Shown: positions 1-64,000 of the stretch, piece after piece
Layout: every line of letters starts with the position of its first letter
How positions within the stretch are numbered: position 1 is the first letter of the stretch
DNA from: Actinomycetota bacterium
GTDB taxonomy: Bacteria; Actinomycetota; UBA4738; HRBIN12
Direction of reading: 5' to 3'
Assembly: GCA_036555645.1 (NCBI GenBank)
Contig: DATBLA010000185.1
Location: 17,694-81,693 of the forward strand
DNA length: 64,000 nt
Notes under the pieces: model-generated
Told to the model about the DNA's origin: nothing
Seen by the model: the letters and a program-made list of their open reading frames with translations, nothing else
Database searches by the model: none
Translations under genes and position numbers: made by a program

Positions 1-1
1 C

Positions 2-463
2 GCCCAGGACGTCGGGTTCGCGATCAACCCGCAGAACGTCGTCGGCCAGATCGAGGGCGGCTCGGCCCAGGGGCTCGGTCTCGCCCTCATGGAGGAGATC
101 CGGCTCCGCGACGGACAGATCACGAACGCCTCGTTCACCGACTACCTCCTGCCGACGACGCTCGACATGCCCCCCGTCGAGGTCGAGCTGGTGGAGGAGC
201 CCGAGCCCGGCTCGCCGTTCGGGGTCAAGGGCGTGGGGGAGCCGTCGAACGTCGTGGCGCCGGCCGCGATCGTCTCGGCGATCCGCGCGGCGCTCGGCCG
301 GGACCTCCAGCGGATCCCCGTCACGCCCGACGACCTGGTCGGCCTTCGGCCGCCACCCGGGGTCCCGCCCTGGCCGCCCTCGCCCGACGTTCCGGGCCCC
401 GCTCCGACCCCCGAGACGGCGGGGATCCATCGAACCGGCGAGGTGCCCGCGCCGGACCGGTGA
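2..463 (+). CDS. C-terminal fragment of xanthine dehydrogenase/aldehyde oxidase family molybdopterin-binding subunit (5' partial)
   Basis: In-frame translation from window start (AQDVGFAINPQNVVGQIEGGSAQGLGLALMEE...TDYLLPTTLDMPPVEVELVEEPEPGSPFGVKGVGEPSNVVAPAAIVSAIRAALG) matches conserved C-terminus of Mo-hydroxylase large subunits. Confidence 0.6.
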   Translation, partial: AQDVGFAINPQNVVGQIEGGSAQGLGLALMEEIRLRDGQITNASFTDYLLPTTLDMPPVEVELVEEPEPGSPFGVKGVGEPSNVVAPAAIVSAIRAALGRDLQRIPVTPDDLVGLRPPPGVPPWPPSPDVPGPAPTPETAGIHRTGEVPAPDR

Positions 464-467
464 ACCT

Positions 468-497
468 TTGACGGAGCAACGAAACCGCAGGTAGCAT
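468..497 (+). promoter_or_regulatory. Putative sigma-70-type promoter (TTGACG-18nt-TAGCAT) upstream of rplM, followed by a small GC hairpin (CCGGCC-loop-GGCCGG, about 503-520) in the leader
   Basis: Read directly: ttgacg gagcaacgaaaccgcagg tagcat about 35 nt upstream of rplM ATG. Hexamers and spacing fit consensus. Confidence 0.3.
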
Positions 498-533
498 GGG
501 GCGTCCGGCCGTCTCCGGCCGGGCTTTCCACGT

Positions 534-1247
534 ATGAGGACCTACTCGCCGAAGCCGCGTGACATCGAGCGCCGCTGGTTCGTGATCGACGCCAGCGGCG
601 CCGTTCTGGGTCGCCTGGCGACCGAGGCCGCGGCGATCCTGCGCGGCAAGCACAAGCCGATCTTCGCCCCACACATGGACACGGGCGATCACGTGATCGT
701 CGTGAACGCGAAGGACGTGACGCTCTCCGGCGGCAAGCGGGAGACGAAGGTCGCCTACCGGCACTCCGGACACCCGGGGGGCCTGACGGCGACGCCGTAC
801 GGCAGGTTGCTCGTCGAGAAGCCGGCCTTCGCGGTGGAGAAGGCGATCAGGGGCATGTTGCCGAAGAACCGGCTCGGCCGCCAGATGGCGAGCAAGCTCA
901 AGGTCTACGCTGGTCCGGATCACCGGCACACCGCCCAGCAGCCGCAGCCGCTGAAGCTCGGCGAGATCCCGACGTGGGAGGGCCTGCCGTCACCGGCGGT
1001 TCCGGCGTCGGATCCGCCGGCGAAGGCCTCCACGGCGAAGCGGTCGAGCTCGGCGCAAGCCGGCGCGAAGCCCTCGGCCGCCAAGCGCTCGACCGCGACG
1101 AAGACCGCCGCGAGCGCCAAGCGATCGACCGCGAAGCGGACGAGCACCGCGAAGTCGACCACCGCGAAGCGATCCACCGCGAAGCGCTCCGCGGCCAAGC
1201 CGTCCACCGCGAAGCGGTCGACCCGCAAGACCACGAAGGAGGAGTAG
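534..1247 (+). CDS. rplM: 50S ribosomal protein L13 with about 90 aa Lys/Ala/Arg/Ser/Thr-rich C-terminal repeat extension
   Basis: N-terminus [29 protein letters not shown] is canonical L13. Core about 145 aa is followed by AKRSTAKRS-type repeats to 237 aa. Confidence 0.9.
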
Positions 1248-1631
1248 GTGGCGCACATCGCAACCGGCCGTCGCAAGGAGGCCGTCGCGCGGGTTCGGCT
1301 CGCTCCCGGCACCGGGACGTTCGAGGTGAACGGCCGCTCGCTCGACGAGTACTTCACGACGCGCGCGGATCGCATCGTGGTCTCCGCCCCGCTACGTCTC
1401 GTCGGCAAGGACAAGGAGGTCGACGTCGTCGCCACGATCGAGGGCGGTGGTGTCTCGGGCCAGGCGGGCGCGCTCCGCCTCGGCATCGCCCGCGCGCTCA
1501 TCGAGCTCGATCCCGAGCTGCGTCCGGCGCTGAAGAGCGAGGGCTACCTGTCGCGGGACGCGCGCGAGAAGGAGCGGCGCAAGTACGGCCTCAAGAAGGC
1601 CCGCAAGGCGCCGCAGTACTCGAAGCGCTAG
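1248..1631 (+). CDS. rpsI: 30S ribosomal protein S9 (GTG start)
   Basis: Conserved S9 sequence ...[19 protein letters not shown]...[12 protein letters not shown] immediately after rplM. Confidence 0.9.
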
Positions 1632-1867
1632 TCGTCGCCGGGTTCGCTCCTCGCCGGATCCGCCGCGGTGTCGCCCTGATCGAGGACGAGCCGAGCCTGG
1701 ACCTCGTGCGCGGCGGCGACGAAGACGTGGACGGGTCCCACCCGATAGGGGTCGTCGCCTCCACCCTTGAGCAGCACCGGGATGCCCTCGTCCTCCAGGC
1801 GCGACTTCACGATCTCGCCCTCCAGGCTCGACGACACGGTGCGCACGAGGACGAGCTCGTCGGTCAT
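1628..1867 (-). CDS. Small DUF2007-like protein (putative signal-transducing protein fold)
   Basis: 79 aa, pattern [27 protein letters not shown]...[17 protein letters not shown] resembles DUF2007. Sits convergently in the rpsI-glmM gap. Confidence 0.45.
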
Positions 1868-1935
1868 GACCGCATTCTTCCATCCTCCGACGTGAGGCGT
1901 GGCCCGGCGGACGTTTCGAGTAGCCTTCGCGGCCG

Positions 1936-3261
1936 ATGGGACGACTCTTCGGGACCGACGGCGTCCGCGGTGTGTTCGGCCGGGATCTCACGACCGATCT
2001 CGCGCGTGAGCTCGGGAGGGCGGCGGTGGTCGTCCTGTCGCGGAGCGGAGGGCACCGTCCCGCCTTCGTCATCGGACGCGACACTCGGGGATCGGGTGCG
2101 CTCCTGGAGGACGCGCTCCTGGCCGGGATCGTGGACGCGGGTGGGGACGCCACCGTTGCCGGCGTGGTTCCGACGCCGGCGATCGCGTTCCTGACGACCG
2201 CCCTCGGGGCCGACTCGGGCGTCGTGATCTCGGCGTCGCACAACCCGCCACAGGACAACGGCATCAAGCTGTTCGGCAGCGGCGGGATCAAGCTCCCCGA
2301 CGCGGTGGAGGACGCCATCGAGGCCGAGATCGGCCGTGGTTCGGAGCCGGGGCCACCCGGTCGGCGACTCCCGGTCCCCCCGGACGCCCCCAGCTATCTC
2401 GAGCACGTCTCGGCCGCGGCCCGGGCACGCCTGGACGGGATGCGGGTCGTCGTCGACTGCGCGAACGGCTCCGCGAGCGGGTTCGCCCGTGAGGTCCTCG
2501 AGGGCCTCGGCGCGCGGGTCGAGACCATCCATGCCGATCCGGACGGCGCGAACATCAACGTGGGCTGCGGGGCCCTCCATCCCGAGGTCGTCGCCGGCGC
2601 GGTCGCGCGGTCCGGTGCGGATGCGGGGATCGCGTTCGACGGGGACGCGGATCGAGCGCTGTTCGCCGATGCCGGTGGCGGGGTGATCGACGGGGACCAG
2701 GTGCTGGCGGCCTGCGCGATCGCGATGCGGGCCGATGGGACGCTCACGGGCGACACGGTCGTCACGACGGTCATGTCCAACGTCGGCTTCCACCGCGCGA
2801 TGGCCGAGCACGGCATCCGCGTCGTCTCGGCGGCCGTCGGGGACCGGTACGTGCTCGAGCAGATGCTCGAGCACGACGCCGCGCTCGGGGGCGAGCAGTC
2901 CGGCCACGTGATCTTCCGCCACCACGCGACGACCGGAGACGGCCTGCTCACGGCCGTCTGGTTCCTGTCCCTGGCCGCCGAGCGGGGTGTGTCGGTCTCG
3001 GAGCTGGCGGCCGCCATGCGGAGATTCCCCCAGGTCCTTCGCAACGTCGAGGTGCCGCGGAAGGACGATCTCGGCGACGCCACGGGGGTCTGGGAGGCGG
3101 TGCGAGCCGCGGAGTCCCAGCTCGACGGGTCCGGGCGCGTGCTCGTTCGGGCCTCGGGGACCGAGCCACTGGTTCGGGTCATGGTCGAGGCCGAGACCGA
3201 GGACCTCGCTCGCCACCACGCCGACACGATCGCCGAGCACGTGGCGTCGGCGCTGGGCTGA
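1936..3261 (+). CDS. glmM: Phosphoglucosamine mutase
   Basis: MGRLFGTDGVRGV... and the active-site SASHNPPQDNGIK motif. Confidence 0.9.
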   Translation: MGRLFGTDGVRGVFGRDLTTDLARELGRAAVVVLSRSGGHRPAFVIGRDTRGSGALLEDALLAGIVDAGGDATVAGVVPTPAIAFLTTALGADSGVVISASHNPPQDNGIKLFGSGGIKLPDAVEDAIEAEIGRGSEPGPPGRRLPVPPDAPSYLEHVSAAARARLDGMRVVVDCANGSASGFAREVLEGLGARVETIHADPDGANINVGCGALHPEVVAGAVARSGADAGIAFDGDADRALFADAGGGVIDGDQVLAACAIAMRADGTLTGDTVVTTVMSNVGFHRAMAEHGIRVVSAAVGDRYVLEQMLEHDAALGGEQSGHVIFRHHATTGDGLLTAVWFLSLAAERGVSVSELAAAMRRFPQVLRNVEVPRKDDLGDATGVWEAVRAAESQLDGSGRVLVRASGTEPLVRVMVEAETEDLARHHADTIAEHVASALG

Positions 3262-3312
3262 CCGTTCGGCGGAGGCGTCGGCCCGAGACCGGCTGCTACC
3301 CTCGAAGCTCGA

Positions 3313-5136
3313 ATGTGCGGCATCGTGGGCTATGTCGGCCCCGACGAGGCACTCCCGATCGTGCTCGAGGGACTTCGGCGTCTCGAGTACCGGGGGTACG
3401 ACTCCGCGGGCGTTGCGATGATCGACGGCGACCTGTCCGTCGTGAAGCGAGCCGGCAAGCTCTCGGAGCTGGATTCGGCGCTGGGTGAGCAGGCCGCGCC
3501 GTCCGGCTCGGTGGGGATGGGGCACACGCGCTGGGCGACGCACGGCGCCCCGACGGATCGCAACGCCCACCCGCACGTCGATTGCCACGGCCGGGTGGCC
3601 GTGATCCACAACGGCATCATCGAGAACTTCGCCGATCTGCGCGAAGGTCTCGAGAAGGCCGGGCATCGGCTCGACTCCGAGACGGACACCGAGGTCGTGG
3701 CCCACCTGATCGAGGACAAGCAGGGTTCGCTTCCCGACCGCGTCCGAGCCACGGTGCGGGAGCTGGAGGGCTCGTACGCGCTCGTCGTCGTGTCGACGGA
3801 CGAGCCGGACCTGATCGTCGGGGTCAAGGTGGCGTCGCCCCTCATCGTGGGACTCGGCCGGGGCGAGAACCTGCTCGCCTCCGACATCCCGGCGGTCCTG
3901 CAGAAGACCCGGACGGTGGTGCCGATCGACGAGCGCCAGGTCGTCGAGGTCCGCGCGCACGACGTTCGCGTCACCGACTTCGACGGCAACGAGATCCAGG
4001 TCGAGCCCTTCGAGGTGGAGTGGGACGTCGCCCGCGCCCAGAAGGGCGGGTTCGACCACTTCATGCTGAAGGAGATCCACGAGCAACCCTCGGCGATCCG
4101 AGACACGCTCCTCGGACGGGTGAGCGACCAGGGCTTGCTGGCGCTCGACGAGGTGCACGTGGAGACCGACGTGCTGCGCGAGGTCGACAAGGTCTTCGTC
4201 GTGGCGTGCGGGACCGCGTTCCACTCGGGCCTCGTCGCGAAGTACGCGATCGAGCACTGGACGCGCCTGCCCGTGGAGATCGACATCGCCTCGGAGTTCC
4301 GGTACCGCGATCCGGTCCTCGGGCCCGACACGCTGACGCTCGCGGTGAGCCAGTCCGGCGAGACGATCGACACGCTTGAGGCCGCCCGGCACGCCTCCCA
4401 CCAGGGCTCGAAGGTCCTGGCCGTCACGAACACGATCGGCTCGTCGCTGGCCCGGGAGGCGGACGCGGTCATGTACACGCACGCCGGCCCGGAGATCTGC
4501 GTCGCGGCCACGAAGACGTTCGCGACGCAGATGGCGGCGCTCCACCTCGTCGCCCTGTACCTGGCGCAGGTCCGTGGAGCGATGTTCCCCGAGGAGATCA
4601 TCGAGACCGTCAGCCGCCTGGAGGAGCTGCCCGAGCAGGTGGAGCGGACGCTCGCCCTCGAGGAGCAGGTCCGCGCGATCGCGGCCGAGCTCCGGGACAC
4701 CCGCGACGTGCTGTTCATCGGCCGCCACACGGGGTACCCGGCGGCCCTCGAGGGAGCCCTGAAGCTGAAGGAGCTCTCGTACCTCCACGCCGAGGGATAC
4801 CCGGCCGGCGAGCTGAAGCACGGACCGATCGCGCTCGTCGAGGAGGGCGTCCCCGTCGTCGCCGTCGCGACCGAGTGCCACGTCTACCCGAAGGTCCTGT
4901 CGAACATCCAGGAGGTCCGCGCTCGGGGCGCCGACGTCATCGCCGTCGCGAGCGAGGGGGACGAGGAGATCGGCGCGTACGCGAAGCACGTGATCTTCGT
5001 GCCGCGCGTCCCCGAGCTGTTCGCGCCGGTCGTCGTCACGCCGCCGCTGCAGATGCTCGCTTACCACGTGGCGAAGATGCGCGGCTGCGACGTCGACCAG
5101 CCGCGGAACCTCGCGAAGAGCGTCACGGTCGAGTAA
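3313..5136 (+). CDS. glmS: Glutamine--fructose-6-phosphate aminotransferase (isomerizing)
   Basis: MCGIVGYVG N-terminal nucleophile, two SIS domains, C-terminal ...KSVTVE. Confidence 0.95.
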   Translation: MCGIVGYVGPDEALPIVLEGLRRLEYRGYDSAGVAMIDGDLSVVKRAGKLSELDSALGEQAAPSGSVGMGHTRWATHGAPTDRNAHPHVDCHGRVAVIHNGIIENFADLREGLEKAGHRLDSETDTEVVAHLIEDKQGSLPDRVRATVRELEGSYALVVVSTDEPDLIVGVKVASPLIVGLGRGENLLASDIPAVLQKTRTVVPIDERQVVEVRAHDVRVTDFDGNEIQVEPFEVEWDVARAQKGGFDHFMLKEIHEQPSAIRDTLLGRVSDQGLLALDEVHVETDVLREVDKVFVVACGTAFHSGLVAKYAIEHWTRLPVEIDIASEFRYRDPVLGPDTLTLAVSQSGETIDTLEAARHASHQGSKVLAVTNTIGSSLAREADAVMYTHAGPEICVAATKTFATQMAALHLVALYLAQVRGAMFPEEIIETVSRLEELPEQVERTLALEEQVRAIAAELRDTRDVLFIGRHTGYPAALEGALKLKELSYLHAEGYPAGELKHGPIALVEEGVPVVAVATECHVYPKVLSNIQEVRARGADVIAVASEGDEEIGAYAKHVIFVPRVPELFAPVVVTPPLQMLAYHVAKMRGCDVDQPRNLAKSVTVE

Positions 5137-5172
5137 CGGTTCCCGGCCCGTCGGGGCGGCTACCCTACCCAG

Positions 5173-5547
5173 GTGGAGATCCTCGGTCTCGGGGTCGACA
5201 TCTGCGAGATCGCCCGGATGGAGCGGGCCCTGGACCGGCACCCGACGATGCGCGATCGGGTCTTCACGCCCGAGGAACGGGCGTACTGCGACTCGAAGGC
5301 CCGACCGGCGGAGTCGTACGCGGGGCGCTTCGCGGCGCGCGAGGCGGTGATCAAGGCGCTCGGCGGATACCGGGGGAGGGGGTGGCAGGAGATCTCCGTG
5401 ATCCGGTCGCCATCGGGAGCGCCGGCGATCCGACTGGAGGGCAGGGCCAGGCGCCGCGCGGACGAGCTCGGGATCGCGCGGGTGCTCGTCACGATGACCC
5501 ATGAACGAGCGAGCGCCGTGGCGTTCGCGGTGGCGGTGTCCGAGTGA
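5173..5547 (+). CDS. acpS: Holo-[acyl-carrier-protein] synthase (GTG start)
   Basis: ILGLGVDICEIARMERAL... typical 4'-phosphopantetheinyl transferase, 124 aa. Confidence 0.85.
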   Translation: MEILGLGVDICEIARMERALDRHPTMRDRVFTPEERAYCDSKARPAESYAGRFAAREAVIKALGGYRGRGWQEISVIRSPSGAPAIRLEGRARRRADELGIARVLVTMTHERASAVAFAVAVSE

Positions 5548-7067
5548 GGCCGGTCCTCCTGCCGGCCGAGGCGCAGGAGCTCGACCGAGCGTCGCAGGCA
5601 CGGGGCATCGGCGCCTCCGATCTCATGGAGGCCGCCGGGGGGGAGGTCGCCGACGCGGCACGCCGTCTCCTCGGCGGCGTCTACGGGCGTCGCGCCGCGG
5701 TCGTCTGCGGGCCGGGCAACAACGGCGGCGACGGGTTCGTGGCCGCCCGGCATCTGGCCGCGGCGGGAGTCGGAACGACGGTGATCCTCCTCGAGGACCC
5801 GGAGGCCTTCCGGGAGCCGGCCGGGTCCAACCTGCGAGCCCTGCGAGCCACGCCCGCGCGCATCCGCCCCGCGTCGACCGCGGTGCTCGGACGCGAGCTG
5901 GGCCGCGCGGGCGTCGTCGTCGACGCGATCTTCGGAACCGGGTTCCACGGTGTGGCCGCCGGCGCGGCCGCGCAGGCCATCGCCGCGATCAACGCCGCGC
6001 GGGTGCCCGTCGTCGCCGTCGACATCCCCTCCGGCGTGGACGGCGGCACCGGGGCGGTCGAGGGGGAGGCGGTTCGCGCGGATCTCACCGTGACCTTCGG
6101 GGCACCGAAGCCGGGCGTGATCCTGTTCCCGGGAGCGGCGCTCGCGGGTGTCGTCGAGGTGGAGCCGATCGGCTTCCCGCCGGACCTGATCCGAGGCGAG
6201 ATCGAGCTCGTCGAGCCCGAGGACGTCGCCGCGTGGCTGCCGACCCGCGAGGCCGAGAGCCACAAGCGGTCCGCCGGCTACGGCGTCGTGATCGCGGGCT
6301 CCAGGTCGATGACCGGAGCCGCGGCGCTCGCAGGCCGAGGGGCGTACGCAGCGGGGGCCGGCCTCGTCGCCGTCGCCGTCCCCGAAGGCATCCTTCCCGT
6401 GCTGCAGGGGCTCCTCACCGAGGCGGTCTTCGTCCCGCTGCCTGAGACCGCCGAGGGGGCCGCGTCGGGAGGCTCGGCCCGGCTTGACGACGTCCTCGCG
6501 CAGGCCGGCGCGCTCGCCATCGGCCCGGGGATGACGGCGAACGAGACGACCGCCGCGTGGGTGCGTGAGGTCCTGCGGGCGAGCGAGATCCCGGTCGTCC
6601 TGGACGCCGACGGGCTGAACGCGTTCGCCGGGCGGCCCGAGGACCTGGCGGACCGCAAGGCCGAGATCGTGCTCACCCCCCACGCCGGCGAGTTCGCACG
6701 GCTCGCGGGCATCGGCGCGGCCGACGTGGTCCGGGATCGGATCGCGCGCGTTCGCGAGCTGGCCGGACGCACCGGGGCCGTCGTGCTCCTGAAGGGGAGC
6801 CGCACGGTCATCGGGACCCCGGACGGCCGCATCCGGATCGTCGCGACCGGGGGACCGTTCCTCGCGACCGGCGGCACCGGGGACGTGCTCACCGGGATGA
6901 TCGTCGCCCTGCTCGCGGGCGGGCTGGCTCCGGCCGACGCGGCCGCTGCGGCGGCGTTCGTGCACGGAGTGGCCGGCCGCACCGCTGCCGAGGGCCGGTC
7001 GGGACGGATCACCGCCGGGGACGTCGTCGCTCGGATCCCCGAGGCCATCGAGGAGATCGCCGGATGA
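5544..7067 (+). CDS. nnr: Bifunctional NAD(P)H-hydrate repair enzyme (epimerase/ADP-dependent dehydratase)
   Basis: N-terminal YjeF-N (CGPGNNGGDG) plus C-terminal carbohydrate-kinase-like domain (GGTGDVLTG). 4-bp overlap with acpS. Confidence 0.85.
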   Translation: MRPVLLPAEAQELDRASQARGIGASDLMEAAGGEVADAARRLLGGVYGRRAAVVCGPGNNGGDGFVAARHLAAAGVGTTVILLEDPEAFREPAGSNLRALRATPARIRPASTAVLGRELGRAGVVVDAIFGTGFHGVAAGAAAQAIAAINAARVPVVAVDIPSGVDGGTGAVEGEAVRADLTVTFGAPKPGVILFPGAALAGVVEVEPIGFPPDLIRGEIELVEPEDVAAWLPTREAESHKRSAGYGVVIAGSRSMTGAAALAGRGAYAAGAGLVAVAVPEGILPVLQGLLTEAVFVPLPETAEGAASGGSARLDDVLAQAGALAIGPGMTANETTAAWVREVLRASEIPVVLDADGLNAFAGRPEDLADRKAEIVLTPHAGEFARLAGIGAADVVRDRIARVRELAGRTGAVVLLKGSRTVIGTPDGRIRIVATGGPFLATGGTGDVLTGMIVALLAGGLAPADAAAAAAFVHGVAGRTAAEGRSGRITAGDVVARIPEAIEEIAG

Positions 7068-8170
7068 GGCGCTTTCGGCCCACGGTCGTCGAGGTCGACC
7101 TCGACGCGGTCCGCCGGAACGTCCGTCGCCTGCTCGTCGAGGACGCGGGCCTCATGGCCGTGGTCAAGGCCGACGGCTACGGCCACGGCGATGCCGAGGT
7201 GGCGCGCGCGGCGCTCGAGGCCGGCGCGGGATGGCTGGGGGTCGCCCTGGTCGAGGAGGGACTCGGGCTTCGAGATCGGGGGATCGACGCGCCGATCCTC
7301 GTGCTCTCCGAGTTCCCCGCGGGATCGGAGAAGGAGGCCCTTGCTGGAGATCTCACGCCGAGCGTCTACACACGCGAGGGCCTCGCGGCCCTCGCCGAGG
7401 CGGCCCGAGCCGGCGGCCGAGCCGTCGGCGTCCATCTCAAGCTCGACACCGGGATGCACCGGGTGGGGGTGTGGCCCCCCGAGGAGGGGCCGGCGTTCGC
7501 CCGCGACATCGCCGAGGCCGGTCTGAGGCTCGACGGGGTGTGGACGCACTTCCCCGACGCCGAACGAGACGACGACGGCACGCGCGCCCGGCTGGCGCGG
7601 TTCCGAGCCGTGCTCGAGCGCATGCGCGCTGCCGGGGTCGCGCCATCGCTCGCCCACGCCGCGAACAGCGCGGCGACGATCCGCGTTCCCGAATCGCGTC
7701 TGGATCTCGTCCGGCCGGGGGCGGCCGTCTACGGCCTGGATCCGGGCGACGGCATCGGTCCCGCGGCCGGCCTCGAGCCCGCGCTCACGTGGCGATCGGC
7801 CGTCTCGATGGTGAAACGTCTTCTCCCCGGCGAACGTGTCTCCTACGGGGGGCGGTTTCTCGTCGATCGAGCCTCGACCATCGCGACGGTCCCGGTCGGC
7901 TACGACGACGGCTTCCCGAGGTCGGCCGAGGGTCGAGCCGAGGTGCTGGTCCGCGGCCGGCGTTGCCCGGTCATCGGCGCCGTCACGATGGATCAGATCC
8001 TCGTCGACTGCGGCGACGACGAGGTCGTGGCCGGCGACGAGGTCGTGATCGCCGGAGCCCAGGGCGCCGAGCGGATCTCGCTCGACGACCTGGCGTCGGC
8101 GTGCGGGACGATCGGACGCGAGCTCGCCACGGGGATCGGGGCTCGGGTTCCCAGGGAGTACCTCGGGTGA
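7064..8170 (+). CDS. alr: Alanine racemase
   Basis: AVVKADGYGHG PLP-lysine motif. 4-bp overlap with nnr. Confidence 0.9.
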   Translation: MRRFRPTVVEVDLDAVRRNVRRLLVEDAGLMAVVKADGYGHGDAEVARAALEAGAGWLGVALVEEGLGLRDRGIDAPILVLSEFPAGSEKEALAGDLTPSVYTREGLAALAEAARAGGRAVGVHLKLDTGMHRVGVWPPEEGPAFARDIAEAGLRLDGVWTHFPDAERDDDGTRARLARFRAVLERMRAAGVAPSLAHAANSAATIRVPESRLDLVRPGAAVYGLDPGDGIGPAAGLEPALTWRSAVSMVKRLLPGERVSYGGRFLVDRASTIATVPVGYDDGFPRSAEGRAEVLVRGRRCPVIGAVTMDQILVDCGDDEVVAGDEVVIAGAQGAERISLDDLASACGTIGRELATGIGARVPREYLG

Positions 8171-9210
8171 GCCGCAAGCGCGCCGCGCTCGTCACGGCCG
8201 GGATCGCTGCCGGCGCCGTCGCCAGCGGCGTGATCGGCCGCACGGTCCTGAACGCCCGGAGGCGGAAGGACGACCCCGAGGCGCACGAGCAGCTGTCGAC
8301 GCCGCCGCCCGAGGATCTCGGGACGGTTCGCTCGTTCGACGGGACCGAGCTTGCGGTGCGTGCCGCGGGGGACCCGGCGCGACCGGCGATCGTGTTCGTC
8401 CACGGGTTCAGCCTGGACATGACGACGTGGCACTACCAGTGGAAGGAGCTGTCCTCGCGGTACCGCTGCATCCTGTTCGACTTCCGATCCCACGGCCGGA
8501 GCGGTCGCGCCGCCGGTGGGGACCTGTCGCCGCTCGCGTTCGGGCACGATCTCGCGGCCGTGCTCGACGCGGTGGTGCCGGGCCAGCGCGTGCTCCTCGT
8601 CGGTCACAGCATGGGGGCGATGGCGATCCTGTCGATGGCGGAGACGCGGCCGGACCTGTTCGAGGGGTCGGTGGCCGGGGTGGTGATCGCCGGCTCGGCC
8701 GCGAGCGATCTCGTTCGCGGCGCCGTGGGTTCGGTCACCGAGCTCCTGCGGCCGCGCCTGGGCTCGCTGCGGCAGGCCGCCCGGCGCGTGAATCGCCTCC
8801 GTCGAACCGTGCTGGCCACCCCGGGCGACATCGCCCAGATCGTGGCGCGGATGACGCAGTTCGGACCCGATGCCTCTCCCCACGTCGTGAGCTACATCGT
8901 CGAGCTGGCCGCGCGAGCCCCCTCCGAGGTCTGGACCGACGGGCTGGCGGGGCTCATGGACATGGACCTGCGGCACGCCCTCCGACACTTGCGCGTTCCC
9001 ACGCTCGTGATCGTGGGCGACCAGGATCGAATGACGCCGCCGTCGGCTTCGGTCGCCCTCGTCGACGAGCTTCCCGACGGTCGTCTCCAGATCGTCGAGG
9101 GCGCCGGGCACTTCCCGATGATGGAGGCGCACGAGGAGTTCAGCCGCCGGGTCGCCGCGTTCGCCGGTTCGGTGTTGCGCGCGCGGCGAGGCCGGCGGAG
9201 GACCGCGTGA
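8167..9210 (+). CDS. Alpha/beta-fold hydrolase (GTG start, overlapping the alr stop)
   Basis: HGFSLDMTTWHYQW...GHSMG nucleophile elbow...GAGHFPMME. The 7231..9210 track ORF is an upstream read-through of the same frame. Confidence 0.7.
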   Translation: MSRKRAALVTAGIAAGAVASGVIGRTVLNARRRKDDPEAHEQLSTPPPEDLGTVRSFDGTELAVRAAGDPARPAIVFVHGFSLDMTTWHYQWKELSSRYRCILFDFRSHGRSGRAAGGDLSPLAFGHDLAAVLDAVVPGQRVLLVGHSMGAMAILSMAETRPDLFEGSVAGVVIAGSAASDLVRGAVGSVTELLRPRLGSLRQAARRVNRLRRTVLATPGDIAQIVARMTQFGPDASPHVVSYIVELAARAPSEVWTDGLAGLMDMDLRHALRHLRVPTLVIVGDQDRMTPPSASVALVDELPDGRLQIVEGAGHFPMMEAHEEFSRRVAAFAGSVLRARRGRRRTA

Positions 9211-9229
9211 GCCGGTCCGAGGTCCTTCG

Positions 9230-10144
9230 GTGACCGAACGGGTCCCGGGGATCCGCGTCGGGCACTCGACGGACCTGAGTGGGGTCACGGGATGCACCGT
9301 CGTCCTGTGTCCGCCCGGGACGATCGGATCGGTGGATGTGAAGGGCGGGGCGCCGGGCACGCGCGAAACCGACGCGATCCGTCCCGGGACGTCGGTCGCC
9401 GAGTGTCATGCGGTGGTCCTGGCCGGCGGCAGCGCGTTCGGCCTGGAGGCGGCGACCGGGGTCGTTCGATGGCTGGAGGAGCGGGGTGTCGGGTTCGACA
9501 CGCGGGTGGCCCGGGTGCCGATCGTGCCCGGCGCCGTCCTGTTCGACCTCGGGATCGGGGATCCGCTCGCGCGCCCGGACGCCTCGGCCGGGTACGCCGC
9601 CTGCGAGGACGCGATCGAGGGCCCGATCGCCCAGGGGAGCGTCGGCGCCGGGACGGGGGCCGTCTTCGCCAAGGTGCCGGATCCCTCGGCGGGATGGAAG
9701 GGCGGGGTCGGCGAGGCCGGACACCGGGACGGTGAGGCGATCGTGTGGGCGCTCGCCGCGGTCAACGCCCTCGGGACGGTGTTGGACGAGGACGGCGCGC
9801 CGCTGGTCGAGAATCGGAACCCGACGGCCGACCCGCTCCTGTGGCCCGAGGTCAACACGACCCTGGTCGTCGTCGCGACGAACGCGACGCTGTCGAAGGA
9901 GCGGGCGCAGCTCCTGGCCCAGGCGGGGAGCGAGGGCCTCTCGCTCGTCGTGAGCCCGGCGCATACGATGTGGGACGGCGACGTGGTGTTCGCGCTCGCG
10001 ACCGGGCTCGTGGACGTTCCCCAACCCCGGCTCGAGTCGCTCGCGACGCGGGCCGCGAGCGATGCCATCCGCAGCGCGGTTCGCGCGGCGCAGCCGCTCG
10101 GCGGCATCCCCGCGCTCGGGGCCCCGGGCGAAGGGACCGGGTAG
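9230..10144 (+). CDS. P1-family (DmpA/S58-like) peptidase
   Basis: GIRVGHSTDLSGVTGCTVVL...VVLAGGSAFGLEAA pattern of L-aminopeptidase DmpA/ArgJ-fold peptidases. Confidence 0.65.
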   Translation: MTERVPGIRVGHSTDLSGVTGCTVVLCPPGTIGSVDVKGGAPGTRETDAIRPGTSVAECHAVVLAGGSAFGLEAATGVVRWLEERGVGFDTRVARVPIVPGAVLFDLGIGDPLARPDASAGYAACEDAIEGPIAQGSVGAGTGAVFAKVPDPSAGWKGGVGEAGHRDGEAIVWALAAVNALGTVLDEDGAPLVENRNPTADPLLWPEVNTTLVVVATNATLSKERAQLLAQAGSEGLSLVVSPAHTMWDGDVVFALATGLVDVPQPRLESLATRAASDAIRSAVRAAQPLGGIPALGAPGEGTG

Positions 10145-10185
10145 GAGCGGTCGGCCACGTCGAGCGCGAGGCGTGAGGGGGAGAC

Positions 10186-10782
10186 ATGAGGACGATCGAG
10201 GAGGCGGCGCTCGAGGCCTCGACGTGCACGCGGTGCCGGCTGTCCGAGGGTCGGACGCAGGTCGTCTACGGCGTCGGAAGCCCGCAGGCGGAACTGATGT
10301 TCATCGGCGAGGGTCCCGGCTACCACGAGGACAAGCAGGGAGAGCCGTTCGTCGGGGCCGCCGGCCAGCTCCTGAACCAGATGCTCGGTGAGATCGGCGT
10401 GTCCAGGGCGGACGTGTACATCAACAACGTCGTCATGTGCCGCCCACCCGGCAACCGCGACCCACTCCCCGACGAGATCGAGGCCTGTCAGCCCTGGCTC
10501 GACGAGCGGATCTCGATCATCGGCCCCGCCGTCGTCGTGACGCTCGGGAACTGGGCGACCCGGTTCGTCCTCGGTCCGCGCATCTCGATCAGCCGGGTCC
10601 GGGGGCAGCGGTTCCCCTGGAACGGCCGGACGGTGATCCCGACCTTCCATCCGGCGGCGATCCTGCACGGGGGAGGCCAGGCCTCGTCGCAGATGGCGGC
10701 GCTGCGTTCGGACTTCCAGGAGATCGCCCGCGCGCTCGCCGAGCGCCCCGAGATGGCCGAGGAGCAGCTGGGCCTGTTCTGA
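10186..10782 (+). CDS. Uracil-DNA glycosylase, family 4
   Basis: CTRCRL...FIGEGPGYHED...FVGAAGQLL motifs. Confidence 0.8.
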   Translation: MRTIEEAALEASTCTRCRLSEGRTQVVYGVGSPQAELMFIGEGPGYHEDKQGEPFVGAAGQLLNQMLGEIGVSRADVYINNVVMCRPPGNRDPLPDEIEACQPWLDERISIIGPAVVVTLGNWATRFVLGPRISISRVRGQRFPWNGRTVIPTFHPAAILHGGGQASSQMAALRSDFQEIARALAERPEMAEEQLGLF

Positions 10783-11270
10783 TGCGACTGCGGCTCCGCG
10801 CTTCGACGGCCGAGGACCTCCGGGCGATCGGCGCCGCGATCGCGCCGTTGCTCGTGGCCGGCGACGCGATCGCGCTCGGCGGCGACCTGGGAGCCGGCAA
10901 GACGACGCTCGCGCAGGGCCTGGCTCGCGGGCTCGGCATCGCCGGGCCCGTCACCTCGCCCACGTTCACGCTCGTCCGGGAGTATCCGCACGGCCGGCTG
11001 CCGCTCCTGCACGCGGACGTCTACCGCCTCGATCGCGTCCAGGACGTCCTCGACCTCGCGCTCGAGGAGGACGCCGAGGGCGGTGTCCTCGTCGTCGAGT
11101 GGGGCGACGTGATCGAGGCGCTCCTTCCGCAGGAGCATCTCGTCATCGAGCTCACGGTCGCCGAGCCCGGAGACGATCGCGAGGTGTTCCTTCGGGCCGA
11201 CGGTGACACGTGGACGCTGCGCGCCGCGGGACTGGAGCGTGCGCTCGGCGCCTGGCTGGTGGCGGCGTGA
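10782..11270 (+). CDS. tsaE: tRNA threonylcarbamoyladenosine biosynthesis ATPase TsaE (ATGA overlap with udg)
   Basis: GDLGAGKTTLAQGLARGLGI...SPTFTLVREY P-loop signature. The track ORF 10437..11270 is an upstream extension. Confidence 0.85.
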   Translation: MRLRLRASTAEDLRAIGAAIAPLLVAGDAIALGGDLGAGKTTLAQGLARGLGIAGPVTSPTFTLVREYPHGRLPLLHADVYRLDRVQDVLDLALEEDAEGGVLVVEWGDVIEALLPQEHLVIELTVAEPGDDREVFLRADGDTWTLRAAGLERALGAWLVAA

Positions 11271-11298
11271 GCCTGCTCGGCGCCGGACGGGCGCGATC

Positions 11299-12006
11299 GT
11301 GATCGTCCTCGGGATCGACACCTCGACGACGCAGACGTCGGTCGCGCTCGGCACCGAGAACGAGCTCGTGGCGGCCGCCTCGTTCGTCGGCGCCCGCCGG
11401 CACGACGACGTGGTCCCGGCGATCGACCGGCTGCTGGAGTGGAGCGGCCTCGAGCTCGGGCAGGTCGGTGGGGTGGCGGTGGGCGTGGGACCCGGCCGGT
11501 ACACGGGGCTTCGGATCGGCATCGAGGCGGGCAAGACGCTCGCTCAGGTGCTCGCCGTCCCGATCGTCGGGATCCCCTCACTCGACGTGCTGGCGTTCGG
11601 GGTCCGGCACACGAGCCGGTGCATCGTCTCGGTGATCGACGCCCGGCGCCGCGAGGTGTTCTTCGCCACCTATCGCCCGGTCCCCGGCGGCGTCGTGCGT
11701 CTTGGGGAGTACCGGGTGGCGACTCCGGGCACCCTGGCCGCCGAGCTCGAGGCGCTCCACGAGGAGGTGCTCCTCGTCGGCGACGGTGCCGTCGAGTACC
11801 GGCACGAGCTCGAGCAGGCCGACGCCCGAGTCGAGATCGCGCCCGCCTCGCTCGCCCACCCCTGGGCCTCGGCGCTGGTCGGGCTGTCGGCGCCGAGGTT
11901 CATCCGCGAGGAGACCGCTCGCCCCGAAGACCTCGTCCCGCTCTACCTCAGGAAGACGGACGCGGAGATCGCCTGGGATCGCCGGGCGGTGGATCCGGCG
12001 GGCTGA
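11299..12006 (+). CDS. tsaB: tRNA t6A biosynthesis protein TsaB (GTG start inferred)
   Basis: IVLGIDTSTTQTSVAL...GPGRYTGLRIG inactive-Kae1-homolog signature. Confidence 0.8.
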   Translation: MIVLGIDTSTTQTSVALGTENELVAAASFVGARRHDDVVPAIDRLLEWSGLELGQVGGVAVGVGPGRYTGLRIGIEAGKTLAQVLAVPIVGIPSLDVLAFGVRHTSRCIVSVIDARRREVFFATYRPVPGGVVRLGEYRVATPGTLAAELEALHEEVLLVGDGAVEYRHELEQADARVEIAPASLAHPWASALVGLSAPRFIREETARPEDLVPLYLRKTDAEIAWDRRAVDPAG

Positions 12007-12123
12007 GGCGACCGGAGGCCGCGATACCGGGCGGAGTACACTCGCGGACCAGCGAGCGGGTCGTGGCCGCGACGGGAGCGTCGCCCGACGCGACCCGATC
12101 GCCGGCGCGAGCGAGGACGTCCG

Positions 12124-12693
12124 ATGCGTAGATCGCTTGAGATCAGCGAGCCCGAGGCCTCGCGGCTCGAGGTGACGAGGATGCGGCGGCGTCACCTTCG
12201 AGGCGTCATGGCGATCGAGCGCCAGGTCTACCCGCGGCCGTGGAGCCCGAACCTGTTCCTGTCCGAGATGTCCGAGTCGCGCACCCGCTGTTACCTCGTC
12301 GCGAGGATCGAGCGGGACGTCATCGGGTACGGGGGTCTCATCTGTTACGGCGAGGAGGCCCACGTGACGAACGTGGCCGTCGATCCGAGCCACCACCGCC
12401 GGGGAGTCGGCACGAGACTGCTGCACGACCTCGTCGTCGAGGCGACCGACATGGGGGCCCAGGCGGTCTCGCTGGAGGTCAGGGTCACCAACTGGGGGGC
12501 GCAACGTCTCTACGGCCGGTTCGGGTTCCGCCCGGCGGGCGTTCGCAAGAACTACTACCAGGAGATCGGCGAGGACGCGCTCATCATGTGGGCGGACGAT
12601 ATCGGCGGCGACGTCTTCCGCCGGCGCCTCCGGCGGCTGGCCGAGCAGCTTCCCGACGGGATCCGGCCCGACGGGATCGCTCGGTCGGCGTGA
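12124..12693 (+). CDS. rimI: Ribosomal-protein-alanine N-acetyltransferase (start ambiguous: 12124 or 12181)
   Basis: GNAT motifs HVTNVAVDPSHHRRGVGTRLL. Conserved tsaB-rimI-tsaD order. Confidence 0.75.
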   Translation: MRRSLEISEPEASRLEVTRMRRRHLRGVMAIERQVYPRPWSPNLFLSEMSESRTRCYLVARIERDVIGYGGLICYGEEAHVTNVAVDPSHHRRGVGTRLLHDLVVEATDMGAQAVSLEVRVTNWGAQRLYGRFGFRPAGVRKNYYQEIGEDALIMWADDIGGDVFRRRLRRLAEQLPDGIRPDGIARSA

Positions 12694-12712
12694 ACCGGCC
12701 TCCCGAGTCGAC

Positions 12713-13714
12713 GTGAGGGTCCTCGGCATCGAGACCTCGTGCGACGAGACCGGGGTCGCCGTCGTGGACGACGACGTGGTCCTGTCGAACCGGCTCGCGA
12801 GCCAGACCGATCTCCACGAGCGATTCGGCGGCGTCGTGCCCGAGCTCGCGAGCCGGGCCCACGTGGAGGCGCTCAACCCCCTGCTCGAGCGTGCCCTCAA
12901 CGACGCCGACACGGACTTCGGCGACCTCGACGGCGTGGCCGTCACGGTGGGCCCCGGGCTCGTCGGGGCGCTGCTCGTCGGCATCGCCGCGGCCAAGGCC
13001 GTCGCCCTGGCGACGGGGGCGCCGTTCGTCGGCGTGAATCACCTCGAGGGTCACATCCTCGCGAACGCCGTCGAGCACGGCTCCGACTTGTTTCCGTCGG
13101 TCTGCCTCATCGTCTCGGGGGGGCACACGATGCTCGTGCACATGCCCGCCCGCCATCGGTACGAGCTGCTCGGGCAGACCGTGGACGACGCCGCGGGCGA
13201 GGCGTTCGACAAGGTCGCGCGGTTCCTCGGCCTGGGGTTCCCGGGCGGGCCGGCCCTGGACCGTCTGGCTCGAACGGGCGATCCCGAAGCGATCCGGTTC
13301 CCGCGTGCGATGGCGGACTCCGGGGACTACGATTTCTCGCTCTCCGGGTTGAAGACCGCCGTGGTGCGTCACGTCCGATCCGAGCGGGCCGCGGGCCGCG
13401 AGGTCGATGCCGCCGACGTCGCCGCGTCCTTCCAGGAGGCGATCGTCGACGTGCAGGTGTCGAAGACGATCGAGGCGGCGAAACACCTGAAGGTGGACAC
13501 CGTGCTGTTGGGAGGGGGGGTCGTGGCGAACACTCGGCTGCGGGAACGGATCGAGCGGGCGGGCTCGGAGGCCGGGCTCCGCGTCCGGTTCCCGGAGGTC
13601 TCGCTGTGCACCGACAACGGCGCCATGATCGCGATCGCGGGGGCATCGCGGCTGGCCAGGGGCGACCGTTCGAGCCTGTCGATCGGCGCCGACCCGAGCC
13701 TGGAGCTCGCGTGA
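12713..13714 (+). CDS. tsaD: tRNA N6-adenosine threonylcarbamoyltransferase (GTG start)
   Basis: VLGIETSCDETGVAVV...HLEGHI Kae1/TsaD signature. Confidence 0.9.
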   Translation: MRVLGIETSCDETGVAVVDDDVVLSNRLASQTDLHERFGGVVPELASRAHVEALNPLLERALNDADTDFGDLDGVAVTVGPGLVGALLVGIAAAKAVALATGAPFVGVNHLEGHILANAVEHGSDLFPSVCLIVSGGHTMLVHMPARHRYELLGQTVDDAAGEAFDKVARFLGLGFPGGPALDRLARTGDPEAIRFPRAMADSGDYDFSLSGLKTAVVRHVRSERAAGREVDAADVAASFQEAIVDVQVSKTIEAAKHLKVDTVLLGGGVVANTRLRERIERAGSEAGLRVRFPEVSLCTDNGAMIAIAGASRLARGDRSSLSIGADPSLELA

Positions 13715-14649
13715 CGGCCTACCTCGTGACGGGAGGCGCCGGCTTCATCGGGTCCCACCTGTGCGACCGGCTGCTCGCGGAGGGCCACCGGGTGATCGCG
13801 GTCGACGATCTGTCCACCGGCCGCATCGCCAACCTCGGGGAGGCTCGCGGCTACGGCAACGAGTTCACGTTCCTCAACATGGACGTTCGGGCCGAGGGCC
13901 TGCTCCCGCTGTTCGAGCGCCATCGGCCCGAGGTCGTCATGCACGTCGCCGCGCAGGCCGGCGTGGCTCCCTCGATCGAGGACCCGGTGCATGACGCGAG
14001 CGTGAACGTCATGGGTCTGCTCAACGTCCTCGAGTGCTGTGTGAGCACCGGCGTTCGAAAGATCGTGTTCGCGGCCTCCGGAGGGACCCTGTACGGCGAG
14101 CCGAGGCGACTCCCGGTGAAGGAGACGGCCTCCGGGCGCCCGACCTCGCCATACGGCATCAGCAAGAAGGTCGCGCTCGACTACCTCACCTTCTACGAGC
14201 GGTACCGGGGGCTCGCCTACACCGCCCTGGCCCTGGCGAACGTCTACGGACCCCGGCAGGACCCGACCGGCGAGGCCGGCGTCGTGGCGATCTTCGCCGC
14301 GCAGATGATCAACGGGCAGGCGCCGACGATCCACGGGGACGGCAACCAGACCCGCGACTACGTCTTCGTCGACGACACCGTTCACGCGTTCGCGCTCGCC
14401 GCCGAGCGAGGCGACGGCAGGGTCGTCAACGTCGGCACGGGCCTGGAGACCTCGGTGAACGGCCTGTTTCGGATGCTCGCCGAGATCACCGGCTTCGCCG
14501 GGGAGCCCGGCCAGGGGCAGGGTCGGCCCGGCGACCTCCGCAGGAGCGCCCTGGACCCCGCCCTCGCCTCGAGCGCGCTCGGCTGGCGGCCCTGGACGCA
14601 TCTCGAGGACGGGCTCGGCGAGACGGTGGCGTTCCTGAAGGGGATCTGA
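13711..14649 (+). CDS. NAD-dependent sugar epimerase (GalE-like), GTGA overlap with tsaD
   Basis: [12 protein letters not shown] Rossmann motif, YGISK catalytic YxxxK, 312 aa. Confidence 0.8.
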
Positions 14650-14650
14650 C

Positions 14651-15283
14651 CTAGCGGGGGGGCTGCCGCGCGTCGTCGGCGATCGCCTCTCGAATCCTCC
14701 TCAAGAGCTCGATCGCCGAGCTTCCCGAGGTCCCGGCGATGATCTCGAGGTCGCCCGAGCGCAGGGAGATCCGATCCGCGCCGGATTCGCCGCGCATCGC
14801 GAGGACCTCCTCGATGAACCCCGCGATGAGGTGGCGGACCTCCGGTGAGAGCTCGGCGACGGCGGACAGATCCAGGTCGATGCCCAGCGCCCCGGGAGCT
14901 CGAAGGGCGTCGGCGAGCAGGCGATCCGGCCGGACGCCGTACAGATCGGCGAGCGCGCAGAGCCGCTCGACCGAGATCCGACGCTCACCCCGCTCGTAGC
15001 CGGCGATCCCGGAGGGGGTGAACCGCCCTCCCGAGCTTCGGCTGGCATCCCGCAGGCTGAACCCCCGGGCCTCGCGAGCCCGGCGCAGCGCCCTCCCCAG
15101 GTTGCGCGTGACGTGCTTGCCCACCAGGTACCTGTCTCGTCGAGCGCGGGCGACCAAGGGGGGGATGCCATCATGCTCCACGGGCGTAGGTGAGGAATCC
15201 GATAGGTCGCGTAGCTCGCATACGCCGCGCCTCATTCCAACGACGTACGCCCGATTGACAAGTGCGCGCTCCGCGTTCGACAC
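14651..15283 (-). CDS. XRE-family helix-turn-helix transcriptional regulator (start may be internal)
   Basis: LRRAREARGFSLRDASR...YERGERRISVERLCALADLYGV HTH_3-like. Divergent from the histidine kinase. Confidence 0.55.
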   Translation of the reverse strand: MSNAERALVNRAYVVGMRRGVCELRDLSDSSPTPVEHDGIPPLVARARRDRYLVGKHVTRNLGRALRRAREARGFSLRDASRSSGGRFTPSGIAGYERGERRISVERLCALADLYGVRPDRLLADALRAPGALGIDLDLSAVAELSPEVRHLIAGFIEEVLAMRGESGADRISLRSGDLEIIAGTSGSSAIELLRRIREAIADDARQPPR

Positions 15284-15350
15284 TTGCGTGTCTCCTTGGG
15301 AGGCAACCCTGGCTCTCGGGCGACGTTAGAGGGGGAGGAGGAACCGATCC

Positions 15351-16913
15351 GTGGAGAACGCCCCCCCCAGCTTGAGCGTCGGCAGATCCGACCCGTTTCC
15401 CGACCCCAGCGACGTCGCGCGGTCGACCGCCGGATGGGTTCGGGCCATGGTCGGGGGACCGGGCGTCGCCGTCCGGGTCAGCCTGCCTGATCGGGCGGGC
15501 CGGCTTCGCGTGCAGGCGAGCTCGGGGACCCATCGGGACGAGGGGCGTCTGCGATCGACGAGACGCCGCCAGGCCTTCGCCGAGGCCACCCCCGTCAAGG
15601 TCGTGATGGGTTCGCCGCCCGAGCGCGAGCTCCACATCCTTCCTCTCGTCTCCGAGGGCGAAGCGCTCGGCGTCGTCGAGATCGTCGGCCCCGCCGGGCG
15701 CCTGGCCGAGCGCGAGGACGCGCTCGCCGCCGCCATCCAGCAGTCGGCCCTCCTGCTCCGCGCCGCGGCCGATCGGGCCGAGGTGGACCGCGCGATGCGC
15801 GGGATGGCATCGCTGTTCGAGCTCACGGCGCAGCTCATGACCGCGGACACCCCCCTGGATGCACTCCGCCTTGGCGTCGACCTGTGCTCGGAGGAGCTCC
15901 GCGTCCCGACGGCCGGGATCCGCCCGGACCGCGGCGGACAGGGGTGGTACCTGGCGGCCGCGGCGGGGATGGGAGCGCGCCGCAGGTCGGGCTTTCGCTC
16001 GACGGCACATCGCCTCATGGTCCACGGGCGACCCGAGGACGTGCACGCCTCGGTCGCCGGGGCCTTCGCCGACGCGGTCGGCTGGGACCGTGCCGAGGTG
16101 GTCCCCACCGGCGAGGCGCTCATGCTCGTCGCGGGGCGATCCAACGGACGGCAGGGGTTCCTGTCGGCCGTCGGCTCCCTCGTCGGGGAGGCGATGTCCC
16201 ACTCGGGTGATCTCCGCACGGCCAGGTCCAGGATCGAGGGTCTCGATCTGGGCATCGCCTGGACCGCCCACGAGCTTCGCGGGCCGCTCATCGGCGCGAG
16301 CGCGGCGCTCGACCACGTGCTGGAGTCGGTCGAGGGCGCGGGCGGCAACGAGCTGCTCCTTCGCACGCGTGGCGAGCTCGAACGGCTCACCGAGCTCGTC
16401 GGCCCGCTCCTTCGGTGGTCCGCGGGGTCCGAGCTGCTCGATCGCCGCCGCGTTGAGCTCGGCGACATCGTCCGCGAGGCGGTGGACGCCTGCGTGCTCG
16501 AACACCCGGATCACCGGATCGTCATCGACGTCACGGCCTCCGTCCCGGTTCGAGCCGACGCCCGCCAGCTCTCCGGAGCCATCGCCAACGTCTTGCGAAA
16601 CGCCCTCGCGTACTCCCCGACGAGCGCCCCGGTACGGATCGTCGTCGAGCGCGACGGCGAGCGGGCCTCGGTCTGCATCAGCGATCGAGGACCGGGGATC
16701 GCCCCGGAGGAGCGCGACCTGATCTTCGACCCGTTCGCGCGGGGTGCGGCCGGTGATGGGATGCGCAGCGGCAACGGCCTCGGCCTGTTCATCGCCCGGC
16801 GGGTTGCGCTCGCCCACGGCGGCGCGCTTCGGTTGCTGCCGTCGCGTCGAGGAGCCACGTTCTGCTTCGAGCTGGCGGTGGCCTCCGAGAGGAGGCACGC
16901 ATCCGCGTCCTGA
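15351..16913 (+). CDS. Sensor histidine kinase (N-terminal GAF-like region, HisKA, HATPase_c)
   Basis: H-box AWTAHELRGPL. N/G boxes ANVLRNALAYS...DRGPGI...GNGLGLFIARRV. Confidence 0.75.
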   Translation: MENAPPSLSVGRSDPFPDPSDVARSTAGWVRAMVGGPGVAVRVSLPDRAGRLRVQASSGTHRDEGRLRSTRRRQAFAEATPVKVVMGSPPERELHILPLVSEGEALGVVEIVGPAGRLAEREDALAAAIQQSALLLRAAADRAEVDRAMRGMASLFELTAQLMTADTPLDALRLGVDLCSEELRVPTAGIRPDRGGQGWYLAAAAGMGARRRSGFRSTAHRLMVHGRPEDVHASVAGAFADAVGWDRAEVVPTGEALMLVAGRSNGRQGFLSAVGSLVGEAMSHSGDLRTARSRIEGLDLGIAWTAHELRGPLIGASAALDHVLESVEGAGGNELLLRTRGELERLTELVGPLLRWSAGSELLDRRRVELGDIVREAVDACVLEHPDHRIVIDVTASVPVRADARQLSGAIANVLRNALAYSPTSAPVRIVVERDGERASVCISDRGPGIAPEERDLIFDPFARGAAGDGMRSGNGLGLFIARRVALAHGGALRLLPSRRGATFCFELAVASERRHASAS

Positions 16914-17653
16914 TCATCGACGACCATCGGCTGTTCGCCGAGGCCATCCGAGCGACCCTCGTGACCCGGGGGTTCGACGTGCGCGTCGCGACGACCGGCG
17001 ACGAGGGTGTCCGGGTGGCTCGCGAGTACGCCCCGGATCTCGTCCTCGTCGACGTCGGCCTGCCCGATCGGAGCGGGATCGTCGTCGGCAAGGAGATCCT
17101 GGCCGAGCTCGGCCAGGAGCCACCGCCGGCATCGGGTCGATCCAACGGCGGCTCCAACGGCAAGGCCGAGCCCGATTCGCATGAGCCCGAGGGGGGAGCC
17201 GAGGGCGAGGAGCCCGGCGTCCGTCACACCCACGTCGTCGCGGTCACCGCGCTCGACGACGCCAGGCTGGCGAACGAGGCGCTCCAGGCCGGGTTCCACG
17301 GGTATCTGATGAAGGACACGAACGTCTCGCAGCTCCTGAGCGCGATCGACGCCGTCCTCGCCGGACAGGTCGTCCTCCCGAGCCGCATCGCCCGCTCGGG
17401 ATCGGGCATCCGCGAGCAGGGCAGCGACGTGCGGCTCCTCGGGCAGCAGCTCACGCGTCGCGAGCTCGAGGTCCTCGAGCTCCTCACGGAGGGCGCGAAC
17501 AGCCGCGAGATCTCGGGCGCCCTCGGCGTGGCGCCGAACACCGTCCGGACCCACGTCCAGAGCATCCTGTTCAAGTTGCAGGTGCACTCCAGGCTCGAGG
17601 CCGCGGCGTTCGCCGTCCGGCATGATCTGGTCCGTCCGAGGCCTCGGTCGTGA
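16901..17653 (+). CDS. LuxR/NarL-family response regulator. No canonical in-frame start upstream of the receiver acidic pocket; the nearest canonical start is GTG 16961
   Basis: Frame reads IRVLIIDDHRLFAEAIRATL from 16901 (ATC) six nt after GAGAGGAGG. First ATG/GTG/TTG in frame is GTG 16961, which would delete the DD pocket. C-terminal LuxR HTH (REISGALGVAPNTVRTHVQSI). Confidence 0.6.
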   Translation: MRVLIIDDHRLFAEAIRATLVTRGFDVRVATTGDEGVRVAREYAPDLVLVDVGLPDRSGIVVGKEILAELGQEPPPASGRSNGGSNGKAEPDSHEPEGGAEGEEPGVRHTHVVAVTALDDARLANEALQAGFHGYLMKDTNVSQLLSAIDAVLAGQVVLPSRIARSGSGIREQGSDVRLLGQQLTRRELEVLELLTEGANSREISGALGVAPNTVRTHVQSILFKLQVHSRLEAAAFAVRHDLVRPRPRS

Positions 17654-17809
17654 TTTCGACGTAGTTGGGCGTGCTCCGGCGCGCTGTCTGGAGCCGTTGC
17701 AGGCACGTCTCAGGCTGGGGATGCTGCATGCGACGTAGGCAGACTACGCTGGCTGATGCGTGTCGGTGAGGTGACGGGCCGGTAGCGTCTTGGCCTCTGT
17801 GCGGAAGGG

Positions 17810-18493
17810 GTGGCGATGACGGAGCGGATCCGGGTGCTCCTGGCGGACGAGCAGTCGCTGTTCCGGGAGGCAGTCCGTGCCGTGCTCCAGAGCGAGGCGG
17901 ACCTGGACGTCATCGCCGAGGCTCGCGACGGGGTCCAGGCCGTCGCCGAGGCCAAGCGGGTCCAGCCGGACGTCGCCGTGCTCGACGCCAACCTGCCCAA
18001 CTGCGACGGCATCCGGGCCACGAAGCTCATCACCGAGAGCCTCGAGTCCTGTCGTGTCCTCGTCCTGGGCGTCGACGGGGACATCCGGCAGATGGTCGAG
18101 GCGCTCGAGGCGGGTGCTCGCGGGTTCCTCACGAAGGAGATCCCCCTGGCCGAGCTCATCGAGGCAGCCAGGAGCCTGTTCCGAGGGGAGACCCTGATCC
18201 CGCCCGGGATGCTGGGGCCGTTGCTCGCTCACCTCATCAACCGCCACCGTGAGGAGGAGGAGGCCCGCCGCCGGGTCTCCCGCCTCACGAAGCGCGAGCG
18301 GGAGGTGCTCGCGCTCCTCGCGTCCGGGGGGGACAACGACACGATCGCCCAGCGCCTCGTCATCAGCCCGGAAACGGCCCGCACGCACGTCCAGAACGTG
18401 CTCGGCAAGCTCGGCGTGCACTCGCGACTCGAGGCCGCCGCGTTCGTGCTGCAGACGGGGATGATGGCGGACCTGGTCGAGGCCAACGCATGA
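17810..18493 (+). CDS. LuxR/NarL-family response regulator (start GTG 17810 or ATG 17816)
   Basis: IRVLLADEQSLFREAVR...VAVLDANLPNCDG receiver plus TKREREVLALLASGGDNDTIAQRLVISPETARTHVQNV HTH. Confidence 0.8.
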   Translation: MAMTERIRVLLADEQSLFREAVRAVLQSEADLDVIAEARDGVQAVAEAKRVQPDVAVLDANLPNCDGIRATKLITESLESCRVLVLGVDGDIRQMVEALEAGARGFLTKEIPLAELIEAARSLFRGETLIPPGMLGPLLAHLINRHREEEEARRRVSRLTKREREVLALLASGGDNDTIAQRLVISPETARTHVQNVLGKLGVHSRLEAAAFVLQTGMMADLVEANA

Positions 18494-18774
18494 CCAGCGA
18501 GGTCCGTCAGCGCCGGCCGGTCCGGCGCGAGGGCGTGTGGTTGCGCGCGACCGCGGAGGAGAACGCGGTGTTCGACCCGGCCACCGGAGGCCTCCACCTC
18601 CTCAACGAGACGGCCCGCGCGATCTGGGAGCTGTGCGACGGCGCCACGACCACGGCCGAGATGGTCGAGGCCATCTGCAGCGTCACCGGCCTGCCCCGCG
18701 ACGTGGTCACCGAGGACGTCGAGCGAACGCTCACGGAGTTCGAGCGGCTCGGGATCCTTCGCTGGGAGGAGTGA
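18490..18774 (+). CDS. PqqD-family protein (RRE-type peptide-binding fold), ATGA overlap with regulator
   Basis: 94 aa. GLHLLNETARAIWELCDGATTTAEMVEAICSVTGLPRDVVTEDVERTLTEFERLGIL fits PqqD consensus. Confidence 0.7.
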   Translation: MTSEVRQRRPVRREGVWLRATAEENAVFDPATGGLHLLNETARAIWELCDGATTTAEMVEAICSVTGLPRDVVTEDVERTLTEFERLGILRWEE

Positions 18775-18776
18775 AG

Positions 18777-19058
18777 GTGGCGGCGTCCAGACCCCAGGTG
18801 CGTGGGGACCTGGTGGTGGTGGAGCTCGACGGCGAGGCCGTCGTCTACGACGAGCGCTCGGGGGAGCTTCACCATCTGAATCCGTCCGCGACCCTGATCT
18901 TCGGGCTGCTCGACGGCAGCGCCACGATCCGAACGCTGGCCGACGACATGTCCCAGGCATTCGGAGTTCCCCAGGAGGAGATGGAATCGCAGGTCAGAGC
19001 CCTCGTGGGACAGCTCCGGCGACTCGGGCTCATCGAGGGGAAGGCCGAGGTTGGCTGA
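18777..19058 (+). CDS. Second tandem PqqD-family protein (GTG start 6 nt after GGGAGGA)
   Basis: VVVELDGEAVVYDERSGELHHLNPSATLIFGLLDGSATIRTLADDMSQAFGVPQEEMESQVRALVGQLRRLGLI. Embedded in the longer track ORF 18537..19058. Confidence 0.65.
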   Translation: MAASRPQVRGDLVVVELDGEAVVYDERSGELHHLNPSATLIFGLLDGSATIRTLADDMSQAFGVPQEEMESQVRALVGQLRRLGLIEGKAEVG

Positions 19059-19956
19059 GCTCCCCGGCATGCGCGCCTACGATCCCGACCGCCCCGATCG
19101 CGAGTCGGAGCGGCGCAGCGTGTGCCTTCGCAAGCTGGACACCCTGGCGTGGGCGGTGGAGGGAACCTTCGAGCTCGGTTCGGCGCAGGTCGGCATCCGG
19201 ACGACCTCGGCCCGGGTGGGGGCGTGGATCGACGACGTGCTGGCCGATCACCGACTCGAGGCATGGACCGACGCGACGTACTCCCTCGTCATCGCCGAGG
19301 ACGCGCCGGGACGGCGCGGGTTCCACATCCTGTACCGGGGGATCGCGCCGCTCGTGCGGACGACCGATCTCGCCACCGTGGCACGCGCGTTCCTGATGGA
19401 GATGGAGCTGCACGCCCTGAGCGAGCGGCGCGACGCGATCTTCCTGAACGCCGCCGTCCTCGGTGGTCCCCGGGGGGCCGCGCTGATCCCGTCGTCCCTG
19501 ACGACGCTGCTCGGCTCGCGCCATCGCCTGGCCGAGCGGTGGGGTCTCGCGCTCCCGGGGGCCGGGTGGGCGGCCGTCGACCCGGAGACCGGCGATCTCG
19601 TCCCGGTTGCGAGCGGCATCGGGGTCCCCGCGGATGCGGTCGAGCAGCTCGTTGGACGTCCGGAGACGAGCGTGCCGGCGAGGTGCTTCGTCGACGATGC
19701 CACCCCGGTCGAAGCCGTGCTGTTCCTGGAGCGGGAGCGGCCGGCCGCCCCGGTGTCGAGGGCAGCCGGGCTCTACCGGCTCGCCTCGAACTGCCTGAAC
19801 CTGCCGCTCGTGGGTGGCTCGGGAGGCATGGAAGGCCTCGGCCACGTCGCCGGGCGGGCCGACCTGCGGGCGGTCGCCCTCGGGCCGCTCCCGGGCCTCG
19901 TCGAGGAGATCGGTGAGGCGATGGCCGAACCCGGCCGGGTACGCGCCCTGACGTAG
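19051..19956 (+). CDS. Hypothetical protein; distant paralog of the HPr-kinase-C-like protein at 53941 but without a Walker A motif
   Basis: Central region AIFLNAAVLGGPRGAALIPSSLTTLLGS aligns with FFAVHAAAAARGGAGVLLPGPPDAGKSTLVAALT of the 53941 protein, but GKS is replaced. Start overlaps the preceding PqqD stop. Confidence 0.4.
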   Translation: MAELPGMRAYDPDRPDRESERRSVCLRKLDTLAWAVEGTFELGSAQVGIRTTSARVGAWIDDVLADHRLEAWTDATYSLVIAEDAPGRRGFHILYRGIAPLVRTTDLATVARAFLMEMELHALSERRDAIFLNAAVLGGPRGAALIPSSLTTLLGSRHRLAERWGLALPGAGWAAVDPETGDLVPVASGIGVPADAVEQLVGRPETSVPARCFVDDATPVEAVLFLERERPAAPVSRAAGLYRLASNCLNLPLVGGSGGMEGLGHVAGRADLRAVALGPLPGLVEEIGEAMAEPGRVRALT

Positions 19957-20036
19957 ACAAGATACGCGCCACGATTGATGAGGGGCGCAATCGGCCCTCC
20001 CTACACTCGGGACTCCGTTTCTTCCGGGAGCAGTCG

Positions 20037-21911
20037 TTGGAACAGCCCATCGAAGAACAGACGAGGCACGCCGCGGCACGGGTCGTCGGCCGGATTCGCA
20101 GTGATCTTCCGTTGGTCGGCATCGACCTGTTGGTGATCGTCGGCGCCTATCTCGTCACGCTGGTCATCCGATTCGAGGGCCGCATCCCCCCCAAGTTCTG
20201 GCAGTCGTTCTGGCTGATCATCCCGGCGATCGTCATCGTCCACCTCACGGCGAACTTCCTGTTCGGCCTGTACGGGCAGATGTGGCGGTACGCGAGCGTC
20301 CAGGAGGCCCGCCGGGTCGTGCTGGCCGGGGTCTTCGCGGGAGCCATCGTCGTCGTCCTGGCCGAGCTCGGGTCCACTCCGAATCGCGCCATCCCGCTGT
20401 CGGTGGCGTTCTTCGGCGCAACCCTGTCGTTCGTCGGGTTCGGGGCCGTCCGCTTCCAGTCGCGACTGTTCGGGTTCCGGCGCCGGACCGAGCACGACGA
20501 GCCGACACGGGTGCTCGTGGTGGGCGCCGGCGACGCCGGATCGATGATCGTTCGCGACGTCTTCCGCAATCCCGCCGTCGGCCTGCTGCCGGTGGGGTTC
20601 GTCGACGACGACCCGAAGAAGATCGGGCTGTCGCTCAGCGGGATCCGCGTCGAGGGCAACTGCCGGGCGATCCCCGACATCGCACGGCGAACGCAGGCCG
20701 ACCAGGTGCTGCTCGCGATCCCCTCGGCCACGAGCGACCTCGTGCGCGACGTCGCGGCCGGATGCGAGAAGGCGGGGCTGATGCTCCGCGTGCTCCCGTC
20801 GGTCCGAGAGGTCGTCGGTGGCCGCGTCACGGCGCACGACATCCGCGACCTCAGCATCGAGGACCTCCTCGGCCGCCAGCAGGTCGAGATGGAGGACGAG
20901 ACCGTCCGGCTGATGCTGGAGGGGCGCCGGGTCCTCATCACCGGCGCGGGTGGGTCGATCGGATCCGAGATCGCCCGCCAGGTCGCGAGCTTCGCTCCGG
21001 CCCGCGTGACGCTCCTGGACCACGACGAGACGCACCTGCACGACGTCATGTCCGAGCTCGAGTCGTCCCCGATCATGTCCGGCGTCCTCGCCGACGTCCG
21101 TGATCGCGACCGCGTGCACGAGGTCATGCGGTCCGAACGCCCCGAGGTCGTGTTCCACGCCGCGGCTCACAAGCACGTTCCCCTGCTCGAGGACCACCCG
21201 GCCGAGGCGTTTCGCACGAACGTGCTCGGGACGGCCAACGTGGCGGAGGCGGCGGCGGCGATCGGCGTCGACCACTTCGTCCTCGTGTCCACCGACAAGG
21301 CCGTTCGCCCGGCAAGCGTCATGGGAGCCTCGAAGTGGTTCGCGGAGCAGGTCGTCCGGAGCCTGCAGAACGGCGGCGGGGGGGTCTTCTGCGCCGTGCG
21401 GTTCGGCAACGTCCTGGGGAGTCGCGGGAGCGTCGTGCCCACCTTCCTCCGGCAGATCCGCAGCGGCGGACCGCTCACCGTGACGGACCCGTCGATGGCG
21501 CGGTTCTTCATGAGCATCCAGGAGGCCGTGTGCCTGGTGCTGCAGTCGGCCGCCATGTCGCGTGGGGGCGAGGTGTTCACGCTCGAGATGGGCGAACCGG
21601 TGAACATCCTCGATCTCGCCGGACGGCTCGTCCGCCTCTCCGGCCGCGTTCCCGGCCGCGACGTGAAGATCGAGGTCGTCGGGCGCCGACCCGGCGAGAA
21701 GCTCGTCGAGGACCTCATCGATCCCGACGAGGACCCCGGGCCGAGCGGACATCAGGGGATCATGGTCTCGCGGCCCCGGACGCCCGATCGCGCGGCGCTC
21801 AAACGGGCGCTCCGCGAGCTCGACCTCCTCGTCGACGAGAGCGACGCCCTTGCCGATCGCATGAAGGACCTGGCCGCGGCCGGTTTCGTGGAGGACGTGG
21901 TGCGGATATGA
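20037..21911 (+). CDS. Polysaccharide biosynthesis protein CapD/PglF/WbpM family (membrane-anchored nucleotide-sugar 4,6-dehydratase)
   Basis: N-terminal TM helices, then VLVVGAGDAGSMI and ITGAGGSIGSEIARQ double Rossmann, 624 aa. Confidence 0.85.
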   Translation: MEQPIEEQTRHAAARVVGRIRSDLPLVGIDLLVIVGAYLVTLVIRFEGRIPPKFWQSFWLIIPAIVIVHLTANFLFGLYGQMWRYASVQEARRVVLAGVFAGAIVVVLAELGSTPNRAIPLSVAFFGATLSFVGFGAVRFQSRLFGFRRRTEHDEPTRVLVVGAGDAGSMIVRDVFRNPAVGLLPVGFVDDDPKKIGLSLSGIRVEGNCRAIPDIARRTQADQVLLAIPSATSDLVRDVAAGCEKAGLMLRVLPSVREVVGGRVTAHDIRDLSIEDLLGRQQVEMEDETVRLMLEGRRVLITGAGGSIGSEIARQVASFAPARVTLLDHDETHLHDVMSELESSPIMSGVLADVRDRDRVHEVMRSERPEVVFHAAAHKHVPLLEDHPAEAFRTNVLGTANVAEAAAAIGVDHFVLVSTDKAVRPASVMGASKWFAEQVVRSLQNGGGGVFCAVRFGNVLGSRGSVVPTFLRQIRSGGPLTVTDPSMARFFMSIQEAVCLVLQSAAMSRGGEVFTLEMGEPVNILDLAGRLVRLSGRVPGRDVKIEVVGRRPGEKLVEDLIDPDEDPGPSGHQGIMVSRPRTPDRAALKRALRELDLLVDESDALADRMKDLAAAGFVEDVVRI

Positions 21912-22468
21912 GCGTGTGCACGGTCGTGGTCGGGCATCGCGAGGCCATGGTCGCCGAGGGGATCGCCGCGGCGCTCGGGCGCTCCCCCGGGATCCTGCCC
22001 GTCGCCTCGGCCTGCGAGGCCGGCGAGGTGCTCAGGCTCGGGCAGTCCGTCGACGCCGTGGCGCTCGATTCGGGCATGCCCGACTCCGAGCGACTCGCGG
22101 CGCGCCTGCGGCGCCACGGGGTCCGGGTCGTCATGATCGGCGGCGATCCGACCGACGACGAGTCGGTGCGCGTGTCGACGCGCGATCGCGTCGCGGCGCT
22201 CGCGTCCGCGCTCAATCCTCGCGGCGCACCCGCGCCGGTCCACGCCTCCCGACTGACCAACCGCGAGCACGAGGTGCTCACGCTGGTCGCGAAGGGGCTC
22301 GTCGGCAAGCAGGTCGCCAGGCAGCTCGGCATCAGCCCGAAGACCGTCGAGCGACACAAGACGAAGATCTTCTCGAAGCTGGGGGTCCCGAACGCGGCCG
22401 CAGCCGTCGGCCTCCTCCTGTCGACGAACGGGGGAGGTGACCGTTCGTGGACGCATCCTCCTATGTGA
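21908..22468 (+). CDS. Atypical LuxR-family regulator with degenerate receiver-like N-terminus
   Basis: ATGA overlap with capD-like gene. C-terminal TNREHEVLTLVAKGLVGKQVARQLGISPKTVERHKTKIFSKLGV LuxR HTH. N-terminus lacks the DD pocket. Confidence 0.65.
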   Translation: MSVCTVVVGHREAMVAEGIAAALGRSPGILPVASACEAGEVLRLGQSVDAVALDSGMPDSERLAARLRRHGVRVVMIGGDPTDDESVRVSTRDRVAALASALNPRGAPAPVHASRLTNREHEVLTLVAKGLVGKQVARQLGISPKTVERHKTKIFSKLGVPNAAAAVGLLLSTNGGGDRSWTHPPM

Positions 22469-24180
22469 GGGGCTTCGCCCGGCGGTGGAAGGTCATCCTG
22501 GCCTGCGTGCTGGTCGCCCTCGCGATCGGATTCGTCGTGACATCGGGGCAGAGCGGCTCGGCGCCCACGACCACGCAGTACCAGGCGACGACCTACCTGT
22601 TGGGTACCTCGTCGAGCAGCTCGTTCCGAGGCGACAACAACCTGACGACCGTCGCCACGATCGCGACGCTCGGCGTGATCCCCGAGCGGGTCGCGGAGGC
22701 GATCGGCTACGAGGGCGATCCCCAGGATCTCGCCGAGACCGTGGTCGTCGAGGGAGACGAGAACACGGGCCTGCTGTCGATCGAGGCGCTCGGGACCTCG
22801 GCGGCTCGCGCCGAGGAGCTCGCCGACACGTGGGCCGAGGAGCTCCTCGGGTTCCTGCGGGACCGCAACCTCGAGGAGGTTCGCCGGCTGCGGGCGCAGA
22901 TCCGGCAGCTCACGCAGGAGATCGCCGAGCTCGACGCCGAGCTGGAGCAGCCGGACGAGGGGAGCACCGACGAGGACAAGGCCGGGGTCCAGGAGGAGCG
23001 GGACACCGCCGACCTGCAGCTTCAGGCGCTGACCCAGCAGTACTCGCAGCTCGCCGCCGAGACCGGAGGGGTTCCCGAAGGCTTCGAGGTGATCGAGCCC
23101 GCCACGGCGCAGGAGGTGAGCACCGATCCCGGCATCCAGGCGCCGCGCTCCCGGCTCATCCGGCTGCTGATCGCGGTCATCATCGGCTTGCTCTTCGGCG
23201 TCGGCATCTCGCTCTTGCTCGAGCGCTTCGACACCCGCATCCGGACCAAGGAGGAGGCCGAGGAGAGCTTCGGGCTCCCGGTCCTGGCCGAGATCCCACC
23301 GATCAGCCGAAGGAAGCGGTCCGGGGTCGTGGTGGATGCGTTCCCGCGCGCGCCCGCTTCGAACGCCTTCCGGTTGCTGGCCGCGGCGCTGCAGTTCGGC
23401 CGGCACGACGGGTCCGCGCGCGACACCGAGTCGAACGGGCATCCCGGATCGCCCACGATCCTCGTGACGAGCTCCGTCCCCGCCGAGGGGAAGTCGACGA
23501 TCGTCGCGAACCTGGCGGCGACCTACGCGGACCTCGGCAAGCGCGTCGTCGTGGTCTGCTGCGACTTCCGGCACCCCACGATCCACGAGACGCTGAAGGT
23601 GGAGCAGGGTCCGGGGCTGGCCGACGCCCTCGTCGCCGAGTCACAGGTCCCGCTCGAGCCGCTGCTCCAGGAGAGCCGCCTCGACCGTGTCCGTGTGCTC
23701 GCCACCGGTCACGTCCCCGAGAAGACCGGCGGCCTGTTCGGGTCGCCCCACGTGGGGCAGGTGCTCGATGCCCTTCGATCCGAGGCCGACGTGGTCCTCA
23801 TCGACACGGCTCCGGTGCTCGCCTCGAGCGACTGGACGCAGCTGTTGCCCGAGGTCGACTCGGTCCTCGTGGTCGCGCGATCGGGGAAGACCGACCGCAG
23901 CGACGCGGCGCGGACCGCCGAGATCCTCGCGATCCTCGGCGCGCCCGTCGTCGGGATCGCGATGAACGGTCTGGCGCGATCGCCGAGCCGGCGTGACAGC
24001 TACCGCTACCGCTACCACCGCGAGGCATCCACGGAGCCGACCGACGAGACCTCCGAGTCCGCGGACGTCAGCGGCAACGGCGCCGCCGGCCCGGCGGCCG
24101 ATACCGGCGCGGAGCAGGAGGGGGCGGAGAGTTCGCGTGGGGGATTCCCCCACCTGGCGCGTCCCTCGACGAAGGAATAG
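22447..24180 (+). CDS. Wzc-like polysaccharide co-polymerase / tyrosine autokinase (BY-kinase); alternative start GTG 22465
   Basis: N-terminal TM plus chain-length-determinant region, coiled coil, C-terminal P-loop ILVTSSVPAEGKSTIVANLAATYADLGKRVVVVCCDFRHP, Tyr/Ser-rich tail. Confidence 0.75.
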   Translation: MDASSYVRGFARRWKVILACVLVALAIGFVVTSGQSGSAPTTTQYQATTYLLGTSSSSSFRGDNNLTTVATIATLGVIPERVAEAIGYEGDPQDLAETVVVEGDENTGLLSIEALGTSAARAEELADTWAEELLGFLRDRNLEEVRRLRAQIRQLTQEIAELDAELEQPDEGSTDEDKAGVQEERDTADLQLQALTQQYSQLAAETGGVPEGFEVIEPATAQEVSTDPGIQAPRSRLIRLLIAVIIGLLFGVGISLLLERFDTRIRTKEEAEESFGLPVLAEIPPISRRKRSGVVVDAFPRAPASNAFRLLAAALQFGRHDGSARDTESNGHPGSPTILVTSSVPAEGKSTIVANLAATYADLGKRVVVVCCDFRHPTIHETLKVEQGPGLADALVAESQVPLEPLLQESRLDRVRVLATGHVPEKTGGLFGSPHVGQVLDALRSEADVVLIDTAPVLASSDWTQLLPEVDSVLVVARSGKTDRSDAARTAEILAILGAPVVGIAMNGLARSPSRRDSYRYRYHREASTEPTDETSESADVSGNGAAGPAADTGAEQEGAESSRGGFPHLARPSTKE

Positions 24181-24188
24181 CATTCAAG

Positions 24189-24545
24189 ATGCCCGTGTAC
24201 TTTGTCTCGCCCGCGGAAGTCGTCCGAGGCCTCCTCACCTACACCGACTGGTGGCAGCCGTCCACCGCGTCGATCCTTCAGGTGGGGGGCGGTCGTCGCG
24301 CGTCGTGGGTCGAGGACGGCGTCAACGTCGGGCTGCTGGACCGACTCGACGAGCGGGCCGAGCTGCGGCGACGGATGCAGATGCTCGGCGAGACCGAGCG
24401 GCACTTGCTGTACCTCTGGTACGTGGTGCAGGTTCCCGCCGCCGGGATCGCCCGCGAGCTGAAGATCTCCCGCCGCCAGTGCTTCCGGCGCCGCGCCTCG
24501 GCGATCCGACGGATCGTCGAGCTCGGCGAGAGCGCGGCGGCCTGA
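24189..24545 (+). CDS. Small protein with sigma-70 region-4-like HTH
   Basis: LGETERHLLYLWYVVQVPAAGIARELKISRRQCFRRRASAIRRIVEL resembles ECF sigma region 4. Locally AT-richer upstream sequence. Confidence 0.45.
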   Translation: MPVYFVSPAEVVRGLLTYTDWWQPSTASILQVGGGRRASWVEDGVNVGLLDRLDERAELRRRMQMLGETERHLLYLWYVVQVPAAGIARELKISRRQCFRRRASAIRRIVELGESAAA

Positions 24546-24600
24546 CCGCCCTCACGCTCGTCGCGATCCCGAGCCGGGCATCGCGCGCAAGGAGGTTCGA

Positions 24601-24843
24601 TTGGACACCGCAACGAGCATCACGGAGTACGTCCGCGATGAGCTGCTCGTCGGCGACGGCGAGCTGAACGCCGATACCCCGCTGTGGGACGGCGCCATCG
24701 ACTCGGTCGCCCTCATCCAGCTCATCTCGTTCATCGAGGAGCGATTCGGCGTCGAGATCGATGATGCCGAGCTGACCTCGGACCACTTCAACACGGTCGC
24801 CGACATCGCCGCCCTCGTCGATCGCAAGCTCGCCTCGGCATGA
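24601..24843 (+). CDS. Acyl/peptidyl carrier protein (DltC-like)
   Basis: 80 aa. LWDGAIDSVALIQLISFIEERFGVEI with phosphopantetheine-attachment Ser in DS context. Confidence 0.8.
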   Translation: MDTATSITEYVRDELLVGDGELNADTPLWDGAIDSVALIQLISFIEERFGVEIDDAELTSDHFNTVADIAALVDRKLASA

Positions 24844-24880
24844 GGAGCCCGCTCGACGACGGCGACCGGAGGAGGCTCGG

Positions 24881-26470
24881 ATGAGCGTCTTCGCCGTGCA
24901 CCACCTGCTCGAGCGATCGGCGGAGTCGGTTCCGGACCGGATCGCCGTTCGGTGCGACGGCGCCGAGCTCTCGTACGCGGAGCTCGAGCGCCGATCGAGC
25001 GGGATCGCGGCGACGCTCGTGGACGCCGGGGTCGAGCCGGGCGACCGCGTCGGCCTGTACGTGCCGAAGAGCGTGGACACCGTCGCGGCGATCTACGGGA
25101 TCATGAAGGCGGGCGCCGCGTACGTCCCGATCGATCCGAGCTCGCCGGTGCTTCGCGCGGCGACGATCGCAGGTGATTGCACGGTCGCGGCGATGGTCAC
25201 CACGCCCGATCGGCTGCCGCAGCTCGCGGAGGGTCTCGGGGATCACCGCCCGCGCTGTGCGCTGCTCGTGGGTGACGTGGGGTCCGCGGACGGCGGATCG
25301 ATCCCGTCGATCGGGCTGGCGGATGCGGCCGACGCGGGAGGCCCCGATCCTCGTGTTCCGGTCGTCGACACGGACCTCGCGTACATCCTGTACACGTCGG
25401 GCTCCACCGGTACGCCCAAGGGCGTGATGCTGACGCATCGCCACGCGATCACCTTCGTCGAATGGTGCGCGAGCACGATCGGCACCCAGCCGGACGACCG
25501 GTTCTCGAACCACGCGCCGTTCCACTTCGACCTGTCGGTGTTCGATCTGTACGTCGCCGCGTACGGAGGCGCGAGCGTGTCGATCGTTCCCGAGCGGCGC
25601 GCCTACTTCGGGCGCGACCTCGCCTCGTTCCTCCGCGAGGAGTCGATCACGGTCTGGTACTCGGTGCCGTCGGCGCTCATGCTGATCGCGCGGGCCGTCG
25701 ACGAGGGCGAGTCGTTCCCGTCCCTGCGCGCCGTCGTGTTCGCGGGCGAGGTCTACCCGACGAAGCATCTGCGAGCGCTCATGTCCGTCGTCCCCGCCGC
25801 GGAGCTCTGGAACCTCTACGGCCCCACGGAGACGAACGTCTGCACCGCCTACCGCGTCACCGAGCTCGAGGACGACGCGCCGATCCCGATCGGCCGGGCG
25901 ATCGAGAACACCGAGGTCGTCGCGGTCACGGACGACGGTCGGGCTGCGGGCGTCGACGAGGAGGGCGAGCTCTACGTCCGAGGGTCGACGGTCATGAAGG
26001 GGTACTGGGGCAACCCGGAGCGCTCGGCCGAGGTGCTCGTGCCGCATCCGCTCCGCAGCGACGTCGTCGATCCCGTCTACCGGACGGGCGATCTCGTCCG
26101 TCTTCGACCCGATGGCGACTACGACTTCCTCGGCCGCCGAGATCACCAGATCAAGAGTCGCGGGTACCGGATCGAGCTCGGCGAGGTCGAGGCGGCGCTC
26201 CATGCGGACCCTCGCGTGGACGTGGCGGTCGCGATCGCCGTGCCGCACGAGGACTGGGGGACCGCGATCGTCGCCTACGTCGTGCCCAAGCAGGCGGACG
26301 AGGTTCCCACGGAGATCGACGTGAAGCGTCACGCGGCCCAGCGGCTCCCGCGATACATGGTCCCGGCCCGCGTGGAGATCCGGGACGAGCTGCCTCGGAC
26401 CTCGACGGGCAAGGTCGACCGGCGCACGGTCGCCGACGAGGCGACGGCCCGGGCGTGGTCGTGGAGCTGA
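24881..26470 (+). CDS. Standalone adenylation-domain (AMP-binding) enzyme, DltA/NRPS A-domain-like
   Basis: LAYILYTSGSTGTPKGVMLTHR (A3 core), YGPTETNV, YRTGDLVR, ...GKVDRR (A10). 529 aa, no C/T/TE domains. Confidence 0.85.
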   Translation: MSVFAVHHLLERSAESVPDRIAVRCDGAELSYAELERRSSGIAATLVDAGVEPGDRVGLYVPKSVDTVAAIYGIMKAGAAYVPIDPSSPVLRAATIAGDCTVAAMVTTPDRLPQLAEGLGDHRPRCALLVGDVGSADGGSIPSIGLADAADAGGPDPRVPVVDTDLAYILYTSGSTGTPKGVMLTHRHAITFVEWCASTIGTQPDDRFSNHAPFHFDLSVFDLYVAAYGGASVSIVPERRAYFGRDLASFLREESITVWYSVPSALMLIARAVDEGESFPSLRAVVFAGEVYPTKHLRALMSVVPAAELWNLYGPTETNVCTAYRVTELEDDAPIPIGRAIENTEVVAVTDDGRAAGVDEEGELYVRGSTVMKGYWGNPERSAEVLVPHPLRSDVVDPVYRTGDLVRLRPDGDYDFLGRRDHQIKSRGYRIELGEVEAALHADPRVDVAVAIAVPHEDWGTAIVAYVVPKQADEVPTEIDVKRHAAQRLPRYMVPARVEIRDELPRTSTGKVDRRTVADEATARAWSWS

Positions 26471-26472
26471 AG

Positions 26473-27639
26473 GTGACTCGCCCCTCCGGCCTTCGCCGCC
26501 GAGCCGCGCTCGCGCTGCTCGCGCTCGGCGCGGCGACCGTGGCGGTGCTGGGTCCTCAGGTGTCGGCCTCGGCCCAGGGGGCGATCGAGGTCCGCAGCGA
26601 CATCACGTACGCGACGCACGCCGGCGACGCGTTGCTGCTCGACGCCTACCTGCCGGATGCCGGTGCGCCGGTCCCGGGTGTCATCGTCGTTCCGGGCGGC
26701 AAGTGGGTGAACATCGACAAGACGAAGCACAGCGACGTGCCCACGTACTTCGCGGATCACGGGATCGCGGCGTTCGCGATCGAGTACCGGTCGGCGACCG
26801 AGTTCCCGTACCCGGCGGCGGTCGAGGACGTCGTCGCAGCCATCCGCTGGGTGCGAGGACACGCGGCGGAGTTCGACGTCGATCCGACGCAGCTCGGGGC
26901 GGTCGGCGTGTCCGCGGGCGGCCACCTCGCGGCGCTCGCCGCCACGATGGGTTCCGGTCCGCTCGATCGAGGGGCCCGGGTCCGGGTCGTGGCCTCGTGG
27001 TCGGGCCCGATGGACCTCGAGCCGCTCGTCGACACCCCGGACGCCGACCTGCGCGAGCCGGTCCGGACGTTCCTCGGGTGCTCGGCGACCGAGGACTGCA
27101 CCGCGGTGGCTCGCGACGCCTCGCCGATCACGTACGCCGACCCATCCGATCCTCCGATGTTCCTGGTCAACGGCGAGACGGAGATCATCCCCGTCGGCCA
27201 GGCGGAATCGATGGCCCGGGCGCTGGCCGCCGCCGGTGTCGAGTCCGAGGTCGACGTCGTCGCCGGAGGCGGCCACGGGGCCGGCTACGGAGGGGGGGAC
27301 AAGGTCCTGAACCAGGCCCTGCCCTACATCCAGAGCTGGATCGCCGGGCGTCCCGCCCCCCAGGTGACGGGCACGCAGGGCACGAGCGGTTCCGGCGGCA
27401 AGGACTCCTCGGCGGCCGCTCCGACGGCGTCGCCCGCTCCGGGCAAGCAGACGGACCCGGCCTCGAAGGAGACGGGCACGGGTGCGACCGCGACGGGGTC
27501 GAACGAGACGGTGGTCGTGGCCGTCGCCATGGTCGCGCTGCTCCTGGTCGCGCTCGAGCTCGTCGTGATCGTCCGGCTTCGGCGCCGGGTCGCGGCGTTG
27601 TCGGCGGCGCGCACGGTCGAGGAGACGGGGGCATCGTGA
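26473..27639 (+). CDS. Secreted alpha/beta hydrolase (esterase/lipase-like) with Sec signal peptide and C-terminal TM anchor
   Basis: TRPSGLRRRAALALLALGAATVAVLG...ASA signal. VGVSAGGHLAA nucleophile elbow. Thr/Gly/Ser-rich linker then hydrophobic VVVAVAMVALLLVALELVVIV. Confidence 0.7.
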   Translation: MTRPSGLRRRAALALLALGAATVAVLGPQVSASAQGAIEVRSDITYATHAGDALLLDAYLPDAGAPVPGVIVVPGGKWVNIDKTKHSDVPTYFADHGIAAFAIEYRSATEFPYPAAVEDVVAAIRWVRGHAAEFDVDPTQLGAVGVSAGGHLAALAATMGSGPLDRGARVRVVASWSGPMDLEPLVDTPDADLREPVRTFLGCSATEDCTAVARDASPITYADPSDPPMFLVNGETEIIPVGQAESMARALAAAGVESEVDVVAGGGHGAGYGGGDKVLNQALPYIQSWIAGRPAPQVTGTQGTSGSGGKDSSAAAPTASPAPGKQTDPASKETGTGATATGSNETVVVAVAMVALLLVALELVVIVRLRRRVAALSAARTVEETGAS

Positions 27640-28694
27640 GCGCGGCGTCCTCGGCTCCAGCGTCGTCGTTCCCGTTCGTCGTCGCTCGCGGCCGCTCGGG
27701 GACGACGCTGCTCCGGGCGATGCTCGATGCCCACCCGGAGCTGTCGATCCCCGGCGAGTCGCACTTCGTCCCGCACTTCGTCGTCCAGCGATCGCGCTAC
27801 GAGCGTCCGGACGGGTTCGACACGAGGCGGTTCGGCCGCGAGCTGCTCGGTCGGTGGGGTTGGACGATCCGCCGCTGGAGCCTGTCGGACGAGGAGATCC
27901 TCCGGGAGATCCAGGATCCGCCTCCGAGCGAGGTCACCGAGGTGGTCCGACGCCTCTACGCGGCCCACGCGAGGGCGGAGGGCAAGGCCCGGTACGGCGA
28001 CAAGACGCCGAGCTACATCCTCCACATCGACCTCCTGGCCTCGGCCTTCCCCGAAGCGAGGTTCATCCACCTGATCCGGGACGGGCGCGACGTGGCGAGG
28101 TCGTACCTCGACGCGGATTTCGGGTCCCAGACGCTCGGGCAGGCCGCGATCACCTGGGATCGGTACGTGCGCGCCGGGCGCGCCGCCGGTGCCCGGCTCG
28201 GTCCCGAGCGGTACGTCGAGGTTCGCTACGAGGATCTCGTTCGCGACCCCGAGCGCGTCCTCGGCGAGCTCATGCCGTTCATCGGCCTCGAGTTCGACGA
28301 GCGGATGCTCCGCTATCACGAGCAGGCCGACCAGCTCGTTGGCGGCCTCTCGCACAGCGCCCACCATCGAAACCTGTACAAGCCGCCGACGCCGGGGCTG
28401 CGGGACTGGCGCCGGGAGTTCTCTCCGCGGCAGGTGGCGGTGTTCGAGGCCCTGGCCGGCGACCTGCTCGGCGAGCTCGGCTACGAGCGTGTCTCCGGCG
28501 AGCGCGGGTTCTCGGTGGCCGTGACCGCGGGCCGGCATCGCGCGGAGACGCAGATCCGCCGGGCGGGGCACGGCATCCGCGTGCGGGTCCGGCGGCAACG
28601 CCGGCGGATCATCCGATCCATCAACCAGCGCCGAACCGCGGGCGACCGCGGGACGGCAACGATCGCGTCGTCGTCGCAGACCCCACAGACATGA
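27636..28694 (+). CDS. Sulfotransferase-family protein (Stf0-like)
   Basis: FVVARGRSGTTLLRAMLDAHPE 5'-PSB-like motif and ...FIHLIRDGRDVARS 3'-PB-like motif. GTGA overlap with upstream gene. Confidence 0.7.
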   Translation: MSAASSAPASSFPFVVARGRSGTTLLRAMLDAHPELSIPGESHFVPHFVVQRSRYERPDGFDTRRFGRELLGRWGWTIRRWSLSDEEILREIQDPPPSEVTEVVRRLYAAHARAEGKARYGDKTPSYILHIDLLASAFPEARFIHLIRDGRDVARSYLDADFGSQTLGQAAITWDRYVRAGRAAGARLGPERYVEVRYEDLVRDPERVLGELMPFIGLEFDERMLRYHEQADQLVGGLSHSAHHRNLYKPPTPGLRDWRREFSPRQVAVFEALAGDLLGELGYERVSGERGFSVAVTAGRHRAETQIRRAGHGIRVRVRRQRRRIIRSINQRRTAGDRGTATIASSSQTPQT

Positions 28695-28713
28695 CGGCTC
28701 GGAGGACGAAGGG

Positions 28714-30021
28714 ATGAGAGGAACCGCCGCGCTTCGCCGCCGGATCCTGTCCCGGCGAGCGAAGGTCGCCGTGATCGGTCAGGGATACGTCGGGGTGTCG
28801 CTCGCATGCGCGGCCTCCGAGGCCGGGTTCCCGGTCGTCGGGACCGACATCGACGCCGGACGGATCGCGGATCTGGCTCGAGGTGTCCTGTCCGTCCCCG
28901 GCGTGAGCTCCCAGCTGTTCCGGGCCGGCGTCGAAGCTGGCAACGCCACGTTCTCGACGGACATCGGCGTCATCCGCGATGCCGATCTCGTCCTCATCTG
29001 CGTCCCGACCCCCGTCCGGGACCACGCGCCGGATCTGTCCTTCGTCGAGCAGGCCGCCCGCGACGTTGCGGCCAACCTCACGCCCGGCAAGCTCGTCGTC
29101 CTGGAGTCCACGACCTACCCGGGGACGACCGAGGACCTCATCCGGCCGATCCTCGAGACGTCCGGGCTGGGGGCGGGCCGGGACTTCCTCCTCGCGTACT
29201 CGCCCGAACGGATCGACCCGGGCAACGATGAGTTCGGACTCCGGAACACGCCGAAGATCGTTGGCGGGCTGTCGCCCGAGTCCACCGGTCTCGCCGCCCT
29301 GTTCTACGAGCAGCTCGTCGAGAAGGTCATGGTCGTCTCGTCCTGCCGGGCGGCGGAGCTCGCCAAGCTGCTGGAGAACACGTTCCGGCACGTGAACATC
29401 GCGCTCGTGAACGAGATGGCCACGCTCTGCCACGAGATGGGCATCGACGTCTGGGAGGTCGCGGAGGCAGCGGCGACGAAGCCGTTCGGGTTCATGTCGT
29501 TCTCACCCGGCCCGGGGGTGGGCGGCCATTGCATCCCGCTGGATCCCGCGTATCTCGCCTGGCAGGTGCGCCGGGACGCGGGGCATCAGTTCCGCATCCT
29601 CGAGCAGGCACAGGACATCAACGCCCAGATGCCGGGATACGTGGCGGCGCGCATCGGCGACGCCCTCAACGACGTCGGCAAGCCGGTGAAGGGATCGCGG
29701 ATCCTCGTCCTCGGCGTCGCCTACAAGGCCGATGTGGGGGACATCCGCGAGTCACCCGCGCTGAAGGTGATGACCATGCTGCACCGCCGCGGGGCGATCG
29801 TGACGTTCAACGACCCACACGCGCAGAAGGTGCAGGTGAACGGCATGCTGCTGTCGAGCGCCGAGCTCACGCAGCGGGAGCTCGCGGTCGCGGACTGCGT
29901 CGCGCTGCTCACCCCCCATCGCGCGTACGACCTCGAATGGATCGCCGAGCATGCGGCGCTCGTCTTCGATGCCCGCAACGCGTTCGGCTCGGACCGCCGC
30001 CGGAACGTCGTGCGGCTGTGA
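28714..30021 (+). CDS. Nucleotide-sugar 6-dehydrogenase (UDP-glucose/UDP-N-acetyl-hexosamine dehydrogenase family)
   Basis: VAVIGQGYVGVSLA Rossmann, ...GGHCIPLDP catalytic Cys region. Confidence 0.85.
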   Translation: MRGTAALRRRILSRRAKVAVIGQGYVGVSLACAASEAGFPVVGTDIDAGRIADLARGVLSVPGVSSQLFRAGVEAGNATFSTDIGVIRDADLVLICVPTPVRDHAPDLSFVEQAARDVAANLTPGKLVVLESTTYPGTTEDLIRPILETSGLGAGRDFLLAYSPERIDPGNDEFGLRNTPKIVGGLSPESTGLAALFYEQLVEKVMVVSSCRAAELAKLLENTFRHVNIALVNEMATLCHEMGIDVWEVAEAAATKPFGFMSFSPGPGVGGHCIPLDPAYLAWQVRRDAGHQFRILEQAQDINAQMPGYVAARIGDALNDVGKPVKGSRILVLGVAYKADVGDIRESPALKVMTMLHRRGAIVTFNDPHAQKVQVNGMLLSSAELTQRELAVADCVALLTPHRAYDLEWIAEHAALVFDARNAFGSDRRRNVVRL

Positions 30022-30299
30022 GCGCTGCCCGGACCTACGAGCGCCGTCCCGTGCTCTGGCGTCGCTGCGGCGACGAGATCCTCGTGGCGGTCCCCGAGCG
30101 GGACGGAGTCGGACGCCTGTCCGAGCCGGCCTCGCTCGTCTGGCACCTGCTGGATCGACCGTCCTCGGCGGAGGCGCTGACCGCGGAGGTGGCGTCTCGG
30201 TTCGACGATTCGGGACGGGACGTCGCGGACCGGGTCGAGGCCATGCTCGCCGAGCTCGTTGCGGAAGGATGGATCCGACCGGTGGCATCGGATGGGTGA
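30018..30299 (+). CDS. Third PqqD-family protein (GTGA overlap with dehydrogenase)
   Basis: ILVAVPERDGVGRLSEPASLVWHLLDRPSSAEALTAEVASRFDDSGRDVADRVEAMLAELVAEGWI. Confidence 0.65.
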   Translation: MSAARTYERRPVLWRRCGDEILVAVPERDGVGRLSEPASLVWHLLDRPSSAEALTAEVASRFDDSGRDVADRVEAMLAELVAEGWIRPVASDG

Positions 30300-31461
30300 C
30301 CGGCCCGTCGCCCCTCCCGAGGTCCGCCGGATCGCCTCCGCCGGTCTCCCGGACGGGCCGCGGTCGATCCGGATCGCGGCGGACCGATGGCCCACCGTGC
30401 TCTCGGGTCTCCGGTTCTGCCGGCTCACGGGCTTCGCCGTCGGCGCCTGGAAGGACGGGACGCTCGAGCTGACCGAGCTCCAGAGGGACGAGCTGCTCGA
30501 GCACCACCGCTCGGCGATGCTGCTGGCGCTGGCGATCGAGCAGCGGCTCCTGCGTCTGCAGATCTCGCTTCAGGCCGCGCAGGTTCGAGCCGTCGTGCTG
30601 AAGGGCCCGGCCATGGCCCACGCGGCCTACCCGGAGCCGTCCCTGCGCTCGTTCGGCGACCTCGATCTGCTGGTGAGCGCGACGCAGTGGCGTCGTGCCT
30701 GCCAGGTCCTTCGAACCAGCGGGTACGAACGCGACCTGCCCGAGCCTCGTCCGCGGTTCGACGAGCGGTTCGGCAAGTCGGCGACCCACACCGACGAGCA
30801 GGGGTATCAGGTCGATCTGCACCGGACGCTGGTGCTGGGCGCGTTCGGCCTGTGGCTGGATCCGGAGGAGCTCCTCGGTCACACCGGGACGTTCACGCTG
30901 GCAGGGCGGAACGTCGAGCGGCTGGACACCACCGGGATGCTCCTGAACGCCGCGCTGCACGCGAGCCTGGGATCCTCACCGCCGCTGCTGGTCCCGCTGC
31001 GGGACGTCGCCCAGCTCGCCCACGACCCCGGAGTGGACTGGGGACGGCTCGCCGCCTGGTCGGCGCGCTGGCACCTCGCGGCGCCGCTGGCGTTCGCGTT
31101 CCGGTCGGCGTCCGAGCACCTGGAGGTGGGCCTCCCGGCGGCCGCACGAGCCATGGCCGAAATCGTCTCGCCGAACGCCGAACGGCGCGCGCTGGCCGCC
31201 TACACTGAACGGCGTCGAACGGGAGGCCTGGCGCTGACCGCCACCCGGGCGATCCCCGGTGTCCGCGCAAAGGCCGCCTACACGTTCGGGATGCTCGTGC
31301 CCAGCCGCGAGTTCCTCCGGGCTCGGGCGGGACGAGGCTCGAAGCCGACCTACCGAGCCCGCTGGAGCGTGCCGATGCGGTGGGTGGGTCGTCGGCCGAG
31401 GAATCACGGAACGGAGAACCTGATGAGTGCTCATTCCATCGATCACGGGACGTCGGAGTGA
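30292..31461 (+). CDS. Nucleotidyltransferase-family protein (NTP_transf_5-like)
   Basis: VVLKGPAMAHAAYPEPSLRSFGDLDLLV: GS-x-D-h-D-h nucleotidyltransferase motif. About 389 aa. ATGGGTGA overlap with PqqD. Confidence 0.55.
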   Translation: MGDRPVAPPEVRRIASAGLPDGPRSIRIAADRWPTVLSGLRFCRLTGFAVGAWKDGTLELTELQRDELLEHHRSAMLLALAIEQRLLRLQISLQAAQVRAVVLKGPAMAHAAYPEPSLRSFGDLDLLVSATQWRRACQVLRTSGYERDLPEPRPRFDERFGKSATHTDEQGYQVDLHRTLVLGAFGLWLDPEELLGHTGTFTLAGRNVERLDTTGMLLNAALHASLGSSPPLLVPLRDVAQLAHDPGVDWGRLAAWSARWHLAAPLAFAFRSASEHLEVGLPAAARAMAEIVSPNAERRALAAYTERRRTGGLALTATRAIPGVRAKAAYTFGMLVPSREFLRARAGRGSKPTYRARWSVPMRWVGRRPRNHGTENLMSAHSIDHGTSE

Positions 31462-32237
31462 TCGCGCAGACCTGGCGGAGTCGCCCGCTCGTGCTGTCGT
31501 TCGTCCGGCGGCAGTATCAGCTCCGGTATCGCCAGTCGCTGGCGGGGTTTTTCTGGGCGATCGTTCCTCCGATCGCGAGCCTGCTCGTGGCGACGCTCGT
31601 GTTCCACGAGGTCATCGGCGTGCAGACGGGGGATCCCAATGTGCCCTACCCGCTGTTCGTGCTGGCCGGCCTGGTCCCGTGGTCGTTCTTCACGAGCAGC
31701 GTGACGGCCGGCGTCGGGAGCGTGGCGTCCTCGCAGACGATGGTGACGCGACTGGCCTTCCCCCGGGCGATCATCCCTCTGTCCGTCGTGGGCACCGGCC
31801 TGATCGATCTCGGCATCACGGTCCTCGTGTTCATCGGCTTCCTCATCGTGACCACGACGGGCGTGCCCATCACGGTGCTGTGGACGCCGGTGTTGCTCGC
31901 GATCGAGATCGTCTTCGTGACCGGTGTCGTCCTGTTCGGAAGCGCGCTCAACGTGTTCGCGCGCGACATTCGCCTCGCGATCCCTCTCATCATGCAGTTG
32001 TGGCTGTTCCTGACCCCCGTGATGTACCCGCTCAGCTCCGTTCCCGACAATCTCCTGCCCTTCTTCCTCGCGAATCCCATGACCGGCCTGATCGAATCGT
32101 TCCGCGAGGTGATCATCGCCGGGAACGCGCCGGACATCACGGTCCTGATGCCCGCCATCATCGGCGCCGTGCTGGCCTTCGCCCTGGGCACGTGGTACTT
32201 CGGCGTCACCGAGTCGCGGTTCGCGGATGTGATCTGA
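31458..32237 (+). CDS. ABC-2 type polysaccharide exporter permease (Wzm-like)
   Basis: RRQYQLRYRQSLAGFFWAIVPP N-terminal signature, six predicted TM helices. Confidence 0.8.
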   Translation: MIAQTWRSRPLVLSFVRRQYQLRYRQSLAGFFWAIVPPIASLLVATLVFHEVIGVQTGDPNVPYPLFVLAGLVPWSFFTSSVTAGVGSVASSQTMVTRLAFPRAIIPLSVVGTGLIDLGITVLVFIGFLIVTTTGVPITVLWTPVLLAIEIVFVTGVVLFGSALNVFARDIRLAIPLIMQLWLFLTPVMYPLSSVPDNLLPFFLANPMTGLIESFREVIIAGNAPDITVLMPAIIGAVLAFALGTWYFGVTESRFADVI

Positions 32238-32238
32238 C

Positions 32239-33477
32239 GTGGACGCGATCACGCTCGAGTCGGTGACGAAGACCTACCGGGTGGGCGTCGGACGGGCGCG
32301 CGTGCGCGAGATGCTGCCGCCGCCATTTGATCGCGTCGTCCGTTGGGCCGCCCCCGGGTGGTGGGCGCGCGACACGTTCAACGCGCTGGACGCCGTGTCG
32401 CTGTCGATCCCGGACGGTTCCTCGATCGGGATCGTCGGCCACAACGGCGCGGGCAAGACCACGATGCTGAAGGTGATCGCCGGTGTGACCTCGTCCACCT
32501 CGGGCCACGTGAAGGTGCACGGCCGGGTCGCCGCCCTCATCGACGTCGTCGTGGGCCTGCACCCCGATCTGACGGGCCGCGAGAACATCTACCTCCTGGG
32601 GGCGATGCACGGCCTCGGACGCAAGTCGATGCGCGAGCGCATCGACCGTGTGGTCGAGTTCGCGGAGATCGACGACCTCATCGACACCCCGCTCAAGCGG
32701 TGCTCGGCGGGGATGATCACCCGGATCGGCTTCGGCGCCATCACGGCGCTGGACGCCGACGTGCTGCTCGTGGACGAGGTGCTGTCGGTCGGGGACGCCG
32801 CCTTCCAGCGCAAGTGCGCGACGTGGCTCGAGGACTATCGGGACGGTGGCGGGACGCTGCTGTTCGTGTCGCACAACCTCGGGTTGGTCCGGAGCATGAC
32901 GAACCGCGCGATCTGGCTCGACCACGGCAAGGTGGTCTCGGACGGTGACACGAACTCCGTGCTGATGGAGTACGGCCGTGCGATGGAGCGCCGACAGGCG
33001 CCCGAGGAGGTTCACGCGAAGGGTCAGGTTCGCAAGCTCATGCGCGCCCGCGGGATGAACCGCTGGGGGATGGGCGGCGCGCGCGTCGAGGAGGTCCACG
33101 TCGGCGAGATCCTCGACGGGCTCGCGCTCGACGTCCGGATCGCGTTCGAGGCCAGCGAGGTCGATCGAGCCGTGTTCTGCGTGGGGTTCATCGACGAGAG
33201 CGGGACCGAGATCGGCGCGGCCGCGTCGCCGGAGGTGGACGTCCGCAACACCACCGGAGAGGTCACGTGCCGCATCCGTCCCCTCCCATTGCGGTCCGGG
33301 ATCTACTTCCCGGTCGTGGCGATCCTGTCGGACGACGGCATGGTGCGCGATCGCTGGCAGCTTGATCGCGCGCTCGTGGTCGACCGCAACGGCGACGGTG
33401 TGCTGCCGGACGGGTTCGGGCCGATCGACCTGCCCGCCGCGTGGATCACCGAGGGGGGCGCCGAGGTCGGCGCCTGA
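32239..33477 (+). CDS. ABC transporter ATP-binding protein (Wzt-like) with C-terminal extra domain
   Basis: GIVGHNGAGKTTMLK Walker A, CSAGMITRIGF signature, LLVDEVLSVGD Walker B. About 160 aa C-terminal extension. Confidence 0.85.
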   Translation: MDAITLESVTKTYRVGVGRARVREMLPPPFDRVVRWAAPGWWARDTFNALDAVSLSIPDGSSIGIVGHNGAGKTTMLKVIAGVTSSTSGHVKVHGRVAALIDVVVGLHPDLTGRENIYLLGAMHGLGRKSMRERIDRVVEFAEIDDLIDTPLKRCSAGMITRIGFGAITALDADVLLVDEVLSVGDAAFQRKCATWLEDYRDGGGTLLFVSHNLGLVRSMTNRAIWLDHGKVVSDGDTNSVLMEYGRAMERRQAPEEVHAKGQVRKLMRARGMNRWGMGGARVEEVHVGEILDGLALDVRIAFEASEVDRAVFCVGFIDESGTEIGAAASPEVDVRNTTGEVTCRIRPLPLRSGIYFPVVAILSDDGMVRDRWQLDRALVVDRNGDGVLPDGFGPIDLPAAWITEGGAEVGA

Positions 33478-34346
33478 TGGTCGATGCCCGCATGCCCGAT
33501 GTCGTGATCATCGGCGCGATGAAGTCCGCCACCACGACGCTGTATCGCTGGCTGGACGAACAGCCGGAGGTGTTCGTCGCGCGGTCGAAGGAGACGCGCT
33601 TCTTCACCGACCATTGGTCTCGCGGCCCCGACTGGTACGCCGGGCTGTTCGCGCAGGCGCAGGCCGGACAGCTGCTCGGCGAATCCTCGGTCAACTACAC
33701 GAATCCCCGGCTGGCGCCGGTCGCCGCCGATCGGATGGCCCAGACGATCCCCCAGGTCCGCGTGATCTACATCCTTCGCCATCCGGTCGAGCGCATCCGT
33801 TCCCACTACCGGCACGAGGTCCAGCGCCGACGAGAGGAACGAACGTTCGTCGAGGCCGTTCGCGAGCCCGGGAACCCGTACATCGGCCACAGCATGTACT
33901 TCACGTGCCTGCAGCCGTACATCGAACGGTTCTCGCGGGAGCAGATCCTCGTCATCCGGTTCGAGGACCTCGTTCGGCCGCCGTCGCCGGCATGGACGAC
34001 GGTGCTCGGGTTCCTGTCGCTGGACGAACGGGAGGCGCCCGAGTCGGCCCACAACGTCGGCAGCGAGAAGGCGCAGTGGACACGAACGATGGCCTGGGCG
34101 AAGCGGCACCGGCTCATCAGCCTTCGCCAGGTCTCGCGCATGCCGAAGTCGGTTCGCCGGGCGGGCCGGTTCGTCTTCGCCCGTGAGGGACGCGACTACC
34201 GCGCCAAGCTCGACGGCTCACGCGCTCCGCTCGACCCCGAGGTCCTGGACGGCATGTGGGCCGACGTGGCCCGCCTCGAGGAGTGGATGGGCACGGAGCT
34301 CTGGGAGCGGGACGATCAGTCGCTCTCACGGGGTCCGGCTGGGTGA
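33477..34346 (+). CDS. Sulfotransferase-domain protein
   Basis: PDVVIIGAMKSATTTLYRWL (5'-PSB) and ...IYILRHPVERIRSHY (3'-PB). Confidence 0.75.
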   Translation: MVDARMPDVVIIGAMKSATTTLYRWLDEQPEVFVARSKETRFFTDHWSRGPDWYAGLFAQAQAGQLLGESSVNYTNPRLAPVAADRMAQTIPQVRVIYILRHPVERIRSHYRHEVQRRREERTFVEAVREPGNPYIGHSMYFTCLQPYIERFSREQILVIRFEDLVRPPSPAWTTVLGFLSLDEREAPESAHNVGSEKAQWTRTMAWAKRHRLISLRQVSRMPKSVRRAGRFVFAREGRDYRAKLDGSRAPLDPEVLDGMWADVARLEEWMGTELWERDDQSLSRGPAG

Positions 34347-35263
34347 AGGACCGGGGACGAGCCTGGCTGGACGCCGTGCTCCGATGGAGCCCGGCACAGT
34401 CGATCTATCACCGACGCGCGTCCGACCGGCTCGCGGTGCTGGCGTATCACGGCGTGGACGACCCGGGCCGGTTCGAGCAGCACCTGGACCGGGTTCGGCA
34501 GGGCGCGGCGGCCGTCTCCCTGGACGACGTGCTCGCTGCCTTCTCGGGAGGCCGGTCGCTCCCGGACCGGGCCGTGCTCATCACCTTCGACGACGGGCAT
34601 CGCAGCGTCCTGGAGCTCGCGATGCCGCTGCTCATGGAGCGCGGCATGCCGGCGGTGGCCTTCGTGGTTGCCGGGGTCGTCGATTCCGATCGGCCGTTCT
34701 GGTGGACCGAGGTCATCGATCTCGCCGGGAACGGTGGGGTCGTCGACGAGATGGCCGGGCTCGATCCCGCCGATCTCGTCAGGGCGCTGAAGCGGGTCCC
34801 GGACGATCGGCGACGAGCCGCGATCGCCGAGCTGGGACGAACCGCCTCGGCGCCGGCCGCCCCCCTGCCGCAGCTCACGTCCGCCGACCTTCGGACGCTG
34901 GAGTCGGCGGGGATCGCGATCGGGAACCACACGTGGGGGCACCCGTGCCTGTCGCGATGCGACGCGGGCACGTGCCGGGCCGAGATCGAGGAGGCGCACC
35001 GAATGCTCTCGAACGTCCTGGGGCACGAGCCCCGCAGCTTCGCCTATCCCGACGGCGATCGCGACGATCGGGCGGCCGTCGTGCTGCGCGAGCTCGGCTA
35101 CGAGGCGGCCTTCCTGTTCGACCATCGGCTGAGTCCGCGGCGCCCGGCCGACACGATGGCGGTCTCGCGTCTCCGCGTGAACTCCACGACCACGCTCGAT
35201 CGGTTCGACACGATCGCGAGCGGGCTCCACCCGTCGCTGCATCGCGTGCGCGGAGGGGTCTGA
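34343..35263 (+). CDS. Polysaccharide deacetylase (NodB-homology)
   Basis: VLITFDDGHRSVL...GNHTWGHP motifs. GTGA overlap. Confidence 0.75.
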   Translation: MKDRGRAWLDAVLRWSPAQSIYHRRASDRLAVLAYHGVDDPGRFEQHLDRVRQGAAAVSLDDVLAAFSGGRSLPDRAVLITFDDGHRSVLELAMPLLMERGMPAVAFVVAGVVDSDRPFWWTEVIDLAGNGGVVDEMAGLDPADLVRALKRVPDDRRRAAIAELGRTASAPAAPLPQLTSADLRTLESAGIAIGNHTWGHPCLSRCDAGTCRAEIEEAHRMLSNVLGHEPRSFAYPDGDRDDRAAVVLRELGYEAAFLFDHRLSPRRPADTMAVSRLRVNSTTTLDRFDTIASGLHPSLHRVRGGV

Positions 35264-35264
35264 C

Positions 35265-36452
35265 GTGCGCATGCTCTGCGTGATCGACGGCCTGGGCTTC
35301 GGTGGGGCCGAGCGATCGCTGGCCGAGCTCCTGCCCGACCTCGAGCCCAACGGGATCGAGCCGACGATCGCGTGCCTGCGCCATCGCGACGGCGGCGTCG
35401 AGCCCCAGGTCCTCGAACAGGGCCACGACGTGCGCTTCCTGCCGTCGGGACGCCTGGCGAAGATCCGGGCCGTGCGCGGGATGATCCGCGACACGTCGGC
35501 GTCCCTCGTCTACACGTCGCTCGTCGGCGCGTCGCTCGTCGGGCGGTTGGCGGCGGCCGGCACCGGCGTGCCCGTCCTCACGAGCCTGGTGAACCAGTCG
35601 TATTCGCGCGAGCGGATGGCCGACCCGCACGTGAAGACGGTCGCCGTCCGCGGCATCCGGCTCGTGGACGGCTGGACCGCCCGGCACCTCACGACCCACT
35701 TCCACGCGATCACCCACGCCGTGAAGCGCTCGGCGAGCGAGACGCTCGGGGTGCCGCCCGAGCGGATCACGGTGGTCGAGCGTGGCCGAGACCCGGCGCG
35801 ACTCGGCGAGCCGGGCGCCGACCGTCGCCTCAGGACGCGCCGGCTGCTCGGGCTGCCCGAGGACGCCGAGGTCCTCGTCGCGGTCGGCCGACAGGAGTTC
35901 CAGAAGGGCCATCGGTACCTCGTGGAGGCCATGGGGGCGGTGCGATCGGCACACCCGGGCGCGATCCTCCTCCTGGCAGGTCGCGACGGTGCGGAGTCCT
36001 CTCACCTTCGAGCGCTCGTGCGCGATCGAGGCCTCGACGGCGCCGTTCGGTTCCTCGGGCACCGCGACGATCTCCCCGACGTGCTCGCGTGCGCGGACAT
36101 CTTCGTGTTCCCCTCGCTGTGGGAGGGCCTGGGCGGCTCGGTCCTGGAGGCGATGGCGCTCGCGGTGCCGATCGTGGCGAGCGATCTCGAGCCCGTTCGC
36201 GAGGTCGTCGACGACGGTCGGTGCGCGGTCCTGGTCCCGTCGCGGGACCCGCGCGCCCTGGCCTCGGCGCTCGCGAGCGTCCTGGACGACCCCGATCGGG
36301 CACGAACGCTCGGAACCACCGGCAGGCAGATCTTCCTGGAGCGGTTCACCTTGGAGCACAGCACGAAGCGCATGATCGAGATGTTCCGTCGAGTCGCGGG
36401 CGCGCGCCCCGGGATGGCGCGAGCCGACGGCGACGGCCTCGAGGTGGCCTGA
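35265..36452 (+). CDS. Glycosyltransferase family 4
   Basis: C-terminal FVFPSLWEGLGGSVLEAMALAVPIVAS (EX7E). Confidence 0.8.
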   Translation: MRMLCVIDGLGFGGAERSLAELLPDLEPNGIEPTIACLRHRDGGVEPQVLEQGHDVRFLPSGRLAKIRAVRGMIRDTSASLVYTSLVGASLVGRLAAAGTGVPVLTSLVNQSYSRERMADPHVKTVAVRGIRLVDGWTARHLTTHFHAITHAVKRSASETLGVPPERITVVERGRDPARLGEPGADRRLRTRRLLGLPEDAEVLVAVGRQEFQKGHRYLVEAMGAVRSAHPGAILLLAGRDGAESSHLRALVRDRGLDGAVRFLGHRDDLPDVLACADIFVFPSLWEGLGGSVLEAMALAVPIVASDLEPVREVVDDGRCAVLVPSRDPRALASALASVLDDPDRARTLGTTGRQIFLERFTLEHSTKRMIEMFRRVAGARPGMARADGDGLEVA

Positions 36453-36453
36453 G

Positions 36454-37569
36454 ATGCGACTCCTGCACGTCGTCGCGACCGGCCAGCGCAGGGGCGCCGA
36501 GATGTTCGCCTCCGATCTCGTGCGAGCCCTCGACGGGCTCGGCGAGTTCGACCAGGAGGTCGTCGTCCTCCACGGTCCGTGGCCGACGGCGGTGCGCTAC
36601 GAGGCGCCCGTGCGGCCCCTGCGCGCGAAGGGTCGCCAGCTGCCCGGGCTCCGGCTCGACGTCGGCACCCTGTCGGATCTCCGCGCGGCGCTCGGTCGCT
36701 TCCAGCCGCAGATCGTGCACGCGCACGGCGGGGAGGCCTTCAAGTACTCGGCGATCGCGACCGCGGGCCGGGAGACCTCGATCGTCTACCGGCGCATCGG
36801 CACGGCGCCGGAGACCGTGACCCGCGGGCTGCGTCGCCGGGTCCACGCGGCACTGCTCCGGCGCTCGGATCGGATCGTGGCCGTGGCGGAGTCGGTCCGG
36901 CGGGAGACGCTCGACACGTTCCGGGTGCCCGGAGAACGCGTCGTCACGATCCCCAGGGGCGTCGATCCGCAACGCGTCCGGGCCGAGCGCGATCGGGCGG
37001 CGGTGCGTCGGGAGCTCGGGATCGGCGACGACGCCCCGGTCGTGATCGCGGTCGGAGCGCTGAGTCCGGAGAAGGACCCGCTGGCGCATCTCGACGTGTG
37101 CGAGTCCCTGGCCCGATCCGTTCCCGACGTGGTCTACCTGTTCGCGGGGGACGGGCCGATGCGCGAGGAGCTTCGGGCCGCCGTGTCGACGCGGGGGCTG
37201 GAGGAGCGAGTTCGATTGCTGGGAACCCGAACCGACATCGGCGACCTCCTCGGCGCGAGCGACGTGCTCGTGCTGGCGAGCCTGACCGAGGGGATGCCGG
37301 GGTGCGTGATCGAGGCCGGGATGGCCGGCGTGCCCGTCGTGGCGTTCGGGATGGCCGGCGTCCCGGAGGTGATCGTCGACGGGGTGACGGGATCCATCGT
37401 CGACCCCGGCGACCACGCGGAGCTCACGCGCCGAACGCTCGAGCTGCTCGTCGACGTCGATCGGCGCTCCGCGATGGGTCGGGCGGCGGCCGAGCGCTGT
37501 CGTCCGGCGTTCGACATCGGCACGGTGGCGCGGCACTACGTCGACGTCTACGCGGAGGTCGCCTCGTGA
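36454..37569 (+). CDS. Glycosyltransferase family 4
   Basis: LVLASLTEGMPGCVIEAGMAGVPVVA. Confidence 0.8.
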   Translation: MRLLHVVATGQRRGAEMFASDLVRALDGLGEFDQEVVVLHGPWPTAVRYEAPVRPLRAKGRQLPGLRLDVGTLSDLRAALGRFQPQIVHAHGGEAFKYSAIATAGRETSIVYRRIGTAPETVTRGLRRRVHAALLRRSDRIVAVAESVRRETLDTFRVPGERVVTIPRGVDPQRVRAERDRAAVRRELGIGDDAPVVIAVGALSPEKDPLAHLDVCESLARSVPDVVYLFAGDGPMREELRAAVSTRGLEERVRLLGTRTDIGDLLGASDVLVLASLTEGMPGCVIEAGMAGVPVVAFGMAGVPEVIVDGVTGSIVDPGDHAELTRRTLELLVDVDRRSAMGRAAAERCRPAFDIGTVARHYVDVYAEVAS

Positions 37570-37579
37570 GGAGGCCGGC

Positions 37580-38737
37580 GTGAGCGAGCGCTCAACGCTC
37601 GAGCCGGTCGTCCCCCCCGCGGTAGCGCCGCGACGGACGAGGGTCCTCCTGCTGATCAAGGGCCTCGGGCGCGGGGGGGCGGAGCAGCTGGTCGTCAACG
37701 CGGTCGAGCACGGCGACGCGTCGAGGTTCGACTACCACGTCGCCTACCTCCTGCCGCACAAGGACGCGCTGGTCCCCGATCTCCAGGCGCTCGGGATTCC
37801 CGTCGTCTGTCTGGACGGGTCCCGAGGCGCGACGTGGGTGGTGCGCCTTCGCCGCCTCGTCCGCGATCGCCGGATCGATCTCGTGCACGTGCACTCGCCG
37901 CTCGTGGCCGCGTTCGCGAGGGCGGGCCTGCTGGGAGACGGCCGCACGCTCGTCACGACCGAGCACAACGTCTGGGAGCGATACCACCGTTCGACGTACT
38001 GGGCCAACGCCCTGACGTTCCCCCGCAACGATCACGTGTTCGCCGTGTCCGACGAAGTGCATCGGTCGATCCGGTATCCGACCGCGCTCGGCTTCCTGCC
38101 GACCCCGCCCGTCGAGACGCTTCACCACGGGATCGATCTCGACCGGGTGAGGGCGACACCGGCTCCGGACGGTATCCGTGAGGGCCTGAGCGTGGACGGC
38201 GACGCGTTCCTGGTGAGCACGGTGGCGAACTTCAAGCCGCACAAGGGGTACGAGTACCTCCTCGAGGTCGTTGGGCACGTCGTGGCCCGGCGTCCATCGG
38301 CGAGGTTCGTGTTCGTCGGGCACGGCCCGTTGCAGGATCGGATGCGGGCTCAGGCGGGACGTCTCGGTCTGGCCGGCGCGGTCGTGTTCGCCGGGTTCCG
38401 TGACGATGCGCTGCGCGTCGTGCGGGCGAGCGACGCCTATGCGATGGCCTCCGTCCACGAGGGATTGCCGCTCGCGCTCCTCGAGGCGATGGCCCTCGGC
38501 CGCCCACCCGTCGCGACGCGCGTCGGCGGCGTGACGCAGGTCATCGAGGACGGCGTGAGCGGGTTCCTCGTGGATCCTCGCGACCCGAACACCGAGGCGG
38601 ATCGGATCGTCGAGCTCATGGACTCGCCGGCGCTCCGCGAGCGAGTGGGCGCGGCAGCGGCCGAGCGTGCGTCGAGGTTCGACGTCCGGCGGGCGGTGGG
38701 ACGCATCGAGCAGGTCTACGGGGAGCTGATCGCGTGA
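37580..38737 (+). CDS. Glycosyltransferase family 4
   Basis: MASVHEGLPLALLEAMALGRPPVAT. Confidence 0.8.
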   Translation: MSERSTLEPVVPPAVAPRRTRVLLLIKGLGRGGAEQLVVNAVEHGDASRFDYHVAYLLPHKDALVPDLQALGIPVVCLDGSRGATWVVRLRRLVRDRRIDLVHVHSPLVAAFARAGLLGDGRTLVTTEHNVWERYHRSTYWANALTFPRNDHVFAVSDEVHRSIRYPTALGFLPTPPVETLHHGIDLDRVRATPAPDGIREGLSVDGDAFLVSTVANFKPHKGYEYLLEVVGHVVARRPSARFVFVGHGPLQDRMRAQAGRLGLAGAVVFAGFRDDALRVVRASDAYAMASVHEGLPLALLEAMALGRPPVATRVGGVTQVIEDGVSGFLVDPRDPNTEADRIVELMDSPALRERVGAAAAERASRFDVRRAVGRIEQVYGELIA

Positions 38738-39768
38738 GCGGCGAGGCATCGGTCGAGACCGAGGTGGTGATCCGGCCCTACCGGGACGACGACGCATCCG
38801 AGGTGCTCGACCTGCTCGTCGGATCGCTGGGCGGTGGTCCCGCGGGGGAGCGGCCGCCCGAGTACTTCCAGTGGAAGCACCTCGACAACCCCTTCGGGCG
38901 CTCGTACATGATCGTGGCCGAGTTCGCGGGCAGGATCATCGGCTTTCGGGCGCTCATGCGGTGGCAGTTCGGCATCGGCGATCGCACCGTGGAGGCCGTC
39001 CGTCCCGTCGACACCGTGACGCACCCCGATCACCGGGGTCGGGGGGTCTTCTCCCGCCTCACGCGGGCCGCCCTCGAATCGCTGCAGGGTGAGATCGACC
39101 TCGTGTTCAACACGCCGAACCAGAACAGCCTCCCCGGGTATCTGAAGCTGGGCTGGGAGGTGGTCGGGCAGGTCCCGGTCAGCGTCCGCGTGTGCCGGCC
39201 GGCGTCGTTCGTCCTGGGCAAGCTCCGTAGGTCCGGGTCGGCGAGCCCGCCGGAGCGCCCGGCGATCTCCGCCCCGAGGGCGTCGGAGGTGCTCGAGGGG
39301 GACACCGAGGTCGCCGGTCTCCTCGAACGCGTCGAGCGCGTTCCCGGCGCGTACGCGACCCCTCGGACCGTGCCGTTCCTCCGGTGGCGCTTCGGCGACG
39401 CCCCGCTCCTGGGGTATCACGCGGTCGTCGAGCGGGACGGAGACGGGCTGCGCGGCCTCGCGTTCTTCCGGCTTCGCGCGGAGGGGTCGCTGTGGGGGCT
39501 GTCCGTCGCGGACGTGCTCGTCCGCGACGGCGACGTGAGCGTCGCGCGCTCGCTGCTCGCCGCCGCGCGGCGATCCGCCAACGTCGCGTACGTGGCGGCA
39601 GCGTTTCCCCCTGGCTCGTCGGCGGCCGCGGCTCATCGGGGACCGACCACGATGCGCGCGCCCCGGGGGATGACCTTCGTCGTGAACCCCGTCCGCCCCG
39701 ATCTGCGGCCGGACCCGCGTGTGCTGTCGTCCTGGGCGCTGTCCACCGGGGACGTCGAGGTGTTCTGA
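38734..39768 (+). CDS. Large GNAT-type acyltransferase (FemAB/BioF2-like size class, about 344 aa)
   Basis: HPDHRGRGVFSRLTRAAL acetyl-CoA-binding motif. Long C-terminal domain. Confidence 0.55.
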   Translation: MSGEASVETEVVIRPYRDDDASEVLDLLVGSLGGGPAGERPPEYFQWKHLDNPFGRSYMIVAEFAGRIIGFRALMRWQFGIGDRTVEAVRPVDTVTHPDHRGRGVFSRLTRAALESLQGEIDLVFNTPNQNSLPGYLKLGWEVVGQVPVSVRVCRPASFVLGKLRRSGSASPPERPAISAPRASEVLEGDTEVAGLLERVERVPGAYATPRTVPFLRWRFGDAPLLGYHAVVERDGDGLRGLAFFRLRAEGSLWGLSVADVLVRDGDVSVARSLLAAARRSANVAYVAAAFPPGSSAAAAHRGPTTMRAPRGMTFVVNPVRPDLRPDPRVLSSWALSTGDVEVF

Positions 39769-41154
39769 GTGAGCATGCTCGATGTCGCCGTTCGCAACCG
39801 GTCGAGGTGGGCGCTCCTCGGCGTGGGGCTCGTCGTCGTGGCGATGTACATCGCCATCCTGCTGTACCTCATGGAGCGGAGCACGTGGGACACGTGGGGC
39901 GCGATGGTCATCGGTCCCGTCCTGTATCTGATCAGCATCCCCGCCTTCGTCCGGCAGGCGAAACGAGAGAACGACCGGCGCGTCGTGTGGCTGCTGGTCA
40001 CCGCGCTCACGGTGAAGTTCGTCTTCTCGCTGCTCCGGTATCACCAGGCGTTCAACCTCGTGAACAAGGCCGACGCCCAGGCCTACGACGCCACCGGAAC
40101 CGAGATCGCGCTCCGGTTCCTGTCCGGGGACTACTCGACGGGCCTCGAGGGGTGGCTGGACTCCAATTTCATCCGGCTGTTCACCGGTCTGATCTACACC
40201 GTGATCCGTCCGACGGCGGCCGGGGCGTTCCTCATCTACGCGTGGCTGGCGTTCTGGGGGACGTACTTCTTCTACCGGGCGTTCGTGCTCGCGGTGCCCG
40301 ACGGGAACCGGCGGAGCTACGGGCGCTGGCTGTTCTTCCTGCCGTCGATCCTGTTCTGGCCCTCGAGCATCGGCAAGGAGTCCTGGCTCATCTTCGGGCT
40401 GGGGATCGCGGCGTTCGGGGCGGCGAAGGTGCTGTCCGAGCGGGTCATGCCCGGGCTGCTCGTGGCCGCGCTCGGCATCGGCCTGACGGCGCTCGTCCGG
40501 ACCCCGTCGGCGGTCGCGATGGGGATCGGGCTCGTCGTCGGGGGCTTCCTGCGACGGCCCAAACGCGAGCTTCGCCATCTCGGGCCGATCGCCAAGCTCG
40601 CCACGACCGGATTGTTCGTCGGTCTCGCCCTGGTGATGTTCCTCGTGCTCCAGGAATACCTCGCCCGCGAAGGACTCGGAGGACAGGACATCGACAGCCT
40701 GCTTGCGGAGTCCCAGCGTCTGACGGCCACCGGGGGCTCCGAGTTCACGCCGACGTCGATCACCTCGCCCATCGGCCTCATGATCGCGGCCGTGACGGTG
40801 CTGTTCCGCCCCTTCCTGTTCGAGGCGAACAACGCGGAGGCCGTCGTCACCGCGCTCGAGGCGTCGGTGCTCATGGTGTTCACGCTCGTCCGATGGCGAT
40901 CGATCTGGGCGGCCATCAGAGGCGTGCGTCGCATCCCGTACGCGGCCGTGGCCATCACGTACGTCGGAGCGGCGATCGTCGCGCTCTCCGCCGTGGCGAA
41001 CTTCGGGATCATCGCTCGGCAGCGAACGCTCATCTTCCCGATGTTCCTCGTGCTCCTGTGCGTGGCGCCCGCTCGTCGCGCGCGGTCGGAGGCGGACCAT
41101 CGCGCCGAGGTGCCCGCCGCCGGCACCAGGGCGCTCGTCGGAGCCCGGCGGTGA
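39769..41154 (+). CDS. Polytopic membrane protein, putative oligosaccharide repeat-unit polymerase (Wzy-like)
   Basis: About 10 hydrophobic segments. No recognisable catalytic motif. Position next to O-antigen-ligase-like gene. Confidence 0.45.
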   Translation: MSMLDVAVRNRSRWALLGVGLVVVAMYIAILLYLMERSTWDTWGAMVIGPVLYLISIPAFVRQAKRENDRRVVWLLVTALTVKFVFSLLRYHQAFNLVNKADAQAYDATGTEIALRFLSGDYSTGLEGWLDSNFIRLFTGLIYTVIRPTAAGAFLIYAWLAFWGTYFFYRAFVLAVPDGNRRSYGRWLFFLPSILFWPSSIGKESWLIFGLGIAAFGAAKVLSERVMPGLLVAALGIGLTALVRTPSAVAMGIGLVVGGFLRRPKRELRHLGPIAKLATTGLFVGLALVMFLVLQEYLAREGLGGQDIDSLLAESQRLTATGGSEFTPTSITSPIGLMIAAVTVLFRPFLFEANNAEAVVTALEASVLMVFTLVRWRSIWAAIRGVRRIPYAAVAITYVGAAIVALSAVANFGIIARQRTLIFPMFLVLLCVAPARRARSEADHRAEVPAAGTRALVGARR

Positions 41155-42212
41155 ACGCGTCGAGCCTCCACGAGTCCTCGGGTCGGTCGCTCGCGCTCGT
41201 CGGCGCGGCGCTCTTCGCAGGTGCGGCCGCATGGTCCGCGGTGACCGCGCTGATCGCCGGGACCGCTCCCGCGCCGGCGGCCGGGATGATCCTCGGATGC
41301 GGCGTCACCGTGGGCCTGTGTTGGCTGGCGGGCAGTCGCTGGCCCCTGCTCGTTCCCGCGGGGCTCGTCGCCGCGGCGGTCCTGCTCGTGGCGATGAACG
41401 TGGAGACCACGCTCCGGTCGCACCCGCTCCAGGGCCCGTTCGGCTACGCGAACGCGACGGCGGCGTTCCTCGTCCAGGCGATCATCGCCGCGGTCATGCT
41501 GATCGTGAGCGCCCGTCCCGGGGCCGTGCGGATCCTCGCCGCGACGGCCACGATCGGGTTCGCAGGCGTCCTCGTCGTGACGCGGTCGTGGACGGCGATC
41601 CTGTCCCTGCCGGTGGTCCTGCTCCTCGCCCTGATCGTCGAACGCGAGCGCGGCGGGCGCGCCGCGGTGATGGTCGCCGCGGGCCTGTTCGTGGCCGCCC
41701 TCGCCGTCACGGTCGCGCTCGGTGCCATCAGATTGGGAACCGGGACCGGTCCCCTCGACCGGTTGGTGCAGGGCACGATCTCGGAGGGGCGCCCGCAGCT
41801 GTGGCACGAGGCCCTGTCGATCACGGCGGCTCGGCCGCTCGTGGGCGTGGGTCCGGGCGCGTTCGCCGTGACGAGTCCGACCGCCGCGTCGGATCTGGAC
41901 CTGCGATGGGCGCACAACGAGTACCTGCAGGCCGGTGCCGAGTCGGGGGTCCTCGGCTATCTCCTGGCCACCGGCATCTTCCTGTGGGGGTTCGCGGCGC
42001 TGTGGATGGGGTCGCCGGGACGGATCGGCGCCCTCGGCGCGGCGGCGTTGGCGCTGCTCGGCATCCACGCGTCGGTGGACTACGTGCTGCATTTCCCCGC
42101 CGTGGCGGTCGCCGGGGCCGCGTTGCTCGGTGCGAGCGTGGGTGCCTCGCGGCTGTCCGCGGACCTCGTTGCGCCTCGCGCCGATCCCGTGCCGACGGGA
42201 GGGCTCGCATGA
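41151..42212 (+). CDS. O-antigen ligase/polymerase family membrane protein (Wzy_C domain)
   Basis: RWAHNEYLQAGAESGVLGYLL conserved motif. GTGA overlap. Confidence 0.7.
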   Translation: MNASSLHESSGRSLALVGAALFAGAAAWSAVTALIAGTAPAPAAGMILGCGVTVGLCWLAGSRWPLLVPAGLVAAAVLLVAMNVETTLRSHPLQGPFGYANATAAFLVQAIIAAVMLIVSARPGAVRILAATATIGFAGVLVVTRSWTAILSLPVVLLLALIVERERGGRAAVMVAAGLFVAALAVTVALGAIRLGTGTGPLDRLVQGTISEGRPQLWHEALSITAARPLVGVGPGAFAVTSPTAASDLDLRWAHNEYLQAGAESGVLGYLLATGIFLWGFAALWMGSPGRIGALGAAALALLGIHASVDYVLHFPAVAVAGAALLGASVGASRLSADLVAPRADPVPTGGLA

Positions 42213-43189
42213 GCGCGGCCGGATCGAGAGGACCGAGCCAGCTCCTCGGTGTGCTGGTGACCTACGACCGACCGGCGGCCCTGGCGATCACCCTGGGGCG
42301 GCTGGCCGAACAGGATCGCCGCCTCGATCTCCTCGTGGTCGTCGACAACGCGCCGACCGATGCGTCGAGGCGGGCCGTCGCCGGCAACCCCGACGTGGCC
42401 GAGCGCGTCGAGCACCTCGAGATGGCCGAGAACCTGGGGTTCACCGGTGGCGTGGCCGCGGGGATGCGCCACGTGATCGCGACGGCCGACGATCGGGACT
42501 GGATCGTGGTGCTGGACGACGACGACCCGGTGCCCTACCCGGAGGTGCTCTCCGAGCTCGAGCGATTCGCGAACCGCATGCTCGACGAGGATCCCACGAC
42601 GGCGGGGATCGGCATGAGCGGAGGGCGATTCGATTGGCGGCGCGGGCGGATTCGCCGGGTGGCCGACGAGGAGCTGCACGGGCCGGTGGCCGTCGACCAC
42701 GTCGCCGGCAACTCGGTGCCGTTCTATCTCGTGTCGGCCGTGCGGCGGAACGGAACGTTCCATGCGCCGCTGTTCTTCGGGCTATCGGAGATCGAGTTCG
42801 GACTCCGACTCTCGCGCGCGGGCCACGCCTTCTACGGTCATGGCGACCTGTGGCGGCGACGCAGACGTGAGGCCGGGCGCATGGGGCTCGACGCGCGTCC
42901 GAGCCGCCGGCTGGCGCCGATGAACTGGCGGCGCTACTACGTGCTCCGCAACTCGATCTACATGCTGCGACGGTTCGGACACCAGGGAACCGCCCTGCGG
43001 CTGACGATGATCAACCTGGGCAAGCCGATCGCCAACCTCCCGTTCGAACCGGGTCTGGCGAGCAGGCACCTCGCCTCGAACGTGCGCGCGTGCCGTGACG
43101 GCTGGATGGGGCGGATGGGCCGGCGTGTCGAGCCCGGGTCGGATGCCCGTCACGAACGAAAGGCCGGAGCCTCGACGGCGCCGGCCTGA
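42209..43189 (+). CDS. Glycosyltransferase family 2
   Basis: LGVLVTYDRPAAL...VVVDNAPTD...VVLDDDD (DXD). Confidence 0.7.
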   Translation: MSAAGSRGPSQLLGVLVTYDRPAALAITLGRLAEQDRRLDLLVVVDNAPTDASRRAVAGNPDVAERVEHLEMAENLGFTGGVAAGMRHVIATADDRDWIVVLDDDDPVPYPEVLSELERFANRMLDEDPTTAGIGMSGGRFDWRRGRIRRVADEELHGPVAVDHVAGNSVPFYLVSAVRRNGTFHAPLFFGLSEIEFGLRLSRAGHAFYGHGDLWRRRRREAGRMGLDARPSRRLAPMNWRRYYVLRNSIYMLRRFGHQGTALRLTMINLGKPIANLPFEPGLASRHLASNVRACRDGWMGRMGRRVEPGSDARHERKAGASTAPA

Positions 43190-43219
43190 ACACCGATCAC
43201 CACCGAGGAGGACCACGCG

Positions 43220-44125
43220 ATGATCCAGACCGACGTCTCGGCATCTCCCGCCGCGACCCGAGTGATGGCCGACGGCTCGCCGGAGCGCGTCGAGTTCCTC
43301 GGCGCCGAGGGAGAACGTCTCCTGTCGTATCTGCACCTGCCGGCCTCGAGCCCGCGCGGCGCCGTCGTGATCTGTCCCGCGCTGCACGGCGAGTTCATGC
43401 GCAACTACCGTCGCGAGGTCCTGCTCGCCCGCAAGCTGGCCCACATCGGCTTCGCGGTGGATCGCGTCCAGTACCGCTTCTCGGGCAACAGCGACGGTGA
43501 GGACTCGGACCTGTCCTTCGACTCGATGCGCGAGGATGCGCTGTTCTCCGTGGAGCGCGTGCGGGAGCTGGCCCCGGGCGTTCCCGTGTTCCTGGCCGGC
43601 ACCCGATGGGGCGCGATGATCGCCGCCGCCGCCGCACGCAACCATCCCGACGCCGGGGTGGTGCTGTGGGAGCCGGTGCTCACGGGATCGCAGTTCTTCA
43701 AGGACGCCTTCCGGAACAAGGCCTTTCGCGATCTTCGCGACGGGATCGAGCAGCCGGCCACGAGCGACGAGCTCGAGGAGCGACTGCGGGGCGGCGAACC
43801 CGTGGACGTCGTGGCCCATCGCATCGAGGTGGAGCTGTACCGGTCCTGCATCGACCGGTCGCTGGACACGGAGATGGGAGACTCGCACCGGAACGTCCTG
43901 CTCACGCAGATCGGTCCCTCGGCGCTGCGAAAGCCGTTCGCCCGCCAGGTCGAGCGGTGGCAGGCGGCGGGGATCGAGGTCGACGTGGAGATCGTGCGTG
44001 GCGAGGAGAACTGGTGGCTCATCCAGGAACGTTGGAGCGACGAGGGGACCCATCCGCTCACGCGAGCGCTCGTCGCGCTGAGCGCGACGTGGCTGTCGGC
44101 CCACGCGGGCGAGGTCGCGTCGTGA
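43220..44125 (+). CDS. Alpha/beta-fold hydrolase, paralog type 1, copy 1
   Basis: VVICPALHGEFMRNYRREVLLARKLAHIGFAVDRVQYRFSGNSDGE...LAGTRWGAMIAAAAA. Nucleophile position appears to be W/R-G rather than GxSxG. Confidence 0.55.
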   Translation: MIQTDVSASPAATRVMADGSPERVEFLGAEGERLLSYLHLPASSPRGAVVICPALHGEFMRNYRREVLLARKLAHIGFAVDRVQYRFSGNSDGEDSDLSFDSMREDALFSVERVRELAPGVPVFLAGTRWGAMIAAAAARNHPDAGVVLWEPVLTGSQFFKDAFRNKAFRDLRDGIEQPATSDELEERLRGGEPVDVVAHRIEVELYRSCIDRSLDTEMGDSHRNVLLTQIGPSALRKPFARQVERWQAAGIEVDVEIVRGEENWWLIQERWSDEGTHPLTRALVALSATWLSAHAGEVAS

Positions 44126-45108
44126 CCGGGGCGGCCGTGACGTATCGGGAGGCACCCGTCTTCCTCGAGTCGGGGGAGGACTCGCTGTTCGCGATCGTCA
44201 CCGTCCCGGCGCGAGGACGGGCGACGGCCGGGTTGATCGTGCTTCCCGGCGGCGCGACACCGCTCACGACGAACCGCAACCGTCTGTCGGTGAGGATCTG
44301 CCGCGCGCTGGCTCGCGAGGGCTACGCGGCGATGCGGCTGGACTACCACGGCACGGGCGACAGCACCGGGGTCCTCGATCAGATCCGCCTGGACCAGCCG
44401 GTCGTCGAGGACGTCGCGGCCGGCGTCGCCTACCTGCGGTCGATCGGCGTGGAACGCGTGGCGCTCGCCGGGTCGTGCTACGGGGCTCGCAACGCCCTGG
44501 AGACGGCGGCGGCGTTGCCGGAGGTGTCGGAGGTCATCATGATCGCGCCGTCGACGCTGGACTACGTCCTCGGCGAGCGCGGGGGAGTCAACCGCGCGAA
44601 GAAGTGGTCGCTTGGCCGCTACGCGATCGAAGCGCTCCGCCCACGGACGATCGCGGGCGTGTTCAGCAGCCGCAAGCGCCGAAGCTACGGGATCTACGCG
44701 CGCGCGAAGATGAAGGAGATGCGTCGGAAGCTTCCCGGCCGGCAGGCGGACGCGACCGGGTCGGAGGCGGAGATGGATGCGAGCCCGGGATTCGAGCGGG
44801 CGATGAGGACGCTCGCCGACCGCGGCGCGCCGGTCCTGTTCGTCTACGGGGGGGAAGACGGGTTCTACGGGGAGTTCACGAGGGCCGCCGACGGACGACT
44901 CGGGGAGATCCTGGGAGGATCGACGGTCTCCGTCCGCGTGCTCCCGGGGAAGATCCACGGGTTCACCACGGTTCATGCGCAGGACGTCGCGCTGGAGGAG
45001 ATCCGCGGGTGGGCGGCCCGAACTCGCACGGATGGCTCGACCGAACCGATCGGCGAACCCGAGGCGGTCCCCGCGCTCGATCTCCCGGATCGGGCGGCCG
45101 AGGGCTGA
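44122..45108 (+). CDS. Alpha/beta-fold hydrolase, paralog type 2, copy 1
   Basis: GLIVLPGGATPLTTNRNRLSVRICRALAREGYAAMRLDYHGTGDSTG...LAGSCYGARNAL: nucleophile elbow carries Cys (GSCYG). Confidence 0.55.
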   Translation: MTGAAVTYREAPVFLESGEDSLFAIVTVPARGRATAGLIVLPGGATPLTTNRNRLSVRICRALAREGYAAMRLDYHGTGDSTGVLDQIRLDQPVVEDVAAGVAYLRSIGVERVALAGSCYGARNALETAAALPEVSEVIMIAPSTLDYVLGERGGVNRAKKWSLGRYAIEALRPRTIAGVFSSRKRRSYGIYARAKMKEMRRKLPGRQADATGSEAEMDASPGFERAMRTLADRGAPVLFVYGGEDGFYGEFTRAADGRLGEILGGSTVSVRVLPGKIHGFTTVHAQDVALEEIRGWAARTRTDGSTEPIGEPEAVPALDLPDRAAEG

Positions 45109-45151
45109 TCTGCGTGACCGACGATCCGCTCACATCGACCAGAGGAGACAG

Positions 45152-46063
45152 ATGACGATCGGCGAACAGCAACAGGCGGCCGTCGCCACACGCGTCGACG
45201 AGGCGACCGGGACCGCCGAACGGGTGGAGTTCCGCGGAGCCGGCCGCGAACGGGTGTTCTCGGTGCAGTACACGCCCGCCACCGAGCCGGTCGGCGGCCT
45301 GCTCGTCTGCCCCGCGCTGGCCAGCGAGTTCACGCAGAATTACCGACGCGAGGTGCTGCTCGCTCGCCGTCTGGCCGAGATGGGCTTCGTGGTCGAGCGG
45401 TTCCACTACCGGTTCACCGGCAACAGCGACGGCGACTCCGCGAACCTCACCTTCGACTCGATGCGAGAGGATGCGGTCGCGGCGACCGAGCACCTGCGGG
45501 GGCTGGCCCCCGGGCTGCCGCTGTTCCTCCTCGGCACCCGATGGGGATCCCTGGTCGCCGCGTCGGCCGCCGCGTCGTCCGATGCGGGCCTCGTGCTCTG
45601 GGAGCCCGAGCTCGACACCGCCCGGTTCTTCAAGGATGCGTTCCGCGCCCGCCTCGTCTACGACCGCAAGCGGGGGGTGGAGGAGCCGCTCACCGGCGCT
45701 CAGCTGATCGAACGGGTCCGGGCCGGGGACCCCGTCGAGGCGATGGGGCACACGATCGAGCCCGAGCTGTTCCACTCGTCCGAGGGCCGCACGCTCGAGG
45801 GCGAGCTCGGGTCGACGCCTCGCGCGATCTTCGTCCTCCAGCTCGGTGGGACGGGTGTCGTCGGGCAGGCGCTCTCGTCGCAGATCGACCGCTGGAGCGA
45901 GGCCGGGTTCCGGGTCGATGTGGAGACGGTCAAGGGAGACGAGACGTGGTGGGTGATCGACGAGCGTCTGAACGACATGGGTGACCAGCCGATGACCAAG
46001 CGACTCATCGAGCTCACGTCCGCGTGGCTGGCCACCAGCGTGGGACGGCAGGTCGAGGCATGA
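45152..46063 (+). CDS. Alpha/beta-fold hydrolase, paralog type 1, copy 2
   Basis: LLVCPALASEFTQNYRREVLLARRLAEMGFVVERFHYRFTGNSDGD...LLGTRWGSLVAASAA. Confidence 0.55.
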   Translation: MTIGEQQQAAVATRVDEATGTAERVEFRGAGRERVFSVQYTPATEPVGGLLVCPALASEFTQNYRREVLLARRLAEMGFVVERFHYRFTGNSDGDSANLTFDSMREDAVAATEHLRGLAPGLPLFLLGTRWGSLVAASAAASSDAGLVLWEPELDTARFFKDAFRARLVYDRKRGVEEPLTGAQLIERVRAGDPVEAMGHTIEPELFHSSEGRTLEGELGSTPRAIFVLQLGGTGVVGQALSSQIDRWSEAGFRVDVETVKGDETWWVIDERLNDMGDQPMTKRLIELTSAWLATSVGRQVEA

Positions 46064-47019
46064 GCGCGGACCCGCGACCCGACTACGTGGAGCGGCCGAT
46101 GTACTTCGACGTGGACGGTGAGGCGGTGTTCGGCATCCTCACGCGGTCACTCGACGAGCACGTGGACACGGCCGTGATCGTGCTTCCGGGCGGCGGCGTG
46201 CCGCTCACGACCAACCGCAACCGGCTGACGGTCCGGATCTGTCGCGACCTGGCCGGCCTCGGCGTCGCGGCGTTCCGGATGGATTACCACGGGACCGGCG
46301 AGAGCACCGGCTCCGTCGGGGGATTCCACACGGGGCACCCGTTCTGGGGGGACGTCCGCGCGGCCATCTCGCGGCTGAAGGAGGAGGGGCTCACGCGATT
46401 CGTGCTCGTGGGCTCGTGTTTCGGGTCGCGCACGGCGCTGTCTGCGGCCGCCCATCTGGACGACGTGGAGGAGGTCCTGCTGTTCTCCGTCCCGCTGGGC
46501 GACTACGCGATGGGGGAGCGCAAGAGCGTCACGACCGCGCAGCGCCACCACCTCGGCCACTACGCGAGGGCAGCCCTCAGGCCCCGGACGTGGCGGGCGC
46601 TGCTCAGCCGCCGCGGCCGGTGGGTGCTCTGGAACCACGCGCGGGCCAAGCTGCGCGTCATCTGGACGCGGTTGTCGCGTCTGGCCGGGCGCGCGCCTTC
46701 GTCCGAGCCCCACGCCGAGCACATCAGTCCTCGATTCCGTCGCGGGCTCGAGCGGCTGATCGAGCGAGGCGTCCCCGTGACCTTCGTCTTCGGTGATGAC
46801 GAGGACTATCACCGGGAGTTCGAGGAGGCTCGCCGGCACGAGCTGGGCGAGATCCTGGCGCGGGGGGGCTCCAAGGTTCGGATCGTGACGCTGCCGGGGC
46901 GGATCCACGGGTTCACGACCCTGGCATCGCAGGACGCGTCGCTCGGCGTGATCACCGAGTGGGCGCGGGGCCGGCGGGCAGGGTTCGTGCCGGGGACGCC
47001 GACGGACGTCGCGTCCTAG
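46060..47019 (+). CDS. Alpha/beta-fold hydrolase, paralog type 2, copy 2
   Basis: VIVLPGGGVPLTTNRNRLTVRICRDLAGLGVAAFRMDYHGTGESTG...LVGSCFGSRTAL. Confidence 0.55.
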   Translation: MSADPRPDYVERPMYFDVDGEAVFGILTRSLDEHVDTAVIVLPGGGVPLTTNRNRLTVRICRDLAGLGVAAFRMDYHGTGESTGSVGGFHTGHPFWGDVRAAISRLKEEGLTRFVLVGSCFGSRTALSAAAHLDDVEEVLLFSVPLGDYAMGERKSVTTAQRHHLGHYARAALRPRTWRALLSRRGRWVLWNHARAKLRVIWTRLSRLAGRAPSSEPHAEHISPRFRRGLERLIERGVPVTFVFGDDEDYHREFEEARRHELGEILARGGSKVRIVTLPGRIHGFTTLASQDASLGVITEWARGRRAGFVPGTPTDVAS

Positions 47020-47073
47020 CCGGGGCGCGCCGCCGCCTCGCGGACTCCGGTCCACGGAACCACGATCTCCGTG

Positions 47074-48042
47074 TCATCCGGCGAACGCCGCTCGACGATG
47101 TTCGGGAGGGAGGGGACCTTGGCGATCTCCATCGATCCGGCGACGCGACCCGTCGCGACGGCCACCTTCCCCGACGGGCTCGTCGAACGAGCGGAGTACC
47201 TGGGGCCTCCGGGGGCACGCGTGCTCACGCTCCAGCACGTGCCGACGGCGCAGCCGAGGGCCGCGGTCGTGATCTGCTCGCCGATCCACGGTGAGTTCGC
47301 TCGGAACTATCGGCGCGAGGTGCTCTTCGCGCGGCGGCTCGCTCGAGACGGCATCGCCGTCGAGCGGTTCCACTACCGGTGCACGGGCAACAGCGATGGA
47401 GACGGCGAGCACCTCACCTTCGACTCAATGGTCGAGGACTCCCTGTCGTGCGTGGAGCACCTCCTGCGAGAGGCGGGTGAGGTTCCGCTCGTCATCGTCG
47501 GCGCGCGCTGGGGCTCGATCGTCGCGGCCTCGACGGCCGCCCGAAGTGGCGCCGCCGTCGCCGTCGTCCTGTGGGAGCCGTTGCTCGATGCGTCCCGATT
47601 CTTCAAGGATGCGTTCCGGAACAAGCTGGTGAAGGAGAAGCGTGCCGGGGCGATCGACATCGAGACGAGCGCGGATCTGGAGCGGCGTCTCCTCGCCGGC
47701 GAGTCCGTCGACGTCGTCGCGCATCGGATCGAGGTCGAGCTGTACCGCACATCGGCGGGGCGAACGCTGGGCGATGAGCTCGGGACGGATCCGCGGGATC
47801 TGCTCGTCGTGCAGCTGGGCACGACCGGGACGCTTCGACGGGAGATCGTCCAACAGGTCGAACACTGGCAGACCGCTGGGCTGCGGGTCGACACGGCGGT
47901 CGTTCGCGGAGAAGAGGCCTGGTGGCTCGTGGACGAGACGCTGTACGACGAGGGCTCGAGACCGGTGACGCAGGAGCTCGTCACGGTCAGCACCGATTGG
48001 ATCGGCCGGCGGGCGCTCCCTCCGGGAGGATCGTCTCGATGA
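47074..48042 (+). CDS. Alpha/beta-fold hydrolase, paralog type 1, copy 3 (start 47074 or ATG 47098)
   Basis: VVICSPIHGEFARNYRREVLFARRLARDGIAVERFHYRCTGNSDGD...IVGARWGSIVAASTA. Confidence 0.55.
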   Translation, partial: SSGERRSTMFGREGTLAISIDPATRPVATATFPDGLVERAEYLGPPGARVLTLQHVPTAQPRAAVVICSPIHGEFARNYRREVLFARRLARDGIAVERFHYRCTGNSDGDGEHLTFDSMVEDSLSCVEHLLREAGEVPLVIVGARWGSIVAASTAARSGAAVAVVLWEPLLDASRFFKDAFRNKLVKEKRAGAIDIETSADLERRLLAGESVDVVAHRIEVELYRTSAGRTLGDELGTDPRDLLVVQLGTTGTLRREIVQQVEHWQTAGLRVDTAVVRGEEAWWLVDETLYDEGSRPVTQELVTVSTDWIGRRALPPGGSSR

Positions 48043-48986
48043 TCGCACGGGGCTACCTCGAGATGCCGGTGTTCTTCGAATCGGCCGGCGAGACCCTGTT
48101 CGGGATCGTGACGGTACCGGCGGATGGCCAGGCGCGAACCGGCCTCGTCATCCTTCCGGGCGGTGGGACGCCGTTCTCGGTGAACCGGAACCGCGTCTCG
48201 GTCCGCGTGTGCCGCGAGCTCGCGGCGCTCGGTGTGGCCGCCTTCCGGCCCGATTTCCACGGGGCGGGCGACAGCACCGGCCCAAGCGAGAAGCTCGCCC
48301 TCGATCGGCCCTATTCGGCCGATGTCCAGGCCGCCGCGCAGACGCTCCGGCAGCTCGGCGCGGAACGGATCGTCCTCGCGGGCTCGTGCTTCGGCGGGCG
48401 AAGCGCCCTGTCCGCCGCGCCGCTCGAGGACGACGTGCACGCGGTGATCCTCATCGCCACCTCGCTGCACGACTACGAGATGGGCGAGCGCAAGAGCGCT
48501 CGTGCCGCCGCGAACTGGTCCATGGGACGCTACGTCCGCGAGTCGGTGCAGCCTCGGAGGATCCGTGGGCTGTTCACGGCCCGCTCCCGCCGGTCATACG
48601 CGAAATACGTCCGGGCCAAGCTCGGGACGTTCGCCGCATGGAACCGGATGACCGGTCGGGAGGCCGGGGAGGGGGAGCGGAACACGGAAGTCGTGTCTCC
48701 GCTGTTCGCCACACCGCTTCGGCGTCTCCTGGACCGGGGCGGTCGCGTCCTGTTCATCTTCGGGAAGGACGACACGTCGTACGAGGAGTATCTGGAGGCG
48801 GCCGCCGGACCGCTCGCGGACGTCCTCGGCGGGGATCATCCCGGCGTCGAGGTGACCGTCGTACCGGGCAAGATCCACGGGTTCCTCTCGATTGCGGCTC
48901 AGGATCTCGTCGTGGACGAGATCGCGCGGTGGATGGCGGCCGATCGCTCGGCCCCGGCGCTCGCACGACCTCGGGTGGAGGAGTAG
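48039..48986 (+). CDS. Alpha/beta-fold hydrolase, paralog type 2, copy 3
   Basis: LVILPGGGTPFSVNRNRVSVRVCRELAALGVAAFRPDFHGAGDSTG...LAGSCFGGRSAL. Confidence 0.55.
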   Translation: MIARGYLEMPVFFESAGETLFGIVTVPADGQARTGLVILPGGGTPFSVNRNRVSVRVCRELAALGVAAFRPDFHGAGDSTGPSEKLALDRPYSADVQAAAQTLRQLGAERIVLAGSCFGGRSALSAAPLEDDVHAVILIATSLHDYEMGERKSARAAANWSMGRYVRESVQPRRIRGLFTARSRRSYAKYVRAKLGTFAAWNRMTGREAGEGERNTEVVSPLFATPLRRLLDRGGRVLFIFGKDDTSYEEYLEAAAGPLADVLGGDHPGVEVTVVPGKIHGFLSIAAQDLVVDEIARWMAADRSAPALARPRVEE

Positions 48987-48989
48987 ACC

Positions 48990-49787
48990 GTGCCATCTGC
49001 CGAGACCCTCGTGCGGGTGGGCGTGAAGATGGTGGCCCTGCCGCTCGGCGCCGCCTCGCGCAGGCAGGCCGGCGACGTGGTGATCCTGTGCTACCACCGC
49101 GTCGCCGACAGTCCGAGAGAGATCGACGTGCCGCCGGCGCGGTTCGCCGACCAGCTCGACGCCGTGTCGTCGGGCGGCCGGGTGCGATCCCTCGACGACG
49201 CGCTGTCGGGTTCGGAGGGCGGCGTGGTGCTCACGTTCGACGACGGGTTCCGCGACTTCCACGACGTCGTCCTCCCTGCCCTCGTCGAGCGGGGCATGCC
49301 CGCGCTGCTGTACCTGGCGACGGGATTCGTCGACGTCGGCGACCCCAGGACCGGCATCGGGCCGGACGGTGCGCTCTCCTGGACGATGCTGGAGGAGGCC
49401 ACGTCGACGGGGCTCGTCACGGTGGCATCGCACACGCACGATCACGTCGACCTGTCGAAGGCCGGCGATGCCGAGGCGGAGGAGCAGATGCGGCGCTCGA
49501 AGGAGCTCATCGAGGATCGCCTGGGGCGTTCGTGCACGCACTTCGCCTACCCCTGGGGACGGGCCTCGGCGGCCTCGGACGCGGTGGCCAGGCGGACGTT
49601 CCGCTCCGCGGCGCTCGACTCGTGGCGCACGAACCGGCGCGATCGTCTCGACGCCCATCGGCTCGGACGAACGCCGGTGTTCCGCAGCGACAGCGACGTG
49701 TTCATCCGAGCCAAGGCCCGGGGTCAGCTCGATGCCGAGGGCTATGCCTATCGCCTGCTGCGCAAGGGTCCATGGGCGCCGTCGTGA
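48990..49787 (+). CDS. Polysaccharide deacetylase family protein
   Basis: VVLTFDDGFRDF...ASHTHDHVDL NodB motifs. Confidence 0.75.
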   Translation: MPSAETLVRVGVKMVALPLGAASRRQAGDVVILCYHRVADSPREIDVPPARFADQLDAVSSGGRVRSLDDALSGSEGGVVLTFDDGFRDFHDVVLPALVERGMPALLYLATGFVDVGDPRTGIGPDGALSWTMLEEATSTGLVTVASHTHDHVDLSKAGDAEAEEQMRRSKELIEDRLGRSCTHFAYPWGRASAASDAVARRTFRSAALDSWRTNRRDRLDAHRLGRTPVFRSDSDVFIRAKARGQLDAEGYAYRLLRKGPWAPS

Positions 49788-51637
49788 CCCGGCCGAGCTC
49801 CCCGGCGGGACCCGCGGGGCGCGATCCCGCCCGGGCGCCGGTGCGTGTGGCCCACGTCACCACCGTGGACGCGACGCTGTGGATGTTGCTGCTCGGCCAG
49901 CTGCGGGGTCTGCGCGACGAGGGGTTCGAGGTCACGACGATCAGCGCCCCCGGGTCCCAGGTGCCGCGTCTGCGGGCGGAGGGGTTCGAGCATGTCGCGT
50001 GGCGGAACGCCACCCGCGCGTGGGACCCGGCGGCCGACGCGCGCGCGTTCGTCGAGCTGGTGCGGATCTTCCGACGCAATCGGTTCGACGTCGTTCACAC
50101 GCACAACCCGAAGCCCGGGATCCTCGGCAGGGTGGCCGCTCGCCTGGCGGGCGTGCCGATCGTCGTGAACACCGTGCACGGCTACTGGGCCGCCCCGGAG
50201 GATCCCCCGCGGCGGCGGCTCCCGGTGATGTCGGCGGAGTGGCTCGCCGCCAGGTTCAGCGACGCCGAGCTGTTCCAGAGCGCCGAGGATCTCGCGTGGG
50301 CGCGCCGGCTTCGGCTCGTGGCTCCGCCCCGGGCGCGCCTTCTCGGGAGCGGGACGGATCTGTCGAGGTTCGACCCGGCCAGCCTCGATCCCGGTCGGCT
50401 CGCGGCGCTCCGGGCCGAGCTCGGACTGCCCGAGGGCGGCCTCGTCGTCGGGATGATCGGTCGGATGGTGCGCGAGAAGGGCTTCGTCGAGTTCTTCGAG
50501 GCCGCGCGCGCCATCCGAGCACGGCGGCGGGACGTCTCGTTCCTCGTGGTCGGTCCGACCGACCGGCACAAGGACGACGCCATCTCGGAGCACGATCGTG
50601 CCGCGTCGGGCGAGGACGTCGTGTTCGCCGGCTGGCGCTGGGACATCCCCGAGATGCTCGGCCTCATGGACGTCTTCGTGTTGCCCTCCTGGAGAGAGGG
50701 CCTGCCTCGTTCGCCGATCGAAGCGGCAGCGATGGGCAAGGCGATGGTGCTCTCGGACATCCGAGGGTGTCGCGAGGTGGCGCGGGACGAGCGCGAGGCG
50801 CTGCTCGTTCCGCCCCGGGATGCGGTCGCCCTCACGCGGGCGATCGAGCGGCTCCTGGAGGACGACGCGCTCCGCGCGAGCCTCGGAGCGGCGGCCCGAG
50901 ACCGGGCGCTCGACCGGTTCGACGAGCGAGCCGTGGCGCGACGGGTCGTCGAGACGTATCGGGACCTGCTGCCGCGGCCGGCCGTCGCGCCGAGGCAGGT
51001 CGATCAGCCCGGGCTTCGCGAGGTGGCGATCCGCGAGGCGACCCGGGCCGACGCGCCGGTCATCGCGTCGATGCATCGTTCGGTGATGAATCCCAAGGCG
51101 TTCCTGCCGAGCCTCGGCCCCACGTTCATGCGCCTGCTCTTCCTCGCCCTGATCGAGGACCCGGCGGCGCCGGTGCACGTGGCGATCCGGGAAGGCGAGA
51201 TCGTCGGGTACACGGCCGGGGTCGTCTCCATGTCGGGGTTTCGACGCAGGTTCGTCCGGCGGTACGGCGTTCGCGCCGGGATGTCGGTGGCGCCCGCCCT
51301 CCTGCGGCCGGGTGTGGTGCGCCGGGCCGTCGAGATCTTCCGATACCCGGAGGCGACCCGGGATCTGCCGCAGGCCGAGCACGCGTTCCTGGGGGTCCGG
51401 CAGCAGGGCAAGGGTCTCGGGCCCATCCTCACGAAGACGACGCTCGAGTCGCTCGAGGACCTCGGGGTGGCCGAGGTGAAGGGCTACGTCCAGGCGACGA
51501 ACGTCCCCATGAACAAGATGATGCTGCGCGTGGGGTGGGAGCCCCGCGGGGAGATCACGATCCACGACGGCGTGCCGAGCGTCCTTTACGTCTACCGATG
51601 CCATTCCTCATCGCCCTCGGAATCGGACTCGCGCTGA
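49772..51637 (+). CDS. Glycosyltransferase family 4 fused to C-terminal GNAT acetyltransferase domain (alternative start GTG 49784)
   Basis: N-terminal GT4 (HTHNPKPGILG...VFVLPSWREGLPRSPIEAAAMGKAMV) then about 200 aa GNAT-like region (HAFLGVRQQGKGLGPIL). Embedded in artefactual 1142-aa track ORF. Confidence 0.65.
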   Translation: MGAVVTRPSSPAGPAGRDPARAPVRVAHVTTVDATLWMLLLGQLRGLRDEGFEVTTISAPGSQVPRLRAEGFEHVAWRNATRAWDPAADARAFVELVRIFRRNRFDVVHTHNPKPGILGRVAARLAGVPIVVNTVHGYWAAPEDPPRRRLPVMSAEWLAARFSDAELFQSAEDLAWARRLRLVAPPRARLLGSGTDLSRFDPASLDPGRLAALRAELGLPEGGLVVGMIGRMVREKGFVEFFEAARAIRARRRDVSFLVVGPTDRHKDDAISEHDRAASGEDVVFAGWRWDIPEMLGLMDVFVLPSWREGLPRSPIEAAAMGKAMVLSDIRGCREVARDEREALLVPPRDAVALTRAIERLLEDDALRASLGAAARDRALDRFDERAVARRVVETYRDLLPRPAVAPRQVDQPGLREVAIREATRADAPVIASMHRSVMNPKAFLPSLGPTFMRLLFLALIEDPAAPVHVAIREGEIVGYTAGVVSMSGFRRRFVRRYGVRAGMSVAPALLRPGVVRRAVEIFRYPEATRDLPQAEHAFLGVRQQGKGLGPILTKTTLESLEDLGVAEVKGYVQATNVPMNKMMLRVGWEPRGEITIHDGVPSVLYVYRCHSSSPSESDSR

Positions 51638-52563
51638 CCCCCCTGCTGGCCCGCGTCGGGCGGGCGGCGGGGCTGGTCGATCACCCCTCGGGGAGCGCTC
51701 TCAAGATCCACGCCGAGCCGCGGCCGCTCACCGGTGGGATCGCGATCGTGTTCGCGACCCTGATCGCGCAGGCGATCGGGCGGGGCGAGGTCGAGTCGTG
51801 GACGGCCGGGATCGTCGTCCTGCTCGTCCTGGGAGTGGTCGACGACCTCGTGTCGCTTCCCGCGGTCGTCCGGTTGCTGGGCGAGGTGGCGGCCGGCGTC
51901 GCCCTCGCCCTCGCCGGACTGACGCTGTCGCCGCTGGGAGACGCCGGACCGGTCGTCCTCGCGCTGGCCGTGCTCGCGCTGGCGAACGCCGTGAACTTCG
52001 TGGACGGGCAGGACGGCCTGGCCGGCGGCCTCGCGACGGCGTCGGCGCTCGGCGTCACGGCGATTCTCGCCTCGCAGGGGTCCGTCGGCGACCTGGGGCC
52101 CGCACTCGTCGCCTCCCTGCTGGCGTTCCTCGTGTGGAACCGACCTCCGGCGAGCGTGTTCCTCGGCGACGGCGGCGCGTACGCGGTGGCCGGTCTGCTC
52201 GTCGTCCTCGCCTCCTCCGCCGCGACGTCGTGGGAGGCGCTGCTTGGTGTGCTCGTGTGCATGACGCCGTTCGTCGTCGAGCTCGTGAGCACGATCGTGC
52301 GCCGGCTCGTCACCCGATCGGCCATGACGTCCGGCGATCGCTCGCACCTGTACGACCTCCTCGCGATCCGCCTGGGCGGACGCGAGCGTTCCACCGGCGT
52401 CATCGTGGGGGTCGGGATCTGTGTGTCCGCCCTCGGTCTGCTCGTTGCCGAGATCCCGCTCCTCGGGGGCGTCGCGATCACGCTCGCGATCGCGATCGCG
52501 AGCGCCGTCGGCGTCCGCGTGCTCTGGACGACGACATCGAAGCCGGTACGGCGTTCGCAGTAG
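51598..52563 (+). CDS. Glycosyltransferase family 4 polyprenol-phosphate sugar-1-phosphate transferase (WecA/MraY-like)
   Basis: Multi-TM. NAVNFVDGQDGLAGG and VFLGDGGAYAVAG motifs. 40-bp overlap with preceding gene. Confidence 0.75.
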   Translation: MPFLIALGIGLALTPLLARVGRAAGLVDHPSGSALKIHAEPRPLTGGIAIVFATLIAQAIGRGEVESWTAGIVVLLVLGVVDDLVSLPAVVRLLGEVAAGVALALAGLTLSPLGDAGPVVLALAVLALANAVNFVDGQDGLAGGLATASALGVTAILASQGSVGDLGPALVASLLAFLVWNRPPASVFLGDGGAYAVAGLLVVLASSAATSWEALLGVLVCMTPFVVELVSTIVRRLVTRSAMTSGDRSHLYDLLAIRLGGRERSTGVIVGVGICVSALGLLVAEIPLLGGVAITLAIAIASAVGVRVLWTTTSKPVRRSQ

Positions 52564-52672
52564 CGGACGTACGCCGGCCAAGCCTTGGTCGCGAGTGTGG
52601 TGACTCGTACCTTCGAAGGAAAGGAGTGCCCGTTCATGCGGCTCGAACGATCAACCGAAGAGGTGTCCATCC

Positions 52673-53878
52673 ATGCGGGTTGAAGAGGCTCGGGACCGAC
52701 GTCCGGCGGCCCTCGGGGGGGCTCCGATGTTCCCCGACGGCCTGCCGCTGGCACGCCCGCGGATCGCCGATCCCGGCCGGCTCGCTCGCGAGCTCGAGCG
52801 CATCGTCTCGAGCGAGGTGCTGACGAACGGGCCCACCGTGGAGCGCCTGGAAGCCCGGGCCGCCGACTATCTCGGGGTGCGTCACTGCATCGCCGTCGCC
52901 TCGTGCACGACGGGGCTGATGCTCGTCCTTCGCGCCGCGGAGGTGTCGGGCGACGTGATCGTGCCGTCGTTCACGTTCGCCGCGACCGCGCACGCCGTCG
53001 CGTGGAGCGGGCTGCGTCCGGTGTTCGCGGACGTCGATCCGGAGACGCTCACGCTGTCCCCGCTGTCCGCCGAACGCGCGATCGGCGTTCGCACGTCCGC
53101 GATCCTCGCGACGCACATCTTCGGGGCGCCGTGTGATGTCGAGGGTCTGGCGGGTGTCGCCAGGCGCAACGGCATCTCGCTGTTCTTCGACGCGGCGCAC
53201 GGCTTCGGGGCCAAGCGCGCGGGGACGATGGTCGGCGGATCAGGGGCGGCGGAGGTCTTCAGCCTCACGCCGACGAAGACGCTGATCGCGGGCGAGGGCG
53301 GCATCATCGCGACGAACGACGATCTCCTGGCGGAGCGCTGCCGGATCGGCCGGAACTACGGGAACCCGGGTGACTACGACTGCCGGTTCGTCGGCCTGAA
53401 TGGCAGGATGTCCGAGCTTCACGCCGCGGTGGCGCTGGCATCCTTCGACGACCTCGAAGAGCGGATCGCCCGCCGCAACGAGCTCGCGGCCCGGTACCGC
53501 GAGGTGCTGGCGACCGTCCCCGGCGTCGAGTTCCCGCTCGTCCGCGATGACGACCGGTCCACGTACAAGGATCTGTCGATCCTGGTCGACGACCGCGCGT
53601 TCGGGTTGACGGCCGACGGCCTGGCCGAGGCGCTGGAGGCCGAGGGCATCGAGACCCGGAGGTACTACGCGCCGCCGGTGCACCGGATGCGCTCCTATCG
53701 AGCGGTGGCCGCGGGCGTCGACCTGCCGGTGACCGACGCCGCCGCGGCCGAGTCCCTGTCGATCCCGCTGTGGACCGACATGACCGAGGACCAGGTGGCG
53801 CAGGTCGGCGAGGCCATCCGCACGATCGGCGAGCAGTTGGGCCGTGTCGGCGCGGTCACCGCCTCACCCGACGACTGA
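52673..53878 (+). CDS. DegT/DnrJ/EryC1/StrS-family sugar aminotransferase
   Basis: FSLTPTKTLIAGEGG PLP-lysine region and overall 401-aa architecture. Confidence 0.85.
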   Translation: MRVEEARDRRPAALGGAPMFPDGLPLARPRIADPGRLARELERIVSSEVLTNGPTVERLEARAADYLGVRHCIAVASCTTGLMLVLRAAEVSGDVIVPSFTFAATAHAVAWSGLRPVFADVDPETLTLSPLSAERAIGVRTSAILATHIFGAPCDVEGLAGVARRNGISLFFDAAHGFGAKRAGTMVGGSGAAEVFSLTPTKTLIAGEGGIIATNDDLLAERCRIGRNYGNPGDYDCRFVGLNGRMSELHAAVALASFDDLEERIARRNELAARYREVLATVPGVEFPLVRDDDRSTYKDLSILVDDRAFGLTADGLAEALEAEGIETRRYYAPPVHRMRSYRAVAAGVDLPVTDAAAAESLSIPLWTDMTEDQVAQVGEAIRTIGEQLGRVGAVTASPDD

Positions 53879-53940
53879 TCCGATCGGGCAGACCGCGCCC
53901 GCTCGAGGCGGCTCGCTCGTCCCGTCACCACCATCCACTC

Positions 53941-54804
53941 ATGCCAACCGACCGCTCCTACCGTGTCCTCGCCTACGAGTTTCGGATCGCGTCACCGCGC
54001 GGCCCGGGAGCGTTCCTTCACCGGATGCTCGCGCCGTTCGAGGACGAGGTGGCGTCCGACGCGGCTCGGTACGACTTCGCCCGGGAGCCGTCCGAGGCCA
54101 AGCCGTGGGTCGTCTACCTCGACGGTGAATGCATGCGGCGCGGGACGACACAGGATCCCGTGCTCGAGTTCGCGACGTGGCACATCAGCAACCGGGCGAT
54201 CGCGTCCGATCACGGCTTCTTCGCCGTCCACGCGGCGGCCGCCGCCCGAGGAGGCGCGGGTGTCCTGTTGCCCGGCCCTCCCGACGCCGGCAAGAGCACG
54301 CTCGTCGCCGCGCTGACCCGGGCGAGCTTCTCCTACCTCACGGACGAGGCGGCGCTGGTGGACCCGGTGGACGGGCTCCTGCATCCGTTCCCGAGGTCGC
54401 TCGGGCTGGACCGGGCATCCGTCGAGGCGGTCTTCGGCCCCGGCGCGCAGCCGAAGTGGCGGACGGGCCGGCAGTTCCACGTGCGACCCTCGGATCTGAG
54501 GCCCCGCGCCATCGGGAGGCCCAGCCCCGTCCGGTTCGTCATCGCCCCCCGATACGAGGCGGGTGCGGTCACGGTGCTCGAGCCAATGAGCCGCGCCGAG
54601 GCCGTCATGGTCCTGGCTCGCAACGCGTTCCATCTGGACCGGTTCGGTGGGGCGGGGATCGATCTGCTCGGACGTGTGGTGCTGCAGGCTTCCTGTTATC
54701 GCCTGTGCGTGGGAGACCTGGACGACGCGGTCGACGCGGTCAGCTCGGTGGTCGAGGCGGGGCGCCGGAGACGACCGCGGTCCGCGCGTGAAGGGGCGAT
54801 CTAG
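53941..54804 (+). CDS. HPr-kinase-C-like P-loop protein
   Basis: FFAVHAAAAARGGAGVLLPGPPDAGKSTLVAALTRASFSYLTDEAALV resembles HprK C-terminal kinase domain as found in RiPP/lasso tailoring kinases. Confidence 0.55.
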   Translation: MPTDRSYRVLAYEFRIASPRGPGAFLHRMLAPFEDEVASDAARYDFAREPSEAKPWVVYLDGECMRRGTTQDPVLEFATWHISNRAIASDHGFFAVHAAAAARGGAGVLLPGPPDAGKSTLVAALTRASFSYLTDEAALVDPVDGLLHPFPRSLGLDRASVEAVFGPGAQPKWRTGRQFHVRPSDLRPRAIGRPSPVRFVIAPRYEAGAVTVLEPMSRAEAVMVLARNAFHLDRFGGAGIDLLGRVVLQASCYRLCVGDLDDAVDAVSSVVEAGRRRRPRSAREGAI

Positions 54805-55499
54805 AAGACGGCGTCGGTGCGGTCGCCGTCGACGTCGTCGGCCGGGCCGTCGTCGCCCTCGTCCTCCGGGTCGCTCCCGTCGTGCGTCTGACCGCTCTCG
54901 TCGCCCTCGTCTTCCTCGTCCCGGACGTCGCCGTCGGACTCGGGCTCCTCATCGGTCCCGCCCTCGACGTCGCCGACCGTTCCGCTGCAACAGATCGTAA
55001 GCTCGACGCCGGAGATGCCCTGATTCTGACCATGGGGACCGGACGGACACGGTGTGAACAGCCAGGTGTTCGGCCCGATCTCCTGCGGCGATGTGCAGCC
55101 GCTGCTGCCGCACTTCGAGGCCCCGTCGACCAGCGTGCACCCGCTTGCGATCGTGACCGTGATCGTTCCGGTGTCGTCGTTCGGCGTCCGCGCGCTTGCC
55201 GCGACGAAGCCGCAACCACCATCGTCTCCGGTCTCTGGGTCGATGCAGTGATACCCGTTCGGGTTCTGCTCGGGCGAGCACCCGCCGCCCGTGCTGATCT
55301 TGACGGAGTAGCAGGCCTCCTGCGGAGTCCCCGCGTAGGCCGTCGCCGGGTTGATCGTCTGGATAACCGGAGCGGCCCACGCCGCAGCTCCGGCCACGGC
55401 CGCGCCGCGCAACACCTGGCGCCGGCTGACCCCCCGTTCGTCCGAATCGACGTGCTCGACCACGCGTCCTCCGCCACGAGGATCGTCGTGTCCCCGCAC
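54801..55499 (-). CDS. Tat-signal secreted Cys-rich protein with long acidic C-terminal tail
   Basis: SRRQVLRGAAVAGAAAWAAP twin-arginine signal. At least 10 Cys in about 130 aa. D/E-rich tail (DEEPESDGDVRDEEDEGDESG...). Convergent, 4-nt overlap with 53941 gene. Confidence 0.5.
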   Translation of the reverse strand: MRGHDDPRGGGRVVEHVDSDERGVSRRQVLRGAAVAGAAAWAAPVIQTINPATAYAGTPQEACYSVKISTGGGCSPEQNPNGYHCIDPETGDDGGCGFVAASARTPNDDTGTITVTIASGCTLVDGASKCGSSGCTSPQEIGPNTWLFTPCPSGPHGQNQGISGVELTICCSGTVGDVEGGTDEEPESDGDVRDEEDEGDESGQTHDGSDPEDEGDDGPADDVDGDRTDAVF

Positions 55500-55609
55500 G
55501 GACCTACCGTACCCGCGGCACCCAGGGCGCAGATGCGTCGTCCAGCGTGTTTTTCCTACGGGCAGCGGCCGTGGCCGACGGGCAACACCTGGTCCACCAT
55601 CTCCCTTGT

Positions 55610-55864
55610 ATGGATACGCAACTCCGGCCGGCCGATCGGCCCGATCGAGCGACCCGGCCCATCCCGTTCACGCGCGAGCGCGCGGCCACCGAGCTGACCC
55701 GCGCTCGGAGCCAGCTCGCGGACGCGCTGGGGTCGCTGGAGCTCGCGCTGGTCATCCTCCGAACGCTGCCCGATGTGGGCGAGCGCTGGCAGCTCGTTGC
55801 CGCCGAAGGGGTTCTGGCCCGGCTCGAGGAAGCCCGGCTGGCCCTGGACCGCGCCGGGATCTGA
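55610..55864 (+). CDS. Small hypothetical protein (85 aa)
   Basis: High GC3 ORF, predicted helical. No recognisable family. Confidence 0.3.
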   Translation: MDTQLRPADRPDRATRPIPFTRERAATELTRARSQLADALGSLELALVILRTLPDVGERWQLVAAEGVLARLEEARLALDRAGI

Positions 55865-55943
55865 ACGACGCCGACTCCCTGCTCACCGCCCGCGGTGGTT
55901 CGCCGTCGCTCGTTTGACCCCTGGCAGTCTCGCCGATATCCTG

Positions 55944-55970
55944 TTAGCACTCACAGCAGCCGAGTGCTAA
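55944..55970 (+). promoter_or_regulatory. CIRCE element (HrcA operator)
   Basis: Perfect TTAGCACTC-N9-GAGTGCTAA 16 nt upstream of groES. Confidence 0.9.
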
Positions 55971-55985
55971 CGCCAAGGAGGGACA

Positions 55986-57994
<2,009 letters not shown>

Positions 57995-58186
57995 CCGCGC
58001 CTCGAGCGCCTCCCGGTCCGGGTGAGCCGACCCATCGCGTCCGCCTGATGGGGCGACTCCTGCGTGGTTTCGTCCGTTCGTCGTAGCCGAACTACGCAGG
58101 TCGACCCTTCCGGCGCGGGGTTGCCTGACGGACGCTTCGTGCTCGCCGTGGTTCGGCGTAGGTCGCCCGCCCCAGGAGCATCCACG

Positions 58187-59242
58187 TTGAGGGTTCTCGT
58201 CACCGGACATGAGGGATACATCGGCGTCGTCCTGACGGACGTGTTCGCCCGTGCCGGACACGAGGTCGTCGGACTGGATGCCGGCTGGTACCGCGGATGC
58301 ACGTTCGGAGCCGAGCCCGCGGCCGTCGAGTCGCTCTCGCTCGATCTCCGCGACGTCGAGCCGCGGCATCTGGAGGGGTTCGACGCGGTGGTGCACCTCG
58401 CGGCGATCTCGAACGATCCACTGGCCGATCTCGATCCCGAGACGACCTACGACGTGAACCACCGAGCGTCGGTCCGGCTGGCGCGGCTCGCGAAGCGGGC
58501 GGGCGTGGGGCGGTTCGTCTTCTCGTCCTCGTGCAGCCTGTACGGGACCGCGGATCCGGGTGTGCTCGTCGACGAGGACGCGCCGATGCGGCCGATCACT
58601 CCGTACGGGGAGTCGAAGGTGCTCGTGGAACGCGACGTCTCCGCGCTCGCCGACGATCACTTCAGCCCCGTCTTCCTGCGCAACGCCACGGTCTACGGCG
58701 TGTCCCCTCGGCTCCGGCTCGACCTCGTCGTGAACAACCTCGCCGGGTTCGCCTTCACGACCGGCGAGGTCCTCGTCATGAGCGACGGGACGCCCTGGAG
58801 GCCGCTCGTCCACATCGAGGACGTGTGCCGGGCGTTCCTGGCCGTGGTGGAGGCTCCCCGGGCAGCCGTGCACGACGAGGCGTTCAACGTGGGCCGCAGC
58901 GAGGAGAACCATCAGGTCAGCGAGCTCGCCGACATCGTGGCTCGCGCGCAGCCCGGGAGCCGGGTCGTGTACGCGCCCGGGGGCGGTCCCGACCCGAGGA
59001 CGTACCGAGTGGACTTCTCGAAGCTGTCGCGCGCGCTCCCGGATCTGCGGATGACGTGGGCGGTCGAGGCGGGAGTCGAGGAGCTGGTGTCGGCCTATGC
59101 CCGGGAGGGGCTGTCGATGAACGACGTCACGGGGCCGCGGTACACGCGGATCCGGCGCATCCAGGAGCTCAAGGCGGCGGGGCGGCTCGACGGCGCGCTT
59201 CGGTGGGACCGCGCGCGCGCTCAGGCGCGGGCGATGCCATGA
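58187..59242 (+). CDS. NAD-dependent nucleotide-sugar epimerase/dehydratase (TTG start inferred)
   Basis: VLVTGHEGYIGVVL Rossmann, YGESK catalytic motif. Confidence 0.75.
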   Translation: MRVLVTGHEGYIGVVLTDVFARAGHEVVGLDAGWYRGCTFGAEPAAVESLSLDLRDVEPRHLEGFDAVVHLAAISNDPLADLDPETTYDVNHRASVRLARLAKRAGVGRFVFSSSCSLYGTADPGVLVDEDAPMRPITPYGESKVLVERDVSALADDHFSPVFLRNATVYGVSPRLRLDLVVNNLAGFAFTTGEVLVMSDGTPWRPLVHIEDVCRAFLAVVEAPRAAVHDEAFNVGRSEENHQVSELADIVARAQPGSRVVYAPGGGPDPRTYRVDFSKLSRALPDLRMTWAVEAGVEELVSAYAREGLSMNDVTGPRYTRIRRIQELKAAGRLDGALRWDRARAQARAMP

Positions 59243-60531
59243 GTCGCGCCAGGCTCACCGCGGACCGCGAAGGAGCGCCGAGCCAGGTGCCGGGTCACGG
59301 ACCTCGGTGCCGGTTCTGCGGTCAGCCGCTGCGCGTGACGTTCGTCGACCTGGGGATGTCGCCGCTGTGCGAGACCTTCCTCCTGCCCGAGGAGCTCAGT
59401 CGGATGGAGGCGTTCTATCCGCTCCGCGTGTTCGTGTGCGAGCGGTGCTTCCTCGTTCAGCTCGAGGAGTTCGTCGACCCGGACGGGATCTTCGCCCAGG
59501 ACTACCGGTACTTCTCGTCGTACTCGGAGTCATGGCTCAGGCACGCGGAGGCCTACGCGACCATGATCGTCGATCGCCTGGGCTTGGGACGGGAGAGCCT
59601 CGTCGTCGAGCTGGGGAGCAACGACGGCTACCTGCTGCAGTACGTCCGTGCACTCGGCGTGCCGGTGCTCGGCATCGAACCCGCGCGCAACATCGCGGCG
59701 GTCGCGAACGAGCGGGGGATCCCGACGCGCTCGGTCTTCTTCGGCGCCGACACGGCCCGGGACCTGCGCGCGGAGGGGATCTCCGCGGATCTCATCGTCG
59801 GGAACAACGTGCTGGCTCAGGTCCCGGACCTCAACGGGTTCGTCGCGGGCGTGAAGACGCTGCTGCGTCCGGGCGGGATGCTGACGTTCGAGTTCCCTCA
59901 CCTGGAGCGGCTGGTCGCCGAGAACCAGTTCGACACGATCTACCACGAGCACTTCTCCTACTTCTCGTTCACGACCGTTCGCGAGATCTTCGGCGCCCAC
60001 GGGCTCGACATCGTCGACGTCGAGGAGCTGCCGACGCACGGCGGGTCGCTCAGGATCTTCGGGCGACACGCCGGCGAACGGGCGCCGACCGAGACCGAGC
60101 GGTGCCGCCGACTGGCAGCCCACGAGGTCGAGGTGGGGATGCGGTCGACGGCGTACTACGCGGCCTTCGCCGGTCACGTCGAGTCGGCGAAGCGGGCGCT
60201 CCTGCGATTCCTCATCGACGCGAAGGAGCAGGGGAAGCGCGTCGTCGGCTACGGGGCGCCGGGCAAGGGCAACACGCTGCTGAACACGTGCGGGATCCGA
60301 TCCGACCTCCTCGAGTACACCGTCGATCGCAACGAACACAAGCACGGCCGCTTCACCCCCGGGACCCACATCCCGATCCATCCGCCGGATCGGATCTTCC
60401 AGACGCGTCCGGACTACGTCCTCATCCTTCCGTGGAACCTGAAGGACGAGATCGTCAGCCAGATGGAGGCCATCCGGGACTGGGGAGGGCGGTTCGTCGT
60501 CCCGATCCCCGCGCTGGAGGTGCTTCCATGA
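59239..60531 (+). CDS. Class I SAM-dependent C-methyltransferase with N-terminal Zn-ribbon (NDP-hexose C-methyltransferase type)
   Basis: CRFCGQPLRVTFVDLGMSPLCE Zn-ribbon. VVELGSNDGYLL SAM motif I. C-terminal Methyltransf_14-like region. Confidence 0.7.
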   Translation: MSRARLTADREGAPSQVPGHGPRCRFCGQPLRVTFVDLGMSPLCETFLLPEELSRMEAFYPLRVFVCERCFLVQLEEFVDPDGIFAQDYRYFSSYSESWLRHAEAYATMIVDRLGLGRESLVVELGSNDGYLLQYVRALGVPVLGIEPARNIAAVANERGIPTRSVFFGADTARDLRAEGISADLIVGNNVLAQVPDLNGFVAGVKTLLRPGGMLTFEFPHLERLVAENQFDTIYHEHFSYFSFTTVREIFGAHGLDIVDVEELPTHGGSLRIFGRHAGERAPTETERCRRLAAHEVEVGMRSTAYYAAFAGHVESAKRALLRFLIDAKEQGKRVVGYGAPGKGNTLLNTCGIRSDLLEYTVDRNEHKHGRFTPGTHIPIHPPDRIFQTRPDYVLILPWNLKDEIVSQMEAIRDWGGRFVVPIPALEVLP

Positions 60532-61295
60532 AGGTCGTGCTGTTCTGCGGTGGCCTCGGGACGCGCATCCGGGACTTCGCCGAGAACGCTCCGAAGCCGC
60601 TCGTCCGGATCGGGTACCGGCCGATCCTGTGGCACGTGATGAAGTACTACGCCCACTTCGGCCATAAGGACTTCATCCTGTGCCTCGGATACCGCGCCGA
60701 CGCCATCAAGGACTACTTCCTCCACTACGACGAGGCGCTCTCGAACGACTTCGTCCTGGACGGAGGCGGCGGGGTCGAGCTGCTGACGAGCGACATCGAG
60801 GACTGGCGCATCACCTTCGTGGACACCGGCGTGACGTCGGGGATCGGAGAGCGGCTGCGTCGCGTCCGCCCCCACCTCGAGGGCGAGGAGGTGTTCCTCG
60901 CCAACTACAGCGATGGGCTGACGGACCTGGATCTGCCGACGTACGTCGAGAGCGTTCGGAGCCAGGACCGGATCGCGAGCTTCCTGTGCGTGCGCCCGAC
61001 GCAGACCTTCCACGTCGTCAAGGACCAGGATGGCGGCATCGTGACGAACGTCGAGCCGGTGGCCGAGTCGGACGTGTGGATCAACGCCGGGTTCTTCCTG
61101 TTCAAGCAGGAGATCTTCGACTACATCCGGGAAGGCGAGGACCTCGTGCTGGAGCCGTTCGAACGGCTCATCGGCGAGCGACAGCTCCTCGCCTACAAGT
61201 ACACGGGCTTCTGGACGGCGATGGACACGTTCAAGGATCGGGAACGGCTCGAGGACCTGTGGAGCGCGGGCAAGGCCCCGTGGATCATGTGGTGA
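60528..61295 (+). CDS. rfbF: Glucose-1-phosphate cytidylyltransferase
   Basis: MKVVLFCGGLGTRIRDF...KPLVRIGYRPILWHVMKYYAHFGHKDFILCLGYR closely matches RfbF. Confidence 0.85.
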   Translation: MKVVLFCGGLGTRIRDFAENAPKPLVRIGYRPILWHVMKYYAHFGHKDFILCLGYRADAIKDYFLHYDEALSNDFVLDGGGGVELLTSDIEDWRITFVDTGVTSGIGERLRRVRPHLEGEEVFLANYSDGLTDLDLPTYVESVRSQDRIASFLCVRPTQTFHVVKDQDGGIVTNVEPVAESDVWINAGFFLFKQEIFDYIREGEDLVLEPFERLIGERQLLAYKYTGFWTAMDTFKDRERLEDLWSAGKAPWIMW

Positions 61296-61335
61296 CTCCC
61301 GACGCGGGCGGCGATCCGGCGCCCCCTCGAACGCC

Positions 61336-61995
61336 ATGACGCTGGGTCTGGGCGATCGCGCGTGGTTGCGGTCCGGCTCGACCGTGCTGTGCCTCGGAGC
61401 TCACGCCGACGACATCGAGATCGGGTGCGGCGGGACGCTGGTGCGGCTCCTCGAGGAGCACCCGGACGTGTCGGTGCACTGGGTCGTCCTCAGCGCTCCG
61501 GGGGCTCGCCGGGACGAGGCGCTGAAGAGCGCGAACGTCTTCCTGACCGGAGCGGCGTCGGCGGAGGTCTCGGTGCAGGGCCACGAGGAGCGGTACTTCC
61601 CCTACGACGGCGGCGCGCTGAAGCGGTCCTTCGACGAGCTCGGGGCCTCGATCTCCCCGGACCTGGTCTTCACGCACCGGCGGGAGGACCTCCACCAGGA
61701 CCATCGCCTCGTCTCCGAGCTGACGTGGAACACGTTTCGGCACCAGCTCATCCTCGAGTACGAGATCCCGAAGTGGGACGGCGATCTCGGCCAGCCCAAC
61801 CTGTTCGTGCCCCTGGCCGAGGACGTGTGCGAGCGCAAGGTCTCGACGATCCTGCGCGAGTTCGGGTCCCAGCGCGAGCGCGACTGGTTCACGGCGGACA
61901 CGTTCTGGGCCACGCTCCGGCTCCGAGGCGTGGAGTGCCACGCCCCCTCGGGGTTCGCCGAGGCCTTCCACGCCCGAAAGCTGATCCTGCCGTGA
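61336..61995 (+). CDS. PIG-L/LmbE-family deacetylase
   Basis: VLCLGAHADDIEIGCGGTL...HQDHR motifs. Confidence 0.75.
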   Translation: MTLGLGDRAWLRSGSTVLCLGAHADDIEIGCGGTLVRLLEEHPDVSVHWVVLSAPGARRDEALKSANVFLTGAASAEVSVQGHEERYFPYDGGALKRSFDELGASISPDLVFTHRREDLHQDHRLVSELTWNTFRHQLILEYEIPKWDGDLGQPNLFVPLAEDVCERKVSTILREFGSQRERDWFTADTFWATLRLRGVECHAPSGFAEAFHARKLILP

Positions 61996-62534
61996 GGTTC
62001 GAGCCGACGCCGCTCGACGGGACCTTCGTTGTCCGTCCCGACGTGCACGAGGACGAGCGGGGCTCGTTCGCCCGGACCTGGGACGGCGAGGAGTTCGCGC
62101 AGCGAGGGCTGTCCCCGCGTCTCGTCCAATGCAGCACGTCGTGGAATCGTTCGGCGGGCACGCTTCGGGGACTGCATCACCAGGAAGCGCCCCACGAGGA
62201 GGAGAAGCTCGTCCGGTGCACCGCGGGCGCGATCTTCGACGTCGCCGTCGATCTCCGGCCGGGGTCCGCGACGTTCCTCGGATGGTTCGGCGTCGAGCTG
62301 ACCGCGCAGAACCGCCTCGCCCTGTACATCCCGAAGGGCTGCGCCCACGGCTTCCTCACGCTCGAGGACGGCAGCGAGGTCCTGTATCAGATGTCGGAGC
62401 CCCATGTCCCCGATGCCGGGCGTGGGGTGCGCTGGGACGACCCGGCGTTCGGGATCCGGTGGCCGCTCGCGCCCTCGGTGATCAACGAGCGGGACCGCTC
62501 GTGGCCGATGGTCCGGGTCGAGGCTCCGTCGTGA
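61992..62534 (+). CDS. dTDP-4-dehydrorhamnose 3,5-epimerase-family (cupin) sugar epimerase
   Basis: RGLHHQ...KLVRCTAGAIFDVAVDLR...YIPKGCAHGF motifs. GTGA overlap. Confidence 0.8.
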   Translation: MRFEPTPLDGTFVVRPDVHEDERGSFARTWDGEEFAQRGLSPRLVQCSTSWNRSAGTLRGLHHQEAPHEEEKLVRCTAGAIFDVAVDLRPGSATFLGWFGVELTAQNRLALYIPKGCAHGFLTLEDGSEVLYQMSEPHVPDAGRGVRWDDPAFGIRWPLAPSVINERDRSWPMVRVEAPS

Positions 62535-63856
62535 GCCTGCGCGAGGCGATCGCCGAGCTCGACGTCGAGTCCCTGGGCGACGACATGCACGCGCTCGTGG
62601 CCGATCTGTTCCCCATCTGCCGGAGCATCACCGGCGACGGGTTCCGGCAGACGCTCGCGATCCTCGACAAGCGCGTCCCGCTTGAGGTCCACGAGGTGCC
62701 GAGCGGGACGCGGGCGTTCGATTGGACCGTGCCGCCGGAATGGAACCTCCGCGATGCGTACGTCGCGGACCTCGCGGGGAACAGGGTCATCGACGTCCGC
62801 GCCTCCAACCTGCACGTGATGAGCTACAGCGTCCCCACCCGGCGCCGGGTGACGCGTTCGGAGCTCGACGAGCATCTCCACTGGCTGCCGGAGCATCCGG
62901 AGTGGATCCCGTACCGGACCTCGTACTACCGCCCCGACTGGGGATTCTGCCTGAGCGAGCGGCAGCGTGCCGGCCTGTCCGATCCCGAGTACGACGTCGT
63001 GGTGGACAGCACCCTCGAGGACGGCTCGCTCACCTACGGCGAGCTCGTCGTTCCGGGCGAGACGCAGGACGAGGTCCTCGTCACCGCTCACGCGTGCCAT
63101 CCGTCGATGGCGAACGACAACCTGTCCGGCGTGGCGCTCGTGGCGTTCCTCGCCGAGATCCTCGCGACGACGCGACCGCGCCGCTCCTACCGGTTCCTGC
63201 TCATCCCCGGGACGATCGGGTCGATCACGTGGCTGTCCCGGAACGAGGCCGTCGTCCCCAGGATCGTGGCGGGACTCGTCGTCGCCTGCGTCGGCGACGG
63301 CGGGCCGCTCACGTACAAGTCGAGCCAGCGGGGTGACGCGCTCGTCGATCGAGCGGCCGCGCACGTCATGCGCCGGCGCGGCGGATCCGTTCGAGCCTTC
63401 ACGCCCTTCGGGTACGACGAGCGGCAGTTCAACTCGCCCGGATTCGACCTGCCGGTCGGATGCCTGTCGCGCACCCCCCACGGCGAGTTTCCCGAGTACC
63501 ACACCTCGGCCGACGATCTCGAGCTCGTCCGGCCCGAGTCGCTGGCAGGCTCGCTCGCGGCGGCGCTCGACATCGTGCGGATCCTCGACGAGGACGCCGC
63601 GTACGTGAACCGGCACCCGAAGGGGGAGCCGCAGCTCGGATCCAGGGGCCTGTATCCCTCGACGGGCGGCAGGCAGGCCGAGGAGGGCGTGCTCGCCATG
63701 CTGTGGGTGCTCAACCAGTCGAACGGCGGGCGGAGCCTCCTCGACATCGCCGACCGGGCCGCCCTCCCGTTCGATGCGATCCAGACCGCGGCGACCACCC
63801 TGGCAGAGGCCGGTCTGCTGGCCGTCTCGTCCGAGCGGGGTGACGACGATGGATGA
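62531..63856 (+). CDS. DUF4910/aminopeptidase-like-domain protein frequently found in deoxysugar loci
   Basis: 441 aa. Family assignment from overall pattern only (HACHPSMANDNLSG region). Weak. Confidence 0.4.
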   Translation: MSLREAIAELDVESLGDDMHALVADLFPICRSITGDGFRQTLAILDKRVPLEVHEVPSGTRAFDWTVPPEWNLRDAYVADLAGNRVIDVRASNLHVMSYSVPTRRRVTRSELDEHLHWLPEHPEWIPYRTSYYRPDWGFCLSERQRAGLSDPEYDVVVDSTLEDGSLTYGELVVPGETQDEVLVTAHACHPSMANDNLSGVALVAFLAEILATTRPRRSYRFLLIPGTIGSITWLSRNEAVVPRIVAGLVVACVGDGGPLTYKSSQRGDALVDRAAAHVMRRRGGSVRAFTPFGYDERQFNSPGFDLPVGCLSRTPHGEFPEYHTSADDLELVRPESLAGSLAAALDIVRILDEDAAYVNRHPKGEPQLGSRGLYPSTGGRQAEEGVLAMLWVLNQSNGGRSLLDIADRAALPFDAIQTAATTLAEAGLLAVSSERGDDDG

Positions 63857-64000
63857 GGCGACCGAAGCTCGATCGGCGAGCCGGTCGCGTTCGGCCGAGT
63901 TGCTCGGACGGGCCCACGATCTCATCCCCGGCGGCGCGCACACGTACGCGAAGGGTGACGACCAGTACCCGGAGGGACTCGCCCCCGTCCTGGAGCGCGG
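63849..64000 (+). CDS. Class-III (glutamate-1-semialdehyde aminomutase-like) aminotransferase, 3' partial
   Basis: MDEATEARSASRSRSAELLGRAHDLIPGGAHTYAKGDDQYPEG. The track's other frame from ATG 63853 is nonsense. Confidence 0.55.
   Translation, partial: MDEATEARSASRSRSAELLGRAHDLIPGGAHTYAKGDDQYPEGLAPVLER

Follow-up and report, generated by a model that had tools for sequence, protein, structure and literature searches.

In a 64-kb stretch of DNA from an uncultured actinobacterium (hereafter the window; 71% GC), six consecutive plus-strand genes alternate between two families of alpha/beta-hydrolase-like proteins, A and B, in the order A-B-A-B-A-B (Table 1). An earlier note on this sequence had described this layout as well as the overlap of stop and start codons within each pair, and we observed the latter, 4 nt long, at all three A-to-B junctions: the GTG start of B1 overlaps the A1 stop (GTGA), and B2/A2 and B3/A3 are joined by ATGA. 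The B-to-A gaps are 43 nt and 51-99 nt. The TTG start of A3 has the purine-rich GGGAGGGAGGGG immediately 5' of it, and 47071 offers a GTG as an alternative start; apart from its start residue, the A3 protein is P0053, which one source names 'MAG TPA: alpha/beta hydrolase [Actinomycetota bacterium]'. The in-frame GC3 of the six genes (0.85-0.89) is like that of other genes in the window. At the protein level, the A copies are 48-51% and the B copies 43-48% identical to one another, and DNA identity reaches only 66-78% over partial stretches. The copies are thus old paralogs, and not the recent identical duplicates or assembly artefact that the note had cautioned against. BLASTP finds A and B themselves only weakly alike (28-34% over some 100-150 residues at the N-terminus), but profile comparison shows homology along their full length (hhalign probability 98.8%). 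NJ trees of the two families resolved no clear co-duplication of A with B.

The pairs belong to a co-directional surface-polysaccharide gene cluster. It opens with genes for a CapD-like dehydratase, LuxR, a Wzz/P-loop protein, an acyl carrier protein (ACP), an adenylation enzyme, a BD-FAE esterase, a sulfotransferase, an NDP-sugar dehydrogenase, NTP_transf_5 and a Wzm/Wzt ABC exporter, continues with another sulfotransferase, a NodB-type deacetylase, three GT4, a GNAT, a 9-TM protein of unknown function, Wzy_C and a GT2, and closes with the three A/B pairs, a second NodB gene, a GT4-GNAT fusion, a WecA-like GT4 and a DegT aminotransferase. The single ACP, presumed to be the acyl donor carrier, and the adenylation gene lie 18 kb upstream of the three pairs. 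The second-best match of the adenylation enzyme was TIGR03098 (ligase_PEP_1; 341.6 bits, under the cut-off of 592), and the Asp responsible for binding an alpha-amino group is retained in its A4 motif, FDLSVFD. The sole PPTase in the window, of the AcpS type, could prime the cluster's ACP.

Table 1. Genes and features of the window discussed in the text.
Feature	Coordinates	Strand	Remarks
Housekeeping holo-ACP synthase (AcpS-type PPTase)	5173..5547	+	Pfam ACPS E 4.8e-18
Surface-polysaccharide gene cluster, co-directional	20112..53878	+	Holds all A/B pairs, ACP, adenylation and NodB genes
Stand-alone acyl/aminoacyl carrier protein, 80 aa	24601..24843	+	DSVAL phosphopantetheine-site serine; NCBIfam ACP models incl. 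DltC and AsbD types
Stand-alone amino-acid adenylation enzyme, 529 aa, DltA-like	24881..26470	+	TIGR01733 397.8 bits (cut-off 317.4)
NodB-type polysaccharide deacetylase, mid-cluster	34436..35263	+	
A1, hydrolase-2-like predicted pseudo-hydrolase, 301 aa	43220..44125	+	Arg129 at nucleophile elbow (GTRWG)
B1, hydrolase-1-like alpha/beta hydrolase, 328 aa	44122..45108	+	Predicted Cys119-Asp246-His279 triad (GSCYG ... GKIHGF); best match TIGR03100, E 1.1e-15
A2, hydrolase-2-like predicted pseudo-hydrolase, 303 aa	45152..46063	+	GTRWG; TIGR03101 E 8.4e-26; 50% identity to A1
B2, hydrolase-1-like putative Cys enzyme, 319 aa	46060..47019	+	GSCFG, GRIHGF; TIGR03100 E 9.6e-20
A3, hydrolase-2-like predicted pseudo-hydrolase, 307 aa from TTG 47119	47119..48042	+	GARWG; TIGR03101 E 5.7e-22
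B3, hydrolase-1-like putative Cys enzyme, 315 aa	48039..48986	+	GSCFG, GKIHGF; TIGR03100 E 1.3e-19
NodB-type polysaccharide deacetylase, directly after B3	48990..49787	+	PgaB, HfsH, NodB models match

Family assignment and active-site residues

The top NCBIfam match was TIGR03101 (exosortase-A hydrolase 2) for A1-A3 (78-94 bits) and TIGR03100 (exosortase-A hydrolase 1) for B1-B3 (58-71 bits), with nearly the whole model covered in each case. The E-values of the six proteins (down to 1e-15 to 1e-26), together with the recurrence of an A-then-B pair in more than 15 independent loci, exclude chance. All six scores are nonetheless well under half of the curated cut-offs of the two models (202.75 and 168.45 bits), and the proteins are therefore not members of these equivalog families. 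Hence, the proposed link to the exosortase-A hydrolases holds as remote homology and fails as equivalog membership. The numbering used in the note, moreover, was inverted, since its type 1 (A) scores best on the hydrolase 2 model and its type 2 (B) on the hydrolase 1 model.

The elbow motifs that had been singled out, GSC[YF]G in B and G[TA]RWG in A, are real: in alignments with solved esterases, they coincide exactly with the nucleophile elbow. The B elbow Cys, which aligns with the catalytic Ser of these esterases, was present in 42 of 42 sequences, the His in 38 and the Asp in 35; as judged from these alignments, B keeps an intact Cys-His-Asp triad. In A, the nucleophile position is taken by Arg (199 of 202 sequences). 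Profile-profile alignment placed R129 of A opposite C119 of B, and A showed neither a His nor an acid where B has its His and Asp, yet the A pocket is strictly conserved (Y-R-R-E, GNSDG, G-x-R-x-G, W-E-P, W-W). Since the nucleophile is replaced, the acid and His are missing and the motifs are near-invariant, A is under selection but unable to run triad chemistry, i.e., a conserved pseudo-enzyme and catalytically dead paralog. No hydrophobic segment, signal peptide or membrane anchor was found in A or B, which fits action in the cytoplasm.

The view that the Cys and the Arg are peculiarities of this locus was rejected, as both are ancestral traits of the two families. The same Arg/Cys pairing is found in a bona fide exosortase-A (XrtA) locus and in natural fusions of the two proteins in either order, and it also adjoins NRPS genes and a PPTase in one context and an ACP and an aa:[ACP] ligase in another.

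Gene order and neighborhoods of A/B in relatives

The A/B module is widespread, and wherever a locus showed both genes A was directly followed by B, except in one case with the reverse order (L023). The 4-nt A-to-B overlap was also seen in all pairs of two related loci (L001 and L003), and single-chain fusions occur both as A-B (P0080, P0105, P0148, P0179, P0192, positions 5743-7605 of L013, and a 596-aa Azospirillum protein) and as B-A (P0102 and P0108). The overlaps, the near-constant order and the fusions in both orders support an A:B complex. Relatives with the same backbone genes and glycosyltransferase set carry one, two or three A/B pairs, and such variation in copy number on a constant backbone suits an accessory decoration. 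A NodB deacetylase directly follows the last pair in each of L001, L003, L005 and L007, the four nearest relatives with synteny that were retrieved. No characterized member of either family was found in the literature searched.

Elsewhere, A/B genes repeatedly adjoin genes of carrier-protein chemistry. A Euzebyaceae MAG (L012) has translational coupling of an ACP, an adenylation gene, A and B in one operon; other loci read A-B-ACP (L006), ACP-A-B (L009), A-B with an adenylation gene and, after it, an ACP in the next 2 kb or so (L010/L011), or A-B-ACAD-AMP-binding (L020). In Variovorax, two NRPS genes, a PPTase, A and B precede Wza/Wzc, and in Azospirillum the A-B fusion is accompanied by an ACP, an ACAD and an aa:[ACP] ligase. 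The L020 and Azospirillum contexts, with an adenylating enzyme and an ACAD-like gene (and, in Azospirillum, an ACP), resemble the CloN3/N4/N5/N7 set. At L022, A-B is followed by a FAD-halogenase-like gene, and on several short contigs A/B adjoin sulfotransferases with no ACP in view. The recurrence of ACP, adenylation, NRPS and PPTase genes supports carrier-protein substrates, and the earlier suggestion of a transferase or thioesterase instead of a plain hydrolase fits these contexts as well as the Cys nucleophile.

Comparison with the exosortase-A cassette

The cassette that the note had described does exist: a Sphingomonas XrtA locus combines xrtA with FemAB-family, deacetylase, PLP decarboxylase, AMP-binding and ACP genes, a gene in the hydrolase-2 position, and hydrolase 1. 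As for its being proposed to acylate the polymer, the literature searched yielded no such paper, and the XrtA hydrolase 1/2 family is itself functionally uncharacterized. As at our locus, the hydrolase-2-position gene comes first and hydrolase 1 second, with an overlap (the canonical order being AMP-binding gene, ACP, Arg protein, hydrolase 1). XrtA hydrolase 1 has, like B, a Cys at the elbow (GLCDG in P0013, 240 bits; GNCDA in Sphingomonas), and its partner, annotated "hypothetical protein" in Sphingomonas rather than hydrolase 2, has, like A, an Arg in 121 of 121 Sphingomonas-type sequences.

Both systems are further associated with an ACP and an adenylating enzyme, and with an EPS locus that contains a deacetylase. 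The partners said to be present in the window were indeed found in the case of the ACP, the ligase and the NodB deacetylases, but not in that of the FemAB-like GNAT: the gene at 38734 matches Acetyltransf_9 only, with no FemAB or TIGR03019 match. The present cluster further differs in its actinobacterial host, in lacking an exosortase (none in the window, in agreement with the note) and a PLP decarboxylase, in having its pairs multiplied to three and separated from ACP and ligase, and in its ligase, an amino-acid adenylation domain (TIGR01733) versus TIGR03098 in the XrtA cassette.

Proposed function and alternatives

We tentatively infer that each A/B pair is a two-subunit enzyme, and that the pairs are heteromeric, carrier-protein-dependent (amino)acyl transferases decorating a probably sulfated polysaccharide. 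B would be the catalytic subunit, an alpha/beta hydrolase with a Cys-His-Asp triad, and A would probably bind B and, in addition, the acceptor glycan or else the carrier protein. The DltA-like adenylation enzyme would load an amino acid (or other acid) onto the 80-aa carrier protein, the Cys of B would take over the group by transthioesterification, and the A:B complex would, in the cytoplasm and prior to export, pass it to the nascent polysaccharide, at either a hydroxyl or an amine. An acceptor amine may be freed by the adjacent NodB deacetylases, and the three diverged pairs would serve different positions or different donors. Counting against this reading, a Cys-His-Asp triad would suit hydrolysis just as well, dienelactone hydrolase and thioesterases being examples; the lone ACP and the adenylation gene are distant from the pairs, and several short contigs have A/B genes with no ACP in view. 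The generic outcome of the fold searches, the moderate confidence of the B model and the lack of clear co-duplication in the NJ trees likewise speak against it.

The intact triad, the recurrent thiotemplate neighbors and the presence of the thioesterases DcsB and LuxD among the structural neighbors would all suit pairs in which B hydrolyzes (amino)acyl-S-carrier protein (type-II-like editing or product release), A serves in regulation or carrier docking, and nothing is transferred to the polysaccharide. We regard this as unlikely: three diverged copies for a single ACP are hard to explain as editing, the pairs lie within the glycosyltransferase/deacetylase block and not beside the ACP, their number varies on a constant backbone, and we know of no type II thioesterase with a conserved dead partner bearing Trp-Trp and an Arg-rich pocket. 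Alternatively, the pairs might be O- or N-acyltransferases that draw on acetyl-, succinyl- or a similar acyl-CoA and do not depend on the carrier protein of the cluster, in the manner of MetX, an alpha/beta-fold homoserine O-acetyltransferase. The distance of the ACP, the A/B loci with no ACP on their contig and the weak MetX matches of B3 (E 4e-5) agree with this, but these matches are marginal and confined to one copy, the contigs in question are mostly short, and the tight L012 operon along with the NRPS/PPTase-A-B and ACP/aa:[ACP] ligase contexts favors carrier-bound donors, leaving it a quite unlikely reading.

Finally, the pairs could be genuine hydrolases of the polymer or of its precursors, for instance trimming acyl or other ester groups or serving in quality control of polysaccharide assembly. 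One paper guessed a hydrolase role of this kind for a TIGR03100-type gene in Burkholderia (PMC3584217). The Pfam families of A/B are of the esterase type (Hydrolase_4, DLH, Abhydrolase_6), and fold searches returned generic esterases only, with feruloyl esterases and monoacylglycerol lipases as the nearest solved folds (the predicted B structure is of moderate confidence, pLDDT 71). Dienelactone hydrolase (DLH, PF01738) shares with B the elbow Cys, and its gathering score of 21 is passed by B1 (29.5), B2 (22.3) and B3 (26.8); however, the matches cover the N-terminal half only, the context is not aromatic catabolism and DLH has no dead partner subunit. Plain hydrolysis appears very improbable to us, as A is devoid of catalytic residues, the exported polymer would be out of reach of proteins with no signal peptide or membrane anchor, and hydrolysis would not account for the systematic association with carrier-protein and adenylation genes.

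Carrier-dependent transfer by A/B has parallels in known systems. Alpha/beta-hydrolase-fold enzymes that move (amino)acyl groups off carrier proteins include CouN7, whose recipient is a free-standing substrate, CmaE, SyrC and LgnA (PMC8748450). Like the A/B enzyme, these proteins (and CloN7) are proposed to receive a carrier-tethered acyl or aminoacyl group on a nucleophile of the active site before handing it on, a likeness of role; unlike A/B, they act alone, with no obligate dead paralog, and belong to secondary-metabolite clusters, not polysaccharide ones. CmaE and SyrC reportedly use an active-site Cys. The Dlt system likewise places a stand-alone adenylation enzyme and a small carrier protein within a cell-envelope polymer pathway, and DltA models give the window's adenylation enzyme 303 bits while DltC models match its ACP; here, however, there is no DltB (MBOAT) or DltD, and the A/B pairs would perform the transfer, in the cytoplasm. 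In Nod-factor synthesis, deacetylation by NodB is followed by N-acylation by NodA from the carrier protein NodF. Although our cluster has no NodA homolog and its substrate would be a polymer rather than a chito-oligosaccharide, an analogous deacetylate-then-reacylate sequence is plausible, given the ACP in the cluster and the NodB-type deacetylase right after the last A/B pair.

Six diverged genes in three overlapping pairs

The six genes at 43220-48986 lie on the + strand and alternate between two families, which we term A (A1-A3) and B (B1-B3). At each A-to-B junction, stop and start overlap by 4 nt (GTGA, ATGA and ATGA), in agreement with what the earlier note had read from the sequence, and the B-to-A junctions are short gaps. 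For A3, the TTG at 47119 is the most likely start; the purine-rich stretch GGGAGGGAGGGG lies directly upstream of it, and the protein read from this codon equals P0053, a database protein named in one source 'MAG TPA: alpha/beta hydrolase [Actinomycetota bacterium]', except for the start residue.

The A copies share 48-51% protein identity and the B copies 43-48%, and similarity at the DNA level (66-78%) is confined to partial stretches. This divergence indicates that the multiplication is ancient, and rules out an assembly artefact or a recent duplication, for which recent identical copies had been named as the sign. A comparison of core and cap identity among the paralogs showed that divergence is not concentrated in the cap. 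Since every family-invariant residue is kept in all six genes, all six appear to be functional. In NJ trees of the A and B copies, those of the syntenic cluster formed one clade, yet neither orthology between genomes nor strict A/B co-duplication was resolved. A promoter and terminator scan of 42-50 kb gave no signal above shuffled expectation.

Genes of the cluster and its surroundings in the window (gene starts are calls made in the present analysis)
Feature	Position	Strand	Remark
Housekeeping block	1-14650		flank of the cluster region
PqqD-like small protein	18490-18774		just upstream of the cluster
CapD-like dehydratase, LuxR, Wzz/P-loop protein			cluster start, in this order
Carrier protein (ACP)	24601		80 aa
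Stand-alone amino-acid adenylation enzyme	24881		TIGR01733 best match, FDLSVFD motif
BD-FAE esterase, sulfotransferase, NDP-sugar dehydrogenase, NTP_transf_5	26455-27639 (esterase), 27636-28694 (sulfotransferase), 30292-31461 (NTP_transf_5)		after the adenylation gene, in this order
Wzm/Wzt ABC exporter, then second sulfotransferase	33504-34346 (sulfotransferase)		next block
NodB, three GT4, GNAT, 9-TM protein without assigned function, Wzy_C, GT2	38734-39768 (GNAT), 39769-41154 (9-TM protein)		next block
A1	43220-44125	+	called gene
B1	44122-45108	+	called gene
A2	45152-46063	+	called gene
B2	46060-47019	+	called gene
A3	47071 or 47119-48042	+	two candidate starts
B3	48039-48986	+	called gene
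NodB, GT4-GNAT fusion, WecA-like transferase, DegT aminotransferase	49772-51637 (GT4-GNAT fusion)		cluster end
groES/groEL	55986-57994		flank of the cluster region
Second sugar-modification gene set	58241-63856		downstream of groEL

A and B are distant relatives of the XrtA-associated hydrolases

The earlier note had related the pairs to hydrolases 1 and 2 of the exosortase A (XrtA) system, represented by the models TIGR03100 and TIGR03101. In an HMM search, TIGR03101 was the best NCBIfam match for all three A copies (A1 94.0, A2 91.1 and A3 78.5 bits; E 1e-22 to 1e-26; about positions 1-250 of 266 covered) and TIGR03100 for all three B copies (B1 57.7, B2 71.0 and B3 70.6 bits; E 1e-15 to 1e-20; positions 2-272 of 274). 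The relationship thus held as a best match for 6/6 proteins, but not as membership: on whole-protein score, no A copy reached the curated cut-off of 202.75 bits and no B copy that of 168.45 bits. A true TIGR03100 member, P0013, scored 240.5 bits. We therefore consider A and B distant relatives of the two families. The numbering used in the earlier note is inverted, its type 1 (our A) being hydrolase-2-like and its type 2 (our B) hydrolase-1-like. As is characteristic of TIGR03101, each A has a hydrolase-1-type partner directly 3', with which it overlaps.

Both fold and Pfam clan place the copies in the alpha/beta-hydrolase superfamily, and their Pfam matches are to generic families of this kind only. 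The AlphaFold models of A1 (pLDDT 89) and B1 (pLDDT 71) present an alpha/beta-hydrolase fold with a cap. Fold searches returned generic esterase/lipase neighbours only and gave no specific functional lead, and a PDB sequence search found no solved relative nearer than generic Hydrolase_4 esterases. The A family comprises 882 representative clusters at E<=1e-30, many from Actinomycetota; the strong genome matches were all MAGs (12/12, at least 10 labelled Actinomycetota lineages), none being from a cultured organism.

The XrtA pair, the closest known entity, is uncharacterised in the literature searched: we found no published functional study of TIGR03100/TIGR03101 or of the XrtA ACP/ligase/hydrolase cassette, the only match on their function being a guess in a Burkholderia paper, and these genes go unmentioned in the 2006 PEP-CTERM paper. 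Hydrolases 1 and 2 have been a named yet functionally blank part of exosortase-type EPS loci since the TIGRFAMs models.

B carries a Cys and A an Arg at the nucleophile position

The Cys elbow and the RWG motif, both noticed earlier from the sequence, fall on the same functional position, as profile alignments to solved esterases placed the B Cys (GSC[YF]G) and the A Arg (G[TA]RWG) on the catalytic Ser. B1-B3 combine the GSC[YF]G elbow with G[KR]IHGF, and share the Cys-His-Asp of true TIGR03100 members; B-type sequences from all contexts keep the Cys in 42/42 cases, the GK/R-I-H-G-F His in 38/42 and the Asp in 35/42. Among A-type sequences, 199 of 202 have Arg at the nucleophile position, and C52, E58, Y63-R64-(R65)-E66, G-N-S-D-G, W150-E-P152 and W265-W266 are near-invariant in the 202. 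When the profiles of the two families were aligned with each other (probability 98.8%), A R129 fell on B C119, and A showed no His or acid at the columns where B has them, so that the A copies lack the nucleophile, acid and His of a competent Ser/Cys hydrolase. Taken together, these residues mark A as a pseudo-enzyme under strong conservation and B as an enzyme of the Cys-His-Asp type. The predicted A pocket is rich in Arg and Trp, as would befit the binding of an anionic sugar, a (pyro)phosphate or a phosphopantetheine arm.

Judged by the sequences compared, the Arg/Cys pattern is not a local oddity of the window. The bona fide hydrolase 1 P0013 has GLCDG and GADHTF, and the genuine XrtA locus of Sphingomonas parapaucimobilis encodes a hydrolase 1 with GNCDA, preceded by a gene, annotated as a hypothetical protein, with SIRGG, whose Arg is kept in 121/121 sequences (the protein itself and 120 relatives). 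As no TIGR03101 sequence above the cut-off was obtained (a plasmid tblastn yielded sub-threshold relatives only), the Arg of canonical hydrolase 2 is seen in this Sphingomonas-type partner and in sub-threshold relatives only. In one relative, the single-chain fusion of locus L013, the A-domain elbow reads GIGFG, with Gly replacing Arg.

A and B occur as a unit, often with carrier-protein genes

We compared the window with loci of relatives (numbered L001-L024). Wherever both genes were seen, A was directly followed by B (the window, L001-L014, L020-L022 and L024), with the single exception of L023, where B precedes A; all pairs of the window, L001 and L003 show the 4-nt overlap. A and B are also found as natural single chains, in the order A-B (P0080, P0105, P0148, P0179, P0192, L013 5743-7605 and a 596-aa Azospirillum protein) and B-A (P0102, P0108), the fusion at L019 9164-10954 being one of these single chains. 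Fusions that arose independently and in either order are a classic sign that two proteins form a physical complex.

Among relatives with the same glycosyltransferase set, L005 has one pair, L001 (the same as L004, a 3.45 Mb MAG chromosome) two, L007 two, with B fragmented in one of the two, and L003 three, with an insertion between the second and third. This variation suggests that the pairs behave as accessory decoration modules. In L007, the B gene of the first pair (3391-4624) is broken over three overlapping reading frames, representing either a decaying copy or a series of assembly frameshifts. The L003 insertion (11850-15178) encodes, on the minus strand, a 552-aa beta-helix-like protein, together with a 519-aa protein without assigned function.

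Carrier proteins and adenylating enzymes are common to most of the otherwise unrelated A/B contexts, and polysaccharide genes and exosortases are not recurrent across them. More distant relatives have the pair right next to thiotemplate genes. L012, a Euzebyaceae MAG, shows translational coupling of all four genes (ACP, adenylation gene, A and B); the order is A-B-ACP in L006 and ACP-A-B in L009, and in L010/L011 an adenylation gene and then an ACP come after A-B, at a distance of about 2 kb or less. The pair lies with acyl-CoA-dehydrogenase-like and AMP-binding genes in L020, and with an FAD-halogenase-like gene in L022. In Azospirillum oryzae, the A-B fusion is accompanied by an ACP, an ACAD-like gene, an aa:[ACP] ligase, DUF1839 and GH2, and at the canonical XrtA locus the Arg protein and hydrolase 1 are found with an AMP-binding gene, a PLP decarboxylase and an ACP. 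In L017 (Variovorax paradoxus CP063167.1, 1898-20312), an Arg/Cys A/B pair directly follows two large NRPS genes and a PPTase and is itself followed by Wza/Wzc-type EPS export genes, an arrangement that suggests a peptide-decorated polysaccharide or glycolipid; this cultured proteobacterium would be a tractable model for the pair.

The pairs belong to a polysaccharide cluster without an exosortase

The pairs of the window lie in a co-directional cluster of roughly 34 kb (20112-53878), whose ACP and adenylating ligase sit 18 kb upstream of them. Of the cassette partners that the earlier note had listed, the ACP is present and the ligase fits less well: the adenylation enzyme passes TIGR01733 (397.8 bits), and its score for the XrtA ligase model TIGR03098 comes second (341.6 bits, cut-off 592), ahead of DltA (303 bits). 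It keeps the amino-binding Asp in its FDLSVFD motif. The NodB-type deacetylase was borne out, lying directly 3' of the last pair in the window and in the four closest relatives fetched. The GNAT at 38734-39768, described as FemAB-like, is not: it matched no NCBIfam family at E<=0.001, hence neither FemAB nor TIGR03019, and in Pfam it matched GNAT families only, best Acetyltransf_9. Among the cluster genes scanned there was no exosortase, as the earlier note had also observed, no archaeosortase and no PLP decarboxylase (TIGR03099). The polytopic membrane proteins of the window are limited to the CapD-like, Wzz-like, Wzm, Wzy_C and WecA-like proteins and a 9-TM protein without a match. The window genes thus resemble the XrtA pair in architecture and residue logic, but differ in their below-cut-off scores, in the lack of an exosortase in the window, and in the lack of a PLP decarboxylase or FemAB-family gene among the genes scanned.

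A possible carrier-protein-dependent glycan transferase

CmaE and SyrC, which act in thiotemplate pathways, have an active-site Cys. Alpha/beta-hydrolase-fold enzymes of such pathways accept (amino)acyl groups from carrier thioesters, which CouN7 passes to a free-standing substrate and CmaE, SyrC and LgnA move from carrier protein to carrier protein (PMC8748450). The likeness of A/B to these enzymes is one of functional analogy only. Given these precedents, and as the B Cys would be well suited to accept an acyl or aminoacyl group off a phosphopantetheine thioester, we propose that each A:B complex could move a group from the ACP of the cluster onto a hydroxyl or amine of a sugar in the polymer under assembly. 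Because neither A nor B has a hydrophobic segment, this transfer would take place in the cytoplasm, with the polymer exported afterwards. By analogy to NodB, NodA and NodF, the NodB-type deacetylase could expose the amine to be acylated.

That A and B form a heteromer which takes up carrier-bound acyl groups and transfers them to a glycan is the reading we favor tentatively, granting it somewhat less than an even chance, with donor and acceptor both deduced from context. It competes with the view of the pair as a thioesterase, which we judge unlikely, or as a transferase dependent on acyl-CoA rather than on a carrier protein, which seems slightly less likely still. The structural neighbors of the A1 and B1 models are generic feruloyl esterases and lipases; that the pair is itself a plain esterase is improbable.

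Beyond the favored heteromeric transferase, A(Arg)/B(Cys) might represent an unrecognised, widespread class of heteromeric glycan (amino)acyl transferases, in which the dead A offers the sugar acceptor (or the carrier protein) to the Cys-active B, and B takes the group across from the carrier protein of a thiotemplate system. We regard this broader claim as doubtful. If true, TIGR03100 and TIGR03101 in XrtA EPS loci would gain a function, polymer aminoacylation of the Dlt type would have a cytoplasmic counterpart, and tandem multiplication of the pair would be a means of diversifying surface-polysaccharide decoration. One to three pairs on an otherwise constant backbone suggest that uncultured actinobacteria of soil and sediment have a simple path to diverse surface glycans.

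New to us are the identity of the hydrolase-2 partner as a conserved Arg-bearing pseudo-enzyme, the A/B fusions and variable tandem copy number, and the pair's independence from exosortases. The locus and its relatives show that the pair is not tied to exosortases and that it travels with carrier-protein and adenylation machinery, sometimes as a single fused chain. Together with the Arg/Cys partnership, this yields a testable hypothesis for both families, namely a heteromer for carrier-protein-dependent (amino)acylation of polysaccharide.

Further genes in and around the cluster

The 9-TM protein (461 aa, about 9 hydrophobic segments, no Pfam/NCBIfam match) is kept between the GNAT and Wzy_C genes in L001, L003 and L005. 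Not recognisable as an exosortase, it is a candidate novel flippase or polymerase. The 621-aa GT4-GNAT fusion joins GT4 to a C-terminal domain of ~200 aa with a faint GNAT signal (Acetyltransf_1, E 0.005); it is kept at full length in L003, and two or three separate ORFs match the region in L001 and L005. The BD-FAE/hormone-sensitive-lipase-type esterase gene overlaps the adenylation gene stop by 16 nt, and its product may be one more enzyme that handles acyl groups in the carrier-protein sub-pathway. The NTP_transf_5 gene ('uncharacterised nucleotidyltransferase') lies between the NDP-sugar dehydrogenase and the Wzm/Wzt exporter, an arrangement kept in L009.

Both sulfotransferases are cytoplasmic, and in other Actinomycetota contigs sulfotransferases often adjoin A/B pairs (L008, L010, L011, L013, L023, L024), leading us to predict a sulfated exported polysaccharide. 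Such a polymer is reported to be unusual for bacteria other than cyanobacteria (PMC8205485).

The region 15000-55500, comprising the cluster and two-component and LuxR regulators, separates groES/groEL from a conserved housekeeping block (rplM, rpsI, glmM, glmS, acpS, nnr, alr, ..., tsaB, rimI, tsaD), which gives the cluster the look of a large island set between tsaD and groES. Despite this island-like placement, its GC (about 0.70-0.72) equals that of the flanks. A PqqD-like gene, as found just upstream of the cluster, also lies 182 nt upstream of the A/B pair in L020/L021 (L020 4021-4341), with no intervening gene; PqqD-type domains are usually peptide binders of RiPP pathways. The second, small sugar-modification gene set consists of an epimerase, a C-methyltransferase with a zinc-binding N-terminus, a nucleotidyl transferase and a DUF4910/M28-like protein.

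Follow-up and report, generated by a model that had tools for sequence, protein, structure and literature searches.

The window considered here, the whole 64,000-nucleotide stretch of actinobacterial DNA that was analysed, contains two convergent genes that meet at their stop codons. The plus-strand gene (53941-54804) encodes a P-loop HprK-like kinase of the ScmC/HprK_rel_A type with 287 aa and is the last gene of a long plus-strand polysaccharide operon. The minus-strand gene (54801-55463) encodes a 220-aa protein that is a candidate substrate and is referred to below as the precursor. The sequence CTAG (54801-54804) contains both stop codons. The kinase gene ends with TAG at 54802-54804, and the TAG of the precursor gene is the reverse complement of 54801-54803. 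The first-pass annotation had placed the end of the kinase gene 4 nt inside the end of the minus-strand gene, which is exact, and the homologous pair on the P0004 contig has the identical 4-nt overlap. The start of the precursor is taken as the GTG at 55463, which fits the alignment of homologues and agrees with the NCBI gene call (P0001, 220 aa, 100% identity, 100% coverage). The upstream GTG at 55499, used as the start in the first-pass annotation, gives the longest open reading frame (ORF), 232 aa.

Both ORFs have coding-type composition. GC3 is 0.87 for the kinase ORF (53941-54804, plus strand) and 0.85-0.87 for the minus-strand ORF (54801-55499/55448), compared with 0.55-0.73 in all alternative frames. 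The genome has a GC content of 71%, where long spurious ORFs are common, and many of the ORFs listed are of this kind; the minus-strand ORF might on that account be an antisense artefact, with no coding function, where the kinase gene ends. The probability of this is practically nil. The overlap with the kinase gene is limited to 4 nt, GC3 is that of a coding frame, homologues number in the hundreds with their cysteine positions conserved, and the mature domain is modelled by AF2 with a pLDDT of 91-96. The artefact had been judged unlikely before from the 4-nt overlap, and the homologues and the confident model now refute it. The earlier description of both genes was correct.

The kinase has a Walker A motif, GPPDAGKST, at residues 112-120 (54274-54300), followed by YLTDEAA (54334-54354), and the P-loop is conserved in kinase orthologues. 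TIGR04352 (HprK_rel_A) matches the protein with 122.2 bits (E 2e-35) against an equivalog cut-off of 200, and by this score the kinase is a homologue of TIGR04352 and not an equivalog. Its precomputed Pfam family is PF27840 (ScmC), and a match to the FomB family is weak (E 5e-5). Hpr_kinase_C (PF07475) does not match the kinase, and no HprK in the PDB was matched, even with a profile built from the kinases. General family searches of the window ORFs returned no PTS or HPr families.

The precursor and its leader

The precursor belongs to a family with 604 cluster representatives at E <= 1e-3. The family is uncurated, with no Pfam model and no NCBIfam model, and the precursor has neither a sequence match nor a fold match in the PDB. 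The mature part of the protein (residues 45-160, 54984-55331, minus strand) is an all-beta Cys domain in the AF2 model and ends in the family motif ISGVELTICC. At least ten cysteines had been claimed for this protein. Ten are present (residues 51, 62, 73, 84, 109, 118, 123, 139, 158 and 159) and six of them are conserved in the family (51, 62, 73, 84, 123 and 158). The domain is followed by an acidic tail (residues 161-220, 54804-54983, minus strand), defined by composition, that is lineage-specific and is not kept in homologues. The last 60 aa, which had been described as an Asp/Glu-rich tail, contain 27 Asp/Glu (45%) and 2 Lys/Arg. Most family members end 0-3 residues past the conserved CC, three close homologues have no tail at all, and others have tails rich in Gly/Thr/Pro/Ser.

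One suggestion of the first-pass annotation was a secreted disulfide-rich protein with a metal- or matrix-binding tail. Secretion and disulfides are plausible from the twin-arginine motif, the AxA site and the six conserved cysteines, while the tail is not a family feature, and the acidic tail was rejected as a functional element since it is not conserved in homologues. A C-terminal Ser as phosphorylation site, considered by analogy with the lasso kinases, was also dropped because the C-termini after the CC motif vary (ES, SS, NH, ED or none).

The first 44 residues (55332-55463, minus strand) form a leader that appears to double as a Tat-type signal. The twin-arginine sequence SRRQVLRGAAVAGAAAWAAPVIQTINPATAYA is present, with the RR pair at 55419-55424. 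The motif S13-R-R-Q-V-L-R19 follows the reference pattern [ST]-R-R-x-F/L-L-K near the N-terminus. It is followed by an uncharged, mildly hydrophobic h-region, GAAVAGAAAWAAPVI, and by A42-Y-A44 (55332-55340), a signal-peptidase I site predicted by inspection. The twin-arginine signal proposed in the first-pass annotation has this anatomy, and the two curated profiles for such signals disagree on it: TIGR01409 scores 18.1 bits (cut-off 16.7), and Pfam TAT_signal (PF10518) falls just below its cut-off (20.7 against 22.7 bits). Between the RR pair and the predicted cleavage site lies W29-A-A-P32-V-I34 (55362-55379). Cleavage after A44 would put W at -16, P at -13 and I at -11, with T46 (55326-55328), the candidate phospho-acceptor, just downstream at +2.

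In the family the leader is the best conserved part of the protein, with 2.88 bits per column compared with 1.62 bits in the core. Across 55 family sequences the only invariant columns are R14, R15, W29 and P32, and columns A42 and A44 are conserved at 90% or more. The RR pair stands in the context [ST]RRxxL[KR] and is followed by an uncharged stretch of about 18 residues and the AxA site. The leader consensus is WxxPxVQ[TS]...AxA. The aromatic residue is always W, P is found in 100% of the sequences, V or I at +5 in 97% and Q at +6 in 86%. RR followed by WxxPx[hydrophobic] was found in 190 of the 205 proteins retrieved, with a spacing of 15-16 residues in 181. T46 is found in the context G-T-P, and the family consensus is S-P at about core position +4. 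A [ST]P dipeptide downstream of the cleavage site is common, yet it is missing in 41 of 190 proteins in the range scanned. Tat models are the sole Pfam/NCBIfam matches among the 55 members, where PF10518 matches 10 and TIGR01409 matches 25 (E <= 0.01). Judged by sequence, the leader carries the [Y/W]xxPx[LVI] motif, as bound by PqqD chaperones of the lasso/LPP type. The first ~44 residues appear, then, to be both a Tat export signal and a leader of the type found in ribosomally made modified peptides (RiPPs). A search of the literature found no description of a Tat-type RiPP leader.

Associated genes in the window and in other loci

Other candidate parts of a modification system are found in the window, all on the plus strand. 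Two tandem PqqD-family RRE chaperone genes (18490-18774 and 18771-19058) match TIGR04353, 'HPr-rel-A system PqqD family peptide chaperone', with 41.5 and 59.3 bits (cut-off 35). Their best relative in the PDB is the lasso RRE TfuB1 (6jx3, E 9e-5), and the pair lies 35 kb from the precursor gene. The next gene (19051-19956; E 1e-11 with a local HprK HMM) encodes an HprK-like paralogue without Walker A or DE motif. In the alignment its P-loop is replaced by PSSLTTLLGS, and the protein is probably non-catalytic. A third PqqD-like gene with weak matches (30018-30299) is followed by a gene for an NTP_transf_5 nucleotidyltransferase (30259-31461; PF14907, E 3e-30). Directly upstream of the PqqD pair, a histidine kinase gene (15351-16913) and two LuxR-type response regulator genes (16961-17653 and 17810-18493), assigned by Pfam/NCBIfam matches, are likely regulators; in L012, L018 and L020, too, the module has regulators of the LuxR type beside it. 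A small conserved ORF of 84 aa (55610-55864) is divergent from the precursor gene and has no Pfam match. In L014 and L016 its homologues adjoin leader-bearing genes, and it is uncertain whether it belongs to the system.

A polysaccharide exporter of the Wzm/Wzt type (31380-33477) is the sole ABC system of the window. Among the window ORFs scanned there is no SipW-like or S24/S26 peptidase and no TIGR02228 match, and neither S24/S26 nor TIGR02228 is found in the Pfam lists of L018, L019, L021, L022 and L023. An MsbA-type exporter is absent from the window ORFs and from the Pfam-annotated related loci, and none of the annotated loci has a dedicated leader peptidase. The absence of SipW/S26 and of an MsbA-type exporter is what would be expected if Tat and the housekeeping signal peptidase had replaced both. 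The window ORFs scanned also include no lasso cyclase (Asn-synthetase-like) or B2 protease (transglutaminase-like), and no second leader-bearing precursor candidate was found in the window.

The precursor-kinase gene pair recurs across diverged lineages, and all modules sit in polysaccharide loci. Leader genes are no more than 2 kb away from an HprK-like kinase gene, often together with PqqD genes, in 13-15 of 18-20 informative loci, a sample that is biased towards relatives of the window protein. Such proximity is seen in the window, in L001, L003, L004, L005, L007, L009, L012 and L015 to L019, and on the P0002 and P0004 contigs; L007, L009, L012, L018 and L019 have adjacent PqqD genes. Five informative loci (L006, L008, L010, L011 and L020) have leader genes without a nearby kinase. 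When the comparison was started from the kinases, leader genes were found in two of three loci; in L023, a locus with a kinase-PqqD fusion, no leader gene is present within 6 kb. The metagenome scan returned 4 short loci. As a rule, two PqqD genes and a second kinase paralogue that lacks the P-loop form part of the kinase module. The leader is found on at least seven unrelated cores, for example those encoded in L005 (9649-10029), L016 (4339-4782), L018 (7250-7891), L007, L012, L021 (two copies) and L009 (four copies). Several of these genes directly precede the kinase gene and share its strand.

A candidate substrate and the alternatives

The genes, the motifs, the protein family, the confidence of the fold and the recurrent gene neighbourhood are the observations from which we infer binding, phosphorylation and its site, dependence on Tat and the final role of the protein. 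The explanation that we favour, with moderate confidence, is that the precursor may be the substrate of an actinobacterial LPP-like or 'HPr-rel-A' modification system, with a leader that doubles as Tat signal. The first-pass annotation had also offered a substrate or partner of the RRE and kinase machinery, and of its two readings this is the one that the comparative evidence supports, because WxxPx[VI] is invariant, the gene pair recurs, and unrelated leader-bearing cores lie beside HprK-like and PqqD genes.

In the proposed mechanism a PqqD chaperone (18490-19058) would dock on the WxxP motif in the cytoplasm and offer the region of the junction to the HprK-like kinase with the P-loop (53941-54804). 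The kinase would phosphorylate a Ser/Thr just past the cleavage site, for which T46 is the candidate, and this phosphate may then be extended by NTP_transf_5 (30259-31461). The folded, modified protein would be exported by Tat and cleaved after AxA by ordinary signal peptidase I. Disulfides of the six conserved cysteines would form outside the cell, where the protein may act with the sulfated or acylated polysaccharide of the surrounding 40-kb locus. A bolder form of this proposal, which we consider tentative and rather unlikely, is that the PqqD-type RRE has been recruited as a Tat-signal proofreading chaperone. It would hold the whole folded protein until the kinase and then NTP_transf_5 have installed a phosphate or phospho-glycan by the cleavage site, and the Tat-exported product would prime, anchor or organise the sulfated exopolysaccharide.

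Several points count against a substrate. The kinase and precursor genes of the window are convergent and therefore not co-transcribed, and its PqqD pair is 35 kb away from the precursor gene. Leader genes without a nearby kinase, a kinase locus without a leader gene, the [ST]P dipeptide that is not universal and the bias of the sampled loci count in the same direction. Tat export is unusual for a protein whose fold depends on disulfides, shared membership of a polysaccharide locus could alone explain part of the linkage, and W and P might be invariant for the sake of a different recognition step. The precursor might instead be an ordinary Tat-secreted, disulfide-stabilised protein of the matrix or cell surface, with WxxP a quirk of its signal peptide and adjacency the result of a shared exopolysaccharide cluster, while the kinase and PqqD have a different target, either another peptide or an intermediate (sugar or lipid) of the kind on which FomB-type kinases act. 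We regard this as possible, with a real if minor chance of being correct. It would fit the position of every locus within a polysaccharide cluster, the convergent rather than operonic arrangement of the pair, the weak FomB-family match of the kinase and the members in L006 and L020 that have no kinase nearby. However, a family of secreted proteins is normally least conserved in its signal peptide, and here the leader is the most conserved part, with a fixed spacing from RR to W. Its motif and register match those of an experimentally defined RRE-binding motif, the unrelated cores that carry it adjoin kinase and PqqD genes, which some of them directly precede within one operon, and the window offers no alternative leader-bearing precursor.

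It is improbable that the N-terminus is purely a cytoplasmic RiPP-type leader with no functional Tat signal, so that a dedicated protease would release the protein after modification and a different route, such as an ABC transporter, would export it. The score of PF10518 just under its cut-off and the limited number of members matched by the Tat models (10 and 25 of 55) would agree with this, as would the use of an ABC exporter by LPP precursors and the Wzm/Wzt ABC pair in the window. However, the invariant RR in [ST]RRxxL[KR], the ~18-residue uncharged stretch and AxA make up the full anatomy of a Tat signal, and the window protein is above the TIGR01409 cut-off. The annotated loci have no dedicated leader peptidase or MsbA-type exporter, and the six conserved cysteines point to an extracytoplasmic destination.

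Cassettes of PqqD, HprK-like kinase and NTP_transf_5 occur widely in loci for exopolysaccharides (NCBIfam 'HPr-rel-A system'), and LPP, described in 2026, is the one relative of theirs that has been characterised. The precursor is probably the long-missing substrate of the HprK-like kinase system that adjoins it in the sugar-polymer gene cluster. If the substrate reading is true, the HPr-rel-A machinery gains a candidate substrate family in Actinomycetota with about 600 cluster representatives and several alternative cores, and a single sequence can be both RiPP leader and Tat export signal. The proofreading-chaperone proposal, if true, would add a protein-sized, Tat-routed branch to RiPP biology and supply the missing substrate of the HPr-rel-A systems of exopolysaccharide loci. 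The substrate reading predicts that W29 and P32 are needed for chaperone binding, T46 for phosphorylation and the RR pair for export.

Relation to known systems

The LPP clusters of Bacillota (LppA/LppB/LppK/LppN/LppS/LppD) are the closest comparison (Popov et al., Nat Commun 2026, PMC13381572). They combine a PqqD RRE, an HprK-like kinase, NTP_transf_5 (LppN in the Supplementary Data), a SipW-like peptidase and an MsbA exporter in capsule loci. The precursors have 35-200 aa with a conserved N-terminus, variable C-termini and the motif YxxPxV with Y-16/P-13/V-11. The kinase polyphosphorylates core Ser3, the precursors are exported by the ABC exporter, and LPPs are stated to be restricted to Bacillota (PMC13381572). 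The window has a discrete PqqD RRE, an HprK-like kinase, likened to LppK by class only, and NTP_transf_5, and both systems are embedded in a polysaccharide locus. In both, the precursors reach ~200 aa, are conserved at the N-terminus and vary strongly at the C-terminus. Both also have an aromatic-xxPx[V/I] motif that stands at -16/-13/-11 relative to the cleavage site, which is the register of LppA, and a Ser/Thr among the first few core residues. Leader removal at a signal-peptidase-type site, predicted here, is a further likeness. The window system differs in its occurrence in Actinomycetota and in the absence of a SipW-like LppS and an MsbA-like LppD. Its leader reads WxxPxVQT...AxA compared with YxxPxVLxHQxIxFETxxS, where [Y/W]xxPx[V/I] and its register are all that is common, and it also has a hydrophobic stretch and a twin-arginine motif that is invariant. 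A folded six-Cys beta domain of ~115 aa forms the main core, and a P-loop-less kinase paralogue and two PqqD genes are usual in the kinase module.

For the HPr-rel-A system as defined by NCBIfam (TIGR04353 PqqD_rel_X and TIGR04352), the two window PqqD genes exceed the cut-off of TIGR04353, the kinase is clearly homologous to TIGR04352, and the exopolysaccharide locus has accessory genes of the XrtA type. The differences are the 122 bits of the kinase compared with a cut-off of 200 and the candidate substrate family identified here. The literature search found no published substrate of an HPr-rel-A system and nothing relevant on HPr-rel-A, TIGR04352 or PF14907, and the RRE-Finder paper does not mention HPr kinases.

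Phosphorylated lasso peptides such as paeninodin and pseudomycoidin involve HPr-kinase homologues and a nucleotidyltransferase (PMC8498205). The likeness lies in an HprK-like kinase that acts on a ribosomal precursor, a PqqD/B1 protein that binds a WxxP leader and a nucleotidyltransferase that decorates the phosphate (PMC8498205). The window differs in having no lasso cyclase or B2 protease. Lasso kinases modify a C-terminal Ser, and the core here is a protein domain and not a peptide of ~20 aa.

A last comparison, entirely hypothetical, is with the Tat proofreading chaperones (REMPs of the TorD/DmsD type), cytoplasmic proteins that bind the Tat signal peptide before export while the passenger is completed. 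A cytoplasmic PqqD would likewise hold the Tat signal peptide before export, but with the unrelated winged-helix (wHTH) fold of PqqD and with a covalent modification in the place of cofactor insertion.

The convergent gene pair and the precursor family

The first-pass annotation described a minus-strand gene convergent with an HprK-like kinase gene (53941-54804, plus strand). The minus-strand gene is real, but the start assigned at 55499 is merely that of the longest ORF. Judged from sequence, the most likely start is GTG 55463, giving a precursor of 220 residues (54801-55463), because the NCBI gene call and the alignment of homologues agree with this codon. The reported 4-nt overlap was borne out, both genes ending on CTAG at 54801-54804. 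The window is actinobacterial sequence of ~71% GC, and NCBI lists the identical precursor protein under an Actinomycetota bacterium (MAG). Both ORFs look coding in composition, with third-position GC (GC3) of 0.87 in the kinase gene and 0.85-0.87 in the minus-strand ORF versus 0.55-0.73 in all competing frames. An antisense artefact is excluded for the precursor ORF.

The precursor begins with SRRQVLR, then GAAVAGAAAWAAPVIQTINPATAYA. It scores over the cut-off of the Tat-signal profile TIGR01409 and slightly under that of Pfam TAT_signal. At least ten cysteines had been reported and ten were counted (residues 51, 62, 73, 84, 109, 118, 123, 139, 158 and 159). The acidic 60-residue tail is likewise present in the window protein, with 27 Asp/Glu, but it is not a family feature: it is missing from three close homologues, and the tails of others are rich in Gly/Thr/Pro/Ser. 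Most of 55 aligned sequences stop 0-3 residues past a conserved ISHVExxFCC motif, and the acidic tail is therefore an add-on.

No more than five relatives (43-47% identity) came out of a word-indexed search. A profile run against 1.84 billion cluster representatives matched 604 proteins at E <= 1e-3, of which 60 reach E <= 1e-10, and the best-scoring matches are mostly 150-190 residues long and align to the profile over their full length. Only R14, R15, W29 and P32 are invariant in the 55-sequence alignment; A22, G25, A42, A44, P47 and six Cys (51, 62, 73, 84, 123 and 158) are near-invariant. Scans of the 55 members gave no Pfam or NCBIfam match to the mature domain. From a deep alignment, AlphaFold2 predicts a compact all-beta domain at residues ~50-160 (pLDDT 91-96) and gives low confidence to the N-terminal 45 residues. 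In one family member, L022 11055-11987, the beta domain is interrupted by a ~100-residue Ser/Thr-rich insert. Six separate stretches of a 1942-residue protein (P0023) match profile positions 39-100, which makes part of the Cys domain a repeat module of this giant protein as well.

In 190 of 205 retrieved proteins an RR pair precedes W-x-x-P-x-[hydrophobic]. The aromatic residue is always W, and for 181 of the 190 the distance from RR to W is 15 or 16 residues. The W-aligned logo reads G-[LIV]-[ST]-R-R-x-x-L-[KR]-[RK]-G-A-x-x-G-G-x-x-x-W-x-x-P-x-[VI]-Q-[TS]-...-A-x-A-(Q)-x-x-S-P-x-C. Conservation per column is 2.88 bits in the leader and 1.62 in the core, the reverse of the usual pattern in secreted protein families. 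Assuming cleavage after A44 (of AYA), W29 takes position -16, P32 -13 and I34 -11, with T46 at +2 and the S-P of the family consensus at about +4.

The polysaccharide locus and its flank

The pair ends a ~40-kb plus-strand polysaccharide locus. The locus opens with a histidine kinase and two LuxR-type response regulators (15351-18493), followed by two PqqD genes (18490-18774 and 18771-19058), both over the cut-off of TIGR04353 'HPr-rel-A system PqqD family peptide chaperone'. The closest solved relative of the second is the lasso-peptide RRE TfuB1 (6jx3, E 9e-5), and the next is PbaB1 (9x90). An HprK-like paralogue that has lost its P-loop and is devoid of the Walker A and DE motifs follows (19051-19956). 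Next come sugar-modifying enzymes, a tyrosine autokinase, an ACP and an acyl-CoA ligase, then sulfotransferases, a third PqqD-like gene with an NTP_transf_5 nucleotidyltransferase (30018-31461), a Wzm/Wzt ABC exporter, deacetylases and glycosyltransferases, and at the locus end a WecA-like transferase, a DegT aminotransferase and the kinase. The kinase has a Walker A motif, GPPDAGKST, at residues 112-120, and YLTDEAA. It scores 122 bits against TIGR04352 'HprK-related kinase A', under the equivalog cut-off of 200, and its precomputed annotation is PF27840 (ScmC).

Such a P-loop-less paralogue accompanies the active kinase in several loci (also L007 9394-10260). It is likely a non-catalytic partner and may correspond to NCBIfam 'kinase B', but it gave no TIGR04355 match.

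Between the glycosyltransferases and the WecA-like transferase the locus also holds six hydr1/hydr2-type alpha/beta-hydrolase genes in pairs which, with the ACP and acyl-CoA ligase, occupy 43220-48986 and 24601-26470. This is the typical accessory set of proteobacterial XrtA/PEP-CTERM exopolysaccharide loci; here it occurs in an actinobacterium, and no exosortase was detected. Two plus-strand ORFs of good coding composition inside the locus, 39769-41154 (461 residues) and 24189-24545 (118 residues), have no Pfam or NCBIfam match.

On the other side of the pair lie groES (55986-56288) and groEL (56339-57994). A perfect CIRCE operator, the standard HrcA heat-shock control element, precedes groES at 55944-55970 (TTAGCACTC-N9-GAGTGCTAA), ~480 nt from the precursor start on the opposite strand. 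Between them, divergent from the precursor gene, sits a plus-strand ORF of 84 residues (55610-55864) with no Pfam match. Its homologues (E 1e-10 to 1e-12) adjoin leader-bearing genes at L016 2126-2584 and L014 581-1042 and share the motif RPVPFTxERAxTEL...SLELAxEIF. It may be a further system component or a regulator.

Recurrence of the leader and the kinase

Comparison loci were gathered by precursor family, by leader and, as a reverse test, by kinase, and were screened with local HMMs for leader, HprK-like kinase and PqqD. A family member convergent with an HprK-like gene was found in the window, L001, L003, L005, L015, L016, L017, L019 and the P0002 and P0004 contigs, with stop-to-stop distances of -4 to ~90 nt. 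The two are 376 nt apart in L018, where the kinase gene call is truncated, and a sulfatase-like gene intervenes in L004. The partners are diverged: between the window and L001 identity is 46% for the precursor, 63% for the kinase and 78% for DegT, and the precursors of L017-L019 share only ~30-35% with the window protein. The convergent operon of L018 and L012 consists of a LuxR-type regulator, PqqD, PqqD (or PqqD-kinase-PqqD) and then the kinase, the set found in the window at 17.8-20 kb.

The same leader is also found on unrelated cores. One small Cys-rich type, 'CCYCW', is encoded just ahead of the kinase gene and on its strand (L005 9649-10029, L016 4339-4782 and two copies in L021), and genes of 114 and 127 residues, known by position only, hold this place in the P0002 and P0004 contigs. 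L007, a second locus of the L005 genome, has a Gly/Asn/Cys-rich core after its PqqD gene, and other Cys-rich cores occur in L012, L008 and L009. In L009 (5044-8975) the system is compact, with the gene of an HprK-like/PqqD fusion protein (5852-7105) placed among four tandem leader-bearing Cys-rich genes. The 213-residue core of L018 7250-7891 is not Cys-rich. A 59-residue gene in L010 (7995-8177) and L011 (7995-8174) has only an RR...WxxP leader and a GSPK-(K)n-PPG tail; these loci are syntenic with L007 but are devoid of its PqqD and two HprK-like genes, and the gene may be a remnant after module loss.

Where the flank was long enough, 13-15 of 18-20 loci hold a leader-bearing gene with an HprK-like gene no more than 2 kb away. 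The reverse test, from three kinases (48%, 39% and 32% identity), recovered leader genes in two loci (L021 and L022).

Proposed mechanism and relation to phosphorylated peptides

The main rival explanation, which is still alive, is that the precursor is an ordinary secreted EPS-associated protein and the neighbouring kinase acts on something else. The exclusively polysaccharide context of the loci and the convergent gene orientation are consistent with it, as are the leader loci where no kinase lies within 2 kb (L006, L008, L010, L011 and L020) and the kinase locus L023, where the reverse test found no leader gene. However, it leaves unexplained the conservation of the leader, the register of its motif and the alternative cores in operons with the kinase.

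In the favoured reading the precursor is the kinase substrate. A PqqD chaperone would bind WxxPxI within the signal peptide, and the active kinase, possibly with the P-loop-less paralogue, would phosphorylate Ser/Thr beside the cleavage site. NTP_transf_5 may extend the phosphate. The folded, modified protein would leave via Tat, signal peptidase I would remove the leader and the six conserved Cys would form disulfides outside the cell. By analogy with the LPPs described below, the obvious guess is that the product acts in the polysaccharide matrix. Our literature search found no paper on a Tat-type RiPP leader or on the substrate of the HPr-rel-A system, the PqqD/HprK-related system named by NCBIfam.

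Paeninodin-type lasso peptides have ribosomal precursors that are phosphorylated by HPr-kinase homologues, after which a nucleotidyltransferase glycosylates the phosphate (PMC8498205). The linear polyphosphorylated peptide (LPP) clusters of Bacillota sit inside capsule loci and encode a discrete PqqD RRE (LppB), an HprK-like LppK, an NTP_transf_5 LppN, a SipW-like signal peptidase (LppS) and an MsbA-like exporter (Popov et al., Nat Commun 2026, PMC13381572). LPP precursors have 35-200 residues, a conserved N-terminus and variable C-termini; in their leader motif, YxxPxVLxHQxIxFETxxS, the residues that insert into the RRE are Y-16, P-13 and V-11; the leader is cleaved off after T-1, and core Ser3 is polyphosphorylated (PMC13381572). 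The general motif bound by lasso-type RREs is [Y/W]xxPx[LVIFA] (PMC13381572).

The W/P/I register of the window leader, -16/-13/-11, is that of the LPP residues. PqqD, HprK-like kinase and NTP_transf_5 are present, thus three of the five LPP core genes; a dedicated signal-peptidase-like protease and an exporter of LPP type are missing from the window, and a Tat signal together with an AxA site would provide exactly these two functions. With no SipW-like peptidase or MsbA exporter, another motif and another phylum, the window system falls outside the LPP definition. Its mode of action is most likely that of an LPP system.
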